A stretch of DNA of 64,000 bases from an uncultured Nitrospiraceae bacterium (GTDB lineage: Bacteria; Nitrospirota; Thermodesulfovibrionia; Thermodesulfovibrionales; SM23-35): contig CAVSHB010000001.1 in assembly GCA_963727775.1 (NCBI GenBank), positions 32,001 to 96,000 on the forward strand. Direction: 5' to 3'. Made by a program: the position numbers and the translations under genes. The notes beneath the pieces were generated by a model, which saw nothing but the letters and a program-made list of their open reading frames with translations, was not told the origin of the DNA and did no database searches. Positions 1 through 64,000 of the stretch are shown piece after piece. Within the stretch, counting starts at the first letter, position 1; the number at the start of each line of letters is the position of its first letter.

Positions 1-369
1 TTCCGTCGTGAAATGTTTATAACCTGGAGCGCCAATAACGATAAGCCCGCCAGGTTTTGTGACTCTCTTAATTTCTGCTATCGTTTTCCAGAAATATTTA
101 TCGTGTTCAAGCACGGCATTACAAAGAACGACGTCAAACCTATTATCTTCAAAACAGTCCATGAAATTTGCGTTTCCCTTATGAATCCTAAAATCCTTAA
201 AATCGTGAGGACCATCGAGATTTATTCCAACCTTCTCTGTTGCACTTTCCAATGATTTCATGCAGAGAAGACTCATCTTTGAAGAGATGGCGCCAACCTC
301 TAATACAGAACCACTAATATGTCTCTTCGAACAGATTTGCTCAAACTCCTGGTAGATTTTAGGATGCAT
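1..369 (-). CDS. Class I SAM-dependent methyltransferase (runs off window start)
   Basis: Manual translation from ATG at 369: MHPKIYQEF...SVLEVGA...FDVVLCNAVLEHD...EIKRVTKPGGLIVI, open to position 1; typical methyltransferase motifs. Confidence 0.8.
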   Translation of the reverse strand, partial: MHPKIYQEFEQICSKRHISGSVLEVGAISSKMSLLCMKSLESATEKVGINLDGPHDFKDFRIHKGNANFMDCFEDNRFDVVLCNAVLEHDKYFWKTIAEIKRVTKPGGLIVIGAPGYKHFTTE

Positions 370-507
370 TGTTTTCTCCTATTTTGTAAACGGCATAACA
401 ATTACTATACCCGGCATGTATTTTTTCCCGTCACGGATATCATCATAGTATAGTAGTCAGCTCTTGAAAAGGCAAAAACTCAATAAAATCAGGAAGACTT
501 TTAATTG

Positions 508-711
508 TTACATATTGTATGAGCTTCTCGATAAAATAATACCAACGAAAACAGCCGCAACTCCGGCAATAATATAAATAATGGAAGTTAGTTTCTTTAC
601 GGACTCGTCTCTCTTTATCAAGGATATAATGCCTGCGATGAATGCAACCAACCCAACCACAATAAGGTTAATTCCAACAACAAGGCTGAAAATATTATTA
701 AGAGTACCCAT
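508..711 (-). CDS. Small membrane protein, two hydrophobic helices
   Basis: 67-aa ORF with two long hydrophobic stretches. Confidence 0.55.
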   Translation of the reverse strand: MGTLNNIFSLVVGINLIVVGLVAFIAGIISLIKRDESVKKLTSIIYIIAGVAAVFVGIILSRSSYNM

Positions 712-809
712 TCAGTATACTTGAGAAACAGGATCTTGCCCCTGGAAGGGTTTTTCCTTATAAGCCGACGCAAGTCTCTCAGATGGGTGTACCCGGTAAC
801 GTTTTTCTT

Positions 810-992
810 TCATCGCTGTTTACAAGACTTACAAAGAAGAATTAGCCGGCCTTCGCGGAAGGTTCGAGATAAATGACTTCTGCAAAATAATTTACCGCAT
901 CCCTTACATTTCCCTCCACGGTCATAACTGAAACTCTTACCACAGTGAGAGCATATAAAAGGGACGATTACATGCTTACCATTCATTATCAA
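810..992 (-). CDS. Small zinc-finger-like protein
   Basis: CxxC...CxxC...CxxH...CxxC pattern in 60 aa. Confidence 0.5.
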   Translation of the reverse strand: MIMNGKHVIVPFICSHCGKSFSYDRGGKCKGCGKLFCRSHLSRTFREGRLILLCKSCKQR

Positions 993-1357
993 TTATACTC
1001 CGCACAATTATAATATGCATTAGATACGCACACTGGAGGATCCGCCGGGGAATTCTTTGATAAAACGGAATACCTCTTCTCTTTGAACCGCGCATGGCTC
1101 AACCGTATGGCTAAGATTTTAGGGTAGAAGATGTATTTATGAAAATGGTTCAGTCCACACAGATGACTCTTTCTTTATAGCTCATAATCCGGTAAAATTT
1201 ATTACATCGGGCCATGTTGAAACATATTTAATCGGAGCGGTGGCTGTAGTAGGCAATATTAATAACGTCCCGTTTTTTTATTATTTCACAGAGGGGAAAA
1301 TTCATCTATTGCCTTCAACACGGCAGTATTGTTTGTATTATTAGGGAAGGGATTGAT

Positions 1358-3754
1358 ATGTCTATCAGATTAAAACTTACTATTATGTTTATGGTCTTTG
1401 TCTTAATCCCTTCGCTTTTTATCAGCGTTTTAACTTTCACTAAGTATAAAAAATCTTTAGAGACCATCCGCCTTTCAGAGCTCCAAGATATTGCTGCTTT
1501 TAAGGCGGATAGGATAGAGACATACTTTGCCTCATTAAAGGCTGATATAGAGATAGCCCAGGGCTATTACAATATCAAGAAGAACCTTCCTGTACTCACC
1601 CGGCTTACTGACGACCCGAACAATCCTAAGTTCCTTGCTGCTAAAAAAATGCTTGATGAACAATTACAACGGATGCAATCAGTTTTAGGCCTGTCTGATA
1701 TTATGCTGGTTAATCCCATTGGCGAGGTCGTTTACTCCAGTAACCCTAAACACATCCCCAAAGACTTTTTGAATCCCCTTCCTGACCCGCAACAAAAGGC
1801 TTTTGCAGAAGGGAAAAATAGAGTATATTTTTCCGATATCTTTTTAAACAAAGAGCAAAGCAACAGGCCGGCAATGCTGGTTACTGCTCCGGCCTCTGAT
1901 TTTGACGGAACTTTTATTGAGGTCATTGCTTTTGAAATAGACATGGCCTCCATTTATAAGCTTATTCAGGATGTAACCGGGCTTGGCACTACCGGAGAGG
2001 TCCTGGTGGGAAAGAAAATAGGAAACGAGGCGATATATTTGAATCCCTTAAGGCATGACCCAGAAGCAGCTCTTAAGAAAACTATAAATATAGGCGGGAC
2101 GCTTGGCGGCCCTATTCAAGGGGCTGCGCAGGGCAGAAAAGGAGCCGGCCGGTTAATTGATTACAGGGGTAAGGAAGTTATCGCAGCTTGGCGGTATATC
2201 CCTTCTTTAGATTGGGGAATAGTGGCTAAAATTGATACCGAGGAAGCATTTGCCGACGTAATAAATTTGAGGAATGTGGTCATTATAATCCTGTCTATTG
2301 TTTTTGTTCTATGCGGCATAATAGCATTTTCGATAGCCCAGTCTATTTCAGCGCCTATTAAAACTCTCTCTAAAGGCGCAGAGATAATCGGAAGCGGGAA
2401 TTTAGACTATAAAATTGGAAGCAATCTAAAGGATGAAATAGGTCAGCTTTCAAGAACATTTGACAAAATGACCCAGGATTTAAAGAAGATCACTGCTTCG
2501 CGCGATGAATTGAACAGTGAAATCGCTGAACGCAAGCGGGCTGAAAGTGTTACGCAGGCCCAGCTAAAGATTCTGGCCGTGGCCAATTCGAAAACACTGT
2601 CTACGGATGGAGTGCTTCGGCTGGTGTTGGATGAAATCGAAGCTCAGACAAACAGCAAGATCGGCTTTTACCATTTTATGGAGGCCGATAACGAAACGAT
2701 CTCGCTACAGAACTGGTCGACTAATACTCTCGGAAACATGTGCACCGCAGAGGGCAAAGGCAGTCACTACCCAGTTTCCCGGGCTGGCGTCTGGACGGAT
2801 TGTGTGCATGAGCAGCGTCCGGTAATCCATAATGACTACTCTTCTCTGCCTCATCGCAAGGGGCTGCCTCCCGGACACGCGCCTGTCATCCGGGAAATGG
2901 TTGTCCCGCTTCTAAGAGATGGTCGGATCGTAGCGATCATCGGCGTAGGCAACAAGCCAAGCAATTATGACGAGACCGACATTGCAAATGCTTTGCTACT
3001 CGGGGACATCTCATGGGAAATCGTCGAGCGCAAGCAGGCAGAAGAAGAATTGCGCAGGCTTACAGAAGAGTTGAAGAGCTCCAACGCTGATCTGGAGCAG
3101 TTTGCCTATGCCGCTTCGCATGACCTTCAGGAACCCCTGCGCGTGGTCGCAGGATTTGTCAGTCTGCTCGAAAAGAGGTATAGAGAGAAACTCGATGATA
3201 AGGCCCGCGAGTTTATCGATTACGCCGTTGATGGCACCAAGAGGATGCAGCTACTCATTAAAGACCTCCTGGCATATTCACAGGTTGGGACAAGGAGGAA
3301 GACCTTTGAACCGACAAATTGCTCAGTAGCTTTGGAACAGGCAATCTACAATCTGCATAAGGCTGTCGAGGAAAGTGGCGCAGAAGTGACCTACGACCTG
3401 CTGCCGATAGTATCGGGTGATTCTTCACAGCTCACCAGATTGTTCCAGAACCTCATTGGAAATGCAATTAAATACCATGGGAAAGATAAGCCGGAGATTC
3501 ATATTTCAGCTCAAAGGAAAGGAGATGAGTGGGTATTTTCAGTGCAGGACAACGGTATCGGCATTGAATCTCAATATTTTGAGAAGATATTTGATGTTTT
3601 TCGCCGTCTTCATACAAGAGAAGAGTATGATGGCACCGGGATAGGGCTGGCAATATGCAAGAAAATTGTGGAGAGGCACGGTGGAAAAATCTCGGTTGAA
3701 TCGGCTCCCGGCAAAGGTTCGACGTTCTACTTTACAGTGCCTGCCAGCAACTGA
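1358..3754 (+). CDS. Membrane sensor histidine kinase (Cache-HAMP-GAF-HisKA-HATPase)
   Basis: Two TM helices, HAMP (DEIGQLSRTF), GAF, H-box ASHDLQEPLR, N-box NLIGNAIKY, G boxes DNGIG and GTGIGL. Confidence 0.93.
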   Translation: MSIRLKLTIMFMVFVLIPSLFISVLTFTKYKKSLETIRLSELQDIAAFKADRIETYFASLKADIEIAQGYYNIKKNLPVLTRLTDDPNNPKFLAAKKMLDEQLQRMQSVLGLSDIMLVNPIGEVVYSSNPKHIPKDFLNPLPDPQQKAFAEGKNRVYFSDIFLNKEQSNRPAMLVTAPASDFDGTFIEVIAFEIDMASIYKLIQDVTGLGTTGEVLVGKKIGNEAIYLNPLRHDPEAALKKTINIGGTLGGPIQGAAQGRKGAGRLIDYRGKEVIAAWRYIPSLDWGIVAKIDTEEAFADVINLRNVVIIILSIVFVLCGIIAFSIAQSISAPIKTLSKGAEIIGSGNLDYKIGSNLKDEIGQLSRTFDKMTQDLKKITASRDELNSEIAERKRAESVTQAQLKILAVANSKTLSTDGVLRLVLDEIEAQTNSKIGFYHFMEADNETISLQNWSTNTLGNMCTAEGKGSHYPVSRAGVWTDCVHEQRPVIHNDYSSLPHRKGLPPGHAPVIREMVVPLLRDGRIVAIIGVGNKPSNYDETDIANALLLGDISWEIVERKQAEEELRRLTEELKSSNADLEQFAYAASHDLQEPLRVVAGFVSLLEKRYREKLDDKAREFIDYAVDGTKRMQLLIKDLLAYSQVGTRRKTFEPTNCSVALEQAIYNLHKAVEESGAEVTYDLLPIVSGDSSQLTRLFQNLIGNAIKYHGKDKPEIHISAQRKGDEWVFSVQDNGIGIESQYFEKIFDVFRRLHTREEYDGTGIGLAICKKIVERHGGKISVESAPGKGSTFYFTVPASN

Positions 3755-4498
3755 CCGACAAAGCTTGTTTTGGAAGAAGTCGCTACCTTCTAACCCCAAA
3801 TAATATCGCATAGTTCTTTCGATAATCCTCAATATCTTCTTTCTGCAGAATCATTCAGTATAGATAAAAAGTCTCAAATTCTGATAAGTGCGAGGGATGC
3901 GCCTTTGATGAAAAAATCTTGAATCATCAAGTCTTTCCATTTTCAACACGTTGTAGGGTATGCCGTGTAAAACATATGACTTGTCGGTTAAAGTCCGACT
4001 GTGGGAATTTGGTAGCTCACCCACATAGCTTGAGGGAGGTGCAAAGGGTAACCTGAAGCATTAAGTTTCCTGACAAAGGCTCCGAAAGGGAGCTGAGCAA
4101 ACCCGCAGGCCGCAGCGTAAGCGAACCTATGTGTAGCCTCGTTAGTGATAAACGGAGTTGTCGACCCTCTCCTACATTGGGGAAGACCGTAGCATCTATC
4201 CTAACAGAAACTACCGTAACCGATAGATGGGCTCCCGGGGTGACAGGGGTGGCATGCAGGGGAAGCCATATGATAATAAACACGGGAGACCCGTGTCGAT
4301 GCCTTCAGAGGGTAACTGGTGGATATAAGGAAACGAAGTTTCACTGGGTCGGCATGGGAGTCGGAGTTGCCCATAGTACCGCTACTATCTCAAAGACAAC
4401 ATAACTTTGAGAGAGGGAAGGGGCAATACCTTCATCATGTTTCCGAAGGAGTAAAGGAAAGGAGATTGCGGCAACGCTATAAACTCCAGTAGTTCTGG

Positions 4499-4534
4499 GA
4501 ACTTCAGAGGAAACTATACCAGTAGACCAAGCGG
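4499..4534 (+). pseudogene. Relic of the outer intron's RT N-terminus
   Basis: Reads ELQRKLYQ*TKR after an AGGAG RBS-like site, then runs almost directly into domain V, so most of the ORF is deleted. Confidence 0.55.
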
Positions 4535-5110
4535 TAGCGAAAGCCTCTGGAAGAAGATGATTGGAAAGCCGGATTCGGGAAAACCGACCGTCCGGTTGTG
4601 TGTCCAGCGAAGGCTGGTGTGTTCAGCAGGAGACAGTCCTGCCATGGCAATAGTCAGAAGCCATGTAGTTAGGATGGCAAGGTAAAGGGAAACCGATATC
4701 CTGAAGCCCATCGACACTATCATCAAAGGGATGATAACGAGTTGCCAGGCCGCAACGAAAGTGAACGTAGAGGTGGCCCCGAGAGTTCGAAGCCCTGAAG
4801 GCCGAGTTTTCAACCGTAGGGTGAAGGCAGCATAGGTAATCGAAAACTGACTGATACGGTTATTTACTTCAGCGGGGTGATAGCGGCGGCATGGCAGCAA
4901 GGGCACACCGAGCAACTGGAGAAACCCTCATCGCCCCAGTGAGAAATCACCGGAGCAAGGTAAGTCCTATAACCAGAAACACTGGGAAGTGGGCTGAAGG
5001 CGGAAGGGTGGCGGAAGGGTCAGCAGTAGCGAAGAAGCAGGGTAATTCCTGTGGAGCGAAGAGGCCCTACTTTTGGCAATCCTCTAACAACATTGTGAGG
5101 CAGGGATGGA

Positions 5111-5746
5111 ATGACAAAGACATCTGTTAGTCTGCAAGAGCTGAGGAAGAGGATCTACGTCAAGGCGAAAGCTGATAAGCATCATCGCTTTTGGGGATTG
5201 TATGTTCACGTATGCAAGGTGGAGACGCTCCAATCGGCCTATGAGATGGCCAAACGCAATGACGGGGCACCGGGCATTGATGGTGTCACCTTCGAGGCTA
5301 TTGAGGAAAGCGGGCTGGAGGAGTTTCTCCTCGGCATACGAAATGAACTGCTTTCATGGATGTACCTGCCTATGCGAAATCGGAAGAAAGAGATACCAAA
5401 GGACAACGGAAGAGTTCGTGTTTTGGGGATACCAACAATCCGAGATAGGGTAGTGCAGGGCGCGCTTAAGCTTATTCTTGAACCAATCTTTGAAGCTGAC
5501 TTTCAAGAAGGCTCATACGGGTACCGTCCGAAGCGGACAGCGCATCAGGCGGTGCATCGGGTCGCAGATGCGGTAGTCCACAATAAAACACGGGTCATCG
5601 ACGTTGACCTCAAGGCATACTTTGATACAGTGCGTCATGACATATTGCTGAGCAAAGTAGCAAGAAGGGTCAACGATGACAGAGTGATGTGGCTGCTCAG
5701 ACTCATACTAAAAGTCAGTGGTAAGCGCGGAGTTCCACAGGGCGGA
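5111..5746 (+). pseudogene. ltrA: Group II intron RT/maturase, N-terminal part (disrupted by RIT)
   Basis: GAPGIDG, RVLGIPTIRDR, SYGYRP, DVDLKAYFD, ends at GVPQGG; the track ORF runs on into the RIT end to 5785. Confidence 0.93.
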
Positions 5747-5772
5747 TTATCCAAAGCTTTGGATAATCCGCC
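5741..5772. repeat. Perfect 32-bp palindrome at the RIT left junction
   Basis: GGCGGATTATCCAAAG|CTTTGGATAATCCGCC. Confidence 0.97.
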
Positions 5773-5857
5773 TTATCAAAAGTAATATATTATCCAAAGT
5801 AAATGCTGTAAGCGCTTGATACAGTTAGGTTTGTGTTTCATTTACTTTGGATAATAC
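5767..5857. repeat. RIT left inverted repeat (91 bp)
   Basis: Reverse complement of 9147-9237 with 3 mismatches; contains TTATCCAAAG boxes in both orientations. Confidence 0.95.
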
Positions 5858-5865
5858 TGCGTGTG

Positions 5866-6876
5866 TTAGAGACGGCTTAGCCAGGCAAGTAGCCCTTCAT
5901 CTTGGTTCCACTGCGGCAAATCAGTTACAACCATGTCGGGATATGCTTTTTCTAACGCTTTTCGTTTCAGCTCAGTATCTGTACGGGCATAAATTTCAGT
6001 TGTTGAAATATCGACATGCCCTAAAAGATCCCGGATATAAATCAGGTTAATCCCTGCCTGTAACAAATTCATCGCCTTCGTATGCCTGAAAACATGGGGG
6101 GTAACATTATCCGGAATAATCGAAGACACTGCCCTTGCACGAGACACGTATTTGTTCAGAATGAATGTAACGCCCATTGGAGTCAGCTTGCCGCGCTGGC
6201 GATTTACAAATAACGGGCGGTCCTGCATGCCGTTTTGAAGCAGATAAGTTTCGGTCATGTACTGCCGCAGCAGGGATTCCATATTGGACATAATTGGAAC
6301 CTGCCTGGTTTTGCGGCCTTTGCCAGTCAGGGTCAGGATTGGTGGATGATCCAATCGGACATCACGAACCTTTAGATCAATCAACTCCTGAACTCTGGCC
6401 CCTGTATCATACAGTGCCGAAAGCATCGTTAAGTCACGACGGCCACTGGCTTTGGAAAGATCGGGCTGGGCAAGAATGAGTTTCAATGCATCAGGTGTGA
6501 GATAATGCACCGTTGGCTTTGGAGCTTTCTTCATCGGAATTGAGAGAATTTTCTGGTATGACAATAGACCGACAGGGTCTTCGACCTGCATATACCTACA
6601 AAAGCCATGAATACAGGCCAATCGTTGGTTGCGCGTAGCGATACTGCTTTTTCTGTCTTGTTCAAGCCATGAGAGGAACCCAACCACGAGTGGCTCATCG
6701 ATGCGTTGTAGACAGATATATTCAATGGACAGGCCGCAACCCTGTTTGCAGTATATGAGAAACAGTTTGAAAGTATCCCGATAAGATTTGATCGTGTTGG
6801 GGCTGACATTGCGCTGGCCCGGCAGATAAACGGATAGGTAATGAGATAATGCCTTGGCAAAGTCAGTTGGTTTCAT
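5866..6876 (-). CDS. ritC: RIT tyrosine recombinase C
   Basis: LYDTGARVQE, GKGRKTR, HVFRHT, LLGH, TEIY catalytic motifs; ATG at 6876 with GAGGAG RBS. Confidence 0.9.
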   Translation of the reverse strand: MKPTDFAKALSHYLSVYLPGQRNVSPNTIKSYRDTFKLFLIYCKQGCGLSIEYICLQRIDEPLVVGFLSWLEQDRKSSIATRNQRLACIHGFCRYMQVEDPVGLLSYQKILSIPMKKAPKPTVHYLTPDALKLILAQPDLSKASGRRDLTMLSALYDTGARVQELIDLKVRDVRLDHPPILTLTGKGRKTRQVPIMSNMESLLRQYMTETYLLQNGMQDRPLFVNRQRGKLTPMGVTFILNKYVSRARAVSSIIPDNVTPHVFRHTKAMNLLQAGINLIYIRDLLGHVDISTTEIYARTDTELKRKALEKAYPDMVVTDLPQWNQDEGLLAWLSRL

Positions 6877-7849
6877 AGTCTTCACTCCTCATAATAGGTA
6901 TGACATGGCCAAAAGCATGGTCCACCTTTGCCGTTATATCCGGATAAAGTTCAGCGGTCAGCCTCAAGTACTGGGATGTATCGCTAAAGGAATGATGGCC
7001 CAGATACGTTTTGAGAATAGGCAGGTAGGCAGTCAAATCCTTTCCTTCCAGCACCCAGCGCCTCAGACAATGAACAGCATGGCTATGCCTCAAATCGTGG
7101 AGCCGCGGCCCTTTTCCCCATCCACCATGAGAAATCCGGGCTTTCCAAAGGAATTTCCTGAAATTTTTATAGACATTCCCTTTGGTTATCGTTTTTCCGT
7201 TCGGAGAAGGAAAGAAATAAGCGTTAGAATCAGAAAACAAATGGACCTGCTTCATATAGGCAGGACATCTATGAAGTAATTCCTTGGACATAGGAACCAG
7301 CCTGTCCTTGTTGAATTTCCCATCCATAATCGTGAGGACACCAGTGTTCAAATCTACATCCCGCACTTTGAGATTCAGCGCCTCCGAAATACGCAACCCA
7401 CAGCCATACAACATACGGAACAGCAGCGGCATGATCCAATGTCTGTTCGGAACTTCGGCACAGTAATGGCAAGCATCCACTTGTTTGAAAAACTCTGCAA
7501 GCTCATCATTGCTGAAAATGTAGGGAATGTATCTGGGTCCCTTCGGGAGGGTATTTTTGGGAAGCACATAAGCATGCACCCCGAGACGAGTCATGTACAT
7601 GGCCAGTTGCCGTACAACGCATACCCTGATCTGTAAAGTCGCCTGAGCTTCATTCGGGCGTTTCTGACGCCATGAATCGACAAGTTGTTTGGACAGTACC
7701 GGTTCTGTGCAGCCGTATGTCAGACAGAACTGATCAAAATGGTAAAGCACCCGTGCACTGCTGTCATACTTATACCCCAGCGAACGCTTTTGTAGAATCA
7801 CTTCCTGGATAAATTCCTGAAATGGACTGCTATATATGAATTCGGTCAT
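6863..7849 (-). CDS. ritB: RIT tyrosine recombinase B
   Basis: LYGCGLRISE, HDLRHSHAV, YLGH, YL; ATG overlaps the ritA stop (ATGA). Confidence 0.9.
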   Translation of the reverse strand: MTEFIYSSPFQEFIQEVILQKRSLGYKYDSSARVLYHFDQFCLTYGCTEPVLSKQLVDSWRQKRPNEAQATLQIRVCVVRQLAMYMTRLGVHAYVLPKNTLPKGPRYIPYIFSNDELAEFFKQVDACHYCAEVPNRHWIMPLLFRMLYGCGLRISEALNLKVRDVDLNTGVLTIMDGKFNKDRLVPMSKELLHRCPAYMKQVHLFSDSNAYFFPSPNGKTITKGNVYKNFRKFLWKARISHGGWGKGPRLHDLRHSHAVHCLRRWVLEGKDLTAYLPILKTYLGHHSFSDTSQYLRLTAELYPDITAKVDHAFGHVIPIMRSEDYETN

Positions 7850-9081
7850 GACTCGAACACCCCCTCGGGGTTCAGCGCGCATTCACGTAGCATCTCCACG
7901 TCCACCTTAAGATAGACAGCCGTTGAATCCGAACTGACGTGTCCCAATATATCGGAAATAACGGATAAGGGTGTTTTCTCTTGAAGTAATCTGCTTGCCA
8001 GCGTGTGCCGTAAGGAATGCATGCCTCTCTTTTTCTGAGGAGAAATCGGGATTTTGGCCAGTCTCATATATTTGACCAAGATTTGATGCAGTCTGTCTTC
8101 ATCCGAGAATGGTTCCAGTGGCGCAAGGTGCCGCAAAAAAACGTAGGGGCTTTCCACCTTGGGACGCCCATTTTTCAGATAATCAATGATCGCCCAGCCG
8201 ATATCGGGAAGAAGTGGGAGGCTCAGCACTCCGGACGTTTTGGACTGTATCAATTCGATGCGATTATCCGGCCATTTCAGGTTGTCCAATTTCAAACGCT
8301 TGATATCTATCGTACGGAGGCCCAACCGCGCGACCAGAAGGATCATTGCATAATCCCTTCTTCCGGCAGGATTGCCTCTGTCTATGACATCGAGCAACTT
8401 GGCGACATGCTCCGGAGTCCATACCGAAGGAATTCTGTTTTGCTTTCTGGCCTTAATCGCAGGGATGGTTTCTGCCAGGTCCTGTGGATGAAGATCGTTA
8501 GTGTGAAGATAGCGCAAAAACGAGCGCAACGCACAAAGATGCAATTCTACAGTCTTATAGCTGTACCCCAACAACGTGTTGATATAGCCGGATACATGTT
8601 TAGCGGTAATATCTGAATAAGAGACAATCTTTTGTGATTCCAAAAAACTCAGAAACTGTTCGGAAATTTTACCATAGTGATTTTGTGTCACTTTGGAGTA
8701 TTCCTTCTGCTGGCAATGGGTTACATAGTACTGCAGTACCTCCTTGAATTCGTCGTTATACAGCAGCTCTTTCTGTTTGTAGTACCTGCGCAGAATGCTG
8801 CCATGTTGCTGGAAGTCACCAAGCATCCGGACAACTCGAAAGGCGTTAATGATCGATTGCGTTAGATCTCCCGCTTCCTCTAATTCGAAAAAGTTATACT
8901 GCTTGTCCAGAAAACGCATACCCACTTCTTCTGCAAAGTGGTCGACTCCTTCGTTTTCGAAAAACGCGACAATACGTTTCCACATCATGCGATAGTACTT
9001 TACCGTATCTTTTTTGTAATGGAGACGGTACAGTTCTTTTTCCAGTCGTGTGATTAAATCTTGCAAAGGCGGGCTGTTCAT
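7846..9081 (-). CDS. ritA: RIT tyrosine recombinase A
   Basis: RDYAMILLVARLGLR, HSLRHT, ILGH, VYL; 411 aa. Confidence 0.9.
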   Translation of the reverse strand: MNSPPLQDLITRLEKELYRLHYKKDTVKYYRMMWKRIVAFFENEGVDHFAEEVGMRFLDKQYNFFELEEAGDLTQSIINAFRVVRMLGDFQQHGSILRRYYKQKELLYNDEFKEVLQYYVTHCQQKEYSKVTQNHYGKISEQFLSFLESQKIVSYSDITAKHVSGYINTLLGYSYKTVELHLCALRSFLRYLHTNDLHPQDLAETIPAIKARKQNRIPSVWTPEHVAKLLDVIDRGNPAGRRDYAMILLVARLGLRTIDIKRLKLDNLKWPDNRIELIQSKTSGVLSLPLLPDIGWAIIDYLKNGRPKVESPYVFLRHLAPLEPFSDEDRLHQILVKYMRLAKIPISPQKKRGMHSLRHTLASRLLQEKTPLSVISDILGHVSSDSTAVYLKVDVEMLRECALNPEGVFES

Positions 9082-9146
9082 CGGTATTCCTCCAAAATAT
9101 TTAGTGAGATCGGTTCTTCAATCTCCCATAAATACCTTGGTCTGCC

Positions 9147-9237
9147 GTATTATCCAAAGTAAATGAACCCCAAACCTAACTGTATCAAGCGCTTACAGCA
9201 TTTACTTTGGATAATATTTTACTTTTGATAAGGCGGA
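9147..9237. repeat. RIT right inverted repeat (91 bp)
   Basis: Inverted copy of 5767-5857, ending in GGCGGA. Confidence 0.95.
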
Positions 9238-9906
9238 GTAATCTCGCCCCTACTGTCGAATATCTATCTTAACGAGGTGGATAAGATGCTGGAGAAGGCG
9301 AAAATCGTAACGAGCAAATCTGGTTTTACCCATGTCGAATATGCTCGTTTTGCGGATGACCTTGTGGTACTCGTAGATGGGTATCGCCGCTGGGACTGGC
9401 TGGTAGAGAGGGTATATCGGCGACTTCTTGAGGAGTTCGCAAGAGTTGATGTAACAGTCAACGAAGAAAAGACACGACTGGTAGACCTGATGAAAGGAGA
9501 GAGCTTCAGCTTTCTGGGATTCGACATTCGGAGTGTCCGAACACTGAGTGACAAATCAGGAGTGCTTATTACGCCAAGGATGAAAGCGCGGACGACCCTT
9601 TTGCATAACCTCAAGGAAATCTTCCAGCGCTTCATATCGCAACCAGTGGGCCGGGTGATAGAACTGATCAACCCGAAACTCCGGGGCTGGGTTAACTACT
9701 TTAGGGTGGGACATTCCAGCAGGTGTTTTCAGTACGTAAAAGATTGGGTGGAGAAGAAGATACGGCGGCATCTTATGAGGGCTCGAAAACGGGGAGGCTT
9801 TGGCTGGGACAGGTGGAGTAGAGACTGGTTTTACGGGCATCTTGGGCTTTATGCCGATTATAAGGTGAGGTATTACCGTGGACTCGAAAGCGCTGCCAGC
9901 GGATAG
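9238..9906 (+). pseudogene. ltrA: Group II intron RT/maturase, C-terminal part
   Basis: VISPLLSNIYL, YARFADD catalytic motif, FSFLGF, thumb/X domain INPKLRGWVNYF; no endonuclease domain seen; the joined ORF is 434 aa. Confidence 0.93.
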
Positions 9907-10157
9907 GCATCATAACCCTTGAGGAGAAGCCAATAGGAAAGCGTAGTGCGGGAAATCCGCACGCTGCGTTTGACGTGGCAGGGAATGGAGAAGTGCCATG
10001 GCGAACCTAAACGGGCACGAAACTGGAAACGGTGGATACAGCCAAGGGGAGACCTACGGTAACTCGCCATTCTTTGACCCTACTGACGAGGGTGATGTAG
10101 GATGGAAAAAGTGGACACCAAAGTCAGATAAAATAAATGAAAGACGGAGGTGTCAGA

Positions 10158-10472
10158 ATGAAAGGGATTCCGCAGGGACGTTACACGAAGGAGTTTCGTG
10201 GGGAGGCAGTGAAGATGGTGTTAGCCGGGGGTATATCGTTGCTGGAGGCAGCTCACCGGCTGTCATTGCCGCCCTCGACGTTAGGGAACTGGGTCAAGGC
10301 GCATAAAGCTGGCAAGCTGGAAGATATAGGCAAGACACAGAAGCCACTGACGGAGCTAGAGATGGAACTGGCAAGGGTAAAGAAAGAGCTGGTAGAGACG
10401 AGAATGGAGCGTGATCTGCTAAAAAAAGCTGCCGCGTACTTTGCGAAGGAGTCGCTGCCCGGTACGCGCTAA
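10158..10472 (+). CDS. IS3 transposase OrfA (HTH)
   Basis: RYTKEFR..AV..V HTH, MERDLLKKAAAYFAKE end; GGAGG RBS. Confidence 0.92.
   Translation: MKGIPQGRYTKEFRGEAVKMVLAGGISLLEAAHRLSLPPSTLGNWVKAHKAGKLEDIGKTQKPLTELEMELARVKKELVETRMERDLLKKAAAYFAKESLPGTR
10421..10428 (+). other. Probable -1 programmed frameshift site (A7G) fusing OrfA and OrfB
   Basis: AAAAAAAG near the orfA 3' end, typical of IS3. Confidence 0.7.
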
Positions 10473-11332
10473 TGAAAGAAATGCGACTTCAATATTCAGT
10501 GCCGCTGATGTGCCGGATATATAACGTATCGGCAAGCGGATACTATGCACACGTGACAAGGCCGCTTTCTAAGCGGGGGCAGGAAGACGCCCGCTTGGAG
10601 GTTGAGATTAAGGCTGCACATAAGAGGACACGGCGGGTATGCGGCGCTGAGAGATTACAGAAGGATTTGGCAGACAACGGTATTGCAGTGGGTGTTTGCC
10701 GGATCAAGCGACTCAGGAAGAAGCTCGGTATACGCTGTAAGCAGACGAAGAAATTCAAAACTACAACTGACTCAAAACATACGCTTCCGGTGGCTGAGAA
10801 CCTACTGGACCAGCAGTTTGAAGTATCCAGGCCGAACATGGCATGGTTGAGCGATATAACATATGTTTGGACCGATGAAGGATGGCTGTACCTTGCCGCG
10901 CACAAGGATCTTTTTAACGGTGAGATAGTCGGATACGCAATGGGAGAACGGATAACGAAGAGCCTTGTAAGTCAGTCTTTATTCCGTGCCGTTGCAGCGA
11001 AGCGTCCAGGGAAGGGGCTGATTCATCACTCGGATCGCGGGAGCCAATATTGTGCTCATGATTATCGGAAGCTTCTTAATCAGTTCGGCATGACGGCATC
11101 AATGAGTAGAAAAGGGAATTGCTATGACAATGCCCCGATGGAGAGTTTCTGGGGCACGCTGAAGCAGGAGCTTGTCCATCACAGACGCTACAGGAACAGA
11201 CAAGAGGCAGTGCAGGATATCACGGAATATATCGAGATCTTCTACAACAGGCAGCGCCGACAGGCAAGACTTGGATATCTATCCCCAGTTGCTTATGAGT
11301 ATCAATTCTATGCACGAGAGCTGGCAGCATGA
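10472..11332 (+). CDS. IS3 transposase OrfB (DDE)
   Basis: WLSDITY, HHSDRGSQY, GNCYDNAPMESFWGTLKQE. Confidence 0.95.
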   Translation: MKEMRLQYSVPLMCRIYNVSASGYYAHVTRPLSKRGQEDARLEVEIKAAHKRTRRVCGAERLQKDLADNGIAVGVCRIKRLRKKLGIRCKQTKKFKTTTDSKHTLPVAENLLDQQFEVSRPNMAWLSDITYVWTDEGWLYLAAHKDLFNGEIVGYAMGERITKSLVSQSLFRAVAAKRPGKGLIHHSDRGSQYCAHDYRKLLNQFGMTASMSRKGNCYDNAPMESFWGTLKQELVHHRRYRNRQEAVQDITEYIEIFYNRQRRQARLGYLSPVAYEYQFYARELAA

Positions 11333-11720
11333 AAGGTTTGGTGTCCACTATTGACATCCGAGGTCAGGGGGAACTGGAGATAGAACCTTATGGCGACTAC
11401 GCCAGTTCTCTACTCTACTGTCTTCAACAAAACTTCCATCTTTGTTAGCACAAACGGTCTGTACCCAAAACTATAGACCGCAAATGCGGTAGATAGTTAA
11501 CCTTGTCGCTCAGGTGTCCTCCAAAGTATATCATCATAATATCTTTTAATTTTTAATATCCTCTTGTATTTTTTTTCATCGGAGATAACAGGGCAGCAAG
11601 TTGTATTCCAAGAAGAAATCCAAACTGTATCACTACCCCATATTTTCGTGCCTTGACAAATATCATAATCTTTCATTACGCTTGTTGCAGATAAAAAAAA
11701 TGTAAGGCGGTGGAGTCATT

Positions 11721-13025
11721 ATGGCCGATCCTTATGTGTTAGAGGACGGCGCACACATAGCTGTTGTGGGTGGAGGGCCGACAGGCTCTTTCTTCAGCAT
11801 CTTTGCACTCAAGATGGCAAAGATGGTTGGAAAAGAGATACATGTCACAATATTTGAACCGAAAGATTTTACTAAAGACGGCCCGTTAGGATGTAACAGA
11901 TGTGGCGGTATTATCTCCGAACTTCTTGTCCAGACCTTAGCTGTTGAAGGCATCAATCTTCCTGATACCCTCGTACAAAGAGGTATTAATTCCTACAAAT
12001 TACACACAAATCGCGGGAGTGCCTTTATAGAGACACCAGCCCATGAAAAAACCATAGCTGCAATATACAGAGGAGGAGGGCCAAAGGGGACCATTGGGAA
12101 GCATAAGGAAAGTTTCGATCAATTTCTTCTTGATCTTGCGGTAAGTGAAGGTGCTGTTCATACTTCTGTGAAGGTTGATCATATTGAAAATAGCAACGGA
12201 AGACCTGTTCTTTTTTCTAAGGAGCAGAAGCTTATGGAAGCAGATCTTGTAGTGGGAGCGATTGGAATAAAGAGCCAGACATCAAGAATATTCGAAGAAA
12301 TGGGGTTTGGATACAAAAAACCGGAGACGGTTACCGCAGCAATTGTAGAAATTGGCATGGATGAGAATATAATAGCTGAATATTTTGGAAATTCTGTTCA
12401 CCTGTTTCTCCTTCCGATTAAGGACACTAAGTTTGCAGCCATGATTCCCAAGGGCACATATATAACGGTCTGTATATTGGGTAGAAATATGAATACTGAT
12501 ACCGTAAACGCATTTATTCGTCAGCCAATTGTTCAGTCGGTTTTACCGCGGAAAGTGCCATATAAGATAGATTGTCGTTGTTTACCGAAAATGAACGTGA
12601 AGGCGCCTAAAGTGCCCTTTAATGACAGGGTTGTTCTTTGCGGTGATGCCGGTTCAACAAGGCTTTTTAAAGACGGGTTAGGCGCTGCATATCTTATGGG
12701 GAAGGCTGCTGCTAAGACAGCCGTATTGCAAGGTGTAAGCAGAAAGCATTTCCGTGATATGTATTACCCGGTTTATAAAAGCATAATCATTGATAACCGG
12801 TTTGGAAGAGCACTTTTCTTAACAACAGATGTATTGAAGAACAATATGCTCATGACAAAGAGTATGCTCGAAGTCGTGCAGAAAGAGCAAGGGAATCCTG
12901 CACATCCCAAAATACTTAGTTCGGTACTCTGGGACATGTTTACCGGCAACGAACGATATAAGAATATATTTCGCAGAGCTATGAGTTTGCCGATGCTCTA
13001 TGACTTATTAAAAGGGCTTATCTGA
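11721..13025 (+). CDS. FAD-dependent oxidoreductase, geranylgeranyl-reductase-like
   Basis: IAVVGGGPTG Rossmann motif, CNRCGG, LCGDAG...GLG FAD motif. Confidence 0.8.
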   Translation: MADPYVLEDGAHIAVVGGGPTGSFFSIFALKMAKMVGKEIHVTIFEPKDFTKDGPLGCNRCGGIISELLVQTLAVEGINLPDTLVQRGINSYKLHTNRGSAFIETPAHEKTIAAIYRGGGPKGTIGKHKESFDQFLLDLAVSEGAVHTSVKVDHIENSNGRPVLFSKEQKLMEADLVVGAIGIKSQTSRIFEEMGFGYKKPETVTAAIVEIGMDENIIAEYFGNSVHLFLLPIKDTKFAAMIPKGTYITVCILGRNMNTDTVNAFIRQPIVQSVLPRKVPYKIDCRCLPKMNVKAPKVPFNDRVVLCGDAGSTRLFKDGLGAAYLMGKAAAKTAVLQGVSRKHFRDMYYPVYKSIIIDNRFGRALFLTTDVLKNNMLMTKSMLEVVQKEQGNPAHPKILSSVLWDMFTGNERYKNIFRRAMSLPMLYDLLKGLI

Positions 13026-13042
13026 TTGAAAGAGAGGGGACT

Positions 13043-13909
13043 ATGAAAGACGATGAACTGGGCAGGGTTTATACTGAAGGGGAGGTCATTTTCAAAGAGG
13101 GAGATGAGGGTGACCATATGTATGTCGTACAGTCTGGAAAGGTGAAAATAACCAGAAATACTCCGTCAGGAGATGTTACCATCGCAGTTCTTTCAACCGG
13201 TGAAATATTTGGTGAAATGGCCCTGTTTGACAGGTTGCCGCGTTCTGCAACCGCTGCGGCGTTCAATGAAGCAAGAATTCTCAGCATAGACAAGAAAAAG
13301 TTTTTCCAGACCATAAGCAGGGATCCAACCCTGGTTTTCAAGATACTTGAATACATGAGCCAGAGAATAAGAAGGATCAATGAAGAAATTTCAAAATTAA
13401 AGAACAGCAGACATGATTCTTCCAATATTTTTACTGATACTGAGGAGACGTGTAAGTATATACTTGAAGAGGCAAGGAATATCATTCCTGCTGATAACGG
13501 TTCTATCATGCTGATTGATGATGCAGAAAAAACACTTTCTATTAAGGCTGCATTCGGAACTGAATGGAATCCAAAAACCAGGCTCCAGGAAGGGGAAGGT
13601 GTTGCCGGTGATGTTCTTAAAACCGGTAAAGCCGAACTCATTAATAATGTATCAATGGATTCCAGGTTCAAATCAGGGACAGCACATATTCAGTCTGTAA
13701 TGTGTGCTCCGTTGAAATGGAGAGGAAATCATTTCGGAGTAATCAATATGAGCAGATGTTCTGAAAAATTGTTTACCCTGGATGATTTAAAAATGCTGCA
13801 TTCTATGGCTATTCATGCATCAGTTGTCATCGAGAATGTGAGATGCTTTTCCCAGTTCAAGAATGCCACCGATGAATTTCTTCGGCATGCAACGATGTTA
13901 TATACTTAA
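13043..13909 (+). CDS. Cyclic-nucleotide-binding domain plus GAF domain protein
   Basis: FGEMALFDRLPRSAT cNMP motif; C-terminal GAF (GEGVAG, SVMCAPL). Confidence 0.85.
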   Translation: MKDDELGRVYTEGEVIFKEGDEGDHMYVVQSGKVKITRNTPSGDVTIAVLSTGEIFGEMALFDRLPRSATAAAFNEARILSIDKKKFFQTISRDPTLVFKILEYMSQRIRRINEEISKLKNSRHDSSNIFTDTEETCKYILEEARNIIPADNGSIMLIDDAEKTLSIKAAFGTEWNPKTRLQEGEGVAGDVLKTGKAELINNVSMDSRFKSGTAHIQSVMCAPLKWRGNHFGVINMSRCSEKLFTLDDLKMLHSMAIHASVVIENVRCFSQFKNATDEFLRHATMLYT

Positions 13910-13948
13910 ATCATAAGCTAATCCACTGTGGATTAGCTTATGATTTAA
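13906..13948. terminator. Hairpin with perfect 21-bp arms between convergent genes
   Basis: TTAAATCATAAGCTAATCCAC-T-GTGGATTAGCTTATGATTTAA. Confidence 0.6.
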
Positions 13949-13956
13949 TAATTGCC

Positions 13957-14799
13957 CTATTTGTTGATCTGATACCTTCTGTGCTGGATATAAGAATCTT
14001 TAACAGCTATATAAGGGTCGATGGCTGATTCTTTCAGGATTTCATAATCGCCCATCTGCAGTGAAGTATTGTTGAAATATTCGTATGCATTAATCGCAAA
14101 CGCAGTTTCTGCGGGATTGATATAATTTACAGGAGACAGGAACCCGTCACCTACCGATCCGATTGTGTCTCTCAGTGATGAAGGACCAATAAACGGCCAT
14201 ACGATATAAAGGCCATCCCCTATCCCGTAAAAACCCAGAGTCATCCCGAGGTCTTTTTCCTGGCTTTCGATTTTCCACATCTTTGCAATATCAAACAGTC
14301 CGGCTATACCAAAGACTGTGTTCACGCCGAAACGGGCGAGTTCAAGAGCCGCGGATTTTATTTTTCCCTGCAAAGAGGCATTGACAAACCGCACGGGCAT
14401 AGAGAGGTTGACGAAAAAATTTCGCGCGGAAATGCGTACTCCCTCAGGGACTACGGTGTTATACCCCTTAGCCGCGGGCTTCATTACCCAGAAATATAGC
14501 CTGTCGTTAAAAGTGAAGACCATGCGATTCCATGGTTCCAGCGGGTCGGCAACGGATTGCGCTTCAAGAAATTCCGGTTCTGCCTCAGCTTCAGCAGGAG
14601 GACTATCTCCGGCTTTTAGCGTATTTTCATCGGGAGATGGAAGCGTCCCGGCATGTGCAGATACCGCCCAAAAAAACAAAACTATAAAAAATAGGGTCTG
14701 ACAAGCCGTTTTTTTGATTGCATTTCCAAGTGATAATTCTAAATTCATTTCGAGGACCAGATCACGATTAGTTCTTATAACAGGCAAAGAGATGGGCAA
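13957..14799 (-). CDS. mlaA: MlaA/VacJ-family lipid transport protein (true start probably downstream)
   Basis: DPLEPWNR, RFGVNTVFGIAGLFD, DLGMTLG, GPSSLRD, DPY motifs. Confidence 0.88.
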   Translation of the reverse strand: MPISLPVIRTNRDLVLEMNLELSLGNAIKKTACQTLFFIVLFFWAVSAHAGTLPSPDENTLKAGDSPPAEAEAEPEFLEAQSVADPLEPWNRMVFTFNDRLYFWVMKPAAKGYNTVVPEGVRISARNFFVNLSMPVRFVNASLQGKIKSAALELARFGVNTVFGIAGLFDIAKMWKIESQEKDLGMTLGFYGIGDGLYIVWPFIGPSSLRDTIGSVGDGFLSPVNYINPAETAFAINAYEYFNNTSLQMGDYEILKESAIDPYIAVKDSYIQHRRYQINK

Positions 14800-14807
14800 A
14801 GATTATC

Positions 14808-15479
14808 TCATTGTGTTTTGCCCGATGAAAAATTATTAATTTTGGCTTTCAGCATCGAAATTAAACCGTTAAACCCTTTGCCGTCGATGACACTTACAAA
14901 TTGAGACCTTGTGACAGCAAGCTGACTGACGCCGGATATCTGTATGTCGACAATGCGCCACTTGCCTTCCATTTTGCGAAGCTTGTAATAAAAGTCTGTT
15001 GTATCATTATCCCGGTCGATGAGTTTGCTCACAACGGTAACAGTGTCCTGGACAGGTTTTGATTCTGAAACGATCTCGAACTTTTCTCCGGAATAATCAT
15101 TAAAACGGCCTGCATAGGTTGCGGCAGTCCATTCGGTGTAAGTTTCAAGCAGTAATCGCCTTTCCTTTTCATTGAGCGTCTTCCAGGTTTTTCCGACTGA
15201 TATCCCCGCCATATAGGACAAAGCGAAAGAATCTTTAATAACAGGCTCTAAAAGTTTGTAGCGTCCGGGGTACCCGAGTTCTTTAGCCCTTTGCATAGAC
15301 TCTATAAGTGCAGCATTGAATTCGGTTATGGCCTCTGAAGGACCTGACTGTGCTGCATTCCCAAAGGCGCCGTAAAACACCGCACAGAGACAAAAGACTG
15401 CGCTTATCAGGCAGCGATGTTTGATGACATATTTGAGCTTCGGCATATCCTTCTTATTTCTTCTGTAAAATAAATTCAT
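14808..15479 (-). CDS. hpnM: MlaC/Ttg2D-family hopanoid-associated periplasmic protein
   Basis: Signal peptide; WRIVDIQISGVSQLAVTRSQF motif; divergent from hpnN. Confidence 0.8.
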   Translation of the reverse strand: MNLFYRRNKKDMPKLKYVIKHRCLISAVFCLCAVFYGAFGNAAQSGPSEAITEFNAALIESMQRAKELGYPGRYKLLEPVIKDSFALSYMAGISVGKTWKTLNEKERRLLLETYTEWTAATYAGRFNDYSGEKFEIVSESKPVQDTVTVVSKLIDRDNDTTDFYYKLRKMEGKWRIVDIQISGVSQLAVTRSQFVSVIDGKGFNGLISMLKAKINNFSSGKTQ

Positions 15480-15570
15480 GAAAAAAGTTAATATACAAAG
15501 TTAAAGATTAACTATTAATAATACCGGAAAATCCCGGTTTTTGAAATATGTTCGTTACAAAATACGGAGA

Positions 15571-18226
15571 ATGGTGAACAATAACAAAGAATATTCAAAG
15601 AAGCTCATTGGATGGTGGGTCGGATTCGTTCAGCGGAATGCGGTCCCGGTGCTCATTGCCGTTCTGTTGACCTGCGGCGGTACGGTTCTTTATCTGAAGC
15701 AGAATTTCAGAATAAACACCGACCTTAACAGCATGATTTCCGAGAAGCTTCATTTCCGCAAAATCGAAAAGGATTTTTCCAGGGCCTTCCCTCAGCTTTC
15801 CGATACCATTGTTGTGGTAATCGATGCAGAGACCGCCGAGCAGGCAGTCTCTGCGCGCAAACACATGGCAGGGCGGCTGAGAAAAGAAACGGGTCTTTTC
15901 AAGACAGTCTTTGAGCCGGGGGGAGGCGATTTTTTTGAAAAGAACGGGCTGCTGTACATGGACACGGACGAACTGGAAGAGCTTGCGGATAAACTGGCGA
16001 CTGCTCAGCCTTTGCTTGCCTTTCTGTCTAAGGATTTAAGTTTGCGCGGGCTCTTCTCAGTGCTTGACATGGCACTGAACAGTCCGGAGGCCACAAAGAC
16101 ACAGGACAGCAGCATGGATCTTCTTTTCGATCATCTGAGCAAGACGTTCGAAAGCGCGGGGGTAGGTCGATCCCGGCAGATGCCATGGGAAAGCATCATG
16201 TTCGGAGAAAAGGCAGCGGCTGAACAGCGCCGTCAGTTTATTATCACTCAGCCTTATCTTGACGCAGCAAATCCTTCCGCAGACGAAGTTTCCCTTGAAA
16301 CTGTCCGCCGCATTGCGAAAGAACTGGGTATTACTGAAGCAAACGGCGTTAAAATGCGGATTACCGGGGATGTCGCCCTGTCTTATGAAAACATGATGAC
16401 GGTGAGAAACAGCACTGGCATTGCAACCGTTGCATCCATAATTCTGGTAGGCGTCCTTCTGTTCATCGGTCTCGGTTCAGGACGAATGGTTTTGGCAAGT
16501 CTTCTAACTCTGATCATCGGGCTTCTCTGGACTACAGGCTTTGCCATTGCTTTTGTAGGCAGCCTGAACCTCATTTCCATCACGTTTGCCGTGCTCTTTA
16601 TCGGCCTCGGCATAGACTACAGCATTCAGTTCTGTCTGCGATACAGGGAGCTGATTCAGTCGGGGCATAAGCGGTGGGAGGGCCTTACAACAACCGCAAA
16701 GGGAGTGGGAAGGAGTCTTTTTCTCAGCTGCGTCACAGTCGCTTTAGGTTTTTATTCATTTGCGCCCACAGCTTATGCCGGCGTCGCCGAACTCGGCCTT
16801 ATATCCGGGACAGGCATGTTTATCAGTTTTTTTGCTACTATCACTGTTCTTCCTGCATTGTTGACTTTATTCAAAACAGGTCAAAGCAAAGGGCTGCCGG
16901 CGCCGACAAAAAAAATAATTTCGGAGCTGCCTTATAAATATTCAAGGACAATTATCGCAGGAGCCGTTATATTGGGATTAGCATCAGTTCCATTTCTCCA
17001 CAGAGTTTTTTTCGATTATAACCCGCTGAATCTTTACAGTAAAACATCGGAGTCCGTCAGCGCCATAAAAGAGCTTTTCGACAATCCTGAAGCGCAGCCC
17101 TGGACAATCTCCGTTCTTGCAAGCGGAGAAGAGAATGCAAAACGACTTGCGGAAAGTTTAAAGAAACTTAAAGAGGTAAAAGCAGCCATAACACTTTCCG
17201 ACTTGGTCCCGGAAAAACAGCCGGAAAAACTACGCATCCTTTCCGATATAGCGCTATTTATGCCTCAGAACATTACCGATCTTAAAATAAAAAATCTAAA
17301 ATATGAAGAAAATATCAAGGCCCTGAAAGGGTTTGATAATGCATTAAAGAAGTCCCTCCTTTCATCCGCAAAGGAGGACCCTCATGTCAGACGTTTATAT
17401 GCAAGTATTCAGAATTTTAAAGCCCGGCTTGATGATCCTGTAAAAGGGCAAAGAGCGGTTGCAGCATTGGAAAAAAGTATTTTGGTAAGCCTTCCGGACC
17501 TTTTCAAAAGGCTTGGCTCTTCACTTCAGGCCAAAGCTTTCAGCCGGTCCGACCTTCCGCGGGAATTAGCGGAACAATATGTCTCTGTCGACGGCCGTTA
17601 CCGGGTCCAGGTTTTCCCCGTCGAAAATATTATGGATATAGATGCGCTTAAACGGTTTGTCCTGGCGGTGCGCGCCGTTGCCCCTGATGCTACAGACGCC
17701 CCTGTAACTATCTATGAATCGGGGAGGGCCGTTGTTTCATCTTTCAGTGAGGCCGTTTTATACGCGATGGTTGCCATCATGCTCTTTTTATTGATTGAGT
17801 TGAGAAGCTTCTTCGCGACTGCACTGATACTCGTACCTCTCATATTGGCCATGTTTCTGACCGGGGCCGCATCGGTTTTACTCAAAATCCCGCTGAATTT
17901 TGCCAATGTTATTGTAGTGCCTCTCCTGTTGGGTATCGGTGTGCATAGCGGTATTATTTTTATGCTGCGTTATCTGACGGAACCTCCGTCGGATGGGAAT
18001 ATGCTCAGGACAAGCACTGCCCGCGCCGTATTGTTCAGCACACTGACCCTGCTTATCAGCACAGGCAGCCTTTCTTTTTTCGCCCCACAGAGGAATCGCA
18101 AGCATGGGCATCCTTCTAACTATTTGCTTAAGTTTTTTGTTAGTCTGCACACTTTTATTACTGCCTGCACTAATCGAATTATACGGAAAGTATCTTGAAA
18201 AAAGTCACAAAAACAATTTCTCATGA
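15571..18226 (+). CDS. hpnN: MMPL/RND hopanoid transporter (one-base frameshift near the 3' end)
   Basis: LNLISITFAVLFIGLGIDY, GVAELG, LNFANVIVVPLLLGIG; removing one T at 18075-18080 restores SPHRGIASMG and a final TM helix. Confidence 0.88.
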
Positions 18227-18292
18227 CCACATATGTTATCTACGGCGTTGCAAAAGTAGGATGTTTTGTTATAATTACCAAGAGCTTTAATA

Positions 18293-19204
18293 ATGCAGAA
18301 CACTAAACAACGGGACATAACATATCAGGTCGTAGTGGCGGACGACCTGGGCAGGGCTTCATCTGTCAACGCGGCTATTGCGGAAGCACACGACAGGGGG
18401 ATCGTTACTGCTGCAAGTCTTATGGCGAAGGGCGACGCCTTTGAAGAGGCTGTGCAGATGGCATCGCAGCGCAGTCGTCTGTCTGTAGGCCTCCACGTGA
18501 CCTTCTGTGACGGCCGTGCTGTTCTGCAGCCTTCAGAGATACCTGATCTGGTTGATAAAGACGGCTGCTTCGAAGAAAGCCCTGAAAAGGCATGGATAAA
18601 ATGCATGAGGCGCGGTGTTCTCTCTCAGATTGAAGCGGAGGTGGAAGCGCAATTTGACTGCCTGGAAAAGGCGGGGATCAAACCCACTCATGTGGACGGT
18701 CACCATCACCTGCAAATGCATCCGCTCATATTTGAAGCAATATGCAAGCAGGCTTCAAAAAGGGGAGTCGGATGGATACGGATTCCGAATGAGGCCATTT
18801 CGATTGTCCTCAGCTTGCGCTCTTTTTCACGCGGTGTTATGCCGCTGCTCGAGCGGGTTGTCTTTGGGGTACTCAGGACATATAACCTGAGAACAGCCGC
18901 GAAATACGGAATAAACGTAGCCTACAGCTGCATGGGACTTTCATGGACCGGTAGTATTGATGAGCAAAGCTTGCTTGAACTGTTAGGGATGACTGAGGGT
19001 CCGGTCAGTGAAATCTTTACGCATCCGGATATTGCCACAGACAAGGGGCGGAAGGAGCTGGAAGCTCTTACGTCAGTCGAAGTACGCAAGAAGCTTGCTT
19101 TCCTCGGAATTGAACCGGTGGGATATAGAGAACTTTCCGGCAAGGAATTGTACCGGGATTCTGTATGTGAAAGAAAAATAAAAAAGAGAAGTTATTCTTT
19201 TTGA
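18293..19204 (+). CDS. hpnK: ChbG/HpnK-family deacetylase
   Basis: ADDLG, GLHVT, HVDGHHH, THP motifs; hopanoid cluster context. Confidence 0.82.
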   Translation: MQNTKQRDITYQVVVADDLGRASSVNAAIAEAHDRGIVTAASLMAKGDAFEEAVQMASQRSRLSVGLHVTFCDGRAVLQPSEIPDLVDKDGCFEESPEKAWIKCMRRGVLSQIEAEVEAQFDCLEKAGIKPTHVDGHHHLQMHPLIFEAICKQASKRGVGWIRIPNEAISIVLSLRSFSRGVMPLLERVVFGVLRTYNLRTAAKYGINVAYSCMGLSWTGSIDEQSLLELLGMTEGPVSEIFTHPDIATDKGRKELEALTSVEVRKKLAFLGIEPVGYRELSGKELYRDSVCERKIKKRSYSF

Positions 19205-19242
19205 ATTAACAAATAAAAAGTATTTGGACCTTTTATACAAAG

Positions 19243-21258
19243 ATGAACCCATTATTTGGAAACGAGAAAAACAGATTTTTTAAACAGCCTTTAAAAACAA
19301 AGGCCGCTGTCTTGCCGTCTGGGCCCAAAGGTAAGACTGTGTTGATTTCACCGCCTTCGGGGTTGCTCGATAAGGTGTCGAAGGCTGCAAGAAAGACCCA
19401 GTCGTATTATATGAACCAGCAGCATGAGGATGGTTACTGGTGGTATGAGCTTGAATCCAACGTGACCATAACGTCTGAATACTTGATGCTGCTACATTTC
19501 CTCGGTCTGAAGGACGATGCTAAATACAAGAAAATAGCGCACCATATTCTGAAAAACCAAAGACCGGACGGTACATGGGCGGTATATTGGGAAGGAAAGG
19601 GCGACCTCAGCACTACCGTTGAAGCATATTTTGCTCTTAAACTTGCAGGTCTCTCCGCGGACGATCCGAGGCTGAGAAAGGCAAGAGAATTTATTATAGA
19701 AAATGGTGGAGTTGAGGCGTCAAGGGTTTTTACAAAAATATACCTTGCCATATTCGGGGAGTTCGACTGGAAGGCGGTCCCCTCAATTCCTGTTGAGTTT
19801 ATCTTTGTACCTTCGTGGTTCCCTTTTAACATATATAATTTATCGAGCTGGGCAAGGTCTACAATCGTGCCTTTGATGGCCATCCTCGATACCAAACCCT
19901 TCTGTACAATACCTGAAAATGCAGGGATAAGGGAGTTATACAAAGACCACGATCAGATATCTTCCATAACGACCAAAAGCTTTGCCCCGTATTTATGGAA
20001 AAGACTGTTTATCGCAGCCGACAGAATGATAAAAGCGATGGAGAAATTTCCTGTGCGGCCATGGAGGGCAAAGGCACTGAAAAACACCGAGAGATGGATA
20101 TTGGAGCGTCAGGACCCAAGCGGCGACTGGGGAGGAATACAGCCCGCTATGCTTAATTCAACACTTGCTCTCGCAGCGATGGGGCACGAAGTGTCTGATG
20201 GACCTGTCGGGAAAGGGCTTGAAGCCCTTGAAAGGTTTACCATTGAAGATGAGAATGAACTTATTCTCCAATCGTGTATTTCTCCGATATGGGACACGGC
20301 ACTAACGTCGCTTGCCTTGATTTATTCAGGAATACAAATGGACCACCTCGCTCTTGAGAGGGCCTGCAAATGGCTGGCTTCCAAACAGATTTTCCGGAAA
20401 GGGGACTGGAGCATTAAGATGCCGGACCTTGAGCCGGGAGGATGGGCTTTTGAGTTCGAAAATAACTGGTACCCGGATATAGATGACACTTCTGTGGTTT
20501 TACTGCTTCTCTATAAATACGCCAATAAAGACTATATCAAGTCTGATAACCTGAAAAAGGGGCTCGACTGGGTAATCGGGATGCAGGGAAAAGACGGGGG
20601 TTGGGGCGCCTTTGATGTGGATAACAACCTGAAAATTTTGAACCAGCTTCCTTTTGGAGACCTGGAGTCAATGATAGACCCGAGTACCCCGGATATTACG
20701 GGAAGGGGTTTGGAACTTCTCGGCTCATTCGGATACGGCCTGTCCGATAATATTGTTAAAAGGGCGATTGGGTTTCTCAAGAGAACACAGGAAACGGACG
20801 GGTCCTGGTGGGGAAGATGGGGCGTCAATTACATCTACGGCACCAGCATAGTGCTTGCGGGGCTTGAATCCGTTAAAGAAGACATGTCTAAACCATACAT
20901 AAAAAAGGCGGTCACCTGGCTGAAAGCCAACCAAAATACTGACGGCGGATGGGGAGAGCGTTGCGAATCTTATATGGACCCCGCCTTTAAATGCCGGGGC
21001 GAAAGCACTCCATCGCAGACCTCATGGGCCATCCTGTCTCTGATTGCAGCCGGTGAAGTAACGAGTAAAGAAGTGATTAAGGGAATTAAATATCTTCTTA
21101 AGACGCAGAAAAAAGACGGCACATGGGATGAAGAGGCATTTACAGGGACGGGGTTCCCGAAGTATTTTTTCATAAGATACCATAATTACAGAAATTGTTT
21201 CCCCTTAATGGCCTTCGGCAAGTTCCTTTCGAAATTCAAAGAAGGAATCAATAAATGA
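19243..21258 (+). CDS. shc: Squalene-hopene cyclase
   Basis: YPDIDDT (DXDD), QW repeats, GRWGVNYIYGT, FTGTGFP. Confidence 0.97.
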   Translation: MNPLFGNEKNRFFKQPLKTKAAVLPSGPKGKTVLISPPSGLLDKVSKAARKTQSYYMNQQHEDGYWWYELESNVTITSEYLMLLHFLGLKDDAKYKKIAHHILKNQRPDGTWAVYWEGKGDLSTTVEAYFALKLAGLSADDPRLRKAREFIIENGGVEASRVFTKIYLAIFGEFDWKAVPSIPVEFIFVPSWFPFNIYNLSSWARSTIVPLMAILDTKPFCTIPENAGIRELYKDHDQISSITTKSFAPYLWKRLFIAADRMIKAMEKFPVRPWRAKALKNTERWILERQDPSGDWGGIQPAMLNSTLALAAMGHEVSDGPVGKGLEALERFTIEDENELILQSCISPIWDTALTSLALIYSGIQMDHLALERACKWLASKQIFRKGDWSIKMPDLEPGGWAFEFENNWYPDIDDTSVVLLLLYKYANKDYIKSDNLKKGLDWVIGMQGKDGGWGAFDVDNNLKILNQLPFGDLESMIDPSTPDITGRGLELLGSFGYGLSDNIVKRAIGFLKRTQETDGSWWGRWGVNYIYGTSIVLAGLESVKEDMSKPYIKKAVTWLKANQNTDGGWGERCESYMDPAFKCRGESTPSQTSWAILSLIAAGEVTSKEVIKGIKYLLKTQKKDGTWDEEAFTGTGFPKYFFIRYHNYRNCFPLMAFGKFLSKFKEGINK

Positions 21259-22244
21259 AAGCGCTTGTAACAGGCGCTACAGGGTTTATCGGGTTTCATG
21301 TTGCCAGGCTTCTTGCAAAGCAGGGATTTTCCGTCAAAGCACTGGTAAGGGAAGGAAGCGATGCCTATGGCTTAAAGACACTGGGCATTGAACCTATTAT
21401 CGGCGACGTAAGAGACCCACATTCCGTACGCAGGGCGCTCGAAGGCTGCCGGCAGCTTTATCATCTTGCAGCAGATTACAGGCTCTGGGTTAAGGACCCG
21501 AAAACCATGTACGACATTAATGTTAAAGGTACGGAAAACGTCATGGAGGCCGCATTAATAGCAGGGACAGAAAGGGTCGTTTATACGAGTACGGTCGGGG
21601 TGCTGGCTGCCTGTTCAAATGGGAAACCTTCAAATGAGGAGACGCCTGTCAGCATAAAAGACATGGTGGGCGATTATAAAAAATCCAAATTCATCGCTGA
21701 AACAGCAGTGTACGGATTTATCGGAAAGGGCTTGCCTGTCGTCATCGTAAATCCTACGACACCCATAGGCGATATGGACCGGAAGCCAACTCCTACCGGA
21801 AAAATTATTGTCGATTTTCTAAACGGCAAATTCCCCGCGTATCTTGATACAGGACTGAATTTTGTTGATGTGGATGATGTTGCAGCCGGCCATATACTGG
21901 CAGCCCGATATGGCAAGATCGGACAGAGATATATATTGGGAAATAGAAACATTTCCCTGCGGGAATTTTTTGAGTGTCTCGCAGGCATTACAGGCCGGAA
22001 ACCTCCGAGAGTGCGGCTTCCGTATTTCCCTGTTTTACTTGCCGCATATGTGGATGAATCGTTGTCGGGGATAACCGGCAGGCATCCGACGATTCCTCTC
22101 ACAGGCGTAAAGATGGCGCGGAAGTTCATGTATTTTGACTGTTCGAAAGCCGTAAGGGAACTGAATATGCCGCAGACTCCCGTTGAAGGCGCCATGGAAA
22201 AGGCGATAAATTGGTTCAGGGACCAGGGATATATAAAGAAATAA
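21255..22244 (+). CDS. hpnA: Hopanoid-associated NAD-dependent epimerase/dehydratase
   Basis: GATGFIG, HLAADYRLW, YKKSK, KPTPTG; ATGA overlap with shc. Confidence 0.9.
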   Translation: MKALVTGATGFIGFHVARLLAKQGFSVKALVREGSDAYGLKTLGIEPIIGDVRDPHSVRRALEGCRQLYHLAADYRLWVKDPKTMYDINVKGTENVMEAALIAGTERVVYTSTVGVLAACSNGKPSNEETPVSIKDMVGDYKKSKFIAETAVYGFIGKGLPVVIVNPTTPIGDMDRKPTPTGKIIVDFLNGKFPAYLDTGLNFVDVDDVAAGHILAARYGKIGQRYILGNRNISLREFFECLAGITGRKPPRVRLPYFPVLLAAYVDESLSGITGRHPTIPLTGVKMARKFMYFDCSKAVRELNMPQTPVEGAMEKAINWFRDQGYIKK

Positions 22245-22260
22245 TCTTTTAAGGATATAA

Positions 22261-23088
22261 ATGTACGAGACAGAACAAGATCATCAGGATGAGCCGCAAG
22301 ACAGAAAACTTGGCGATGAATGGACAGACTGGAAAGGCGGGACAGATGCGCGGGAGTCTGCAATAGATGAGACCCTGACCACTTTTTCCCTTTTGGCTAT
22401 CGGCATTGTATGCATACTCATTGCACTTCTGCCTTTGTTCTGGTATCTGATAAAGCCGAGAATTGTGCAATTAAACTATTTGGTATCAACCCTGGTTGAG
22501 TGGTCTGTTACAGGATTTGCCTCTGTATGCTTTATCTTATTTCTGGCGGAAAGTATTTCAATCCTTGGGTTCAGAAAATCCATATTCCCTTACAGATGGC
22601 GGGAAAAATTTATTCTTTTTCTTCTTCCAAAAACTATCTGGCTCGGAGCGAAATTAGGGATAAGCCGGGACAGGGTGGGGAATTCCTTTATTAAGGCCCA
22701 TAATTTTTTAATAAGAAACTTCGCAAATAATCTGAATACAGAAAGACCTTTAATCCTGTTACCGAGATGTTTAAAAAAAGAGACGAGGGCGCAGATTATG
22801 AATAAAATGAACGGCTTCAAGGTCGTTACCGCGGCCGGTGGGGAACAGGCACGGGAAGCGATCAGACAATATAAACCGACATGCATTTTGGCTTTGGCCT
22901 GTGAAAGAGACCTAATGAGCGGGATTAAAGATGTAGCTGAAAAGATACCGGTGCTTGCAATCCCGAATAAAAGACCTGAGGGCCCATGTAAAAACACCGA
23001 TGTTTACCTCGATGAGCTTGACGATACTTTAAGATTCATAATAGAGAAAAGAAATAAAATCCCCAAAACAAATAAAGGTCCCGAATAG
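22261..23088 (+). CDS. DUF116-family membrane protein
   Basis: LLPRCL, ALACERDL..GI, PEGPCKNT; N-terminal TM helices. Confidence 0.75.
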   Translation: MYETEQDHQDEPQDRKLGDEWTDWKGGTDARESAIDETLTTFSLLAIGIVCILIALLPLFWYLIKPRIVQLNYLVSTLVEWSVTGFASVCFILFLAESISILGFRKSIFPYRWREKFILFLLPKTIWLGAKLGISRDRVGNSFIKAHNFLIRNFANNLNTERPLILLPRCLKKETRAQIMNKMNGFKVVTAAGGEQAREAIRQYKPTCILALACERDLMSGIKDVAEKIPVLAIPNKRPEGPCKNTDVYLDELDDTLRFIIEKRNKIPKTNKGPE

Positions 23089-23094
23089 ATTCTT

Positions 23095-24099
23095 ATGAGA
23101 TTCCCTGCCAGTCTTTATTTATCAATGAGTTCGTTTTTCATGAAAAATGCCCTTGCTGGTAGGAAGAAATTCCCGCTGGTATTGATGCTCGAGCCTACTC
23201 ACCGGTGCAATCTCAACTGTGCGGGATGTGACAGGATAAGGCTGTATGGGAAGGAGCAGACGGATGACCTTTCCCTCAGCCAATGCATAGAGGCTGCAAA
23301 AGAATCAAAAGCCCCTGTTGTCACGATAACCGGGGGGGAACCGATGTTATATCCTGAATTACCCCGTCTTGTAGATGGACTTCTCAGGCTGAAAAGGCAT
23401 ATCTATCTGTGCACAAACGGACTTCTTGCGGAATCCTTTATAGAGGAATTCAGGCCGACCCCAAAGCTTACCCTGAACTTTCATCTGGACGGAATGGAGG
23501 AGACCCACGACCGCATTACTAATAAACTGGGGACATTCAAACGTGCTGTAGAAACTATAAAAAAGGCGAAACAAAAAGGTTTCAGAGTGAGCACAAATAC
23601 ATCTATTTACAAAAATTCGGACATAGGAGAACTGGAGAATTTATTCGGAATGTTAAAATCCATCAACGTAGACGGGGTCCTGATTTCGCCGGCCTTCAGC
23701 TATGAGAGGGTGGAAAACGATATATTTCCCGGGAAAAACGAAATACGGGAAAAGGTCGGGCAGATGACGGATTTTTTCGATAGGTTCCCCTTTATGAGTA
23801 CCCCTATATACGTGGATTTTTTAAAAGGGAAAAGACAGATGCGCTGTACACCGTGGGGTAATCCCACGCGCAACCCCCTCGGATGGAAATCCCCCTGTTA
23901 TCTGATAACCGATACTTACTATGAATCTTTCAAAGAAATGATGGAAAAAACGGAATGGGACAGGTTCGAATCAGGTGGCGATCCGCGCTGCAAGAACTGT
24001 ATGGTCCACAGCGGGTATGAAGCTACGGTAATGCGCACTGCGTTTTCGAATCCGGGAGACATGCTCAGGCTTGTCCTCTGGAACCTGAAAAAACCTTAA
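23095..24099 (+). CDS. hpnH: Adenosylhopane-forming radical SAM enzyme
   Basis: FPLVLMLEP, CNLNCAGC, CTPWGNPTRN, CKNCMVHSGYE. Confidence 0.92.
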   Translation: MRFPASLYLSMSSFFMKNALAGRKKFPLVLMLEPTHRCNLNCAGCDRIRLYGKEQTDDLSLSQCIEAAKESKAPVVTITGGEPMLYPELPRLVDGLLRLKRHIYLCTNGLLAESFIEEFRPTPKLTLNFHLDGMEETHDRITNKLGTFKRAVETIKKAKQKGFRVSTNTSIYKNSDIGELENLFGMLKSINVDGVLISPAFSYERVENDIFPGKNEIREKVGQMTDFFDRFPFMSTPIYVDFLKGKRQMRCTPWGNPTRNPLGWKSPCYLITDTYYESFKEMMEKTEWDRFESGGDPRCKNCMVHSGYEATVMRTAFSNPGDMLRLVLWNLKKP

Positions 24100-24971
24100 T
24101 GGATCCTTTTTTTTCGCTTCTGTTAAATACGGTCGTCATGAGACCGTATGTTTTTCTTTTCCTACTGGTATATCTCCTGGGCTGCTCTTTACATTTAGGG
24201 GTAAAAAGGGCGCTGCTTTTTTGTATAGCGGGATATCTTATTGCATGGCTTTCGGAATACTCCTCCATTCATAACGGCATTCCTTATGGCTATTATTACT
24301 ATATTGAGCATACAAAAGGGGAAGAGTTATGGGTCCTGGGCGTGCCTTTTTTTGATTCACTGAGCTATGTGTTCCTTGCATATGCAAGCTATTCAATGGC
24401 GCTTATGGTAGCTTCACCCATCCTGCGTACGCGTGGAATGTTCTATCTCCTTGAAACAAAAGCAATCAGGAATTCGATATATACTACAATTCTGGGAGCG
24501 GTCTTTTTTGTCTATCTTGACATCATAATAGACCCCGTGGCTTTGGTAGGTGAGAGGTGGTTCCTCGGCCAAATTTACGGATACCCGCGCCGAGGAGTTT
24601 ATTTCGGCATCCCTATCTCTAATTTCATAGGATGGCTTGTGGTAGGATTTATAATGATTTATGCATTACAGAGGATAGATTCCCATCTGCATAAGAGAAA
24701 AGATTGGTTCGGGTATAAATACCACTGGAGATATATTATAGGTCCCGGCCTTTATATCGGTGTGATACTTTTCAACTTGTCGATAACTTTTTATGTCCGG
24801 GAGTACAACCTCGGCTGGGCCGGCATTTTCATTGTCCTGCTGCCGTCGCTTCTCGTTTACTCTTTAATGAAATTGAAGCTTTTGCATGTAAGTATCGACA
24901 AAACCATAAAAGCCCATCTGTCCGATTTCCCCATGATTGTAATTCCAAAATTTGCACGAAAAGAAGAATAA
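24099..24971 (+). CDS. CruF/DUF422 carotenoid-biosynthesis-type membrane protein
   Basis: E..S...GIPYGYYYY, GVP, DIIIDPVA, YFGIPISNFIGW motifs; multiple TM helices. Confidence 0.75.
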   Translation: MDPFFSLLLNTVVMRPYVFLFLLVYLLGCSLHLGVKRALLFCIAGYLIAWLSEYSSIHNGIPYGYYYYIEHTKGEELWVLGVPFFDSLSYVFLAYASYSMALMVASPILRTRGMFYLLETKAIRNSIYTTILGAVFFVYLDIIIDPVALVGERWFLGQIYGYPRRGVYFGIPISNFIGWLVVGFIMIYALQRIDSHLHKRKDWFGYKYHWRYIIGPGLYIGVILFNLSITFYVREYNLGWAGIFIVLLPSLLVYSLMKLKLLHVSIDKTIKAHLSDFPMIVIPKFARKEE

Positions 24972-25077
24972 AAGAGCCTTTATCTATTGGCAATACTGAT
25001 TCCCAGTTGGAACCTGAAGTGTCGTGAGAGCTTGCCGGATACAATGTTAGAAGAGGAAGAAAGAAATATGGTCTTTG

Positions 25078-25797
25078 CTACTGAGATGAAGAACCTTTAT
25101 CTGTATCAAGCAGGTTGATGAATTCCACTAATATCTCGTGGTCCCTTTCTGACATTTCAAGGAATTCGACTCCTATGTCATAACGCTCAGGGGCTGTATT
25201 GGCTATTAAGAGACTTGAGGCAACTCTACCTTGAAAGGTTATCGCTTTGTCCTGTGGAAACGTCAACTCCATAAGCATTTTATTTTCAATTTCTATTGGA
25301 TGCTCACTCTCTATAAGCATACCACCAAGGCTAAGTTTTTTTACCTCGCAACCTTCATAAAAATGCAGTGTGGGTGTCTCTACCGAAGCCTCAAGCTGAA
25401 ATCTTGTAAAAAGCCTCAGGCCGCTTATTTCATATATGTTTTTCTGCCTGTCTTTTTCTCGCATATGATTTTCTATAAAATTTATGATTTCTTTCATTTT
25501 CTCATTTGTAACATCTGTAAACTTTAGTCCTGCTGTATATATTGGGATAATATCGCCCTGGGCTCCTTCTTCGTTTCCACTCAATAAGGACCACATAACC
25601 TTACCCTTGAGAATTAAAGTCTGGTCTTTAGCAATAATTTTGAGAGTATATTCACGATCTATATTCATCCTCTTGTCAGCTTTCAAAGAGATTCCAGCAA
25701 TGCTGATATCGAGAATCTTCAAATCTTTGACAAACAACATCTCACCGTGAATATCATAAATATCTAAGGCATATCTCTTATATCGTCTTTTTTCCAT
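25078..25797 (-). CDS. Tandem PilZ-domain protein
   Basis: EKRRYKR and DISIAG; second LSLGG repeat; YDIGVEF. Confidence 0.85.
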   Translation of the reverse strand: MEKRRYKRYALDIYDIHGEMLFVKDLKILDISIAGISLKADKRMNIDREYTLKIIAKDQTLILKGKVMWSLLSGNEEGAQGDIIPIYTAGLKFTDVTNEKMKEIINFIENHMREKDRQKNIYEISGLRLFTRFQLEASVETPTLHFYEGCEVKKLSLGGMLIESEHPIEIENKMLMELTFPQDKAITFQGRVASSLLIANTAPERYDIGVEFLEMSERDHEILVEFINLLDTDKGSSSQ

Positions 25798-25871
25798 TTA
25801 TTACACCTTCAGTAAATTCATGTCTATTTTAACAGTTATCAACTGTAATGTTGTACTATGAGGCATGGTTC

Positions 25872-26090
25872 TCACTTTCGAGATTCTCGCCACAGCATCA
25901 ACGCAAGCCCCGAAGAAATTAAAAAGCCAAGCACACTTAACCAAACAGGGACAATCATGCCGTTTATGGTAACTTCCCAGACAAAAAATAACCGGAGAAG
26001 ATGCATAAAAGCAATAAGCGAGAACACGATAATAGCAATGGTTGTAAATGGTTTCATGTTTCGTTCCTTCCTTCCTCGAAAGGTGATCAA
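25872..26090 (-). CDS. Small membrane protein
   Basis: MKPFTTIAIIVF...HLLRL, two TM helices. Confidence 0.6.
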   Translation of the reverse strand: MITFRGRKERNMKPFTTIAIIVFSLIAFMHLLRLFFVWEVTINGMIVPVWLSVLGFLISSGLALMLWRESRK

Positions 26091-26209
26091 TATTAGATAT
26101 TTATTTCCAGTTGTACTCCACAGTTACAAAAAGTATATCACAGGTGTGACCTTCAGCTTATCGAGTGTAAAACTTAACCTTGAGGAAGAACTGTAAAAGT
26201 TGTTCTTCC

Positions 26210-26773
26210 TCAAGCCCTGACTTGTGGCTTCATCCCGAATATTCTGCATATCGCCTTCGCCAACTCTTTGTCGACGACAATAGCTCCACCATGGTGCAGA
26301 TCTATCACGATATCTATCTTGTCGATCAAGTTTCTCATATTCTTCAAACATCCTACGATCTGGACAATCTGAATGTTTTCCTTATCCAGAAGCTTCTCGA
26401 TCTGTTCTAATTGTGTATCACTTCTTCCATAGATTTCATCGATGATAAGTATGATCTTCTGATCCATTTTGAAGAGTGATTGAATGTCCTCTACCATAGT
26501 CATATCTTTCTTGAGCGACGAGATATAGTTCAGATATTTCTCGTAACTTCCCGGTCTTCGTTTTCCTTCGAAATCGACTGGATTCCCGACATAGTAGACT
26601 TTGGCATTGTTCTTAAGTGCCTCGATAGTATTTGTTATCTTGCCGACTCCCCACCCCCCGCGTATGAGAATATTTTTATAGCGGGCAAGGACTTTTTTGA
26701 TATTATCGGGATTATCTTTTGTAAACGCAACTTGTTTGCCGCTCCCCGTTTCGTCCTTTCCCATCAATCTCAC
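26210..26773 (-). CDS. Small P-loop NTPase-like protein
   Basis: GGWGVGK Walker A-like and LIIDE Walker B-like motifs. Confidence 0.6.
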   Translation of the reverse strand: MRLMGKDETGSGKQVAFTKDNPDNIKKVLARYKNILIRGGWGVGKITNTIEALKNNAKVYYVGNPVDFEGKRRPGSYEKYLNYISSLKKDMTMVEDIQSLFKMDQKIILIIDEIYGRSDTQLEQIEKLLDKENIQIVQIVGCLKNMRNLIDKIDIVIDLHHGGAIVVDKELAKAICRIFGMKPQVRA

Positions 26774-27005
26774 TATTCCTTTTTTTTCTATTTGTCGATT
26801 CTTTGCATTTGGGCGTAACTTTTTATCAGTTACAAGTTAAACTCTACAGGACTTGGGAATGGTTTTCAAGTGCGAGATTTAGGAAGGAATGTTGCGATGA
26901 ATTAAATAGTGACACAGAGCCTGTCTAAAAACCTTTCCGCTAATCGAGCATGCGTAGTAAGATTATTCGATATGAGAAATCTATATCGCTCTGCCTAATT
27001 TCTTA

Positions 27006-27200
27006 TTAGGCGTGCATTGTCCGCTGCAAGGGCACGCGGCGCATACACCACGCTTCGTCCGATCTACCGTAACCATTGCCGAATTTCAACTGTGCAAGGA
27101 AGTCATCTACAGGAATGTATTCGATAAGCTTTCTGTGTACCCTTCCCCCGAAGTCCTGAATGAGGAACGTTGGCGTCCGGGCAATGTCGAACTGTTTCAT
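27006..27200 (-). pseudogene. Possible thioredoxin-fold protein remnant
   Basis: F.IARTPTFLIQD..G.VH.K...YIP.DDFLAQL resembles a thioredoxin C-terminal half; no N-terminal CxxC part in frame. Confidence 0.35.
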
Positions 27201-27314
27201 CAGCTCAGTCCGTTAGATATAAATTGCCTCTACCGCCGGTTCGTTTGTTTTTTTGGTTTTTGATTTGATAAAATAATTTGTTACTCTCGGGCGTACAACT
27301 AATTTTGAAAGGAG

Positions 27315-27683
27315 GTGTTCTCATTGAAAAAGGCAGTGTTGGCTATTGTCTCGATATTCTTGGCCTTTGCTTTTACAGGGACAGGCTTTCCAGCCGGAAA
27401 AGAAGCGGCAATAAAGATGGCTGCGGGTGAAGTTAAGGCAGTTGATACAAAAGCAAAAACCATTACTATAACGAACGATAAACAAGCCGAATCCGTTTTT
27501 GTTTTTGACGATAAGACTGTCGTAAGAGCGCATAACAAAAACAAGAGTACATTCGCTGATGTAAAAGTCGGCGATATAGCCGCGCTTATATACGACGAAG
27601 TCGGCGGCAAGAGTGTGATAAAAAGTATTACTGTTATGGCTCCGATAGGCGCATCGACTTCGAACTCCGCAGAAAAAAAGTAA
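27315..27683 (+). CDS. Exported small beta-rich protein
   Basis: GGAGG RBS, signal peptide, GEVKAVD...DVKVGD pattern; followed by a terminator. Confidence 0.7.
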   Translation: MFSLKKAVLAIVSIFLAFAFTGTGFPAGKEAAIKMAAGEVKAVDTKAKTITITNDKQAESVFVFDDKTVVRAHNKNKSTFADVKVGDIAALIYDEVGGKSVIKSITVMAPIGASTSNSAEKK

Positions 27684-27690
27684 GCTCATG

Positions 27691-27721
27691 AGAAAGGGCG
27701 CTGAATATAAGCGCCCTTTCT
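27691..27721 (+). terminator. Intrinsic terminator
   Basis: AGAAAGGGCGCT...AGCGCCCTTTCT hairpin. Confidence 0.75.
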
Positions 27722-27912
27722 ATTCGCCTATAGAGAATTTATCAAATGTTTCCCTGAGTTCTTTATCCGTCATTTCGGTCAAAGGGATGCGCTTATTTAT
27801 TATCAGCTTGCTTGTGTCTCCTGAGATGCCGAAATGCAGGAGTACGTATTTCCTACCCGGCCCGTTAAATTGACTCAATAGTTAAAAATCATTTATGAAA
27901 GAATGTGAGGGT

Positions 27913-28092
27913 TCACTTCGAGGCCAGTATGAAAATTTTATAAACAAACCGCCCTATCATAACGATCACGTAAATACCGAGAGCAATGAGCGCCAGGCGC
28001 TTCAACCGTTGCAATGACGATTTTACTTTGCCGGTTATATTTTGAAACTCTTTGTTCATTATCTTCTGAGCTTCAAGTCGTATATCGGACAT
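27913..28092 (-). CDS. 59-aa single-TM protein downstream of tatA (not in ORF track)
   Basis: Manual translation MSDIRLEAQK...LALIALGIYVIVMIGRFVYKIFILASK. Confidence 0.45.
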   Translation of the reverse strand: MSDIRLEAQKIMNKEFQNITGKVKSSLQRLKRLALIALGIYVIVMIGRFVYKIFILASK

Positions 28093-28130
28093 GAACTTGT
28101 ATCAAACAGAATTGAACTGCCTACAGGTTT

Positions 28131-28334
28131 CTAATCACCCTCTTTTTTCTGTGGCTCCTCTTTCTTGGAACTATCTTTTTTGGGTGTTACGTCTATTTCA
28201 TCAGCTTCTGATATGCCTTTCTTGAAATTTTTGATTGCCTGTCCTATGCCGCTCCCGATCTGAGGGAGCCTTGTGGCGCCAAAAAGCACAACAACTATTA
28301 CCCCTATCAGGAGAATATCTTGTGTACTGAACAT
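28131..28334 (-). CDS. tatA: Twin-arginine translocase TatA/E
   Basis: VVLFGATRLPQIGSGIGQAIKNFKKG. Confidence 0.92.
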   Translation of the reverse strand: MFSTQDILLIGVIVVVLFGATRLPQIGSGIGQAIKNFKKGISEADEIDVTPKKDSSKKEEPQKKEGD

Positions 28335-28386
28335 TTTACTTTCACCTCCTCTTTTATGTCTGTTATATTATAAATCATTTCAGGAT

Positions 28387-29526
28387 TTAAAAATGCCGAT
28401 TCTTGCGCCGGCTTGATCGGTCGATATTTTCGAAATCAGCGCTCTGTCCCCATGCGCTTGCCTGCCAGTTGTCTGTCCTGCTTGATTCCGGGATCCATGG
28501 CGGCAAGTCCATGCATAAACGGTCGGATAAGGCATTGATATAAGGTTCGTACATCCCGCGTAGCTCCGACAGCCTTTTGTCCAAATCGCTTCCTTCACGG
28601 AGATGAATACCTTCCGAAGTGAGAATTGACCGTATGTGGGCCAGACCTGGTGAGGTAAGGCGATCGTCCTCAGGTTCATGAGGGGGGCAGTGCAGGACCA
28701 ACGCGAGGTCCACAATTGCATGCCGGGCGATCGCAAATGTCAATCGAGCCTGACGCTCACAAGCGCCCTCCATGTTTACAATGGCAAAAGCGCTTGTATC
28801 GAGGATCGATGTGATTGCCCCAAGCCAGGACTGATTGTCGTGCTGGGAACGGAAATAAACAAGAACAGGGAAAGACAGGTGGCTCTCAAGCAACTCTGCG
28901 GACCATCGTTCCCATTCATGGAGAAGCTGTCTGAGTTCTTCACCCCCGTTCCATATGTTTCTTCGTATTATTTCTACAACGGTCGGCGGCGATCCCGCGC
29001 GCGCGTCCAAAAGTGAAATGCTGACCTCGCGTATGGAAAAAGACTGGTTAAGCGCCGGCAGATAACTGATAACCATAGCCAGGAAACCGAAACCCATCCC
29101 TGCCTCCAGTACGATGAGGACCCTGGCGAAAAGTGTGGCCGGCACAATATCTCCCAGCCCTAATGTAAAAAAAGTAGTGCCGCTGAAATAAATACACGCA
29201 GCGAAATTGACGGCGCCTTCCGGTGTTTTAATCGCGTTCCCCGGCGCCCAGTAGAGAAGCGCAAAGCCGATTACCAGAATGCTTGCCCAGACACCCAACA
29301 AAAAAGGCAGTGACAAAGGACCATAAAAACTCAGAGAATTCTCCAGGCGTTTCCCTGAAAATACTGAATGGGCCAATGCGGACCAAAGTCGCCAGGTGTA
29401 TCTGTAAAATAGGCGGGTAAGCCGCAGCCTCCGTGTCACGCGGCGCGGCAGGACAACGGTCTCAAAGGCGTCCCATAGGACAATGCTGATGAAAACAAGA
29501 CCAAGAACCGCCGCTATTATAGACAC
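28387..29526 (-). CDS. Potassium-channel-family membrane protein
   Basis: YFSGTTFFTLGLGDIVP pore motif flanked by TM helices. Confidence 0.8.
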   Translation of the reverse strand: MSIIAAVLGLVFISIVLWDAFETVVLPRRVTRRLRLTRLFYRYTWRLWSALAHSVFSGKRLENSLSFYGPLSLPFLLGVWASILVIGFALLYWAPGNAIKTPEGAVNFAACIYFSGTTFFTLGLGDIVPATLFARVLIVLEAGMGFGFLAMVISYLPALNQSFSIREVSISLLDARAGSPPTVVEIIRRNIWNGGEELRQLLHEWERWSAELLESHLSFPVLVYFRSQHDNQSWLGAITSILDTSAFAIVNMEGACERQARLTFAIARHAIVDLALVLHCPPHEPEDDRLTSPGLAHIRSILTSEGIHLREGSDLDKRLSELRGMYEPYINALSDRLCMDLPPWIPESSRTDNWQASAWGQSADFENIDRSSRRKNRHF

Positions 29527-29725
29527 ACGATAAGCTCCGATTTGATTTATTTAACCGATCTTTTTCTTTATCTCTAAATTATTAGCAAAATGAATACCAA
29601 TACGCAACTTGCTGATTTGATGAAATATTAAGATATGCGGGGAAAATCTTTTAGTTATTTTTCCCGGCCGGTGCGGCATAATGCCTTAATTTAAATAATG
29701 AGGATATTACAAAAAAGATGGGATT

Positions 29726-30826
29726 CTAAGCGGAGATGACAGCGCGTGACGCGTTCTTATATTCTTCGACTAAAGTTTTCATCAATTCTTTTACCGAAGT
29801 AATTTTGTCCGCTCTATACGCATTCGCTCCGGCAAATGCGAAACCGTGCGCCAAATTACCTCTCTGGGCATTGATCAGGGCGAAGGAGATGCAATATGGG
29901 GTGTTTTTATAATCACATGTTTTTAAACAATGATAAGGGCATTTAAAAGGCTTTCTTTGTCCCCGGCTCACTTCTTCAAGGAAAACATTCTTGATTGCTC
30001 TCCCCGGCATTCCCACAGGGCTTTTGATTATTACGATATCTTCTTCTTTCGAATCAATATATGCCTGTTTGAATTTTTCCGATGCATCACATTCATAGGT
30101 GGTAACAAAGCGTGTTGCCATCTGCACACCCGAAGCCCCCAACTGTAAGAACTTATAAATATCTGCTCCTGTATAAATGCCGCCTGCGGCTATCACCGGG
30201 ATCGGTTTATTGTATTTTTCTTCGTACGGTCTTAACGCCTGGATTACTTCAGGCACAAGTTTTTCCAACGAATACTCGGGATTGGATATCATCTCTTCTT
30301 TAAACCCGATGTGACCTCCTGCCTTAGGTCCCTCAACAACAACAGCATCAGGGATGTGATTGAATTTTTCGGACCATTTTTTTGCGATGATGCCGGCTGC
30401 CCGTGCAGAGGAAACAATCGGTACCAGTTTTGTTTTCATAGTGCCGTGCAAGAACTCAGGCAGATTCAACGGCAACCCGGCCCCTGAAAAAATGATATCT
30501 ATACCTTCCTCAATAGCGGTTTTTACCAGGTCGGCGAAATTTGTCAAAGCAACCATGATATTGACACCCAGAATTCCCTTTGTTAATTCTCTGGCTTTTC
30601 TGATCTCTTTTCTCAATGCCCTAATATTTGCCTCAAGGAAATTCTTGGAAAAATCAGGTTCGTCCATTCCGATATCTGCAGTAGCTATAACTCCGATACC
30701 TCCTTCTTCAGCAACCGCGGAAGAAAGCTTAGACAGAGAAATTCCGATGCCCATACCTCCCTGGATTATTGGAAGTTTAGCGGTTAAATCTCCTATCCTT
30801 AAATTTTTCAGACCGTCAAAACTCAT
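29726..30826 (-). CDS. Nitronate monooxygenase / FabK-like flavoprotein
   Basis: PIIQGGMG, EGPKAGGH, IAAGGI, GVQMATRF. Confidence 0.88.
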   Translation of the reverse strand: MSFDGLKNLRIGDLTAKLPIIQGGMGIGISLSKLSSAVAEEGGIGVIATADIGMDEPDFSKNFLEANIRALRKEIRKARELTKGILGVNIMVALTNFADLVKTAIEEGIDIIFSGAGLPLNLPEFLHGTMKTKLVPIVSSARAAGIIAKKWSEKFNHIPDAVVVEGPKAGGHIGFKEEMISNPEYSLEKLVPEVIQALRPYEEKYNKPIPVIAAGGIYTGADIYKFLQLGASGVQMATRFVTTYECDASEKFKQAYIDSKEEDIVIIKSPVGMPGRAIKNVFLEEVSRGQRKPFKCPYHCLKTCDYKNTPYCISFALINAQRGNLAHGFAFAGANAYRADKITSVKELMKTLVEEYKNASRAVISA

Positions 30827-31061
30827 GCAAAATCTCCTTCATCTCTCACGCGGTACCCATACCCTACCGCACCAAGAGTCATATTTTAAAATAAAATCGG
30901 AGGGATAAACCAAAAAGCTGTCTATTCCGCCTTCATTATTTTAAAACATTTTGCCTGTTTTTGGAAATCGGCAGTTGGAAGTGCTTAGGGCTCATAATTT
31001 TAGCCGCCGACCTTCAGGCATTTCAAACGCCGGATATAATCTGAAGTAAAGAAACATATTA

Positions 31062-32123
31062 TTAAAACAAGCTGAATTTGAAATATCTCTTGGGGTTTTC
31101 CTTAACATCTTTTATAAGGACGTTAAGCTCCTTTACTGTTGATTTAAAATCCTTGTAAATCTCTCCCTCCGTCACAAGATTACCCATAATACCCTCACCC
31201 TTTTCCATTTTTTGAAGAAGCTCTGAGAGTTTCTTTGATGAGGTATATAGATTTTCATAGAGACTATCATCCTCAGCGAGTCTTCCTATAGTGCCCTTTC
31301 CTGCTGCAAGTTTTTTTGAAAATTCATCAAGCGATGTCGATGCGCTCAAAAATTTGTCATAAAGTTCCCTGTCTTTTACGAGCCTGTTGAGGGTGCTGTC
31401 GGACTCCTTGAGATTGTCCGAGAAATCTTTTATGTTTTTTGCCGAAGACTCAAGCTTCGAATAGAGCGTCTCGTCGAAGGCGAGCTTTCCTAATGTGCCT
31501 TTCCCTTCTTCTATTTTCTTCGTCACATGCGCGAGGCTTCCGGCGGTATCTTTGAGACTATCGTACAAGGACCTGTCTTTAAGAAAAAGGGAAAATGTCC
31601 CGTCCCCCTTTTCGATCATCGCTATAAAATCGTCGAGCCTCTTGGCGAGATCAGTCACCTTGGTAATTGATTCCTTGCTCTTCTCTATAATATCCTGGAA
31701 CTCCAGTTGTGTTGCGCCGGTAAGGCTGTCGCCTTCTTTAAGCCTGGCGGTTTCGGCAGAGCCGGTACCGATCTCGAGATACTTATCGCCGAGAAGCCCG
31801 AGTGTGAGAATTGTTGCAGTTGAATCTTTTCTTAAGTAGTTGAGGGTTTCACGATCAATAGACATCGATACCCTTATTTCTTTCCCCTTATAAAAGGACA
31901 TGGATTTGACCTTCCCTATCTCGATACCTGAAAACCAGATAGGGGCGCCGGGCCTCAGCCCGCGGACGTCATGGAAATCCGCATATATCGTTGCCCTCGG
32001 TCTAAATATCCCCTCTATGTTCCCTGCCAGCATTACCGCGAGAAAAAGCACTATAAGGGCAGCGGTGATGACCATCCCCACCTTCAGTTTGGCCCATTTT
32101 ATATGTTTTACGTATTCGTCCAT
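31062..32123 (-). CDS. mlaD: MlaD/MCE-family protein
   Basis: N-terminal TM, GLRPGAPIWFSGIEIGKV, LGLLGDKYLEI, helical repeats. Confidence 0.88.
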   Translation of the reverse strand: MDEYVKHIKWAKLKVGMVITAALIVLFLAVMLAGNIEGIFRPRATIYADFHDVRGLRPGAPIWFSGIEIGKVKSMSFYKGKEIRVSMSIDRETLNYLRKDSTATILTLGLLGDKYLEIGTGSAETARLKEGDSLTGATQLEFQDIIEKSKESITKVTDLAKRLDDFIAMIEKGDGTFSLFLKDRSLYDSLKDTAGSLAHVTKKIEEGKGTLGKLAFDETLYSKLESSAKNIKDFSDNLKESDSTLNRLVKDRELYDKFLSASTSLDEFSKKLAAGKGTIGRLAEDDSLYENLYTSSKKLSELLQKMEKGEGIMGNLVTEGEIYKDFKSTVKELNVLIKDVKENPKRYFKFSLF

Positions 32124-32136
32124 AACATTTCCTTTC

Positions 32137-32904
32137 CTAAAAATTGAAATTAAACGCAGAGCTTTCCTTTATGTGAAGCTCGGATATAAAATCCCTGAGT
32201 TCCGGATCGGATGTATTGATAAGCTCCCTGATATTACCGTCGAAGACAATATTGTCCTTAAGGTAGATGAAGCGCTCCGCAATTTTTATCGCATCCGTGA
32301 CTTTATGTGTTACCGCGATGAGGCCCATTCTGTTCGGTGGTTCTCCAAGCGAGAGCTCGTTAATAAGATTACAGATGTTTGCAGCGGTGAGCGGATCAAG
32401 ACCTGTTGTCGGCTCATCATAAAGCATCATCTTCGGGGTCCCGGCTGCCAATGACCGCGCGATGGCCACGCGCCTTTGCATCCCCCCGCTTAATTCCTCA
32501 GGTTTAAGGTAAATAGCATGCTCAATATCAAGCCTTCGCGCGAGTTCCCTTACGCGCGTGTCGATCTCCTCTTCGGAATAGTGGGTGTATTCCCTGAGAG
32601 CAAAGGCTATGTTTTCCTTTACGTTCAGGGAGTCGAAGAGGGCGCCTTCCTGAAATACTATACTGAATTTTATCCTTGCATCCCTGAGCTTTTCAGGCGA
32701 CATCTCTCCGACATCTTCTCCGTCAATAAGTATCCTGCCGCTGTCCGGCAATGCGAGACCGAGCAAAAGCTTCAGTATAGTCGTCTTCCCCCTGCCGCTC
32801 CCTCCCAATATCACTATTTTTTCGTGGAAGTCGGCTTTAAAGTTCAGCCCATTAAGCACCCTGTTCTCTCCGTATGCGAGACTTACGTTCTGAAACTCTA
32901 TCAT
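32137..32904 (-). CDS. mlaF: MlaF-type ABC ATPase
   Basis: GGSGRGKT, FQEGALFDSL, LSGGMQRR, YDEPTTGLDP. Confidence 0.9.
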   Translation of the reverse strand: MIEFQNVSLAYGENRVLNGLNFKADFHEKIVILGGSGRGKTTILKLLLGLALPDSGRILIDGEDVGEMSPEKLRDARIKFSIVFQEGALFDSLNVKENIAFALREYTHYSEEEIDTRVRELARRLDIEHAIYLKPEELSGGMQRRVAIARSLAAGTPKMMLYDEPTTGLDPLTAANICNLINELSLGEPPNRMGLIAVTHKVTDAIKIAERFIYLKDNIVFDGNIRELINTSDPELRDFISELHIKESSAFNFNF

Positions 32905-33677
32905 ACTTCCATCCCGAACACGGAAAGAAGAATTCTTGTAAGAATGAAGTCCGTTACAATTATTGTAATTATAGAGAATACGACCGCAGTTGTTGTCGAC
33001 CGCCTTAGCCCGATTGCCCCCCCTCTTGTCGAAAGCCCGGTATAGCAGCTGATACAGGCAATCAGATACCCGAATATGAAAGGCTTTATAGTTCCGGCTG
33101 CGACTGTTTCAAGGTCCATTATCGCCCTTATTTGACTCCAGTAGAATGAACTGCTCTGATGGCTTACGAACACCGCTATATAGTAACTCCCAAGCAGTGA
33201 TATGGCATCGCCGATGACTGTGAGCACGGGCAGCATAACTATCGAGCTTATTACACGCGGAGTCACCAGCTTTTTTATCGGGTCGATACCGTGTACCTTG
33301 AGGATATCGACCTGATGTCCGAGTTGCATTGATCCCAGTTCAGAGGCTATCCCCGCGCCGACTCTCCCTGTAAAGCTGAGAGCAATGGCAACCGGACCTA
33401 TTTCTTTGATTATCGAGAGGCCGACAACTCTCCCTGTATACATTTTCAGCCCAAGTGGCGACAGTTCCGCGGACAGTTGGAGAGAAAGGGCCATGCCGAT
33501 GAACAGTGATACGAGCACCACGATAAAAAAGGACCCGGCCCCTGCATAATCCATCTGCTCTATGACCTCTCTGGCGTAATAAGGTCGTTTGAAAGCCCCT
33601 GTGATGGCGTAAAGGGAGATGAGATAGAATTCCTGGAGACCTGCGACCTTTGCCCTTAGATTAATTAAATAACTCAT
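32901..33677 (-). CDS. mlaE: MlaE-type ABC permease
   Basis: KEIGPV, GRVGAGIASELGSM, LVTPR, GGAIGLRRSTT. Confidence 0.9.
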   Translation of the reverse strand: MSYLINLRAKVAGLQEFYLISLYAITGAFKRPYYAREVIEQMDYAGAGSFFIVVLVSLFIGMALSLQLSAELSPLGLKMYTGRVVGLSIIKEIGPVAIALSFTGRVGAGIASELGSMQLGHQVDILKVHGIDPIKKLVTPRVISSIVMLPVLTVIGDAISLLGSYYIAVFVSHQSSSFYWSQIRAIMDLETVAAGTIKPFIFGYLIACISCYTGLSTRGGAIGLRRSTTTAVVFSIITIIVTDFILTRILLSVFGMEV

Positions 33678-33723
33678 TAATACCTCTTGTTCATTCAGTT
33701 GTATGATACAATAATATGAAAAA

Positions 33724-34494
33724 TTACAGCACTTCGATTATTGATCTTACCGCATGCCACAGATTATTTGAAGCCATACCGGCGTTTCTTCCGATTTTTA
33801 TAATATCTTTCATCAGTTGCGGTTTGTAAAGCAACAACCTGAGGGCACGGAACCTGCTGTAATTTCCGGATTCGTCCGTCACCCGGAGAAACTCCGGCGG
33901 AATCTCTTCATCCGCCCGGTCGGTGATAGACCGCACGGCAAAAAAAGGCAATTCAAGTTTCAAGGCGAGTTTAGCCAGGAAGAATGTTTCCATGTCACAT
34001 ACAGGAAAAGAAATATCAGCCGGCAACCTGTTTTTAATCCCGGATTTTTTCATGTATCTCTCGAAAGTTAAAATACATCCTTCTTGTATGTCGACTTTAC
34101 CCGAAAGTTTGTTGATGATCTCTCCGGAACCGGGAATTTCCAGTGAATATGAATCCAGGCAATTAAGCGCGGCTTTTGGTTTCTCCTCAATATTTTCAGG
34201 AATGAGGAAAACTCTGGCTGCGCCAATGAGATCGCCGGCTGATGCGCTATCGTATAAAGCGCCGCCAAATCCGATAGATAAAACAAAATCCGGCTTGTGT
34301 TCTTCGAACACGTATTCCAGCGCAGCTTCCGCATTTCGCGCTCCCATACCCGCCTGTACCAGGATAATTTCCTTGGCGGCGTATTCGGAAAAAAATAAGG
34401 TTAAAGGACGCCTTTCAAAACTTTTTGCAGGTTTAAAGTTTTTGATTATCCGTTTTATTTCCTGTGGGAAGGCCGAAAATATCGCTAATCTCAA
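33724..34494 (-). CDS. hpnG: Nucleoside phosphorylase family, probable adenosylhopane nucleosidase
   Basis: GMG, SIGFGGAL, CDMET, VRSITD; hopanoid context. Confidence 0.7.
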   Translation of the reverse strand: MRLAIFSAFPQEIKRIIKNFKPAKSFERRPLTLFFSEYAAKEIILVQAGMGARNAEAALEYVFEEHKPDFVLSIGFGGALYDSASAGDLIGAARVFLIPENIEEKPKAALNCLDSYSLEIPGSGEIINKLSGKVDIQEGCILTFERYMKKSGIKNRLPADISFPVCDMETFFLAKLALKLELPFFAVRSITDRADEEIPPEFLRVTDESGNYSRFRALRLLLYKPQLMKDIIKIGRNAGMASNNLWHAVRSIIEVL

Positions 34495-34500
34495 GGGGCG

Positions 34501-35418
34501 CTATTTTCCCCATTTTTTACGGAACCATTCCACCGTCGTTCGCAATCCGGTTTCGAACTCCATTGCGGGTTTCCAGCCCAACTCACGCATGGCTTTTTCA
34601 GCAGATATCTCCTTACCGCCAAAGTCCCCGGGACGCTCAGGTACGAATTCTATCTTCACATGGTCCCCGATTACCGCCCTGATACCTTCCGCAACTTGCA
34701 GTACAGTGACCTTCCGGGCGCCTTCAAGATTATATGTCTGATCAGCCGCAACTTCTTTCATAGCAAGGACATGGGCGTCTGCTATATCGCGCACATAGAT
34801 GAAGTTGCGGTATTGGCCGCCGGTTCCTGAAACTGTGAGGGGCTGTCCGTTCAGCGCCTTTTTAACAAAGATAGGGATAAGCAGTTCCTCCCGCATGCGC
34901 GGGCCGTAGGGAATTCCAAGCCGCAGGACGGTTACAGGGACATTATACAGCTGGCTGTAATTGTGGCAGACCATTTCGCACGCAATCTTTGAAGAAGTGT
35001 AAATATGTCCCACCCCGTTAAGGTAAAAAGGCAGAGATTCTTCCATCGGTCCAAGGTCCGGGGCCCCGTTGTACACCCAGATTGTCGAGGCCAGATATAC
35101 CCTCCGGGCATTATTCAGCCTTGCAGCTTCCAGAACGTGAACAGTGCCCATTATATTAAGCGCAGTGGTATAGACGGGATATTTGTAAGCGTAATTGACG
35201 TTTGAAACCGCAGCCAGGTGGAAGATGTGTTCAGCGCCACGGGTTGCGGCCTGAACAGACGACATGTCCATCAGGTCAATATCTTCAAAATTGATATCTT
35301 CACGGTGCGGACGGACACGGTGGTCAATGACGGTCACCTCATGCCCTGCATCCATGAGAGCGTCCACAACATGTGATCCTATGAACCCGCATCCTCCTGT
35401 AACAACAACTTTTGCCAT
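34501..35418 (-). CDS. NAD-dependent epimerase/dehydratase
   Basis: GGCGFIG, YTSSK, YGPR. Confidence 0.9.
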   Translation of the reverse strand: MAKVVVTGGCGFIGSHVVDALMDAGHEVTVIDHRVRPHREDINFEDIDLMDMSSVQAATRGAEHIFHLAAVSNVNYAYKYPVYTTALNIMGTVHVLEAARLNNARRVYLASTIWVYNGAPDLGPMEESLPFYLNGVGHIYTSSKIACEMVCHNYSQLYNVPVTVLRLGIPYGPRMREELLIPIFVKKALNGQPLTVSGTGGQYRNFIYVRDIADAHVLAMKEVAADQTYNLEGARKVTVLQVAEGIRAVIGDHVKIEFVPERPGDFGGKEISAEKAMRELGWKPAMEFETGLRTTVEWFRKKWGK

Positions 35419-35431
35419 TGTAAATTCTCCT

Positions 35432-36577
35432 TTATCCTATAACTTGTTTCAATGAATTCAGTACCCAGCGCGCCTCATCCTCTGTCATTCCGGAAAATAC
35501 CGGAAGGCATATATGTCTTGCGCAATAGTCTTCAGAAACCGGCAATGGACCGGCGGCATATTGTTTGAATACCGGCTGCTTGTGCAAAGGCTCTTCATAA
35601 ACCTCTCCTGAAAGGGACACCCCATAATGTTCGCGCAATATGCCCTTTAGGGTTTTCCTGTCTTTCTTATCTGCCCATCGGTCTGAAAGCACCGCAATAT
35701 ATTTGTAATAATTACAAACTCCGCCCGAGGGAATCTCCAGCCGCCGCAGATTGAGAAACCCGTTCAACCTCTGATCATAAATCGCGGCTGCCTTCTGCCT
35801 ATCCGAGATCATTTCAGGCAGACGTTCAAGATGCCTGAGACCGATAATTGCATGAGGCTCAGACATGCGCCAGTTATAGCCCATTCTTGTATGGGCGTTT
35901 TGTGTGAAACTGGCTTTTCCCTGGTCTCTATATATCTTTGCCTCTTCTGCTATCTTATCGTCATTGGTGACAATCATGCCTCCTTCGGCCGAGGTCATGA
36001 CCTTTGTCGGATAAAAGCTGAACGATCCGGCAATGCCGAAAGCCCCTGCCTTAATTCCTTCATAGGAAGACCCATGCGCATGGGCTGCATCCTCGACCAG
36101 CCAGATGCCTTTACTCCTGCATAATTCCTGCAGTTCTTTTATCCTGCGGGAGATAATACCTCCAATGTGCACGACTACAACCCCTGCGGTCTTCGGAGTA
36201 ATATGGTCCTCTATATCTTCAGGTCTTACTGCGAAAGATTCCGGGTCCATATCAACCAGAACCGGGCGTGCTCCCGCGTGGACTACCGCAGCCGCTGTAG
36301 CGAAGAAGGTATTGGTCGGCACTATTACATCTTTGCCCTCTACACCTAGGGCCCTGAAAATGATTTCGAGAGCGCTGGTGCCGCTGTTGACCGCAATGGC
36401 ATGGCGGCAGCCGCAGAAAAGAGCAAATTTCTCCTCGAATTGGGCTCCGTATTTGCCCAGTGTCAACTGTCCTGTTGTCAGGGATTCGTTGATCCTTTCA
36501 GTGATCCAAGCCCGATCTTCGGGTAAAAATTGGATCTTTGCAGCCGGAATTCGATATTGAGTAGCCTTATCATTCAT
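35432..36577 (-). CDS. DegT/DnrJ/EryC1/StrS PLP-dependent aminotransferase
   Basis: NSGTSAL, EDAAHAHG, FSFYPTKVMTSAEGG, GYNWR. Confidence 0.92.
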   Translation of the reverse strand: MNDKATQYRIPAAKIQFLPEDRAWITERINESLTTGQLTLGKYGAQFEEKFALFCGCRHAIAVNSGTSALEIIFRALGVEGKDVIVPTNTFFATAAAVVHAGARPVLVDMDPESFAVRPEDIEDHITPKTAGVVVVHIGGIISRRIKELQELCRSKGIWLVEDAAHAHGSSYEGIKAGAFGIAGSFSFYPTKVMTSAEGGMIVTNDDKIAEEAKIYRDQGKASFTQNAHTRMGYNWRMSEPHAIIGLRHLERLPEMISDRQKAAAIYDQRLNGFLNLRRLEIPSGGVCNYYKYIAVLSDRWADKKDRKTLKGILREHYGVSLSGEVYEEPLHKQPVFKQYAAGPLPVSEDYCARHICLPVFSGMTEDEARWVLNSLKQVIG

Positions 36578-36814
36578 TTGGGGTTATTAAATCCTCCGTT
36601 TCATATTATAAATTATAGATTTATAATTTTATAAGCTAATGTTTACAACGATAAGAGCGCATAACTTTTTCAAATATAAACGTTACATCATATCACACAT
36701 AAAATGACTTTCAAAAGTATGACCGCAGATATCACTGTAACTCGCATCTTTATTAGCCACCATAAAGATGCTCAGAAGCTGAATGCTTGTTCCATGGCGT
36801 TCACAGTTAACGCG

Positions 36815-37540
36815 TTACTCATTAACAAAACAGGTAAGGTGCCCATCCGTGTAGGAAATGGAGAGCTGTCTATCTATGAATTTGGCAAGGCAATCGGCTA
36901 CGCTAAAGATGACAAGCGGTTTCTTCATCTTATTGACTTTGCGGGCAATAGCCTCGTAAAGCTCTTTTCCGCCATCGAGAGGCTTCGCTGGGAGATACAT
37001 ATAAATAAAATCAACTGCTTCAATCGATACGTTAACAATGTCGTCCCGAATCCACTCTACACGATCGGCGCCAATCTCAAGTGCTTGTTGAAAGATTTGA
37101 CCGACGCGAATCATTTCGGAAGAAAGCTCGATTTGGATTGTTTTTTGGTGTGGGCAAATGCACTGTAACAACAAACCCTGTAGTCCATTTCCTGCGCCAA
37201 GGTCAGCGACGATTGAATCAGGCGTGATAAACTGCGCTGCCTTAATAAGCGGTGAAAGCCCCCCCGGGTGGCATGAATATCCTTTTCTTCTTGTAAGTAT
37301 TTCCCTTTCTTGCAGAGAATACGTAGAGCCTGCACTATGCAATCGTATATATAAGTTGAGCAGAGCCCTTTCGAGTGTGGAAGGCTCGTTTTTTTTTAAA
37401 GCACTCTCAAGATTACTTACATAATGATCGAGTTCTGATGATTCTGACTTAACAGAACTGTTAGTCGCAATTTTAAGTAGAGAGTTTATAATAATAGATA
37501 TCTGTTTTTCCCAACTTGTATTTTCGAAAAGGTTATCCAT
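36815..37540 (-). CDS. Class I SAM-dependent methyltransferase
   Basis: VADLGAGNG motif I. Confidence 0.7.
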   Translation of the reverse strand: MDNLFENTSWEKQISIIINSLLKIATNSSVKSESSELDHYVSNLESALKKNEPSTLERALLNLYIRLHSAGSTYSLQEREILTRRKGYSCHPGGLSPLIKAAQFITPDSIVADLGAGNGLQGLLLQCICPHQKTIQIELSSEMIRVGQIFQQALEIGADRVEWIRDDIVNVSIEAVDFIYMYLPAKPLDGGKELYEAIARKVNKMKKPLVIFSVADCLAKFIDRQLSISYTDGHLTCFVNE

Positions 37541-37690
37541 GTGTCAAAACTGTTCCGCTTTCTAATTGGTTGCAATTTTATACATTACAGAAATTATATA
37601 GCAGGTGGGGGGCCTCGCTTCAAGACTTTACTGATTGAAACGCTGACTACGAGATATGCGCATCATTACCCTCCACCGTTGAATGATCGC

Positions 37691-38227
37691 CTATTTCATT
37701 TTTGAGGGCAACTTGATCGTCTCGCCTGCAACCATGAAAGCGCCTTTCCCTCGATGATGAATCGTCTGCGCGTCTTTCTTTGCGGGGTTGATCCACGCTT
37801 TGAGCACCTCAAGGATGAAGAGATTGTATTTGGATACCATCTTCCCATCGACGACCTTGCATTCAAGATTCGCATAACACTCGCAGATGAGCGGCGCCTT
37901 AACGCATGAGGCGGATGCCTCTGTGAGCCCAAAGACCTTGAACTTGTCGACCGTTCGTCCGCAGGTGTTCCCGCAGCCCACCACCTTTTCCGCCAGCTCC
38001 ACAGTAGGGATGTTGATCACGCATTCCTTGGTCACCTTCAAGATGTCAAACGTGTAGTTCCGGTTGCTTATCACGCAACCCACAATCGGCGGCTCGAAAT
38101 CTATCATCATGTGCCACGACATGGTCATGATGTTCGCCGGCCCTTTGCTGGAGGTAGTGACCAGCACTACCGGCCCCGGCTCGAGCAGGCCATAGACCTT
38201 AGATAAGGGAAACGATTTTTTTACCAT
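37691..38227 (-). CDS. Flavin reductase-like protein
   Basis: PGPVVLVT, NIMTMSW, ECVINIP, APLICECYANLEC. Confidence 0.85.
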   Translation of the reverse strand: MVKKSFPLSKVYGLLEPGPVVLVTTSSKGPANIMTMSWHMMIDFEPPIVGCVISNRNYTFDILKVTKECVINIPTVELAEKVVGCGNTCGRTVDKFKVFGLTEASASCVKAPLICECYANLECKVVDGKMVSKYNLFILEVLKAWINPAKKDAQTIHHRGKGAFMVAGETIKLPSKMK

Positions 38228-38428
38228 TTCTACACCCCCGTCTCAATACAATTTTATCCAAAAAGATGTGACAATATTGACAAATAAAAAAATTGATAGT
38301 TAAATGAAAAGGACCGTATTTTTGATTATGGTTTGCCAAAAATATGATCGATAAGATATTTTAATAAATCAAACAAGTTTTGGTAAGCCCTGCTATACAA
38401 ACGGCGTGCTTCGCGTTAAAGGAGGAAA

Positions 38429-39370
38429 ATGGCGCTTTATCTTGTGACCGGCGGAGCCGGCTTTATCGGCTCACATGTGGTAGAAAAACTGCTTGACAAA
38501 GGCGAGCAGGTAAGAATATTTGATAATTTTTCAACAGGGAAAAGAGAAAACCTTTCGGCTTTCGGCAAGCGGATAGAAATAATTGAAGGGGACATAAGAG
38601 ACGCTTCTCTCTGCCGGAAGGCAATGGAGAATGCAGAATATGTTATTCATTTGGCGGCATTGCATGAGGTGGTGCGTTCAGTAGAGCAGCCTCTGGAAAC
38701 GCATGAAATAAATGTGACAGGTATCCTGAAGGTCCTGTTGGCCGCCCGGGACAGCAAGGTGAAAAGGTTTGTATTCTCTTCTTCATCTGCGGTCTACGGG
38801 AACAGCCCCGAGCTTCCGCGGTCAGAAGAAATGACGCTTATCCCGACATCTTCTCCTTATTCGGTGAGCAAACTCGCGGGCAAGTATTACTGCCGGCTTT
38901 TTTCCCATCTCTACGGTCTTGAAACTGTCTGCCTGCGATACTTCAATGTATACGGTCCGCGGCAGGATGCAAAATCCGATTATGCCGGTGTCACGCCGAA
39001 ATTTATTTCCGCACTGATTTCCGACAGACCTCCTACGATCTATGACGATGGTGAACAGACACGTGATTTCGTTTATGTGTCTGATTGTGCGGGAGCGACG
39101 GTTGCGGCATGCCGACAGCCCGGGCTTTCCGGGACCGTTCTGAACATCGGTACAGGCCATCGTACTTCTGTGAACGAGCTTTGCTCGCACCTTCAGAAGA
39201 TTCTGGGGAAGGAGATACCTCCACGGTTCGGCCCGCCCCAGCCCGGCGATATCAAACACGATTATGCAACTATCGAAAAGGCGGCCCGTCTATTGTCTTA
39301 TAAGCCTGCCTGGGAAATACATCAAGGATTACGCGAAACAGCTGCGTGGTACTTAAGGAGCGGCATATGA
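38429..39370 (+). CDS. NAD-dependent sugar epimerase (SDR)
   Basis: GGAGFIG, SPYSVSK, LRYFNVYGPRQ. Confidence 0.9.
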   Translation: MALYLVTGGAGFIGSHVVEKLLDKGEQVRIFDNFSTGKRENLSAFGKRIEIIEGDIRDASLCRKAMENAEYVIHLAALHEVVRSVEQPLETHEINVTGILKVLLAARDSKVKRFVFSSSSAVYGNSPELPRSEEMTLIPTSSPYSVSKLAGKYYCRLFSHLYGLETVCLRYFNVYGPRQDAKSDYAGVTPKFISALISDRPPTIYDDGEQTRDFVYVSDCAGATVAACRQPGLSGTVLNIGTGHRTSVNELCSHLQKILGKEIPPRFGPPQPGDIKHDYATIEKAARLLSYKPAWEIHQGLRETAAWYLRSGI

Positions 39371-40818
39371 ATATCTCAAAGAAAAGCCGTCCCGGAATGA
39401 AGACCTTACTCCTGAACCCCCCGTCTTTCGAAAACTTTGACGGCGGGGCAAGTTCACGCTATCAGGCAACACGCGAGATTACCTCCTTCTGGTATCCTGT
39501 TTGGCTTGCCTATCCCGCCGGGTTGATCGAGCAAAGCCGTCTGCTCGATGCGCCTTCTCACGGCGTGAGCCCCGAGGAGACAGTGAATATTTCCGGGGAT
39601 TATAATTTTGTTGTTATCTTCACAAGTACGCCCGGATTCCGAAGCGATATCCGGCTTGCCGAGATGATGAAGACTGCAAAGCCCGACATAAAGATTGCCT
39701 TTGTAGGGCCTCATGTTTCTGTTAAGACCGAAGAAAGCCTGAAGGCTTCAACGGCGATAGACTTTATTGCAAGGAAGGAATTTGACTATTCAGTAGCTGA
39801 ATTTGCGTGGGGGAAAAAACTCGAAGAGATTGAAGGCATAAGCTTCAGGAAAGATGGAAGCATTGTTCACAATCCTGATCGTCCTCCCCTTGACGATCTC
39901 GACTCACTGCCTTTCGCTGTCGAGATTTATAAACGGGACCTTGATATAGCACGGTACAATATCCCTTATCTGAAACATCCATATGTATCTTTTTATACAT
40001 CCCGCGGTTGTCCGGCACTGTGCGCATTTTGCCTGTGGCCTCAAACGATGAGCGGGCATCAATGGCGCACCCGCAGCAGCGATAATGTTATTTCCGAAGT
40101 AAAGAGGGCGCTCGAATTATTGCCCGAGATGAGGGAGCTGTTTTTTGATGACGATACCTTCACCTGGCGGAAGTCCCGGGTCCTCGAAGTGTGTGAGAAA
40201 TTAAAACCTCTCAAATTCACGTGGTCATGCAACTCAAGGGTCACTGCCGATTATGAGACGCTCAAAGCGATGAAAGAGGCTGGATGCAGGCTTTTGATCG
40301 TCGGGTTTGAGTCAGGCGATCCGAACATTCTCAAGAACATCAAGAAGGGTGCGACAATAGAGCAGGCTTTGGCGTTTATGAAAAATTGCAAGGACCTTGG
40401 ACTCACGGTCCACGGGGATTTCCAGATCGGCCATATGGGTGAAACGACTGAAACTATCGAAAGAACAATGAAGTTCGCCATGCAGCTCGATCCCGAAACA
40501 ATACAGGTATCCATATCCCATCCCTATCCGGGGACGGATTTTTATAAATACCTGGAAAAAAACGGATACCTGACTACCGCTGAAATGACCGATGAGTCAG
40601 GCCATCAATTGCCCAATATACAGTACCCCGGCTTGAGCAGGAAGGAGATAATGAAGGCTGTTGAAGATTTCTATGCGCGATATTATTTCAGGCCGAGAGT
40701 TATTTTCAGAATAGTCCGCCGCTCGCTCTTTGATGCGAGGGACCGGAAAAGATTGTTCAATGAAGCAAAGGAATTTTTTCAGCTCCGCGCCAAGAGAAAA
40801 AACTTTATGAAAACATAG
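39367..40818 (+). CDS. hpnJ: Hopanoid-associated radical SAM protein HpnJ
   Basis: LNPPSFENFDGGA, SFWYPVWLAY, GCPALCAFCLWPQT; ATGA overlap with the epimerase. Confidence 0.92.
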   Translation: MNISKKSRPGMKTLLLNPPSFENFDGGASSRYQATREITSFWYPVWLAYPAGLIEQSRLLDAPSHGVSPEETVNISGDYNFVVIFTSTPGFRSDIRLAEMMKTAKPDIKIAFVGPHVSVKTEESLKASTAIDFIARKEFDYSVAEFAWGKKLEEIEGISFRKDGSIVHNPDRPPLDDLDSLPFAVEIYKRDLDIARYNIPYLKHPYVSFYTSRGCPALCAFCLWPQTMSGHQWRTRSSDNVISEVKRALELLPEMRELFFDDDTFTWRKSRVLEVCEKLKPLKFTWSCNSRVTADYETLKAMKEAGCRLLIVGFESGDPNILKNIKKGATIEQALAFMKNCKDLGLTVHGDFQIGHMGETTETIERTMKFAMQLDPETIQVSISHPYPGTDFYKYLEKNGYLTTAEMTDESGHQLPNIQYPGLSRKEIMKAVEDFYARYYFRPRVIFRIVRRSLFDARDRKRLFNEAKEFFQLRAKRKNFMKT

Positions 40819-40840
40819 CTGGACTATACGGAATAAGATT

Positions 40841-41272
40841 ATGCCGCTGGTGACGTATATCTTATTGGCTATCGCCATATTTGCACAGGCTGCCGGAAAC
40901 GTTTTCCTCAGTAAAGGGATGAAACAAATAGCCTCGGTCAGTCGGATTATCGACGTCAATTTCTTTGCGCTTTTCTCAGAGGTCGTTAACAGCCCGTCTA
41001 TCTGGGCAGGGACTTGTCTGTTGATCATTTTCTTCTTTCTTTTTCTTACAGTCCTCTCCCGCGCAGAGTTGAGTTTTGTCCTGCCGGTTATCTCGATCGA
41101 AATTGTTGTAAACGTTGCTTTTGCCGGATATTTTTTAAACGAGCCGGTATCTTTAATAAGATGGATAGGAGCTGTTCTTATCTCCATGGGGGTCATCCTT
41201 GTTATGAGGTCCGGACAGAAGCCGACGGGCACGGAATGTGACGCAAAGACCCCGGGAGTTCGGGGCGGATGA
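40841..41272 (+). CDS. EamA/SMR-like small transporter
   Basis: Four TM helices, LSRAELSFVLP, LNEPVS..RW. Confidence 0.8.
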   Translation: MPLVTYILLAIAIFAQAAGNVFLSKGMKQIASVSRIIDVNFFALFSEVVNSPSIWAGTCLLIIFFFLFLTVLSRAELSFVLPVISIEIVVNVAFAGYFLNEPVSLIRWIGAVLISMGVILVMRSGQKPTGTECDAKTPGVRGG

Positions 41273-41634
41273 AGACATTCATAATCATAGCGATTATGGT
41301 GCTTGCCGATTCAGCCGGCGATGTCCTCCTCACGAGAGGTATGAAGCAAGTCGGAGAGATTTCAACAATAAAACCAAAGGAGCTTCTGGCGATTGCGCGG
41401 AGGGTGCTCTGCAACCGGAGTTTTCTTTGCGCCATTTTTTTTATGGCAATAACTTTTTTTTTATTCCTGGCCGCTTTGTCCCAGGCTGATTTGAGTTTCG
41501 TTTTTCCGGCAACCGCGTTGGTTTATGTTATCGGCACTTTCGGGGCAAAGTTTTTTCTGGGTGAAAGGGTCACTTCAAAGCGCTGGGCTGGAACACTCTT
41601 GGTTTGTTTAGGTGTTGCTTTGACCTCTTTGTAA
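41269..41634 (+). CDS. EamA/SMR-like small transporter
   Basis: Paralogue of the upstream gene: ADLSFVFP, LGERVT.KRW. Confidence 0.8.
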   Translation: MKTFIIIAIMVLADSAGDVLLTRGMKQVGEISTIKPKELLAIARRVLCNRSFLCAIFFMAITFFLFLAALSQADLSFVFPATALVYVIGTFGAKFFLGERVTSKRWAGTLLVCLGVALTSL

Positions 41635-41642
41635 CAGGCTTT

Positions 41643-42815
41643 TTACGGTTTCTGCTCCCTGGATATGAGGCGTCCGTCCCTGGTCAGAATAAACTCGGAA
41701 CCTCGCCAGAGAACGTTCTTTTTGGTGAAAGATAAAAACCAGGAAAGAAGTCCGGCTACGTCTCTGAGCGGGAGAAGCCATAGACCTTTTGACCCCTCAC
41801 GGTCCCGGAGTCCCCACAACATAATTGCTGCTGCTGTTGCCAGGCGAATTCCAAGGGCACAGGCCAGGACTGAAAGTCCGACAGCATCTCCGGTACGGGC
41901 CGCAGAAAGAAAAATTGCGAAAGGTACGGATCGTGTCAGTACACTGGCGAAAAAACCCGCAGGCTGTGCCGCGCGCGTGTTTTGGTCCCAATAAACCTGA
42001 TGGTTCCACCACTGTAAAAAGCTCTTAAAATCTACCACTATATCGATGAAGTAGGGAACGATGGCCAGTTGCTTTCCTGAGGACCAAATGCGACGGCCCA
42101 TCTCATAATCTTCGACCAGATAATCTGCCAAAGATTCCATGCCGCCGATTTCATTCAGGGTAGAACGCCTTATTGCTAGTGAGGCGCCAAGACAGAATCT
42201 TGAAGTCCGGCTGACATGGGCAAAGACCACGCTGGGTATAAAATCGGCATTGAAAGTCAGCAACTCCAATTTCTCAAACCAGCGGTCTGCACAAACAGCT
42301 CTGTAAAGGGTGCATGCTCCTCCCACCTCAGGATCTGCAAAAGGCGAAATGATGGCTTTCAGATAATCCGGTTTCAGCAATACATCGCTGTCGCTGATCA
42401 CCAGGATATCATTCCGCGCAAAAGGCAATGCCCCGAGCATGTTATTGATCTTCTTGTTGGCGCCGGCCTGAACATTTTCGATTGCAACAGAGACTTTCTC
42501 AGCGCCGAACTCCAGCTGGATTTCCTTAAGGAGAGGGATGACCGGATCGTTCGTGTCCTGAACCGAAAAAACAACCTGAAATTCCGGATAATCCTGCAGG
42601 CAGGCGCTTCTCAGGCTTGCTCTCTGATTTTTTTCAAGACCGCATACCGGTTTAAGCATTGTCACAGGCGGCCATTCGGAAACAAAGGGTTGCGCAGTAA
42701 TTACCGGCTGGTTACGGAAGCGCAATACTGCAAGCAGGCATAAAAATGCAAAGACAGATCCGCCGATCACGGGTATTAAACATATCCACTGCAAAAAGGA
42801 CAGAAAAAATTCCAT
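41643..42815 (-). CDS. hpnI: GT2 glycosyltransferase, HpnI / ceramide glucosyltransferase type
   Basis: LKPVCG, QDYP, ISDSD, LADYLVEDYEMG, WRG. Confidence 0.85.
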   Translation of the reverse strand: MEFFLSFLQWICLIPVIGGSVFAFLCLLAVLRFRNQPVITAQPFVSEWPPVTMLKPVCGLEKNQRASLRSACLQDYPEFQVVFSVQDTNDPVIPLLKEIQLEFGAEKVSVAIENVQAGANKKINNMLGALPFARNDILVISDSDVLLKPDYLKAIISPFADPEVGGACTLYRAVCADRWFEKLELLTFNADFIPSVVFAHVSRTSRFCLGASLAIRRSTLNEIGGMESLADYLVEDYEMGRRIWSSGKQLAIVPYFIDIVVDFKSFLQWWNHQVYWDQNTRAAQPAGFFASVLTRSVPFAIFLSAARTGDAVGLSVLACALGIRLATAAAIMLWGLRDREGSKGLWLLPLRDVAGLLSWFLSFTKKNVLWRGSEFILTRDGRLISREQKP

Positions 42816-42838
42816 AACTATCAGTTATCCTTTTCCGG

Positions 42839-43021
42839 TCATTTTACGTAAATCTTTTCCCCGCCGGACAACGCTCCATCCATCCCGATCTCATTTCCCC
42901 ATTCATCAAATACACGCTTTAATGTTTCCATTTCTTTAAGAAGTCCTGCGTGTATTAGGGCATGTTTGACGGTCATTCCCGGTAATATATCAACTGGAAT
43001 ATCATTTATATAAACTATCAT
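42839..43021 (-). CDS. Small ThiS-like beta-grasp protein (no C-terminal GG)
   Basis: MIVYIND...PGMTVKHAL pattern, 60 aa. Confidence 0.5.
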   Translation of the reverse strand: MIVYINDIPVDILPGMTVKHALIHAGLLKEMETLKRVFDEWGNEIGMDGALSGGEKIYVK

Positions 43022-43071
43022 AATCAGCCCCGATCAACCCGAAAAATGTATTCCTTGAACCATATTAGCCC

Positions 43072-43202
43072 ACACTATTCATAAGATTGCCGACAGATGC
43101 AGTATTTAAGCGGCTTTAAATTCTTTCGAAGAAAGAATTTGCCTCGGAGGTCCCGAAAGCATTCGGGACCGAGAATGAGCGTAAATACTGTATTTGTCGG
43201 TA
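43072..43202 (+). repeat. Structured intergenic repeat, copy 1
   Basis: Inverted copy of 50937-51062; long outer stem enclosing two hairpins. Confidence 0.9.
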
Positions 43203-43228
43203 TCCATATATTTTATCAATTAAGTGGG

Positions 43229-44767
43229 TCACTGAACTTGCACAATCCTGCCTTCGACGGCGGGAGCTATTTTCTTTTTGTCTTTTATATATTCGATAAC
43301 CACATCTCTTACCCACTTGCCGGAATCGTTGTACGCAAGTTTTTCACCTTTCAACGCGCCGCCCGTGATTGAGAAATTCTTTGACGATTTTAGGGCTTCT
43401 CCGAACATCTTATATCCGTCACCTCCTGCGGCAAGGAAATCATTGGTTGCGACAACATATTCCCTGTCAGGTTCCACCGGCCTTCCGGCAATAAAGATAT
43501 CCCTGATCTTTGGTCCCGCATTTACTGAACGGCTGTAGGTAAATGAAAGGCCTGATACCTGCGGAAACCTTCCCGCCCTTTCTTCTATCGCAGATATCCC
43601 GTACTCCAATGCTTCACGAATCTTTGCGCCGGTAAGTCTGATAGCGACTATGTAATTATCAAAAGGCAAAACCGTATATACGTCCTTCATTTTTATATCA
43701 CCTTTATTGATGCCCGATCTTATGCCGCCTCCGTTTATTATGGCCACATCAGCACCCGCAACTTTTCTCATGATATCGGCAACAAGGTCACCGAGATTTG
43801 TCTCTTGCTTCCTCACGTTCTCCCCGTCAAGGTCAACTCCGGCCTCTCCTATCGGTTGATTCATAGCAGTGTCGATTCTTGAGTTGTATTTTTCAACTAT
43901 CTCCCGCACATCCTTATCTTCCTTCCCAGTCTCAGGTTTGATCTCAACGAGATGACCGTAGTGTTTTATGATCTTTCCGTCTTCTAAGGTGAGGTCCAAG
44001 ACACCCAATGCTTTAGCGTGCTCCCATGCCTGAACGATAATTGTATTACCGATCATCACCGGGGAAAGGATCTCTGTATGAGAATGCCCGCCGACAATAA
44101 CGTCAATCCCTTTTACCTTTTCCGCCAAGGCCCTGTCGGCATGATATCCGATATGGGAAAGAACAATGATGATATCGACCTTGCCTTTTAACTCTTCGAT
44201 GTATTTTTTTACAGTCGCCGCAGGAGAATTGAATTTCAGCCCGGCCACATTCTTTGGATGGGTTGATACCGGAGTTTCATCCGTCACAACGCCGATTATC
44301 CCGACTTTGATACCCGCTATTTCCTTTATAACGTAAGGCTTGAGAGCATCAATACCTTCAACATCGGCGCCGAGCACCGGGAATACGGCTTCAGAAATTC
44401 TTTTCTTCAGAACGCTCTGGCCAAAATCAAATTCGTGGTTCCCCACAACCATGGCGTCAAATCTCATCTTGTTCATTATCTCGATGACCGATTCACCCTG
44501 AAAAAGATTTGCCCAGTTATTTCCCTGAATCATGTCTCCTGCTGCAAGCAGTAATGACGGACGCCCATTGCGGAGTTCATTCACTTCTGAAGAAAGATAA
44601 GCAATGCCGCCGAGCATTTTATCCGAGCCAAGCGGTTTATACGGCTCAGCAAAACCGTGGAAATCATTTACGTACAGAATGCGGATGACCGTCTGTTTAG
44701 CATAGGCAAAAGTAACGGATAGAAAAAATATAACAAGTGCGCAGCAAAATCTGTTCAGCTTCTTCAC
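43229..44767 (-). CDS. Exported 5'-nucleotidase / UDP-sugar hydrolase
   Basis: NDFHG, AGD, GNHEFDFG, GGHSH, NGGGIR, FPQVSG. Confidence 0.92.
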   Translation of the reverse strand: MKKLNRFCCALVIFFLSVTFAYAKQTVIRILYVNDFHGFAEPYKPLGSDKMLGGIAYLSSEVNELRNGRPSLLLAAGDMIQGNNWANLFQGESVIEIMNKMRFDAMVVGNHEFDFGQSVLKKRISEAVFPVLGADVEGIDALKPYVIKEIAGIKVGIIGVVTDETPVSTHPKNVAGLKFNSPAATVKKYIEELKGKVDIIIVLSHIGYHADRALAEKVKGIDVIVGGHSHTEILSPVMIGNTIIVQAWEHAKALGVLDLTLEDGKIIKHYGHLVEIKPETGKEDKDVREIVEKYNSRIDTAMNQPIGEAGVDLDGENVRKQETNLGDLVADIMRKVAGADVAIINGGGIRSGINKGDIKMKDVYTVLPFDNYIVAIRLTGAKIREALEYGISAIEERAGRFPQVSGLSFTYSRSVNAGPKIRDIFIAGRPVEPDREYVVATNDFLAAGGDGYKMFGEALKSSKNFSITGGALKGEKLAYNDSGKWVRDVVIEYIKDKKKIAPAVEGRIVQVQ

Positions 44768-44950
44768 GACGGCCTCCGGAGAAAATATTGGTTTATACGA
44801 TTATACAGCATAGAGAGTTCTAACTTTTAGGCAAAATCATTTCGGTTATGGGCTGATAGTAAAGGCTGAATAAAGGGTTGTAATATCGCATGTTGTATTC
44901 TGTCCATTTCAGTTAAAATAGTGTATATTCAATACTGAAAGGGGGTTGAT

Positions 44951-45166
44951 ATGGATACCGTTCTTAAAGATAAGAAGGTCGGCGACATGACTATCGGAGA
45001 GCTACAGGACATTATCAGGAAGACGCTCAATGAATTTCTGGATCCTGACTATGGCCTTGAGCTGAGACCGGAGGTAGAAAAAGACCTTGACGAGTCCTTA
45101 AGACAGAAAGAAAGAGGAGAGGTATTCCCTCTTGAAGAAGTAAAGAAGCAATTAGGCATTGACTAG
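44951..45166 (+). CDS. Putative type II antitoxin-like protein
   Basis: 71-aa acidic protein, DPDYGLELRPEV...LEEVKKQLG; no toxin ORF follows. Confidence 0.55.
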   Translation: MDTVLKDKKVGDMTIGELQDIIRKTLNEFLDPDYGLELRPEVEKDLDESLRQKERGEVFPLEEVKKQLGID

Positions 45167-45487
45167 TGTCCCCCTGCACATTATCCTCGAAAGCTTTCGG
45201 GTCAAAGTGCATCCCCTCTGCTTCCTTAATCCCCTCCCTGAATAAAATATCCTGAAAGCAAACTTATTAGCTAAAATATTTGCTTTTAAGCAAATTCACC
45301 AGCCTGTCCCCACAGCTTCTCTACTTCAAGGAAAGGCTCTCAATCCCATATATATCAGGTTGTAAAGAAGACTGCTACAGACAGGCTTGAGATAGTAATA
45401 AGAATCGTCTTAGCCGGAAAATTTCTTACAGGGCTTATTTAAAATGAGACCTCTGAGAAAATCAAATGTGTAACCTCTTGATTTAAA

Positions 45488-45565
45488 TGGCGTCCCCAAC
45501 GGGATTTGAACCCGTGTTACCGCCTTGAAAGGGCGATGTCCTAGGCCGGGCTAGACGATAGGGAC
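45488..45565 (-). tRNA. tRNA-Glu(TTC)
   Basis: Reverse complement GTCCCTATCG...CTTTCAA...GGTTCAAATCC...GGGGACGCCA cloverleaf with encoded CCA. Confidence 0.96.
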
Positions 45566-45569
45566 GCAT

Positions 45570-45645
45570 TGGTGAGCCGCGTTGGATTCGAACCAACGAC
45601 CCACGCCTTAAAAGGGCGTTGCTCTACCAACTGAGCTAGCGGCCC
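45570..45645 (-). tRNA. tRNA-Lys(TTT)
   Basis: Reverse complement GGGCCGCTAGCTCAGTTGGTAGAGC...CTTTTAA...GGTTCGAATCC...CACCA. Confidence 0.96.
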
Positions 45646-45681
45646 TGAGCTATATAATTTACCTTTTAACCGGTTTTCTTG

Positions 45682-47625
45682 TCAAATATTCTTGATCTGC
45701 TTTTTTGTATTAGGCAGCAGACCACCGGAAAGGATAATCTCTTTTTCTCGCTCGTTGAGATTGGAAGATGCCCCGAAAGAATAATTCTTTGTCTCGTTGT
45801 ATAGTGTATAAGACTGATTTTCTTTTAGTGACTCTTTCACGTCTTTTATAAGAACTCTATCACCTTTTTCCACTTTTTCATAATCCTCCGCCTTTGCGAA
45901 AAGCAGAGGTATAATGCCGAAATTTATCAGGTTCGACCTGTGTATCCGGGCAAAGGACTTAGCTATTACCGCCTGGATGCCGAGATACATCGGGGCCAAT
46001 GCTGCGTGTTCTCTCGACGAGCCCTGGCCGTAATTTTCACCTCCGACGATAATCCCGCCCCCGCTCAATTTTGCATCTTTAGCCCTTTTGCTGAATGTGT
46101 TGTCGATATTGGAAAATACGTACTCGGATATGGCGGGAATATTAGAGCGCAACGGAAGGATCGAGGAGCCTGCCGGCATGATATCGTCTGTCGTTATATT
46201 ATCACCTAATTTCAAGAGGACATCGGCTTCTACTTTTTCGCCCAAAGGTTCTTTGACCGGAACCTCTTTTATATTCGGCCCTTTGATAACCTTTGTTTCA
46301 AGGGTATCGGGCTTTACAAGCATATTATCATTAATATTGTAATGCGAAGGTTCTTTGGGTACCTCGACATGAAACCCTGAACTGCGCGTGTCAAATATCT
46401 CACCCTTTAGGGCAAAGGCGGCACACGATATCGGGCTTGCGAGATACACAAAGGCGTCCTTGTTCCCGCTCCTTCCTTTAAAATTCCTGTTGTATGATCT
46501 CACCGATATCTGCCCGGTACCCGGAGTGCCTCCCATACCGATGCAGGGGCCGCAGGAGGTTTCGAGCATTCTTGCACCGGCTGCGATCATGTCCGCTATT
46601 AACCCCTTGCGGGAAAGCATCTCATATACCTGCTTCGACCCCGGGTTTATGAGAAGGCTTACACCTTCTGCAACCGAATTGCCCTTTAATAATGAAGCAA
46701 CCGCCGCCATTATCTGATATGACGAATTAGTGCAACTCCCTATGCAAGCCTGATCTATCTTTGTTCCGGCGAGTTCCCTTACCGGCACAACGTTATCCGG
46801 GCTGTGCGGCTGTGCTATCATCGGTTCGATCTCATTTAGATCAATCTCGATAATATCGAAATATTCCGCGTTCTTATCCGCATGAAGCTCGACCCAGTCT
46901 GATTCCCTGCCCTGGGACTTTAAGAAATTCCTTGTCCTTTTATCACTCGGGAATATCGAGGTTGTAGCGCCGACCTCCGCGCCCATGTTTGTGATCGTCG
47001 CCCTTTCCGTCACGCTCAAATCTTTTACGCCGTGTCCGCCGTATTCGAATATTTTCCCGACTCCTCCCTTAACTGTGAGCCTTTGCAGGATTGTCAGGAT
47101 CACATCCATTGCTGTGGCCCATGGTCTGTTTAGCGCTCCTGTGAGTTTAACGAGAACAACCTTCGGCATATTGAGTTCAAAGGCCGCTCCGGCCATAACA
47201 GTTGCAGCATCAAGCCCCCCGACTCCCACAGCTATCATTCCAATGCCTCCGCCTGTCGGCGTATGGCTGTCAGTTCCCAAAGCTATCTTACCCGGCGTTG
47301 CGAAGCGTTCGAGATGTATCTGATGGCTTATGCCGTTGCCGGGCCTTGAAAAGTATGCGCCATATCTTGCTGCAATTGTTTGCAGGAAGCGATGGTCGTC
47401 GGAATTCATGAAATTCGACTGGATCATATTATGGTCTACATAAGAAACAGCCAACGGCACTTTTACCCTATCGATTCCGATTGCTTCAAACTGAAGCCAG
47501 GTCATTGTGCCGGTTGCGTCTTGCGTATATACTTGATCAATCTTTAACCCGACCGGTGTATCTGTTTCGAGATTGCCATAGACCTTATGTGACTCAAATA
47601 TTTTTTCTACAATGTTCTTGCCCAA
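45682..47625 (-). CDS. Aconitate hydratase
   Basis: QDATGT, GTDSHT, IGSCTN, CGPCIG, NRNF, NYGQGSSREHA. Confidence 0.92.
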   Translation of the reverse strand: MGKNIVEKIFESHKVYGNLETDTPVGLKIDQVYTQDATGTMTWLQFEAIGIDRVKVPLAVSYVDHNMIQSNFMNSDDHRFLQTIAARYGAYFSRPGNGISHQIHLERFATPGKIALGTDSHTPTGGGIGMIAVGVGGLDAATVMAGAAFELNMPKVVLVKLTGALNRPWATAMDVILTILQRLTVKGGVGKIFEYGGHGVKDLSVTERATITNMGAEVGATTSIFPSDKRTRNFLKSQGRESDWVELHADKNAEYFDIIEIDLNEIEPMIAQPHSPDNVVPVRELAGTKIDQACIGSCTNSSYQIMAAVASLLKGNSVAEGVSLLINPGSKQVYEMLSRKGLIADMIAAGARMLETSCGPCIGMGGTPGTGQISVRSYNRNFKGRSGNKDAFVYLASPISCAAFALKGEIFDTRSSGFHVEVPKEPSHYNINDNMLVKPDTLETKVIKGPNIKEVPVKEPLGEKVEADVLLKLGDNITTDDIMPAGSSILPLRSNIPAISEYVFSNIDNTFSKRAKDAKLSGGGIIVGGENYGQGSSREHAALAPMYLGIQAVIAKSFARIHRSNLINFGIIPLLFAKAEDYEKVEKGDRVLIKDVKESLKENQSYTLYNETKNYSFGASSNLNEREKEIILSGGLLPNTKKQIKNI

Positions 47626-47768
47626 CGCTACCTCCGGTATATAAATTTCCTATATAAAAATTTAACATATACAATGTGATGAAATCCAAATCAGGCTTCA
47701 TAACCCTTGAGATAATAAGAAAATAGGTTTAAAATATCAAATTAAAAATTATCACATGGAGATCTCCA

Positions 47769-49028
47769 ATGCATTTGTTCAGATACCGGTCAGGCGAATT
47801 ATACGCTGAAGATGTGCCTGTCAGAAAACTCGCTGAAAAATACGGGACCCCTTTGTATATCTATAGCTGCAATACTCTTCTGAGACATTTCAGGGCGTAT
47901 GACGACGCCTTTAACGGCTATCCGCACCTTATATGTTTTGCCGTTAAATCAAACTCAAATATTTCTTTTCTCAGGTTGTTTGCAAAAAACGGCGGCGGCG
48001 CGGACATTGTTTCAGGCGGTGAACTATACATTGCCTTAAAGGCCGGTGTCGCGGCAAATAAAATAGTATATGCCGGTGTGGGAAAAACAGAAGAAGAAAT
48101 AAGGTTTGCGCTGAGATCAAAGATACTCATGTTCAATGTTGAATCAGAAGACGAGCTCAGAGAAATTGACAAGGTTGCCGGAACGATGAAGAAAAAGGCC
48201 CCGATCGCCCTGAGGATTAATCCTGATATTGATCCCGGCACCCATCCTTATATAACAACTGGACTTAACAAATATAAATTTGGAATACCTATCGATGCGG
48301 CATTAGAATATTACAGGCTTGCAGCGCGTCTGAAGAATATAACTATTGTCGGGGTGCACAAGCATATCGGTTCACAGATAACAAAGGTGTCTCCTTTTGT
48401 CGATGCGCTGCGAAGGGTGCTTATCCTGATAGATGAGCTGAATGTCCGCGGAATGCGGATAAAATACCTCGATATCGGAGGCGGGCTCGGCATCTCTTAC
48501 AAGGACGAAGAGCCTCCCGTACCTGAGGACCTGGCAAGAAATCTTATACCTTTACTCGAAGGTAGAAAACTTACACTGATTATGGAGCCGGGCAGGTCCA
48601 TCGCAGGCAATGCCGGAATACTTGTCACGAAGACCCTCTATCTTAAGAAAGGCGCAGAGAAGGAATTCGTTATTGTGGATGCAGGTATGAATGACCTGAT
48701 TAGGCCGTCTCTCTATGATGCGTATCACCATATCCTCCCCGTCGTAAGGAAAAAAAGAGATTCAGTCCTGTGTGACGTTGTCGGACCGATATGTGAATCA
48801 GGCGATTTTCTTGCTAAAGGAAGAGAACTCAACAGGGTGAAGCGTGGAGAATATCTTGCTGTTATGAGTGCGGGGGCATATGGATTTTCCATGAGTTCAA
48901 ACTATAACAGCCGTCCGAGGGCAGCCGAGGTCCTTGTAAACGGTAAGGAACATTTCTTGATAAGAAAGCGTGAGTCATATGAGGACCTTGTCAGAAATGA
49001 GCAGTTCCCAAAGTTTTTTTTGAAATGA
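47769..49028 (+). CDS. lysA: Diaminopimelate decarboxylase
   Basis: FAVKSN, HIGSQ, EPGR, GPICESGD, GAYG, YNSR. Confidence 0.96.
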   Translation: MHLFRYRSGELYAEDVPVRKLAEKYGTPLYIYSCNTLLRHFRAYDDAFNGYPHLICFAVKSNSNISFLRLFAKNGGGADIVSGGELYIALKAGVAANKIVYAGVGKTEEEIRFALRSKILMFNVESEDELREIDKVAGTMKKKAPIALRINPDIDPGTHPYITTGLNKYKFGIPIDAALEYYRLAARLKNITIVGVHKHIGSQITKVSPFVDALRRVLILIDELNVRGMRIKYLDIGGGLGISYKDEEPPVPEDLARNLIPLLEGRKLTLIMEPGRSIAGNAGILVTKTLYLKKGAEKEFVIVDAGMNDLIRPSLYDAYHHILPVVRKKRDSVLCDVVGPICESGDFLAKGRELNRVKRGEYLAVMSAGAYGFSMSSNYNSRPRAAEVLVNGKEHFLIRKRESYEDLVRNEQFPKFFLK

Positions 49029-49046
49029 CGGCGCAGGGAGAAGTAA

Positions 49047-49889
49047 TTGAGAATCCATTTCACAAAGATGCACGGTATCGGCAATGACTTCGTTCTCGTT
49101 GATTGCATAGAACAAGCCTGCCCTGCGGACGGAAAAGATCTGACGGGTTTAAGCGGGCGGGTATGCCATAGAAGGGTCGGTATAGGCGCCGATCAGATTC
49201 TGCTTCTCTATCCCTCAAGTATTGCGGACTTTAAGATGAGAATTTTCAATGCGGACGGCAGCGAGGTCGAGATGTGCGGAAACGGGGTCCGTTGTCTTGC
49301 AAAATACATTTGGGACAGTAATCTTTCCGGGAAAACTGTTCTTGACATAGAGACACTTGCCGGAATTATCAAACCGGAAAAAGTGGGTGAGATGGTTAAA
49401 GTTGATATGGGGGAGCCTGTCTTTGAACCGGAAAAAATACCGGTAAATCTCAAACCCCAAATTTCAAACGGTATTATCGATTATCCTCTTCGAATCGCTG
49501 ACAGGGACTTTAAAATTACGTGTGTGTCGATGGGGAACCCGCATGCGATTATTGTTGTTGAAGATGTTTCTACTTTCCCTGTGTCCTATTATGGGCCTAT
49601 GATAGAAACCCATCCGATTTTTCCTAAGAGAACGAATGTAGAATTCATTCAGGTGCTTACGGTTGACGCAATAAAAATGCGTGTGTGGGAGCGGGGCTCC
49701 GGCGAGACAATGTCCTGTGGGACCGGTGCGTCTGCAGCCGCAGTCGCGGCAAGGATTAAGGGTCTTACGGACAAGGCCGTGACGATTCAACTCCCTGGCG
49801 GCGATCTTTTTATTGAATGGGCCGAAAATAACCATGTCTATATGACAGGGCCTGCTGTGAAAGTATTTGAAGGGACCTTCGATTTCTGA
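49047..49889 (+). CDS. dapF: Diaminopimelate epimerase
   Basis: KMHGIGNDF, EMCGNG, GNPH, ERGSGETMSCGTG. Confidence 0.96.
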   Translation: MRIHFTKMHGIGNDFVLVDCIEQACPADGKDLTGLSGRVCHRRVGIGADQILLLYPSSIADFKMRIFNADGSEVEMCGNGVRCLAKYIWDSNLSGKTVLDIETLAGIIKPEKVGEMVKVDMGEPVFEPEKIPVNLKPQISNGIIDYPLRIADRDFKITCVSMGNPHAIIVVEDVSTFPVSYYGPMIETHPIFPKRTNVEFIQVLTVDAIKMRVWERGSGETMSCGTGASAAAVAARIKGLTDKAVTIQLPGGDLFIEWAENNHVYMTGPAVKVFEGTFDF

Positions 49890-50012
49890 AAGGCGACGGG
49901 CAGCCACGGAAAATATGCAGATAAGCGCCAAAGAAGATTTTTAATTAAAAAAATATTATGATAATACCGGATAGGGGGAAACTTTGTATGAACCCTGAAA
50001 AAGGAGGCAGCT

Positions 50013-50885
50013 ATGTATAAAGGTTCGATCGTTGCAATAGTCACGCCTTTCAAGAAAGGAAAGGTTGATGAAAGGGCTCTCGGGGATCTTATAGAGTGGC
50101 ACATTGCCGAGGGCACAAATGCCATAGTCCCGTGCGGAACAACCGGCGAATCGGCAACTCTCGATTATAAAGAACATTATCGTGTTATCAGTTTCACGGT
50201 AAAAGCAGTGAACAAACGGGTCCCTGTTATCGCAGGCACCGGGGCGAACTCTACCGACGAAACCATAGAGATTACGCAGCACGCAAAGAAATCCGGCGCA
50301 GATGCGGCCCTGCTCGTAACGCCGTATTACAATAAACCGACCCAGGAAGGTCTCTACAGGCACTACAAAACTATTGCTGAAAAAGTTGATATCCCGATAG
50401 TCCTCTATAATGTCCCCGGAAGGACCGCTGTCAACATGCTCCCTGCTACTGTGGCGCGTCTTGCCGAGATCAAGAATATTGTTGCATTAAAAGAAGCGAC
50501 GGGTGACATGAAACAGGCGAGCGAAGTGATCAGGCTCTGCGGGGACAGGATAACCGTTCTATCAGGAGATGACTTTACGACTCTGCCCCTCCTTGCCCTC
50601 GGAGGGAAAGGCACGATTTCTGTTACCGCAAACGTTGCCCCAAAAGCTGTCTCCCAGATGTGTTCCTGGTGGCTGAAGGGACAGTTTGATAAGGCGAGGG
50701 CGTTGCATTTTAAGCTCGAACCTTTGAATGCGGCGATGTTTATTGAGACAAACCCGATACCCGTTAAGACGGCTTTGGCGATGATGGGTAAAATCCAGGA
50801 AGAATTCAGGCTACCGCTCTGTGAGATGGCGGCTGCGAATAAGGAAAAACTGAGGAAGGTGCTCGCTGATCTGAAGATGATTTAA
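50013..50885 (+). CDS. dapA: 4-hydroxy-tetrahydrodipicolinate synthase
   Basis: GTTGES, PYYNKP, YNVPGRT, KEATG. Confidence 0.97.
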   Translation: MYKGSIVAIVTPFKKGKVDERALGDLIEWHIAEGTNAIVPCGTTGESATLDYKEHYRVISFTVKAVNKRVPVIAGTGANSTDETIEITQHAKKSGADAALLVTPYYNKPTQEGLYRHYKTIAEKVDIPIVLYNVPGRTAVNMLPATVARLAEIKNIVALKEATGDMKQASEVIRLCGDRITVLSGDDFTTLPLLALGGKGTISVTANVAPKAVSQMCSWWLKGQFDKARALHFKLEPLNAAMFIETNPIPVKTALAMMGKIQEEFRLPLCEMAAANKEKLRKVLADLKMI

Positions 50886-50936
50886 AGCCGAAAAATATTT
50901 GATCAGCCCGAAAACTTTCAATTAGAAAAATGCGTG

Positions 50937-51062
50937 TGCCGACAAATACAGTATTTGCGCTCATTCTCGGTCCCGAATGCTTTCGGGACCTCCGAGGGTT
51001 TCGCTTATCAGCGAAACAAACCGCTTAAATACTGTATCTGTCGGCAATCTTATGAATAGTGT
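50937..51062 (-). repeat. Structured intergenic repeat, copy 2
   Basis: Reverse complement matches 43072-43202 except for the first inner hairpin; abuts the bioD stop codon. Confidence 0.9.
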
Positions 51063-51065
51063 AGG

Positions 51066-51806
51066 TTAGAGGTATTTTTTAAGGATCTCGAAATTCAGGT
51101 TTTTAATCGCTGCTTTTTGGATAGCGCCGCTCGAGAGATCTTCAAGGTGCGGGAAAATTCCGATAATAGGGACAGGACTTATCTGTTTCATGGTCTTCGG
51201 GTTAGTCTGCTCAGCCTGGGTATTTTCAGGCGGCTGACCATGGTTGATAATTATCCCCGCAACGTGAACGCCTTCTTTAATCGCGTAATTGACGGTCAAC
51301 AGCGTATGATTGATCGTGCCGAGTCCGGGCTGTGCGACAACTATCAAAGGCAGTCCAAACTCTTTGGCAAGGTCAATAATAAAATAATCCTTACTGATCG
51401 GGACGAGCAGGCCGCCGATCCCTTCAACAATGACCACATCATATTTATCAGCGAGTATTGAATATGCCCTCTGTATCTTTTCGAGGTCAACCTGAGCCCC
51501 TTCAATTTCGGAAGCAGCCAAAGGCGCCAGAGGGTTTTCAAAGCGAATCGGTGTAACGAGATCAATGGAATCATCCATGCCTGCCATTTCTCTTAAGAAC
51601 ATTCCGTCTGCCGGCATTAAGTTTTTGTTCTGGACTTCGAACCTCGGAGTTTGGACTTTGGAGTTTGGACTTAAACATCCCGTCTCTATCGGCTTCATGC
51701 CGCCGGCCCTGAGTCCGAGCATTCCTGCAATCTTGATTAATGCCGCTGTGATAACCGTTTTGCCGACGCCTGTATCAGTAGCGGTCACGAAAAACCCTTT
51801 AGGCAT
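51066..51806 (-). CDS. bioD: Dethiobiotin synthase
   Basis: TDTGVGKT, KPIETG, VEGIGG, LGTINHT. Confidence 0.95.
   Translation of the reverse strand: MPKGFFVTATDTGVGKTVITAALIKIAGMLGLRAGGMKPIETGCLSPNSKVQTPRFEVQNKNLMPADGMFLREMAGMDDSIDLVTPIRFENPLAPLAASEIEGAQVDLEKIQRAYSILADKYDVVIVEGIGGLLVPISKDYFIIDLAKEFGLPLIVVAQPGLGTINHTLLTVNYAIKEGVHVAGIIINHGQPPENTQAEQTNPKTMKQISPVPIIGIFPHLEDLSSGAIQKAAIKNLNFEILKKYL
51628..51669. repeat. Six degenerate 7-bp tandem repeats in frame within bioD
   Basis: TTCTGGA CTTCGAA CCTCGGA GTTTGGA CTTTGGA GTTTGGA. Confidence 0.8.
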
Positions 51807-51871
51807 TGTTTCTCCGGATGTGGTTTGATCTATACACGGACATATTTTTATTTCTGATAAAATCCGCGGAA

Positions 51872-53002
51872 TTACATGTCTGTCAAAGCTTCGATAAGCC
51901 TTTTAACATCCTCATCAGTATGGACCGCAGTGATAGTTATCCTTATCCTTGATTCCTTGACTGTAGGCGGTCTTATGGCAGGCGCATAAATCCCTTTTTC
52001 AAAGAGACGCATTGATATTCGCATCGTATTTTCTATAGTCCCGGTTTTTATGGGTATGATGGGAGTTTCGCTTCCCATAATGTCGTACCCCGCGCCTTTA
52101 ATATCGTTCGCCGCCTTGTTTCTTTGTGTCCAGAGGTTTTTTATTAACCCGGAATCTTTTTCTATTAATTCCAGCGCAGCCATAGATGCCGCGACTACGC
52201 ATGACGGCAGTGCAGTAGAAAACATAAAACTCCTTGCGTTATTGATTGTCCACTGAACAATGTCGGAACTGCCCGCCAGAAAGGCGCCGAGAGAACCGAG
52301 GGCCTTAGAAAAGGTCCCCATCTGGATGATCCACGATTCGGGTTTAATGTCGAAATGGGCAAGAGCTCCTTTGCCGTTGCCGATGACGCCCGTGCTGTGG
52401 GCTTCGTCCAGATATAAAATTACATCATGCTTTTTACAGATGTACACCAAGTCTTTTAATGGCGCGATGTCTCCATCCATGCTGAAGACGGTGTCGGTTA
52501 TGACGATCTTTTTTCTCGAATCTTCTTTTTTCACCAGCTCTTCGAGATGCGTTAAATCTTTATGTTTATAAACACGGAGTTTAGATGCGCTGAGCCTGCA
52601 CCCGTCGATAATACTCGCGTGATTAAACTCATCACTGAATAGCGTGGTATCTCCATCAGCAATCGCAGGTATGATGCCTGTGTTTGCCGCATACCCGGAG
52701 TTAAATGCAAGCGCCGATTCTGTTTCTTTGAAGCGAGCGACTTTTTCCTCAAGCTGCTTATGAAGGATACTCCCGCCACTGAGTAGCCTGGAAGCGCCGG
52801 AACCAAAGCCGTATTCGTCCAGTGCCTTTTTGGCGGTATCGATTATAAAAGGATGATTGGCAAGACCGAGATAGTCGTTGGATGAGAAATTGATATATTC
52901 CTTCCCACCAAATTTTATCTTTGCCCCCTGCGGAGATTCCCTGTCTTTTGTTTCTCTGAATATCCCTCTCTCTTTTAATATCCCAAGTTTTTCATTAAAC
53001 AT
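51872..53002 (-). CDS. bioF: 8-amino-7-oxononanoate synthase
   Basis: FSSNDYLGL, NHASIIDG, FSMDGD, DEAH, GTFSKA, IRPPTV. Confidence 0.95.
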   Translation of the reverse strand: MFNEKLGILKERGIFRETKDRESPQGAKIKFGGKEYINFSSNDYLGLANHPFIIDTAKKALDEYGFGSGASRLLSGGSILHKQLEEKVARFKETESALAFNSGYAANTGIIPAIADGDTTLFSDEFNHASIIDGCRLSASKLRVYKHKDLTHLEELVKKEDSRKKIVITDTVFSMDGDIAPLKDLVYICKKHDVILYLDEAHSTGVIGNGKGALAHFDIKPESWIIQMGTFSKALGSLGAFLAGSSDIVQWTINNARSFMFSTALPSCVVAASMAALELIEKDSGLIKNLWTQRNKAANDIKGAGYDIMGSETPIIPIKTGTIENTMRISMRLFEKGIYAPAIRPPTVKESRIRITITAVHTDEDVKRLIEALTDM

Positions 53003-53090
53003 GAGTTTATTTTAGCACAATAGTCCGGCGCGCATTTCAGGCCAAATCCGGGATTTCAGAGGGTTTAAGTTTTTTTATTACAAAAAGCTC

Positions 53091-53120
53091 TTGACAATTT
53101 TTTTTTTCATGTGGTATGCT
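53091..53120 (+). promoter_or_regulatory. Putative sigma70 promoter of the atp operon
   Basis: TTGACA-N18-TATGCT upstream of the first b subunit gene. Confidence 0.55.
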
Positions 53121-53158
53121 GGTTTCGCTTTTCTAAACTACTTGAGGGAAGGTGCAAG

Positions 53159-53581
53159 ATGTTAGATATCCAACTTAAATGGCTTATCGTTTTGGCTATT
53201 AATTTCATCGTATTAATGTTTGTTTTAAACTCCATCCTTTTTAAGCCCCTCATGAAGATCTTCAAAGAACGTGAAGATACCGTGAAGGGGAATCTCGACG
53301 CTGCGAAGAACATGAGTAACAAAAGGGAAGAAAGCATTTCCGGATTGAACCGTGAACTCGCCGAATCGAGAAACAAGGCCAAAGAATTGTTCGAGTCTCT
53401 TAAGACTGAAGCAGTAAGCAAACAGAAAGAAGTCCATTCAGCCGCAGAAGCAGAAGCAACTGCGATACTCGATAAGGCGAAGGCGGAGATTAAGGATGAG
53501 GCTGAAAAGGCAAGAAAGGCTTTAAGAGCCGATGTCGATAAGTTCTCCGACGAAATTGTGAGAAAGCTGGTGAATGCATGA
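53159..53581 (+). CDS. atpF: ATP synthase F0 subunit b'
   Basis: N-terminal TM, ILFKPLMKIFKERE, coiled coil; probable ATG at 53159. Confidence 0.85.
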   Translation: MLDIQLKWLIVLAINFIVLMFVLNSILFKPLMKIFKEREDTVKGNLDAAKNMSNKREESISGLNRELAESRNKAKELFESLKTEAVSKQKEVHSAAEAEATAILDKAKAEIKDEAEKARKALRADVDKFSDEIVRKLVNA

Positions 53582-54174
53582 AAATGAAAGTTCAAAATTC
53601 AAAAATTATCAAAGCCTTTTTGTTCTTCCTTTTTAATTTGGCTGTTGTCTCGATTGCTTTCGGCAGCGGCGGGGGAGAAGAGGGCGGACATGGTTCACTT
53701 GTGAAGGATTACATGTGGAAGATTATTAATTTCCTTATTCTGATTGCTGTCCTCTACAAGTTTGGGAAGAAACCTATCGCGGATTTTCTAAAGAAAAGGA
53801 CCGAGTTAATAGAAAAGACATTAAACGAAGCAAAAGAGGCAAAAGAGGCCGCTTTAAAGGCGTTGCAGGAAGCGGAAGAGAGGCTTAAGACAAAAGACGC
53901 TGAGATAGAGGCGATCCTTTCCGCGGCAAAGAAATCCGGGGAGCATGAGCGCGACAGGATCATTGAAGAAAGCGGCAAACTGAAAGAGAAGATACTGGAG
54001 CAGGCGAAGACCAATATAGAATATGAACTGAAACATGCAAAAGAGGCGATTAAAGCTGAAGCTGTAGAATTGGCAATGGAACTCGCAGAGAAAAAGCTCA
54101 AGGATAAGTTGACCAAGGAAGAACAGGAGAAACTCCTCGATGAGTCATTGGTGAAGATAGGAGGCCGAGGTTGA
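53578..54174 (+). CDS. atpF: ATP synthase F0 subunit b
   Basis: WKIINFLIL, KPIADFLKKR, coiled coil. Confidence 0.88.
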   Translation: MKMKVQNSKIIKAFLFFLFNLAVVSIAFGSGGGEEGGHGSLVKDYMWKIINFLILIAVLYKFGKKPIADFLKKRTELIEKTLNEAKEAKEAALKALQEAEERLKTKDAEIEAILSAAKKSGEHERDRIIEESGKLKEKILEQAKTNIEYELKHAKEAIKAEAVELAMELAEKKLKDKLTKEEQEKLLDESLVKIGGRG

Positions 54175-54711
54175 AAAAGATAAAAGGAGCAAGCAAATAC
54201 GCGAAGGCATTGCTGAGAAATGTCGGAATGGATAAAGCAGGTGAGGCAATAGCCGAAATAAGTTCCGTTAACGACCTTATGATCAAGAGCAGGGAGTTTA
54301 GGAGTCTTCTTGTTAATCCGCAATTTACGACCGAGGAGAAGACAGGGGTCATAAAGGCATTGGCGGACAGACTCAAACTCTCGGACAGCACGATCAAGTT
54401 TGTCCTGTACCTCGCTGAGGTTGGGGCGATCATAGGTCTTGCCGATATACTCAAGATTGCTGTAAATATCTATCTCGAAAGACAGAGGAAGGCGAAGGCG
54501 ATTGTTATGAGTCCGATCGAGATCAGCAAGGACCGTGAGGGGACATTGAAAGCGTCCCTGAAGAAGATGACTGACAGGGATGTCGATCTGGAGTATGTGA
54601 TAGAATCCTTCCCTTCTTGGCGGAATTCTCGTTAAGATAGGAAGCACCATGTATGACACGAGCATAAGGGGCCAGCTAAGGCTCTTAAAAGATGAGTTAA
54701 TAAAGGGGTGA
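54171..54711 (+). CDS. atpH: ATP synthase delta subunit (one-base frameshift at about 54604)
   Basis: [12 protein letters not shown]; removing one A restores [26 protein letters not shown], with stop at 54711. Confidence 0.9.
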
Positions 54712-54715
54712 CATT

Positions 54716-56227
54716 ATGGCAGAAATTAAGACAGAAGAAATAAGCGAACTTCTAAAAAAACAGATTACGGATTTCGAGAAGAAGGTTGATGTCAGTGAGA
54801 TCGGTACGGTCACTTACATCGGTGACGGTGTCGCAAAGGTTTACGGTCTTGACAACTGTATGGCTATGGAGATGCTTGAGTTCCAGAACGGCGTTTTCGG
54901 CATGGCCCTGAACCTTGAAGAAGATTCAGTCGGCGCGGTCCTCTTCGGTGAGGACAAAAATGTTAAGGAAGGCGATATCGTAAAACGCACTGGAAAGGTT
55001 ATGGAAGTCCCGGTCGGAGATGAACTCAAGGGAAGAGTAGTCAATGCTATCGGACAGCCCATAGACGGAAAGGGCCCGATTAATTCAAAACAGACAAGAA
55101 GGGTCGAGGTTGTTGCACCGGGTATTATTAAAAGAAAACCGGTTCATGAACCCCTCCAGACTGGCATTAAAGCGGTTGACGCCATGATCCCGATAGGAAG
55201 AGGCCAGAGGGAGCTCGTCATCGGTGACCGTCAGATCGGAAAAACAGCCATCCTTATTGACACCATTATCAATCAGAAAGGCGGCGATGTCACCTGCATA
55301 TATGTGGCAATCGGACAGCGTAGACCGGCTGTCGTCAATACCGTCAAGAAACTTGAGGAAATGGGCGCACTGGAGCACACCATCGTTGTCGTTGCAACAG
55401 CGAGTGAGCCGGCGCCAATGCAGTATATAGCGCCGTATGTGGGTTGTACGATGGGTGAGTATTTCAGGGACAACGGCAAGGCCGCTTTTATTGCGTATGA
55501 TGACCTTACCAAACAGGCGCAGGCATACAGACAGCTTTCCCTGATCCTGAGGCGTCCTCCTTCACGTGAGGCATATCCCGGTGACGTCTTCTATCTCCAT
55601 TCCAGACTCCTCGAAAGGGCAGCTAAGATGAGTGATGCAATGGGCGCGGGGTCGTTGACGGCAATTCCGGTCATCGAGACGCAGGCCGGTGACGTTTCCG
55701 GTTATATACCGACAAACGTTATTTCTATTACAGACGGGCAGATCTATCTTGAGCCTGAACTTTTCTACGCCGGTGTAAGGCCGGCAGTTAACGCAGGTCT
55801 TTCGGTCAGTCGTGTCGGCGGCGCTGCCCAGATCAAAGCCATGAAGCAGGTCGCAGGTATGCTCAGGCTTGACCTCGCACAGTATAGAGAGCTTGCCGCA
55901 TTTGCACAATTCGCATCCGACCTTGATAAGGCGACCCTCGCACAGATCGAAAGAGGAAGAAGGATGGTCGAGCTTCTGAAACAGGACCAGTTTGTACCGA
56001 TGTCGGTTGATGATCAGATAATTGTTATTTATGCAGGAACCCAGGGCTTCCTCGATGATGTCCCAGTTGATTCAATAAGGAATTTTGAGGAAGCGTTTAT
56101 GAGATATATCAGGACGGAAAAGCAGGCCCTGAAGAAAGAAATCATGGAAAAGAAGGCACTGGATGATGACCTTAAAGCAAAGCTTACCGAGGCGATCACC
56201 GCATTCAAGAAAACCTTTTCAGCATAA
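54716..56227 (+). CDS. atpA: ATP synthase alpha subunit
   Basis: [27 protein letters not shown]. Confidence 0.98.
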
Positions 56228-56251
56228 TACGTTTGTGATAGGAGAGGATAA

Positions 56252-57130
56252 ATGCCAACTTTAAGGGATATAAGAAAAAGACTAAAAGCGATCCAGAGCA
56301 CCAAGAAGATTACTGCTGCCATGAAAATGGTGGCCGCGGCAAAGATGCGGAAGGTCCAGGACCGGATGCTGAATTTCAGGCCTTATGCTTCAAGGATGGG
56401 AACAGTCCTGACTGATATCGCGAGGGTTGCAGAGCGCGAGATACATCCCCTCCTTGCGTTGAGGATGAAAAAGAATGTAGAAGTTATTGTCATTGCGTCC
56501 GATAAAGGACTCTGCGGCGCCTTTAATACCAATATCCTGAAGGCCGCGAATAATTATATCAATGGCCTGAAGAAGGAGAATGTTGCATTCAGCCTGAGCA
56601 TAGTCGGCAGAAAGTCGCGCGACTTTTTCAAAAGAAGAAGCGTCCCGACGAGAAACGCTTGGGTCGGCCTTTCCGGAAGGATATCATATACCAACGCTCA
56701 AGAGATAGCGGGTAACCTGATTGAGGGGTATACCAGCGAGGCTTTTGATGAAGTTGTTGTCATTTACAATGAATTCAAGTCGATGATTTCCCAGAAAGTC
56801 ACCATAATGAAACTTCTGCCTGTGGGCGTGATAGAAGGAGAAGAGGGCCGGGAAGAGACAGCCATGAAAGCGGATTACCTCTATGAACCTTCACGGGCAG
56901 CTATTTTCGAAAGACTGCTGCCGAAATATATTGAAATACAGGTCTACAGGGCATTGCTCGAATCCTCGGCAGCGGAGGAAGCTGCGAGAATGGCTGCCAT
57001 GGAAAATGCGACGAAGAACTGTTCCGAACTTATTACGAAGATAACACTCCTGGCAAATAAGGTAAGACAGGCGTCCATCACAAAAGAACTGATGGATATT
57101 GTCGGCGGTGTTGAGGCCTTGAAGGATTAA
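56252..57130 (+). CDS. atpG: ATP synthase gamma subunit
   Basis: KITAAMKMVAAAK, DKGLCG, RQASITKEL. Confidence 0.98.
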   Translation: MPTLRDIRKRLKAIQSTKKITAAMKMVAAAKMRKVQDRMLNFRPYASRMGTVLTDIARVAEREIHPLLALRMKKNVEVIVIASDKGLCGAFNTNILKAANNYINGLKKENVAFSLSIVGRKSRDFFKRRSVPTRNAWVGLSGRISYTNAQEIAGNLIEGYTSEAFDEVVVIYNEFKSMISQKVTIMKLLPVGVIEGEEGREETAMKADYLYEPSRAAIFERLLPKYIEIQVYRALLESSAAEEAARMAAMENATKNCSELITKITLLANKVRQASITKELMDIVGGVEALKD

Positions 57131-57164
57131 GGAATAAAGGGTTAAAGAATTATAATATAGTTGA

Positions 57165-58598
<1,434 letters not shown>

Positions 58599-58629
58599 AG
58601 AAATAAAGGCTAAGGCAGGAGAATAATCC

Positions 58630-59037
58630 ATGGAAAGTAAATTAAAACTTGAAATCGTTACACCTTACGGCCTTATTCTGAGCGAGGATGTCGACGAAGT
58701 ATCATGCACCGGAAGTGAAGGTGATTTCGGCGTGCTCCCGGGGCATGTGCCTTTCTTCACAACCTTAAAGATAGGCATGCTCGCATATAAAAAAGGTAAT
58801 GCGACACAATATGTCTTCGTCAACTGGGGATACGCTGAGGTTGGTCCTGATAGGGTCATGATTCTTGCGGACAGCGCCGAAAAGTCGGCAGACATCGATG
58901 TTGAGAGGGCAAAGGCCGCGATGAAGAGAGCTGAAGAAAGACTTAAGAAGGCCGAGGAATATGATTTTGCGCGGGCAACTTCGTCGATTGAAAGGGCTGT
59001 ATCAAGAGTGCAGGTAGCAGAAAGAAAAACAGGATAA
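58630..59037 (+). CDS. atpC: ATP synthase epsilon subunit
   Basis: LEIVTP, GDFGVLPGH. Confidence 0.96.
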   Translation: MESKLKLEIVTPYGLILSEDVDEVSCTGSEGDFGVLPGHVPFFTTLKIGMLAYKKGNATQYVFVNWGYAEVGPDRVMILADSAEKSADIDVERAKAAMKRAEERLKKAEEYDFARATSSIERAVSRVQVAERKTG

Positions 59038-59057
59038 TAATTTTTTTACAGTCGAAT

Positions 59058-59096
59058 AAAAAAAAGGCCATGCATTTTTGCATGGCCTTTTTTTAT
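59058..59096 (+). terminator. Intrinsic terminator of the atp operon
   Basis: A-tract GGCCATGCA loop TGCATGGCC T-tract. Confidence 0.9.
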
Positions 59097-59199
59097 GATC
59101 CCGCCATTTATTAAAGAAGCGTGATCAATTGCATTATTATGTTTAAATGTGGCAAATTAATATCTTGAAAGTGAATTTATTTGAGGAGAATCAAGCTTC

Positions 59200-60663
59200 A
59201 TGCAAAAAGAGAAGATACTCGTTATTGATGACGAAGAATTTATACTGCAGCTTTCAAGGGATATTCTTACAAAGATCAATTATGAAGTAGCTACCGTCTC
59301 AGACGGGAATGAGGGGATAAGACTTCTCGAGAATGGGAAGTTTGATCTCTTAATGACGGATATAAAAATGCCTAAAGTCGACGGACTGGAAGTCATCAGG
59401 AAGGTGAGATCCGGCAACAAGGAAATCCCGATTATCGTTATTACAGGACATGGCACGCTCGATATTGCAATAAGTGCGCTGCAGTTGGGCGCTCAAGGCT
59501 TTATATTGAAGCCCTTTACCCCGTTAGCGCTCGGGACCGCAGTTGCTGAGGCCTTGGAAAAAAGAAGATTGCTCGGTGAGAATATCAGGATGCGCGCCTT
59601 AATGCCTTTGTTTGAAGTCAGTAAAGAGATAATAAGTGAAATAGACCCAAAAAGACTCCTAAAGTTAATAGTGGAGATTGCAGTTAAGGAAACAAGGGCT
59701 GACAGAGCGTTCTTGTGCCTGATAGATGAAGATACAGGCAGGATTGAGATGGAAGAAGACTATGGGTTATCACCTGCTTTTCACAGTAACTTCAAAGAAA
59801 AATACAGCGAGAAAATAGCCGAGATCGTATCGAAAAAAAAGAAATCTTCTCCTTCGGCCTCCTGTATCAAGCTTTCCTCCGGTTTCGAGGAAATATTGCA
59901 AATTGAAGGCGTGTCCTCGAGTATTTGTACGCCTCTCACCGTTAGGGGAAATGATATCGGTATCCTTTACATAGGCAGGCTGTCCAGTGAACATCCATTT
60001 ACTGTTTCAGAGGTTGAACTTGTTTCTGTTTTGAGCGGGCAGGCTGCCGCTGCTATTGAAAATGCCCGCCTTTATGAAAAGCTCGAACAATCATATCTGT
60101 CAATGATAATCACTTTATCGGGAGTAGTCGAAGCCAGAGACCAGAACACGGACAAGCATATGAAGGACATCGCGGAATATTCCGTTGAAATTGCGAGACA
60201 GATGGAACTTCCCGATGACGATATCGAAAATATAAGGAAGGCCGCGCTCTTGCATGATTTAGGAAAGATATGCGTGCCTGATAATATTCTTATGAAGGCG
60301 GACAAACTTTCGGAATCGGAAATGGACATCATTAAGAAGCACCCGGTAAACGGCGCTAAAATAATCGAATCTGTAGAACCGATTAAGCATGCCAGAGAAA
60401 TAATACGGCATCATCACGAGTTTTTTGACGGGTCCGGTTATCCCGACGGTCTTAAAGGTGGAACGATCCCTTTGGGCGCAAGGATAATCGCAGTAGCTGA
60501 TGCATTTGGCGCAATGACTACCAACAGGCCTTACAGAAATGCGCTCTCGATAAATGAAGCTGTAAAAGAGCTGAAAAAATTTTCCGGGACACAATTCGAT
60601 CCGGATATCGTTAAGATATTTATCTCTATTCTTCATGAGCATGGCATCCTGGAGAATATTTAA
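59200..60663 (+). CDS. REC-GAF-HD-GYP response regulator, probable c-di-GMP phosphodiesterase
   Basis: ILVIDDE, DIKMP; LLHDLGK, HHEFFDGSGYPDGL. Confidence 0.92.
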   Translation: MQKEKILVIDDEEFILQLSRDILTKINYEVATVSDGNEGIRLLENGKFDLLMTDIKMPKVDGLEVIRKVRSGNKEIPIIVITGHGTLDIAISALQLGAQGFILKPFTPLALGTAVAEALEKRRLLGENIRMRALMPLFEVSKEIISEIDPKRLLKLIVEIAVKETRADRAFLCLIDEDTGRIEMEEDYGLSPAFHSNFKEKYSEKIAEIVSKKKKSSPSASCIKLSSGFEEILQIEGVSSSICTPLTVRGNDIGILYIGRLSSEHPFTVSEVELVSVLSGQAAAAIENARLYEKLEQSYLSMIITLSGVVEARDQNTDKHMKDIAEYSVEIARQMELPDDDIENIRKAALLHDLGKICVPDNILMKADKLSESEMDIIKKHPVNGAKIIESVEPIKHAREIIRHHHEFFDGSGYPDGLKGGTIPLGARIIAVADAFGAMTTNRPYRNALSINEAVKELKKFSGTQFDPDIVKIFISILHEHGILENI

Positions 60664-60691
60664 GGGATCTGTCATATTAAACTAATATCAT

Positions 60692-61438
60692 ATGGATGTC
60701 ACACTCGACAGCATCCTCGATATACAATTATATCAGTCAAAAACAGGATACCGTTTTTCAGTAGATTCCCTTCTGCTTCATAACTTTGTGGACCTCAGGA
60801 AAGCCCGGCGCATTGCCGATCTCGGCGCAGGATCGGGTATTGTAGGAATTCTGCTTGCTAAAAAATATACTGCTGCGCATGTGACCCTCTTTGAAATTCA
60901 GGAAAGCCTTTTTAAACTTGCCGGGAAAAACGTTATCCTGAATAATCTTGAAAAAAGGGTTAATATAATAAAACACGACTTGAGAGAAATGAACGCGCTG
61001 TCCGCAGCGTCCGGCGGTTATGATCTCATTGTCTCAAACCCGCCGTTCAGAAGGTTTAAAAGCGGACTGATCAATACTGATGAGGAAAGGGCAGTTGCAC
61101 GCCATGAAATAAAACTAAGACTTGATGAACTCATTCAAGCCGCATCATATCTTTTAAGCGCTAAAGGAAGGTTTTGCATGATATATCATCCGGGTAGACT
61201 TTCGGAACTTATATGTATGTTAAAACAAAAGGGGATTGAAACGAAAAGATTGAGATTTGTACATTCTGATATTTCTTCGGAAGCAAAAATGGTTTTGTTA
61301 GAGGGTGTAAAAGGAGGAAGAACGGGATTGAAAGTTGAAAAGCCCCTTTATCTATACCAGGAGTCCGGCAGGTATAGTAATGAAATGGAGAAGATATACG
61401 GAAATAATCCCAAAGGAGATTTTCGTGGACCATATTAG
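60692..61438 (+). CDS. tRNA1(Val) A37 N6-methyltransferase family
   Basis: GYRFSVDS, DLGAGSG, SNPPF, ARHE. Confidence 0.85.
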   Translation: MDVTLDSILDIQLYQSKTGYRFSVDSLLLHNFVDLRKARRIADLGAGSGIVGILLAKKYTAAHVTLFEIQESLFKLAGKNVILNNLEKRVNIIKHDLREMNALSAASGGYDLIVSNPPFRRFKSGLINTDEERAVARHEIKLRLDELIQAASYLLSAKGRFCMIYHPGRLSELICMLKQKGIETKRLRFVHSDISSEAKMVLLEGVKGGRTGLKVEKPLYLYQESGRYSNEMEKIYGNNPKGDFRGPY

Positions 61439-62306
61439 TAATTTTCTTGCCTATCTCTCTGCTGAAAAAGGGTTATCGAAAAATACCGTCGATTCATATA
61501 AACTGGATCTCAGAAAATTCCATGATTTTCTTGCATCCGTAGCTAAGGGTTTTGATTCATTTTCAAAAGCCGATATAGTTGATTTCATTGAAAGGCTCAG
61601 GGCTGAAGACTATTCCATAGCAAGTATCTGCAGGTTTATATCCTCAATAAAAGCCTTATGCAGATACCTCATAATTGATAACTTCATAAAGGACGATCCG
61701 TCAGAAAACCTTCAGTCTCCGAAAAAATGGGAAAGACTTCCTAAAGCGCTCAGTGTGTCTGAAGTCAGATCTTTCCTCGAAGCGGGCTCCCAAGGCCTTT
61801 CCGGACCAATCTTGGGAAGAGACTATGTAATGTTTGAATTATTGTACTCTTCAGGGGTACGCGTCAGTGAGATAGTGTCACTCAAGCTTGAGGACATCAA
61901 TTTCGAGGCGGGGTTCATGCGTGTGTTGGGGAAGGGATCAAAGGAAAGGATTGTACCGGTCAATACAAGGGCGATAGCCAGAGTAAAAAAATATATAAAT
62001 CTGCAAAGGCCGGAGATATTGAAAAAAAAGCGGTCTCCATATCTTTTTGTCACAAACAGGGGAAAGCCCATGACGCGGCAGCGTTTCTGGCAAACGATAA
62101 AGAAAGTGGGCAAGGAGCTTGGGATGGAGATTTCACCTCATACGATGAGGCACTCCTTTGCGACACATCTTCTTGAGGGTGGGGCTGACCTGAGATCATT
62201 GCAGAAGATGCTTGGACATTCCGATATATCAACAACGCAAATTTACACAAAAGTAACAACCGACAGATTAAAAGAGGTTTATTCAAAACACCACCCGAGA
62301 GCGTAA
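61425..62306 (+). CDS. xerD: Site-specific tyrosine recombinase XerD
   Basis: EKGLSKNT, LYSSGVRVSE, GKGSKER, TRQRFW, HTMRHSFATHLL, LGH, TQIY; GTG start with AAGGAG RBS. Confidence 0.9.
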   Translation: MDHISNFLAYLSAEKGLSKNTVDSYKLDLRKFHDFLASVAKGFDSFSKADIVDFIERLRAEDYSIASICRFISSIKALCRYLIIDNFIKDDPSENLQSPKKWERLPKALSVSEVRSFLEAGSQGLSGPILGRDYVMFELLYSSGVRVSEIVSLKLEDINFEAGFMRVLGKGSKERIVPVNTRAIARVKKYINLQRPEILKKKRSPYLFVTNRGKPMTRQRFWQTIKKVGKELGMEISPHTMRHSFATHLLEGGADLRSLQKMLGHSDISTTQIYTKVTTDRLKEVYSKHHPRA

Positions 62307-62444
62307 GAACCGGTAGACGGCAAATATGCACGATTCAGTGAAGGGTTCAGACACTGCTCGATTGACAGTGACAAGTAATAGATTTTTATTTTATACTTCT
62401 TACTCATTAGCAATTACTAACTATTCATAAAATGGAGGAAAGAA

Positions 62445-64000
62445 ATGGCTGATAAATTAAGCTTCAATGAACTCTATAGATTTTGTGATCCCGATATCTT
62501 TACCTTCAAGACAACTGATGATCTGCCCGACTTTAAAGAGACAATAGGCCAGGAGAGGGGCTTGCATTCACTTGATTTCGGCCTGAGCCTCGAAAGCACC
62601 GGGTTCAATATTTTTCTTCTCGGAGAGCACGGCACAGGCAAAATGACAACGGTAAGGTCGTTCCTGTCTCAAAAGGCCGTTGACGAACCCGTGCCGAAGG
62701 ACGGGTGCTATGTTTACAATTTTAAGGACCCTGATGTTCCATGGGCGATTTCCCTTGATCCCGGGAAAGCCGTTGTATTCCAGAAAGACATGGAAGAGAT
62801 CGTAAAGATACTGAAGGTTGAAATCCCAAAGGTATTTGAATCAAAGGAGTATGAAAAACAGAAAAATAAAATAGTAGAGGAGTCGCAGAAAAAAGAGAGG
62901 GAAATCTTTGTAAGCCTCGAAGAAGAAGCCAAGGAGAAAGGTTTCTCTGTCCGTAAAACGGTCAGTGGATTGATAATCATGCCGGTAAAGAAGACCGGCG
63001 AGCCGTTGACGGGAGAAGAATTCGAATTGCTTGATGAGAAGACGAGAAAGAAGATAGACGATATAGGCAAAGTACTCCAGGAAAAGCTGAATGACGTTGT
63101 CCGCTTAGTCCGGGAAAGAGAAAAGACGGTAAAGGAAGCGATAGGCAAGCTCGAAAAGGATGCGGCGCTTTCTGCTGTCGGGCATCTCATCGATGAGCTG
63201 AAGCATAAATACCGGGAGCATGAAAAGATTACTTCATACCTTACTGATGCAAAGGAAGACATCCTTGAGCATCTTGATGACTTTAAGGTGCAGGAGGAGG
63301 CTGCCCCTCAGTTGGCATTTATGAAACTTCCCAGGGCTGAACCGACTTTCACGAGATATACCATTAATGTCCTGGTGAATAACGGAAATTGTAAGGGAGC
63401 GCCGTGTATATTCGAGAGCAACCCTACCTACTACAACCTCTTCGGAAGGATTGAGCACAAAATACAGTACGGGCTTGCGGTCACGGATTTTTCCATGATA
63501 AAAGCAGGTTCCCTGCATAAGGCAAACGGCGGGTATATCGTCATTAACGCGCTCGATCTCTTGAGGAATATCTTCGCCTATGATGCATTAAAGCGCGCTA
63601 TAAGGGACAAAGAGGCAAGGATAGAGGATGTCTGGGAACAGTACCGGTTAATGTCAACAACGACCCTCAAGCCTGAAGCAATCCCGCTCAATATTAAGGT
63701 AATCCTTATCGGCAATCCCTATCTATATTATCTCCTTTATAACCTCGATGAGGAGTACCGTGAACTTTTTAAGGTAAAGGCGGATTTTGACAGCAGGATG
63801 GTGAGAACAGACGAGAATGTTCAGAAGTACGCATCATTTGTCGCAGCTCTGTGCAAGGAAGAAAAGCTGTTGCCGTTTGACCGCACCGGTGTCGCAAAGG
63901 TTGTCGAAATAAGCTCGCGGTTTGCGGAGCACCAGAATAGGTTATCCGCCCGGTTTAATGATATCGCCGACCTCCTCAGGGAGGCAAGTTACTGGGCGTC
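62445..64000 (+). CDS. Lon-like AAA+ protease (LonB/LonC type), runs off window end
   Basis: Manual translation MADKLSF...IGQER...GEHGTGK, NPTYYNLFG, GSLHKANGGY; open at the window end. Confidence 0.85.
   Translation, partial: MADKLSFNELYRFCDPDIFTFKTTDDLPDFKETIGQERGLHSLDFGLSLESTGFNIFLLGEHGTGKMTTVRSFLSQKAVDEPVPKDGCYVYNFKDPDVPWAISLDPGKAVVFQKDMEEIVKILKVEIPKVFESKEYEKQKNKIVEESQKKEREIFVSLEEEAKEKGFSVRKTVSGLIIMPVKKTGEPLTGEEFELLDEKTRKKIDDIGKVLQEKLNDVVRLVREREKTVKEAIGKLEKDAALSAVGHLIDELKHKYREHEKITSYLTDAKEDILEHLDDFKVQEEAAPQLAFMKLPRAEPTFTRYTINVLVNNGNCKGAPCIFESNPTYYNLFGRIEHKIQYGLAVTDFSMIKAGSLHKANGGYIVINALDLLRNIFAYDALKRAIRDKEARIEDVWEQYRLMSTTTLKPEAIPLNIKVILIGNPYLYYLLYNLDEEYRELFKVKADFDSRMVRTDENVQKYASFVAALCKEEKLLPFDRTGVAKVVEISSRFAEHQNRLSARFNDIADLLREASYWA

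Follow-up and report, generated by a model that had tools for sequence, protein, structure and literature searches.

Introns nested within introns, and introns broken by insertion sequences (IS), have already been published. As far as the excerpted sources go, the former include T. elongatus TeI3 within TeI4, a twintron (PMC2882425), the nested intron arrays of M. acetivorans (Dai and Zimmerly, 2003, as summarised in PMC4424553) and the Trichodesmium T.e.I7/I8 twintron (PMC4649490), and the latter are represented by TeI4g::ISEL2f, an IS-interrupted intron in an intron-rich genome that also contains twintrons (PMC2882425). RIT elements are named for a ‘recombinase in trio’ (PMC3414803, PMC10214605, PMC5737581, PMC8138268), and the excerpt of one of these sources gives their target specificity as ‘not formally tested’ (PMC10214605).

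The locus analyzed here lies in a 64,000-nucleotide stretch of DNA from an uncultured Nitrospiraceae bacterium (the window), where the original prediction placed four nested mobile elements at positions 3958..11418: an outer group II intron that contains an IS3-family element and an inner group II intron, the latter itself containing a RIT element. The proposed search of related genomes for empty alleles yielded one for the inner-intron and IS3 sites (L015, in genome G023) and one for the RIT site (L047), and these natural alleles match the forms obtained by peeling the elements away, so the stack of four elements, one within another, is confirmed as real at the level of sequence. We consider the locus likely to be a pile-up in which a non-autonomous group II intron received three separate insertions, two of them interpreted as targeted and one as due to chance, rather than a coordinated system. 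The four-deep stack makes a striking example but does not amount to a new system.

The outermost layer is a group II intron without an ORF on the forward strand, as judged by its domain I signature, its domain V-VI fold, its ends (GTATG and AC) and its EBS1-IBS1 pairing. The 5′ part (3958..4597; RF02003 at 3981-4120, 89.9 bits, and fold) contains domains I-IV, a decayed RT ORF stub (about 4475-4540, with 2 stops in 22 codons) and domain V, with its AGC triad at 4567-4569, up to the last base pair; an ORF-bearing relative at C1:477072 matches this part at 86%. A forward-strand remnant at 10084..10092 supplies the final nucleotide of domain V together with the V-VI joiner and the duplicated GGG target, as delimited by the empty allele L015, and domain VI with the 3′ end follows at 11367..11418 (+), where the fold is recovered and the letters are identical to G023. 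The ends proposed for this intron, 3958 and 11418, hold: EBS1 (CCTACA, 4171..4176, +) pairs at 6/6 positions with the 5′ exon end TGTAGG (3952-3957), an exon end of the form (T/A)GTAGG directly precedes six related copies in other genomes (L009, L010, L015, L037, L039 and L044), and GTATG, a variant of GUGYG, is common to the outer-intron relatives. Among 40 relatives, no match was found across both flanks of the empty host site; the longest open stretch across the joined site is at most 52 codons, and therefore the site is taken to be intergenic.

Two layers interrupt the 3′ end of this outer intron. In the predicted fold, the inner intron separates the two bases of the final pair of domain V, and the IS3 element sits where the 5′ strand of the domain VI stem begins. 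It had been claimed that removing the inner intron (4598-10083) rebuilds outer domain V and that removing the IS3 element plus one GGG rebuilds the V-VI link, and both claims are borne out by L015, an ORF-less intron that contains the peeled 116-nt domain V-VI region letter for letter (116/116 nt across both sites). By sequence comparison, one intron thus lies exactly inside another and its removal restores the host, as in a twintron. The suggested check against Rfam domain models succeeded for outer domains V-VI, by way of L015 (RF00029, 41.9 bits, above the cut-off of 40), and failed for those of the inner intron (9937-10083; 32.5 bits, under that cut-off), because the inner domain VI is long. 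Rfam matches to mir-2059 and astro_FSE are regarded as chance.

The inner intron (+) has a domain I, domains V-VI, an RT-maturase ORF in domain IV and an EBS1-IBS1 pairing, as expected of a group II intron. Its 5′ part (4598..5746; RF02003 at 4624-4760, 109.5 bits) includes the 5′ half of the RT (5111-5746, Pfam RVT_1 profile 1-122), and its 3′ part (9238..10083) includes the RT 3′ half and maturase (9238-9906; RVT_1 profile 124-205, plus GIIM) ahead of domains V-VI. As originally predicted, deleting the RIT element (5747-9237) restores a 434-aa RT frame, which reads PQGGVISP across the joint; the RIT-free relative L047 aligns over 1-1995 of 1995 nt with 0 gaps and 95.5% identity. No endonuclease domain was found in this RT with Pfam, and it is 70-75% identical to RTs of Paraburkholderia and Bradyrhizobium plasmids.

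The EBS1 of the inner intron (AACCGT, 4812..4817, +), assigned by alignment, position and covariation with exon ends, pairs at 5/6 positions with the domain V end of its host (CCGGTT, 4592-4597) and at 6/6 with the usual ACGGTT. A census of 91 inner-intron loci, whose 80 metagenome loci are the best 80 of at least 503, left 59 to be scored after the removal of 1 self match, 1 locus lacking an RT match, 23 whose 5′ end could not be seen, 6 duplicates and 1 mis-parsed entry; 56 had enough flank for a domain V test. A domain-V-like hairpin forms the 5′ flank in 34 of these 56, versus 103 of 2700 random control positions; the remaining 22 fail the rule, and some are plainly at other sites. EBS1 and IBS1 pair at 5/6 or more positions in 47 of the 59 relatives, a count that keeps as misses about 5 rows judged by eye to be mis-anchored (L054, L065, L070, L086, L121). 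The Watson-Crick sum is 282 versus a permutation mean of 200, with 0/10000 permutations reaching 282, kin among the loci not being independent. At sites other than domain V, EBS1 covaries with the exon end (e.g. L085, L090, L099), and within this genome three inner-intron 3′ ends each adjoin a distinct host domain VI on their 3′ side. These observations support the proposal that the EBS1 of this lineage recognises the conserved 3′ terminus of domain V. The broader notion that all relatives are so targeted was rejected: those at 54-64% identity follow a GGGTCA-type motif instead.

The RIT element (5747..9237, reverse strand; element proper 5747-9231 plus one GGCGGA copy, within which the cut point can slide) has 97-nt inverted repeats (5764-5860 and 9144-9240, 95% alike) and three adjacent, overlapping and intact tyrosine recombinase genes, all on the reverse strand and with RH...Y residues: ritA-type (7846..9081, 411 aa; Phage_integrase and SAM-like domains), ritB-type (6863..7882, 339 aa; Pfam) and ritC-type (5866..6885, 339 aa; Pfam). 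These features, together with near-identical copies, identify it as a RIT; the second copy (C1:478298-481774) differs at 1 position in 3459 nt and is oriented opposite to its RT. At the 5′ side of the target lies a perfect 32-bp palindrome (5741..5772), composed of the target 6-mer, a head-to-head pair of 10-bp arms and a second 6-bp spacer. The same layout is present in 6/6 RIT loci where the RT 5′ side is visible, and in 4 of the 6 the middle spacer is unlike the left target 6-mer.

The insertion falls in the codons of PQGG, a conserved RT motif distinct from the YADD catalytic motif. RIT relatives adjoin PQG in 5 of 6 loci (Paenibacillus, Cohnella and one Nitrospiraceae record), the sixth being uninformative; in this assembly each of the 7 RVT_1 matches corresponds to one half of an RT interrupted at profile position 119-123, and all 4 RT 5′ halves in the genome are cut. 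The RIT genes are co-oriented with the RT in 5 loci and opposed in 3. This supports, within a sample of six relative loci, a RIT lineage that targets the PQGG codons of intron RT genes. The assembly comprises 4 contigs, one of which starts inside a RIT end, and may therefore have missed an intact RT. The original statement that each element landed in a conserved catalytic part therefore stands in part: the inner intron and RIT lie in conserved intron parts, PQGG is not YADD, and the IS3 element does not follow the rule. The inner intron and the RIT element are thus supported, from their sequences, as members of lineages aiming at conserved parts of group II introns.

IS3-family elements have orfA and orfB, TG...CA ends, 30-bp inverted repeats and a short target duplication. 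The 1274-bp element at 10093..11366 (+) agrees with the family in its orfA (to 10472, HTH_Tnp_1), orfB (10472-11332, rve), TG...CA ends, 30-bp inverted repeats and GGG duplication, with no notable difference; an A7 run lies near 10421 (+). Eight copies in the genome are 99.8-100% identical with unrelated flanks, and 5 of the 8 have a 3-4 bp duplication. The proposal that the elements form a chain of hyperparasites, each sparing host genes, was overstated for this layer. A coordinated arrangement, in which all elements including IS3 aim at the catalytic parts of mobile elements, could draw on the position of the IS3 within a conserved G-run of domain VI and on one other copy that adjoins a Rep gene. 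However, an intron end is the site of 1 of the 8 copies, no motif is common to the flanks, and frames scanned at 4 of the 7 other sites are host-type in three cases (a DNA methylase, a peptidase C14 and a histidine kinase) and the Rep gene in one, so IS3 targeting of introns is rejected, and the coordinated reading is very unlikely and largely refuted. The arrival of the IS3 looks like chance.

A history built on separate insertions would begin with the non-autonomous outer intron retrohoming into an intergenic gap. The inner intron, from a widespread lineage, could then have retrohomed through base-pairing between its EBS1 loop and domain V's conserved 3′ strand, as it may do in other introns, and splicing of the host intron would have become dependent on the inner intron's own removal. 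The RIT lineage is proposed to enter at the 6-bp Gly-Gly codons of PQGG through crossover by its tyrosine recombinases; if the excised RIT joint forms a palindrome that offers two equivalent sites for crossover, this model would explain insertion in either orientation, the presence of the 20-bp palindrome always on the target 5′ side and the leftover spacer, which when unused may record an earlier target. The actively spreading IS3 would by chance have landed in the stem of outer domain VI. The order is partly fixed, in that the outer intron is earlier than the inner, and the inner intron probably preceded the RIT element.

As it stands, the stack appears to be dead as a retroelement, because there is no intact RT and 1277 nt separate domains V and VI, and it is unlikely that this twintron copy splices sequentially, because the RT is split and the IS3 lies between those domains. 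One could instead regard the stack as a working unit, in which exact RIT excision serves as a switch, giving back the RT and thereby sequential splicing and mobility; none of the three recombinase frames is broken, a single nt distinguishes the two full RIT copies, exact loss would give back the 434-aa frame, and insertions in domain IV do not necessarily block RNA folding. Against this, the contigs of the 4 of 22 runs examined contained no allele of this strain from which the RIT had been excised, and the RIT-free contig of RNA run X4 has 71 differences in 1461 nt and therefore represents another population. The sole RIT scar in the genome retains 20 bp with a broken frame, and the IS3 still parts outer domains V and VI, so such a switch is quite improbable.

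An assembly chimera, in which the RIT (3.5 kb), the IS3 (1.3 kb) and the inner 3′ half (0.87 kb) were misjoined and no single molecule has the four-deep order, is most improbable: all three segments occur near-identically elsewhere in the genome, C1:318655 is a fusion of two introns (real or artefactual) and no stack-spanning contig was found among those of the 4 of 22 runs examined (0.39 of the sampled words occurred in the best-matching run), but the unique inner 5′ and 3′ flanks pair correctly (L047, 1995 nt, gapless), outer domain V is matched with its own domain VI, identical to G023, and the IS3 and RIT duplications agree on both sides. In contigs from other samples, 5740 is connected directly with 9232, and 4597 with 11367/11369; no record was listed across the filled junctions, and the contigs of the 4 runs showed no spliced junction of this strain.

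Separate insertions remain our preferred account, and group II introns may have their own guild of specialised parasites, a domain-V-end intron lineage and a PQGG RIT lineage. If so, an intron lineage aimed at the universal domain V end, a renewable and host-neutral target in nearly every intron-bearing genome, could colonise almost any group II intron, and a RIT that recognises PQGG codons across intron RT classes could shut down all retrohoming in a genome, reshuffle intron halves through its two-site palindromic joint and act as a natural suppressor of retroelements. It would also provide a first defined target and crossover model for testing RIT movement. This genome supplies an intact RIT, a 6-bp target, both orientations and a scar, and therefore RIT mobility and target choice can be tested directly. 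Pipelines that discard twintrons, as excerpts of two sources say theirs do (PMC4028801, PMC8919778), would overlook an intron homing to the domain V end.

The literature excerpts yielded neither bacterial domain-V-end homing nor RIT targeting of RT genes, and Simon 2008 and Ricker 2013 may already describe such targets; domain V homing is unmentioned in the excerpts of PMC12584367, PMC3552965, PMC3534033 and PMC5572947, as are intron targets of RITs in those of PMC3414803, PMC10214605, PMC5737581 and PMC8138268. Like known RITs as excerpted, the element here has three overlapping tyrosine recombinases (339-411 aa), inverted repeats, near-identical copies and palindromic ends; unlike those described, it targets intron RT genes at the PQGG codon pair, and its inverted-repeat arms are 97 nt versus 34 bp (PMC10214605).

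Among twintrons, those of T. elongatus, M. acetivorans and Trichodesmium share with this locus, in the portions of the sources seen, site-specific homing of intron into intron, often outside host genes and with repeated, independent insertions, and the T. elongatus genome also has an intron that carries an IS (TeI4g::ISEL2f). Their sites are in the RT ORF region or domain I, whereas the inner intron here occupies the last base pair of domain V and, unlike in those twintrons, is the RT-bearing partner, in a host that is ORF-less and only distantly related. The Euglena psbF twintron is reportedly an insertion in domain V, which the source excerpts did not confirm, and there too the inner intron must leave before the catalytic domain of its host can form. 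That case concerns degenerate chloroplast introns and a single event, whereas the inner intron here belongs to a mobile bacterial lineage whose EBS1 appears to read the domain V consensus.

The window corresponds to positions 32001-96000 of contig C1 in the source assembly (G000; 3.43 Mb, 4 contigs), where a stack of mobile elements (3958-11418) lies between a histidine kinase gene that ends at 3754 and an oxidoreductase-like gene that starts at 11721. The DNA between these genes contains two matches to group II domain I, a pair of reverse transcriptase (RT) halves, three minus-strand tyrosine recombinases and an IS3 pair. The original prediction, that an outer group II intron holds an IS3 (10093-11366) and an inner intron (4598-10083) which itself holds a recombinase-in-trio (RIT) element, with exact closure on removal, was borne out at all named junctions: excision of the RIT (5747-9237) in silico restores an RT of 434 aa, and excision of the inner intron and IS3 restores the outer domain V-VI. 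A search of related genomes for empty alleles also found natural copies that match these peeled sequences. For example, the RIT-free inner intron aligns to a relative (L047) over 1995/1995 nt with zero gaps, and the outer domain V-VI of a copy in another genome (L015 in G023), which contains neither inner intron nor IS3, exceeds the Rfam cut-off and is identical to that of the window over 116 nt. In addition, the joins 5740->9232 and 4597->11367/11369 are present in contigs from other samples. No record among those contigs spans the filled stack, so its assembly rests on correct pairing of the unique flanks and not on reads.

The RIT has three intact recombinase frames flanked by 97-nt inverted repeats and cuts the PQGG motif of the RT. 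A second copy, which differs by 1 nt, is found in reversed orientation in the PQGG codons of the ORF-bearing outer-type intron (C1:477072), and a third end is located at the start of contig C4, where it follows another RT half. A 20-bp scar of a RIT end (G000:C1:318655-318674) joins the RT 5' half from an unrelated intron with a 99.8% copy of the inner intron 3' half, and this copy terminates in another host domain VI. Every one of the assembly's seven RVT_1 matches is a half, cut at the RIT point. Of six RIT relatives from other genomes, five have a piece of RT next to them at PQG and one is cut by a contig end. The layout of the RIT comprises a target 6-mer, two head-to-head arms, a second 6-mer, the core and a third 6-mer; its palindrome is on the RT 5' side in 6/6 visible cases, regardless of core direction, and the second 6-mer is unlike the left target 6-mer in 4/6 loci. 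We infer that the excised form may contain a joint with two equivalent crossover sites, such that crossover at either would insert the RIT in either orientation, and the unused site would retain the spacer from an earlier target.

This genome also contains a second RIT family (G000:C1:340539-343616 and C3:215162-218047) close to the end of IS91-type (Y2_Tnp) transposase genes, at a single position in Y2_Tnp (profile 1-171 of 183) and in both orientations; on the 5' side of the target it has a palindrome of its own. Three other Y2_Tnp genes are whole, and a third RIT is located at C3:342091-344860.

The inner intron divides the last base pair of the host domain V in the fold, and its EBS1, the guide loop that pairs with the 5' exon end, was found by alignment at 4812-4817. 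Among the best 80 of at least 503 metagenome relatives, plus 11 loci found in 401 genomes of the phylum, 59 loci could be scored, and in 47 of these at least 5 of the 6 EBS1 positions pair with the exon end of the same locus. A domain-V-like hairpin precedes 34/56 relatives versus 103/2700 random positions, an independent domain V rule gave 36/60 versus 116/18000, and a domain-VI-like start and end is present on the 3' side in 38/62. Introns of several types, with and without an ORF, are among the hosts. The identity of the EBS1 loop is confirmed by relatives located elsewhere (L085, L090, L099), in which it is altered in step with the site; domain V is not the site of relatives at 54-64% identity. 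Three inner intron 3' ends in G000 are each followed by a different host domain VI sequence, which points to three homing events.

Some more distant relatives (L027, L028, L029, L031, L133, L137) are inserted a few bases past a GGGTCA(G/A)-TCTT motif, which resembles the terminus of a short repeated element. Among the relatives in general, some (L074, L095, L125, L126, L131) appear to occupy the domain V end of an intron of their own kind, or to be in tandem with one. The source assembly also contains a 5'-truncated inner intron (last 400 nt, 97.5%; G000:C2:303988-304439) that has a host domain VI and lies immediately 3' of a gene's stop codon, and, on the minus strand, a different type of ORF-less group II intron (G000:C4:120304-120979; RF00029, 52.3 bits) with an unoccupied domain V end.

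Once peeled, the outer intron is ~698 nt and ORF-less; its 5' part is 86% identical to an ORF-bearing intron at C1:477072, and it retains an ORF stub containing stops. ORF-less introns of this type are also found at different sites in three other genomes (G023, G022, G028), so the outer intron is a member of a non-autonomous lineage, one that has probably moved in trans. Its EBS1, CCTACA, is the complement of TGTAGG, and (T/A)GTAGG precedes six related copies in other genomes, with four further copies behind different exon ends; the insertion site in the window is intergenic. The G023 copy contains two adjoining ~90-nt domain I blocks in swapped order (L015:1262-1502) plus a ~50-nt deletion when compared with the window and with other relatives, which is either natural or an assembly error. 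The motif CCTGATATAATT occurs near insertion sites of outer-type and other introns (L015:1905-1990, G000:C1:482610-482630, C4:121000), possibly as a marker of a cassette or promoter context.

The IS3 is present in eight copies (99.8-100% identical), five with a 3-4 bp duplication. A scan of four neighbours identified one Rep gene alongside genes for a DNA methylase, a peptidase C14 and a histidine kinase. Its insertion in the stack is best read as chance. As it places 1277 nt between domains V and VI of the outer intron, it probably ended splicing of this intron. Elsewhere in the window, a cluster at 13957-21258 appears to serve hopanoid synthesis and transport, with genes whose translations we take to be a lipoprotein, an MlaC-like protein, an MMPL transporter, a deacetylase-like protein and a squalene-hopene cyclase.

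The proposal of a chain of hyperparasitism is supported for the inner intron and the RIT but not for the IS3, whose flanks are unrelated: the stack is best read as two target-specific intron parasites plus an ordinary IS, meeting by chance. A literature search, mostly of open-access main texts, found no paper on bacterial homing to the domain V end or on RITs within RT genes. The weight of the finding lies in domain V homing and in a RIT target and joint model that lend themselves to testing, more than in nesting depth. RITs themselves are known, with their target specificity untested in the available portions of that literature (PMC3414803, PMC10214605, PMC5737581, PMC8138268), and other published work already describes twintrons, arrays in which as many as five introns are nested, introns targeting other mobile elements, and introns broken by IS elements (PMC4424553, PMC2882425, PMC4649490).

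Follow-up and report, generated by a model that had tools for sequence, protein, structure and literature searches.

A clade of class F/g2 group II introns whose usual insertion site appears to be domain V of other group II introns

A widespread clade of group II introns, which belong to class F, group g2, and lack an endonuclease, very probably uses the DNA copy of domain V (DV) of other group II introns as its usual landing site. Judged from sequence comparisons, the lineage is a parasite of other mobile introns. The preliminary description of the DNA discussed here had proposed a lineage specialized for homing into DV of other introns, and this proposal is supported by the sites of the homologues and by covariation between the introns and their flanks. 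Twintrons, introns that target ORFs, and one DV twintron in Euglena are known; the present analysis adds a lineage with a recognition code defined in full, with hosts of many kinds, and with a sign of self-avoidance.

The nested locus

The window, i.e., the whole stretch of 64,000 nucleotides that was analysed, corresponds to C1:32001-96000 of the source genome (G000); within it, four elements lie one inside another on the downstream side of a histidine kinase gene (Table 1). The outer group II intron spans 3958-11418, and its ORF has been cut down to a remnant. Its 5′ part is 86% identical to an ORF-bearing relative in the same genome (C1:477072), and this 640-nt part is also present at an unrelated site in another locus, L001. 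The inner intron starts with GTGTG at 4598, directly after CCGGTT, and ends at 10083, where the outer DV/DVI picks up at 10084 with no target duplication. Rfam RF02003 matches both introns, and for the inner intron the match is above gathering. At the inner 3′ end, a match to RF00029 (9937-10083, E 0.002) is below the gathering score, and DVI carries a long insert there; DVI length varies among related introns.

Folding of the empty site in the close relative L001 places the cut after the two U's that pair with the A and G of the AGC triad. Downstream of the cut are one terminal DV pair and all of DVI, which means that the insertion lies one base pair before DV ends. The earlier wording, that the inner intron homes into the ribozyme active site, holds for the recognized sequence, which spans the triad-pairing strand and the bulge region; the cut itself is at the foot of DV and splits DV from DVI.

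Table 1. Coordinates of the features at the nested locus (window positions).
Feature	Position	Strand	Evidence
Outer intron IBS1 (5′ exon)	3952-3957	+	6/6 pairing with outer EBS1 4171-4176
Outer (host) intron 5′ part with DI-DIV and almost the whole of DV; internal deletion in ORF	3958-4597	+	RF02003 match 3981-4120
Outer intron EBS1, CCTACA	4171-4176	+	6/6 pairing with 3952-3957
Remnant of outer RT start (LQRKLY, then stop)	4502-4525	+	Sequence compared with ORF-bearing relative
Outer DV, AGC triad 4567-4569; last pair completed by 10084	4566-4597	+	L001 empty-site fold; DV scan
IBS2 read by inner intron; overlaps DV 3′ bulge region; 4/5 paired in window copy	4585-4589	+	
IBS1 read by inner intron, CCGGTT; 5/6 paired in window copy	4592-4597	+	Covariation, DV descriptor
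Inner group II intron, class F/g2, GTGTG...AC, RIT element inside ORF	4598-10083	+	RF02003 4624-4760; ends
Delta′ of inner intron	4775	+	Pairs with 4811 in 0.99 of 78 rows; 11/12 minor variants compensated
EBS2 of inner intron, GTTCG	4785-4789	+	4785-4788 by covariation; 4789 added by register
EBS1 stem-loop of inner intron: stem 4806-4809/4819-4822, delta 4811, EBS1 AACCGT 4812-4817	4806-4822	+	Covariation, consensus fold
EBS3 of inner intron, A; partner 10084 T, first 3′ exon base	4880	+	Best partner of flank +1 by covariation
Inner RT, N-terminal part, as far as the PQG motif	5111-5745	+	RVT_1; 58% to B.th.I3
RIT-type element with three genes for tyrosine recombinases, bordered by GGCGG at each end, splits inner RT	5746-9231	-	PF00589 x3; junctions
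Inner RT, C-terminal part: FADD motif, maturase domain	9232-9906	+	Pfam RVT_1 and GIIM
Inner intron's own DV; 3′ strand end TGCGTT, 3/6 match to own EBS1	9940-9970	+	DV scan
Continuation of outer intron (DV end, linker, beginning of DVI)	10084-10092	+	Uninterrupted in L001
IS3-like element in 5′ strand of outer DVI, GGG duplicated	10093-11366	+	Junctions; rve/HTH_21 domains
Rest of outer DVI and outer 3′ end	11367-11418	+	56 nt identical to L001

The window's copy of the inner intron is non-autonomous, since its RT is split by a three-recombinase element, which we take to be of the RIT type and of which a second full copy is present elsewhere in the genome. No intact RT of the inner intron was found in the source genome, and any mobility or splicing that the window copy still has would therefore depend on help supplied in trans. 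It is probably a recently spread, now non-autonomous member of its lineage. The host DVI at the locus is also broken, by an element that we label IS3-like, in keeping with its rve/HTH_21 domains; it has eight near-identical copies in the genome, the one in the window included, and overlapping ORFs at 10137-10472 and 10472-11332.

In the source genome, four group II introns, all different, have a RIT-type end in their RT genes at one and the same coding motif, PQG (5746-9231 in the window, and C1:478301, C1:318654, and C4:100). At one such locus, an intron's 5′ half is fused to the 3′ half of a different intron. The RIT-type element looks like a second specialist parasite of group II introns, one that also recombines them. 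Elsewhere in the window, two tandem tRNA genes lie at 45491-45645 on the minus strand.

Assignment to class F, group g2

The inner intron is assigned to class F, group g2, on the basis of its FADD motif, its identities to anchor sequences, its place in the RT tree, and the lack of an endonuclease domain. The RT in the window has FADD, and among 143 intact relatives the first match is FADD in 119 and YADD in 17, with none in 7. Of the five named g2 introns, B.th.I3 of pBMB67 served as the anchor; the N-terminal part of the inner RT is 58% identical to it, versus 45% to the g3 anchor and 36% to the g1 anchor. In a FastTree phylogeny, the clade groups with B.th.I3 (support 1.00), apart from Ni.ha.I1 (g3) and Sr.me.I2 (g1). 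Pfam detected RVT_1 and GIIM only in the inner RT, and no match to an endonuclease family. A placement in class E or g1 was dropped on the anchor comparisons. With respect to the RNA, a 5-nt DV loop and an α′ at the tip of a stem-loop with an extra bulge in DId3 are described for IIE/IIF introns (PMC3753933). The inner intron has the 5-nt loop, in its DV at 9940-9970, while the consensus fold gives no clear position for α′.

Reading of domain V by EBS1, EBS2, and EBS3

The 5′ RNA of 124 relatives was aligned together with the window copy and, blind to any expected pairing, the best-pairing column was determined for each flank position in 116 unique intron-plus-flank rows. Flank positions -1 to -7 had their best Watson-Crick partners in columns 4812 to 4818, in order (0.90, 0.84, 0.93, 0.96, 0.95, 0.70, and 0.78). 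The top Watson-Crick partners of positions -9 to -12 were columns 4785-4788, and position +1 pointed to 4880. In the consensus fold of 78 cluster-level rows, residues 4810-4818 are looped out and closed by a covarying stem (4806-4809/4819-4822), with EBS1 and EBS2 unpaired. The δ-δ′ and EBS1, EBS2, and EBS3 pairings of group II introns are all present in the inner intron.

The specificity of these pairings was assessed by re-dealing the flanks among the introns (48 DV and 24 non-DV clusters, or 43 and 22 for EBS3, with relatedness ignored). The observed pairing of EBS1, EBS2, and EBS3 was reached in 0 of 2000 deals, in the DV and the non-DV sets; for EBS3, pairing with +1 was 0.86 versus 0.54 after shuffling (43 DV clusters). 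The comparison shows a code of three parts: EBS1 reads the 3′ strand of DV, by which the catalytic triad is closed; EBS2 reads the bulge region, which begins two bases upstream of that site; and the base that follows the site is read by EBS3.

Several elements of this code had been anticipated. The preliminary description had CCGGTT at 4592-4597 before the insertion and AACCGT at 4812-4817 in the inner intron, and both are present at these positions and pair at five of six. It had also noted the same relative position as the outer EBS1, and indeed the outer EBS1 is 214 nt and the inner hexamer 215 nt into their respective introns. That AACCGT would form the EBS1 loop is borne out by the consensus structure. 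One result points the other way: folded as a single sequence, 4755-4900 of the window copy gives no significant structure (z 0.25), and part of AACCGT is paired in it; the EBS1 stem of this copy consists of four G-U pairs and is weaker than that of most relatives. EBS2, left unidentified at that stage, is now placed at 4785-4789.

EBS1 in the lineage is mostly AACCGT. EBS2 varies with the host: in 13 of 48 clusters it is GTGA and faces TCAC, and in six it is ATAC, ATTC, or GTTC and faces GAAC. Likewise, EBS3 is G with C at +1 and A with T at +1. The alignments show EBS2 and EBS3 to differ between sublineages in step with host type. In the source genome, all three occupied hosts continue with T at +1, which fits EBS3 = A. 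On contig C4, a DV has stayed empty although its IBS1 matches at 5/6; its IBS2 and +1 mismatch EBS2 and EBS3. Membership in the hairpin-targeting IIC class, with its short EBS1 and no EBS2, is ruled out by the 6-nt EBS1 and the covarying EBS2.

Insertion sites across the clade

The survey comprised 160 related loci (labelled L001, etc.), namely the best 80 of 329 from genomes and the best 80 of at least 503 from metagenomes. Scoring was possible for 119, the remaining 41 being without a 40-nt flank or a located 5′ end. A DV descriptor made for this analysis (triad, eight-pair lower stem, bulge, upper stem, and an end at the junction) was passed by 74 of the 119 loci versus 278 of 20,000 random sites in the source genome. 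The enrichment of DV among the flanks of homologues, named in the preliminary description as a check on its proposal, is thus found, and at the same DV register. A census of DVs in the genome by this descriptor misses variant DVs, for example that of a host relative at C1:482440.

Counted as RT clusters at 95% amino acid identity, 47 of 73 scorable clusters are at DV by the automatic call and 50 of 73 after seven manual relabels, with 25 clusters unscorable. The loci relabelled by eye were a false positive, L052, and the misses L091, L122, L125, L131, L142, and L158. There are 66 distinct flanks among 79 DV loci. About a third of the scorable clusters (23-26 of 73) are outside DV, most of them with a new EBS1 that fits the new site; in the non-DV members (24 clusters), 5.5 of the 6 EBS1 pairs are still Watson-Crick. 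In the RT tree (FastTree, midpoint-rooted), DV-sited members are present throughout the clade. Because the non-DV groups are nested among them, DV targeting looks ancestral for the clade, as far as the tree can tell. The sites of the nearest relatives outside the clade (L179-L181, L199, and B.th.I3) are not in DV.

One sublineage, with EBS1 CGTCGT (L032, L043, L046-L059, and L119), has left DV and occupies many sites in one genome, mostly within the loop of an inverted repeat. Moreover, some DVs of the host family end in CGGAAT and are one base longer. They are empty in the source genome (C1:482440) and in L165, but in L138, L142, and L145 they hold introns whose EBS1 loop is changed. Host escape and counter-adaptation are a possible reading of these CGGAAT-ended DVs.

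A bias toward DV could also be produced by selection in the host cell, if insertion took place at many ACGGTT/CCGGTT sites and only the harmless copies inside introns persisted. The source genome does hold 3,207 such hexamers, and a few members reside at non-DV sites with a matching IBS1 (L004, L005). We nevertheless consider this explanation very unlikely, since EBS2 and EBS3 match DV too and change with host type, and since one fuller match pattern occurs only four times in the genome. Moreover, intergenic DNA and IS elements would be equally harmless but are rarely used by members that keep AACCGT.

Introns of class IIC use terminators and attC sites. In the present clade, the RT might read the DV hairpin in single-stranded DNA, with base pairing playing a secondary role. 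Such guidance by structure would agree with a target that is always the 3′ foot of a hairpin, with the inverted-repeat sites of most copies in the escaped CGTCGT sublineage, and with the priming at replication forks described for endonuclease-less introns (PMC4424553). It is at odds with the full 6-mer EBS1 and the covarying EBS2, neither of which is IIC-like, with the EBS1 pairing that non-DV members preserve, and with copies that fail the DV test yet have a matching IBS1 (again L004 and L005). As a replacement for recognition by base pairing, guidance by structure is unlikely; it could add to it.

Independent insertions and host range

Besides the window copy, the inner 3′ part is found twice more in the source genome (99.9% and 98% identical); both of these copies have lost their 5′ parts and are followed by the DV end and DVI of other hosts. 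Each of the three inner copies is thus followed by a different host's DV end and DVI, and the comparison shows one intron colonizing several different hosts in one genome. In another genome (L002/L003), the inner introns are 99.8% alike and the hosts, at unrelated sites, 89% alike. The hosts of L003 and L012 are 89.6% alike, with inner introns only 74.8% alike. Across eight twintrons with related hosts, no covariation between inner and outer identity was found.

The hosts are diverse. Host RTs (n=21) have a median identity of 34% and are placed near g1, g3, class-C-like, and several other groups. Among 20 loci chosen for long upstream sequence, 13 have an Rfam host 5′ domain upstream (RF01999, RF02001, RF02003, or RF02005). 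In 18 of 33 DV loci with at least 2.3 kb upstream, an RT match ends within 500 nt, and 12 of these have an ORF of at least 380 amino acids. Since only some DV loci have an RT match or ORF upstream, ORF-bearing and ORF-less hosts are both used. The same ORF-less twintron is present in the window (3958-11418) and in L001 (3215-6016), at unrelated sites in two genomes (outer 97%, inner 95%). This arrangement suggests that the ORF-less host stayed mobile and that the inner intron followed or re-invaded. Complete plasmid records with the nested arrangement are those of Bradyrhizobium, Paraburkholderia phymatum STM815, and Caballeronia.

In one genome, the flanks of L012 and L013 are swapped, such that the 5′ host part of one type is joined to the DVI of another; this reflects either recombination between inner copies, which makes chimeric hosts, or mis-assembly. 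Multi-level nests were also observed (L008:5737 and 6500, L107:84 and 340, and L135:2034). These comprise tandem members, at DV and directly 3′ of the intron end, and one member inside the domain I region of another.

The twintron shared between the window and L001, the swapped flanks of L012/L013, and the chimeric RT halves joined at RIT ends in the source genome could be taken to mean that the nested arrangement is one old insertion inherited as a composite, or that it results from recombination or mis-assembly between intron copies. As a general explanation, this is refuted by the lack of covariation between inner and outer identities and by the spread of the hosts over the RT tree, together with exact junctions that include the inner 5′ end, DV, and DVI and the agreement of the complete plasmid records. 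We regard it as hardly conceivable, and repeated insertion into the DV of different hosts is the reading that we retain.

The clade's own domain V

A lineage guided to DV would meet the same hairpin in its own ribozyme. In the 75 clusters for which a DV was found (of 102), the clade's own DV is without the target hexamer in 74; the tails are TGCGTT, TGGGTT, CGGGTT, TACGTT, or similar. The outgroup DVs found by the same scan (8 of 17) keep ACGGTT or CCGGTT in all eight. Position -5 is C in 72 of 79 targets versus 2 of 75 own DVs, and EBS1 pairs at 5.6/6 with targets versus 3.3/6 with self (41 clusters). In L008 and L121 (6/6) and in L129 (5/6), invaders are retargeted onto the altered DV. These data suggest that the change in the own DV may serve self-avoidance and that the retargeted members may represent counter-adaptation.

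The evidence for self-avoidance is not firm, because basal g2 introns outside DV (B.th.I3, L185, and L199) also have a non-consensus DV tail, class-C-like outgroups have others, and the alteration maps only once on the tree, to the clade stem, and so counts as one event. The altered DV is retained by those members of the clade that are sited outside DV.

In a broader account, which we hold to be evenly poised between right and wrong, an arms race is under way. The clade would have made a universal landing site of the ribozyme hairpin that is best conserved, and would have escaped its own guide through compensatory recoding of its own DV; some members would then have retargeted onto the recoded DV, and sublineages of EBS2/EBS3 would have split the host classes among them. 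If this is true, excision of the host depends on that of the parasite, and the spread of other introns could be curbed or rewired by the clade, which could also, by recombination, swap DVI modules between classes.

Proposed mechanism and splicing order

The pathway proposed here would begin with RNA-guided reverse splicing of the inner intron into the DNA copy of the host DV. It would then be primed at a replication fork, as reported for endonuclease-less introns in PMC4424553. A DV target would be present in every group II intron, and insertion there would spare the genes of the host. The inner intron would be transcribed within the host precursor and would excise before the host DV and DVI rejoin.

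From the geometry of the site and the Trichodesmium case (PMC4649490), we infer that the host would splice only after removal of the inner intron. At the locus in the window, the IS3-like element in the host DVI is a second block to host splicing. With respect to direct evidence, contigs of four of four runs on L001 (three RNA, one DNA) have a joint that skips the inner intron, with the same two ends. The joint in the RNA runs was dropped as evidence for splicing, since the DNA run has it too and it is indistinguishable from an empty DNA allele. The empty site in independent data confirms the boundaries, not splicing.

Relation to known systems and implications

As described by Tourasse and Kolsto (PMC2504315), M.a.I5, UA.I3, P.l.I2, and an intron of B. 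thuringiensis israelensis have as IBS1/IBS2 a conserved catalytic motif of other retroelements, which generates twintrons, and like the window lineage they are without an endonuclease. They target the YADD coding sequence in the ORF and leave the ribozyme whole, whereas the target of the window lineage lies in the ribozyme DV and not in the ORF, so that ORF-less hosts can be used too. Membership in the YADD-targeting M.a.I5 type is ruled out, since insertion is into DV, which lies downstream of the host's reading frame.

Group g2 of class F was described by Toro and Martinez-Abarca in 2013 (PMC3552965), who list its loci as 'putative non-coding', transposase, or hypothetical gene. FADD, an RT-X without endonuclease, and a clade with B.th.I3 are common to both; the portions of that paper at hand name no DV target, and B.th.I3 is basal and not in DV. 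In Thermosynechococcus elongatus, the TeI3-in-TeI4 twintrons (PMC2882425) likewise have identical inner introns in diverged outer introns, as a result of independent insertions. They differ in that insertion is into DIV, between a pair of start codons, the inner introns have no ORF, and the hosts form one related family in one genome. The psbF twintron of Euglena chloroplasts (PMC8393795) is likewise a group II intron inside the DV of another, a likeness drawn from its description and at the level of DV; it is a single organellar case, and its description there mentions no RT-bearing lineage or targeting code. In Trichodesmium, Tr.e.I7/I8 (PMC4649490) shows inner-first sequential splicing in vivo of a bacterial twintron, the order that would apply to the window lineage; there the inner intron is in domain I, and it too is a single case.

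Full-text literature searches returned no bacterial lineage that targets DV; subscription literature was mostly outside their coverage, so that absence from print is unproven. No such lineage appears in the sections seen of PMC12584367, PMC8643678, PMC4028801, PMC3753933, PMC8919778, PMC5572947, and PMC8637638. According to their descriptions, two published pipelines drop twintrons or miss the outer intron (PMC4028801, PMC8919778), which would explain why the lineage was overlooked.

The present data give group g2, which had been described and was as yet uncharacterized, what appears to be a way of life, i.e., parasitism on the catalytic core of introns like itself, in a range of hosts that spans classes and phyla. 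With intact copies in cultured bacteria, three questions could be addressed: does the nesting of ribozymes dictate the order in which they splice, can a mobile element evolve immunity to itself through recoding of the helix of its own active site, and does one intron lineage restrain others? Finally, the clade may offer a natural set of guides for knockout or tagging of the group II introns in a genome.

Follow-up and report, generated by a model that had tools for sequence, protein, structure and literature searches.

Target recognition by group II introns relies on pairing between exon-binding and intron-binding sites (EBS-IBS), and reverse splicing independent of an endonuclease (En) has been described (PMC4424553, PMC5894124, PMC8643678). 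In the nested introns of Methanosarcina acetivorans, as in the RYADD-targeting introns M.a.I5, UA.I3 and P.l.I2, endonuclease-less elements insert site-specifically into a conserved intron motif and build nested arrays, like the element described here; their target, however, is the coding sequence of the reverse transcriptase (RT), while here it is the catalytic hairpin, domain V (DV), and recoding of the element's own copy of the target is absent from the consulted sections of these descriptions (PMC4424553, PMC2504315). In the TeI3/TeI4 twintrons of Thermosynechococcus elongatus, as described in the sections consulted, ORF-less derivatives enter RT-bearing relatives and are mobilized in trans, EBS divergence opening new targets; three RT-deleted introns reported below match this pattern, but the TeI3/TeI4 insertion point is in domain IV, flanked by two start codons, leaving the host ribozyme core intact, while here the host DV is split (PMC2882425).

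The introns of ORF group g2, formerly part of class F (named members Mx.xa.I1, W.e.I5, Ma.sp.I2, Sg.ce.I1 and B.th.I3), share with the present one the FADD motif, an RT-X protein without En, an ORF of about 430–445 aa and an intron length of about 2 kb; the consulted part of their description includes neither DV targeting nor a variant DV stem, and lists several loci only as putative non-coding sequence (PMC3552965). In its outcome, an element avoiding insertion into itself recalls the target immunity of phage Mu transposition, which, in the source sections consulted, is regional and mediated by a protein (MuB), while here it would be passive, residing in no more than two to four base pairs of RNA, and kin could escape it (PMC3894238, PMC2837660). 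No Mu-type immunity protein is found among the ORFs of the element: the likeness is one of outcome only. In the literature searched, which stopped short of the original class F and nested-intron papers, no description was found of a recoded own DV, of invasion by kin or of DV-homing bacterial introns. Class F was reportedly defined by Simon et al. in 2008.

The locus lies in a stretch of 64,000 nucleotides, called here the window; its features are reported in Table 1. A host (outer) group II intron, whose own ORF is reduced to a stub, spans approximately positions 3951–11418. The 5' boundary is placed at 3951, where similarity to an RT-bearing relative (C1:477072) starts, and loci L001 and L006 share sequence from about the same point; the apparent first bases are TTGTA, not GTGYG. 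The inner intron (4598–10083) starts with GTGTG directly after the host ...TCCGGTT, at the base of the host DV, of which only the last nucleotide lies beyond the insertion point, and ends in ..CCCTAC. The 3' exon that follows, TGACGAGGG, restores the linker between host DV and host domain VI (DVI): the nesting is precise, the host DV reaching 4597 and resuming at 10084, as in a twintron. The inner element has the features of a group II intron: a DV hairpin with an AGC/CGC triad, followed by a DVI and an AY end, the GTGTG start, an EBS1 complementary to the 5' exon and an RT/maturase ORF in domain IV. Both TIGR04416 pieces of this ORF score below the whole-protein cut-off, an element with three recombinase ORFs, which we take to be a RIT element, lying between them; the homologous ORF is intact in L002. 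Two more copies of the inner 3' end are present in the genome, each followed by a host-type DVI and neither by its own.

In this genome the RIT-type element has entered the RT genes of several different introns at one and the same conserved motif (in the window and at C1:478298-481774, C1:318650 and C4:1-119); at C1:318650 a fusion joins the 3' half of the inner intron and the 5' half of a different one. The DV of an RT-bearing relative of the host (C1:482420-482460) ends in ACGGAA, is unpaired opposite the triad, and is without an inner intron. Elsewhere in the window, Rfam reports two tRNA genes on the minus strand (45491–45645).

Table 1. Features of the nested locus in the window, and loci of the unrelated lineage B
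Feature	Position	Strand	Evidence or remarks
Host intron, 5' part: domains I–IV and ORF stub, then DV up to the insertion point	3951..4597	+	Rfam RF02003 at 3981-4120
Host domain V, canonical lower stem	4566..4597	+	hairpin fold -16.8 kcal/mol, z -2.7
Host IBS1 TCCGGTT; host IBS2	4591-4597; 4585-4589	+	positions by covariation
Inner intron 5' RNA, domains I–IVa, GTGTG start	4598..5110	+	RF02003 at 4624-4760; homologous 5' ends in 56 aligned sequences
Inner EBS2 GTTCG, pairs with exon -9..-13	4785..4789	+	covariation, strong at -9..-12, weak at -13
Inner EBS1 AACCGTA, pairs with exon -1..-7	4812..4818	+	covariation in 78 relatives, 76–95% Watson-Crick per position
Inner RT/maturase ORF, N-terminal piece, runs into the RIT-type element	5111..5785	+	TIGR04416 positions 2-185, E 5e-60
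Element presumed to be of RIT type, three XerC/D-like tyrosine recombinase ORFs, interrupts the inner ORF	5764..9240	-	also present at C1:478298-481774 (99.9% identity)
Inner RT/maturase ORF, C-terminal piece with the FADD motif, stops behind the maturase region	9277..9906	+	TIGR04416 positions 201-352
Inner domain V, recoded lower stem AGCGTAG/CTGCGTT; IBS1-equivalent position 9964-9970	9938..9971	+	fold, Rfam, covariation
Inner domain VI and 3' end (..CCCTAC)	9972..10083	+	RF00029 match ends at 10083; fold
3' exon: last base of host DV and DV/DVI linker	10084..10092	+	same sequence after the intron in L001, L002, L003, L006
IS3-family insertion sequence in the host DV/DVI linker	10093..11366	+	NF033516; 7 further genome copies; ends read
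Host domain VI and 3' end	11367..11418	+	100% identical to host DVI of L001
Lineage B loci, rhizobial plasmids	L211:657-2575, L212, L216, L289-L310		TTGCG start; up to 10 copies or remnants per plasmid

The inner DV folds with -16.7 kcal/mol (z -3.2), 2 of 200 shuffled sequences doing as well, and lies in a match to Rfam RF00029 (9937–10083) of 32.5 bits, under the gathering score of 40. The triad is AGC (9940–9942); fold and Rfam match agree with the stem, AGCGTAG in the 5' arm and CTGCGTT in the 3' arm, that an earlier note on this DNA had read from the letters. Exon-binding sites were mapped in 78 units with enough exon, where each exon position from -1 to -7 covaries best with window columns 4812 to 4818. 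EBS1, which the note had given as the hexamer AACCGT, is therefore seven nucleotides long, exon position -7 covarying with 4818; its statement that the own DV pairs only at the last three nucleotides holds, AACCGTA forming 6 of 7 pairs with the host site and 3 of 7, the last three bases, with the own DV. The RNA duplex energy of the EBS1 hexamer is -5.2 kcal/mol with the host site and -1.5 kcal/mol with the own DV. EBS2, compared by eye, forms four of five pairs with either DV, so that discrimination rests on EBS1, whose sequence resembles the 5' arm of a canonical DV. At the level of sequence, the specificity for a DV target is demonstrated by this covariation.

Relatives were taken from 11 genome loci (found with half of the protein as query), 10 loci from a phylum search and the best 80 of 556 metagenome matches, with the addition of one close viral locus and 7 plasmid loci. 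Removal of 10 duplicates, of 5 outgroup loci and of a single unit of outgroup type left 88 intron units, among them the near-identical L002/L003, L056/L201, L077/L081 and L001/L006/window. Of these sampled units, 48 are classed as inserted in a DV and 40 elsewhere, a partly manual classing: 10 degenerate or truncated host DVs were set by eye, 3 units were assigned by EBS1 or 3' exon alone, and L004 and L068, with a DV-type EBS1 at a non-DV site, are counted among the others. The hosts of the DV-homers are diverse introns, mostly with (A/C/T)CGG(T/A)T sites. Genome searches were positive in 1 out of 201 (the seed genome itself) and in 7 out of 401, all at about 40% identity, and one further search gave no loci; a pattern scan of viral contigs for junctions between variant DVs and introns returned three stretches, none of them an intron.

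The RTs of the clade are monophyletic (SH-aLRT 100). In the sister group the stem is canonical in 8 rows out of 8, and the sites, where read, are not DVs; the next group out, B.th.I3-like, has a different DV variant and also non-DV sites. The FADD of g2 is found in place of YADD in RT5, both in the window (ARFADD, 9277–9906) and in the alignment; as in g2, no D/En domain is present, the ORF being of 433 aa and its homologues carrying PF00078 and PF08388 only. The clade groups with the RT of a Bacillus plasmid, L206 (51% identity; FastTree support 0.998), the B.th.I3 type being the one compared among the five named g2 members; RTs of clade and B.th.I3 type are 50% identical. The match H57 falls within the coordinates given for B.th.I3 in Table S2 of the g2 description, provided that NC_009841 is, as it would seem, the same plasmid as DQ363750 (PMC3552965).

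DV-homing occurs in most branches of the clade, which suggests an ancestral habit; two-state parsimony is ambiguous at the clade root, and the base of the clade is open in the tree. Five Bradyrhizobium copies with identical 5' RNA, all in foreign DVs, point to recent mobility of a relative. L037, L069 and L320 have EBS1 AACTGT and are inserted in (A/G)CAGTT-type DVs of other introns, B.th.I3-like ones included: judging from these EBS1 sequences, the targeting of clade members tracks foreign DV variants too. In a retargeted subclade (L063, L064, L080, L083, L086, L088, L091, L099) EBS1 is ACTT-like and the catalytic triad is switched from AGC to CGC; the same switch is present in a second subclade, around L201, which is yet still DV-homing. 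A second intron-internal target is provided by L029:84-1438, an RT-deleted clade member (EBS1 CTGTCA) within domain I of a close relative.

At 80 natural junctions, mismatches between EBS1 and exon positions -1 to -7 number 0, 7, 2, 0, 1, 14 and 6, never exceeding two in total. A target was accordingly called acceptable with no mismatch at -1, -3, -4 and -5 and at most two overall, a rule satisfied by 77 of the 80 real sites. The own DV of the inner intron has four mismatches, at -4 to -7: it is mismatched at a position where none of the 80 natural targets is, and, with four mismatches including -4 and -5, it falls outside the range of sites used by the clade. The EBS1 of the inner intron would accept 47 out of 72 non-clade intron DVs but 3 out of 83 clade DVs, which is more than a chance difference. 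Among DV-homers the own DV is acceptable in 2 out of 46, while about 27 would be expected if own DVs were drawn from the 72 non-clade ones; in all 43 DV-homers with both sites known, it pairs worse than the host. The stem has changed with its pairing preserved (329 of 332 lower-stem pairs across the clade), which bears out the compensatory changes claimed in the earlier note. The GCG-type stem is found in none of 69 non-clade intron clusters, counted once lineage-B loci, a single fragment from the clade and DV calls that were false or displaced (10 loci) had been removed. Changes at -4/-5 and at -6/-7, counted by parsimony, which undercounts on long baseline branches, are 28 vs 20 over 79 clade tips and 11 vs 38 over 75 non-clade introns (Fisher P 4e-4); elsewhere the pairs at -4/-5 are nearly fixed, with 5 changes among 54 AGC-type baseline introns. 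The mismatch spectrum argues for a block of the ancestral EBS1 on the own DV, which very probably goes unused as a target.

That this is the purpose of the variant stem, as the earlier note proposed, is another matter: the DV is, by the spectrum of the 80 sites, very probably unusable, but within the clade it does not covary with the target. Own DVs of canonical type are as scarce among DV-homers (2 out of 46) as among members at other sites (1 out of 38). The covariation of EBS1 and DV that the note would have looked for across the clade is absent: when own DVs are permuted among clade members, 2.2 self-acceptable cases are expected and 2 are seen (P 0.62), and nine independent pairs on supported branches reveal no covariation of DV state with target choice. 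Tuning of each DV against the EBS1 of its own intron thus finds no support. The note had held that its reading would fail if the GCGTT variant were equally common at unrelated targets. Outside the clade the answer is in its favor; within the clade it goes against the note, for stems are non-canonical in 37 of 38 members at other targets and in 44 of 46 DV-homers, and the GCG type proper is found in 29 of 46 DV-homers and 11 of 38 others, a difference (raw Fisher P 0.002) to which a single retargeted subclade with 8 members contributes unduly. If the stem was inherited from an ancestor that homed to DV, the lack of covariation is explained without contradiction. It speaks against the reading, too, that the joint origin of DV homing and recoding amounts to one evolutionary event, or two with lineage B.

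Other observations bear on the same point. L033 and L036, which branch next to the subclade that includes the inner intron (SH-aLRT 96), are DV-homers with a canonical, self-acceptable DV, and are without self-nesting. The stem is not of CG type in 16 of the 69 baseline clusters, including the B.th.I3-like group, introns with no known DV targeting. In the genome of origin an acceptable canonical DV (C4:120377) is as empty as the own DVs, which therefore say little and were discarded as evidence. No identical self-nested copy is present in any locus scanned, although copies of this kind could escape notice by collapsing through recombination. Self-nested copies were the other finding that the note had named against itself: no identical one is seen, yet recoded DVs are entered by relatives, and the two DV-homers just mentioned match themselves.

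Three RT-deleted clade members (L035:3727-4610, L024:1753-2755, L070:3199-4130) lie inside the recoded DV of RT-bearing clade members; across the aligned 5' RNA, invader and host are 82–86% identical. The occupied DV of L035 shares its lower stem with the inner DV at 9938–9971; the invader's EBS1, AACGCAG, matches it at 7 positions out of 7, while the invader's own site reads TTGGGTT. The EBS1 of the L070 invader also matches the occupied DV at 7 positions out of 7, that of L024 at 6. In all three, EBS1 and the own DV are mismatched at -4 or -1, where the 80 natural sites show no mismatch, and the stem targeted is in each case the one that prevails among the invader's closest relatives. Since relatives at 80–92% identity differ in the DV site 40–61% of the time, three differing invaders out of three are suggestive only, not significant. 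Clade-wide immunity is rejected by these loci: protection would work against self, not against kin. At L051:2085-2330, two similar clade-type DVIs stand in tandem ahead of the host DVI, probably a collapsed nesting of two relatives. With this probable fourth case, nesting cases number 4 among the best 80 of 556 metagenome loci.

A search of plasmids for variant DVs met a second, unrelated lineage (lineage B, Table 1), from Rhizobium and Sinorhizobium, with an RT about 35% identical and stems AGCGTAG/CTACGTT or AGCGTGG/CCACGTT. At each of the four distinct host junctions that were read, its members are inserted 9–10 nt downstream of another intron's DV. EBS2, assigned by eye, would pair with a canonical CGGTT, but at only 3 of 5 positions with the own stem. 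The 3' flank, read for 20 of 22 copies, is in no case the intron's own DVI. Of the relatives of lineage B at 39–41% identity, 6 out of 7 are canonical at pairs 4–5, and neither of the two whose 5' junction could be read is inserted at a DV. The DV of lineage B may possibly have been captured by recombination between nested introns. A scan of viral contigs found no lineage-B intron. One host (L066:3185-3200) carries both types, a clade intron at the DV end and a lineage-B intron 10 nt further on.

The explanation that we consider best, with about an even chance of being right, is self-exclusion at the level of the lineage, eroded by kin, with selection against self-insertion behind the recoding. 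The clade consists of endonuclease-less, FADD-type (g2-like) introns that as a rule home to the 3' strand of DV in other group II introns. EBS1 mimics the 5' arm of a canonical DV and pairs with the 3' arm, reverse splicing presumably taking place just before the last DV base pair, as retrohoming chemistry would have it. Along the branch leading to the clade, the lower stem of DV was rewritten with pairing kept, and the ancestral EBS1 should no longer be able to read the clade's own DV. Copies would then land in foreign introns and not disable each other. Self-insertion would be costly, since a host with a split DV could presumably splice only once the invader had spliced out, and selection against it is a likely but unproven cause of the stem change. 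As the recoding is inherited, not tuned for each intron, members that moved to other targets keep the recoded stem. RT-deleted kin re-tune EBS1 to the recoded DV and carry yet another stem, which may keep the two base pairs turning over. A wider form of this reading is a self/non-self code with an arms race in DV, the ribozyme's most conserved helix: DV reading would force recoding (twice independently, with nearly the same stem), kin would re-tune and have to recode again, and two base pairs beside the catalytic triad, normally fixed, would evolve under diversifying selection. We give it a modest chance.

The lineage trait may instead be neutral, the product of ancestral compensatory drift or of a relaxed tertiary constraint, with self non-recognition as a by-product and kin tracking whatever DVs are available. 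This, too, has a modest chance in our view. The missing covariation within the clade and the self-matching L033 and L036 agree with it, as does the fact that 16 of 69 unrelated clusters, most of them class C-like, have a non-canonical stem, and the B.th.I3-like group likewise; the faster turnover fits a relaxed constraint as well as selection. Against it, the released positions are exactly those read by EBS1, near-fixed in the AGC-type baseline, and lineage B, with its insertions shortly downstream of DV, has come to a nearly identical stem. A candidate motif of domain I, which we take to be the kappa region, is moreover the same in clade members with canonical and with variant DV, and different in the canonical sister group. 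It is unlikely, in our view, that the stem was recoded to escape co-resident DV-homing introns in general, self-avoidance being one case of this. Retargeted members that keep the stem and go on changing it would fit such an escape, as would the invasion of recoded DVs in L024, L035, L070 and probably L051 (tandem DVI) and the EBS1 of L037, L069 and L320, re-tuned to (A/G)CAGTT DVs of other introns; but the nesting cases are only the 4 among the best 80 of 556 metagenome loci, and unrelated introns, which face the same invaders, have for the most part kept the canonical stem (53 of 69 clusters).

Recoding might also protect the precursor RNA rather than the DNA. A canonical own DV could pair with EBS1 through its 3' arm and with the host IBS1 through its 5' arm, which would misfold the active site or create a cryptic 5' splice site. 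EBS1 does look like a canonical DV 5' arm, the sequence pattern predicted is the same as for self-exclusion, and alternative IBS-like sites are reported, in the section consulted, to cause mis-splicing in the class F intron Ge.ur.I1 (PMC3753933). We hold this account to be quite improbable, since L033 and L036 keep intact ORFs despite a self-matching DV, and lineage B would read DV by EBS2 only (assigned by eye), a site described as dispensable for splicing in the IIE/IIF introns tested (PMC3753933, section consulted); a reason at the DNA level is favored there.

Returning to self-exclusion, its neutral counterpart would still leave a well-defined clade of DV-homing introns, with intron-on-intron hyperparasites. 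The clade offers natural variants for asking which DV pairs are needed in catalysis, and swaps of EBS1 against DV make a simple test system. As the variant DV scores below the Rfam cut-off, surveys based on DV may undercount both the clade and its hosts. If selection is confirmed, it would explain why one clade breaks the conservation of DV, and the recoded stem would represent a minimal self/non-self system, contained in a few RNA base pairs.
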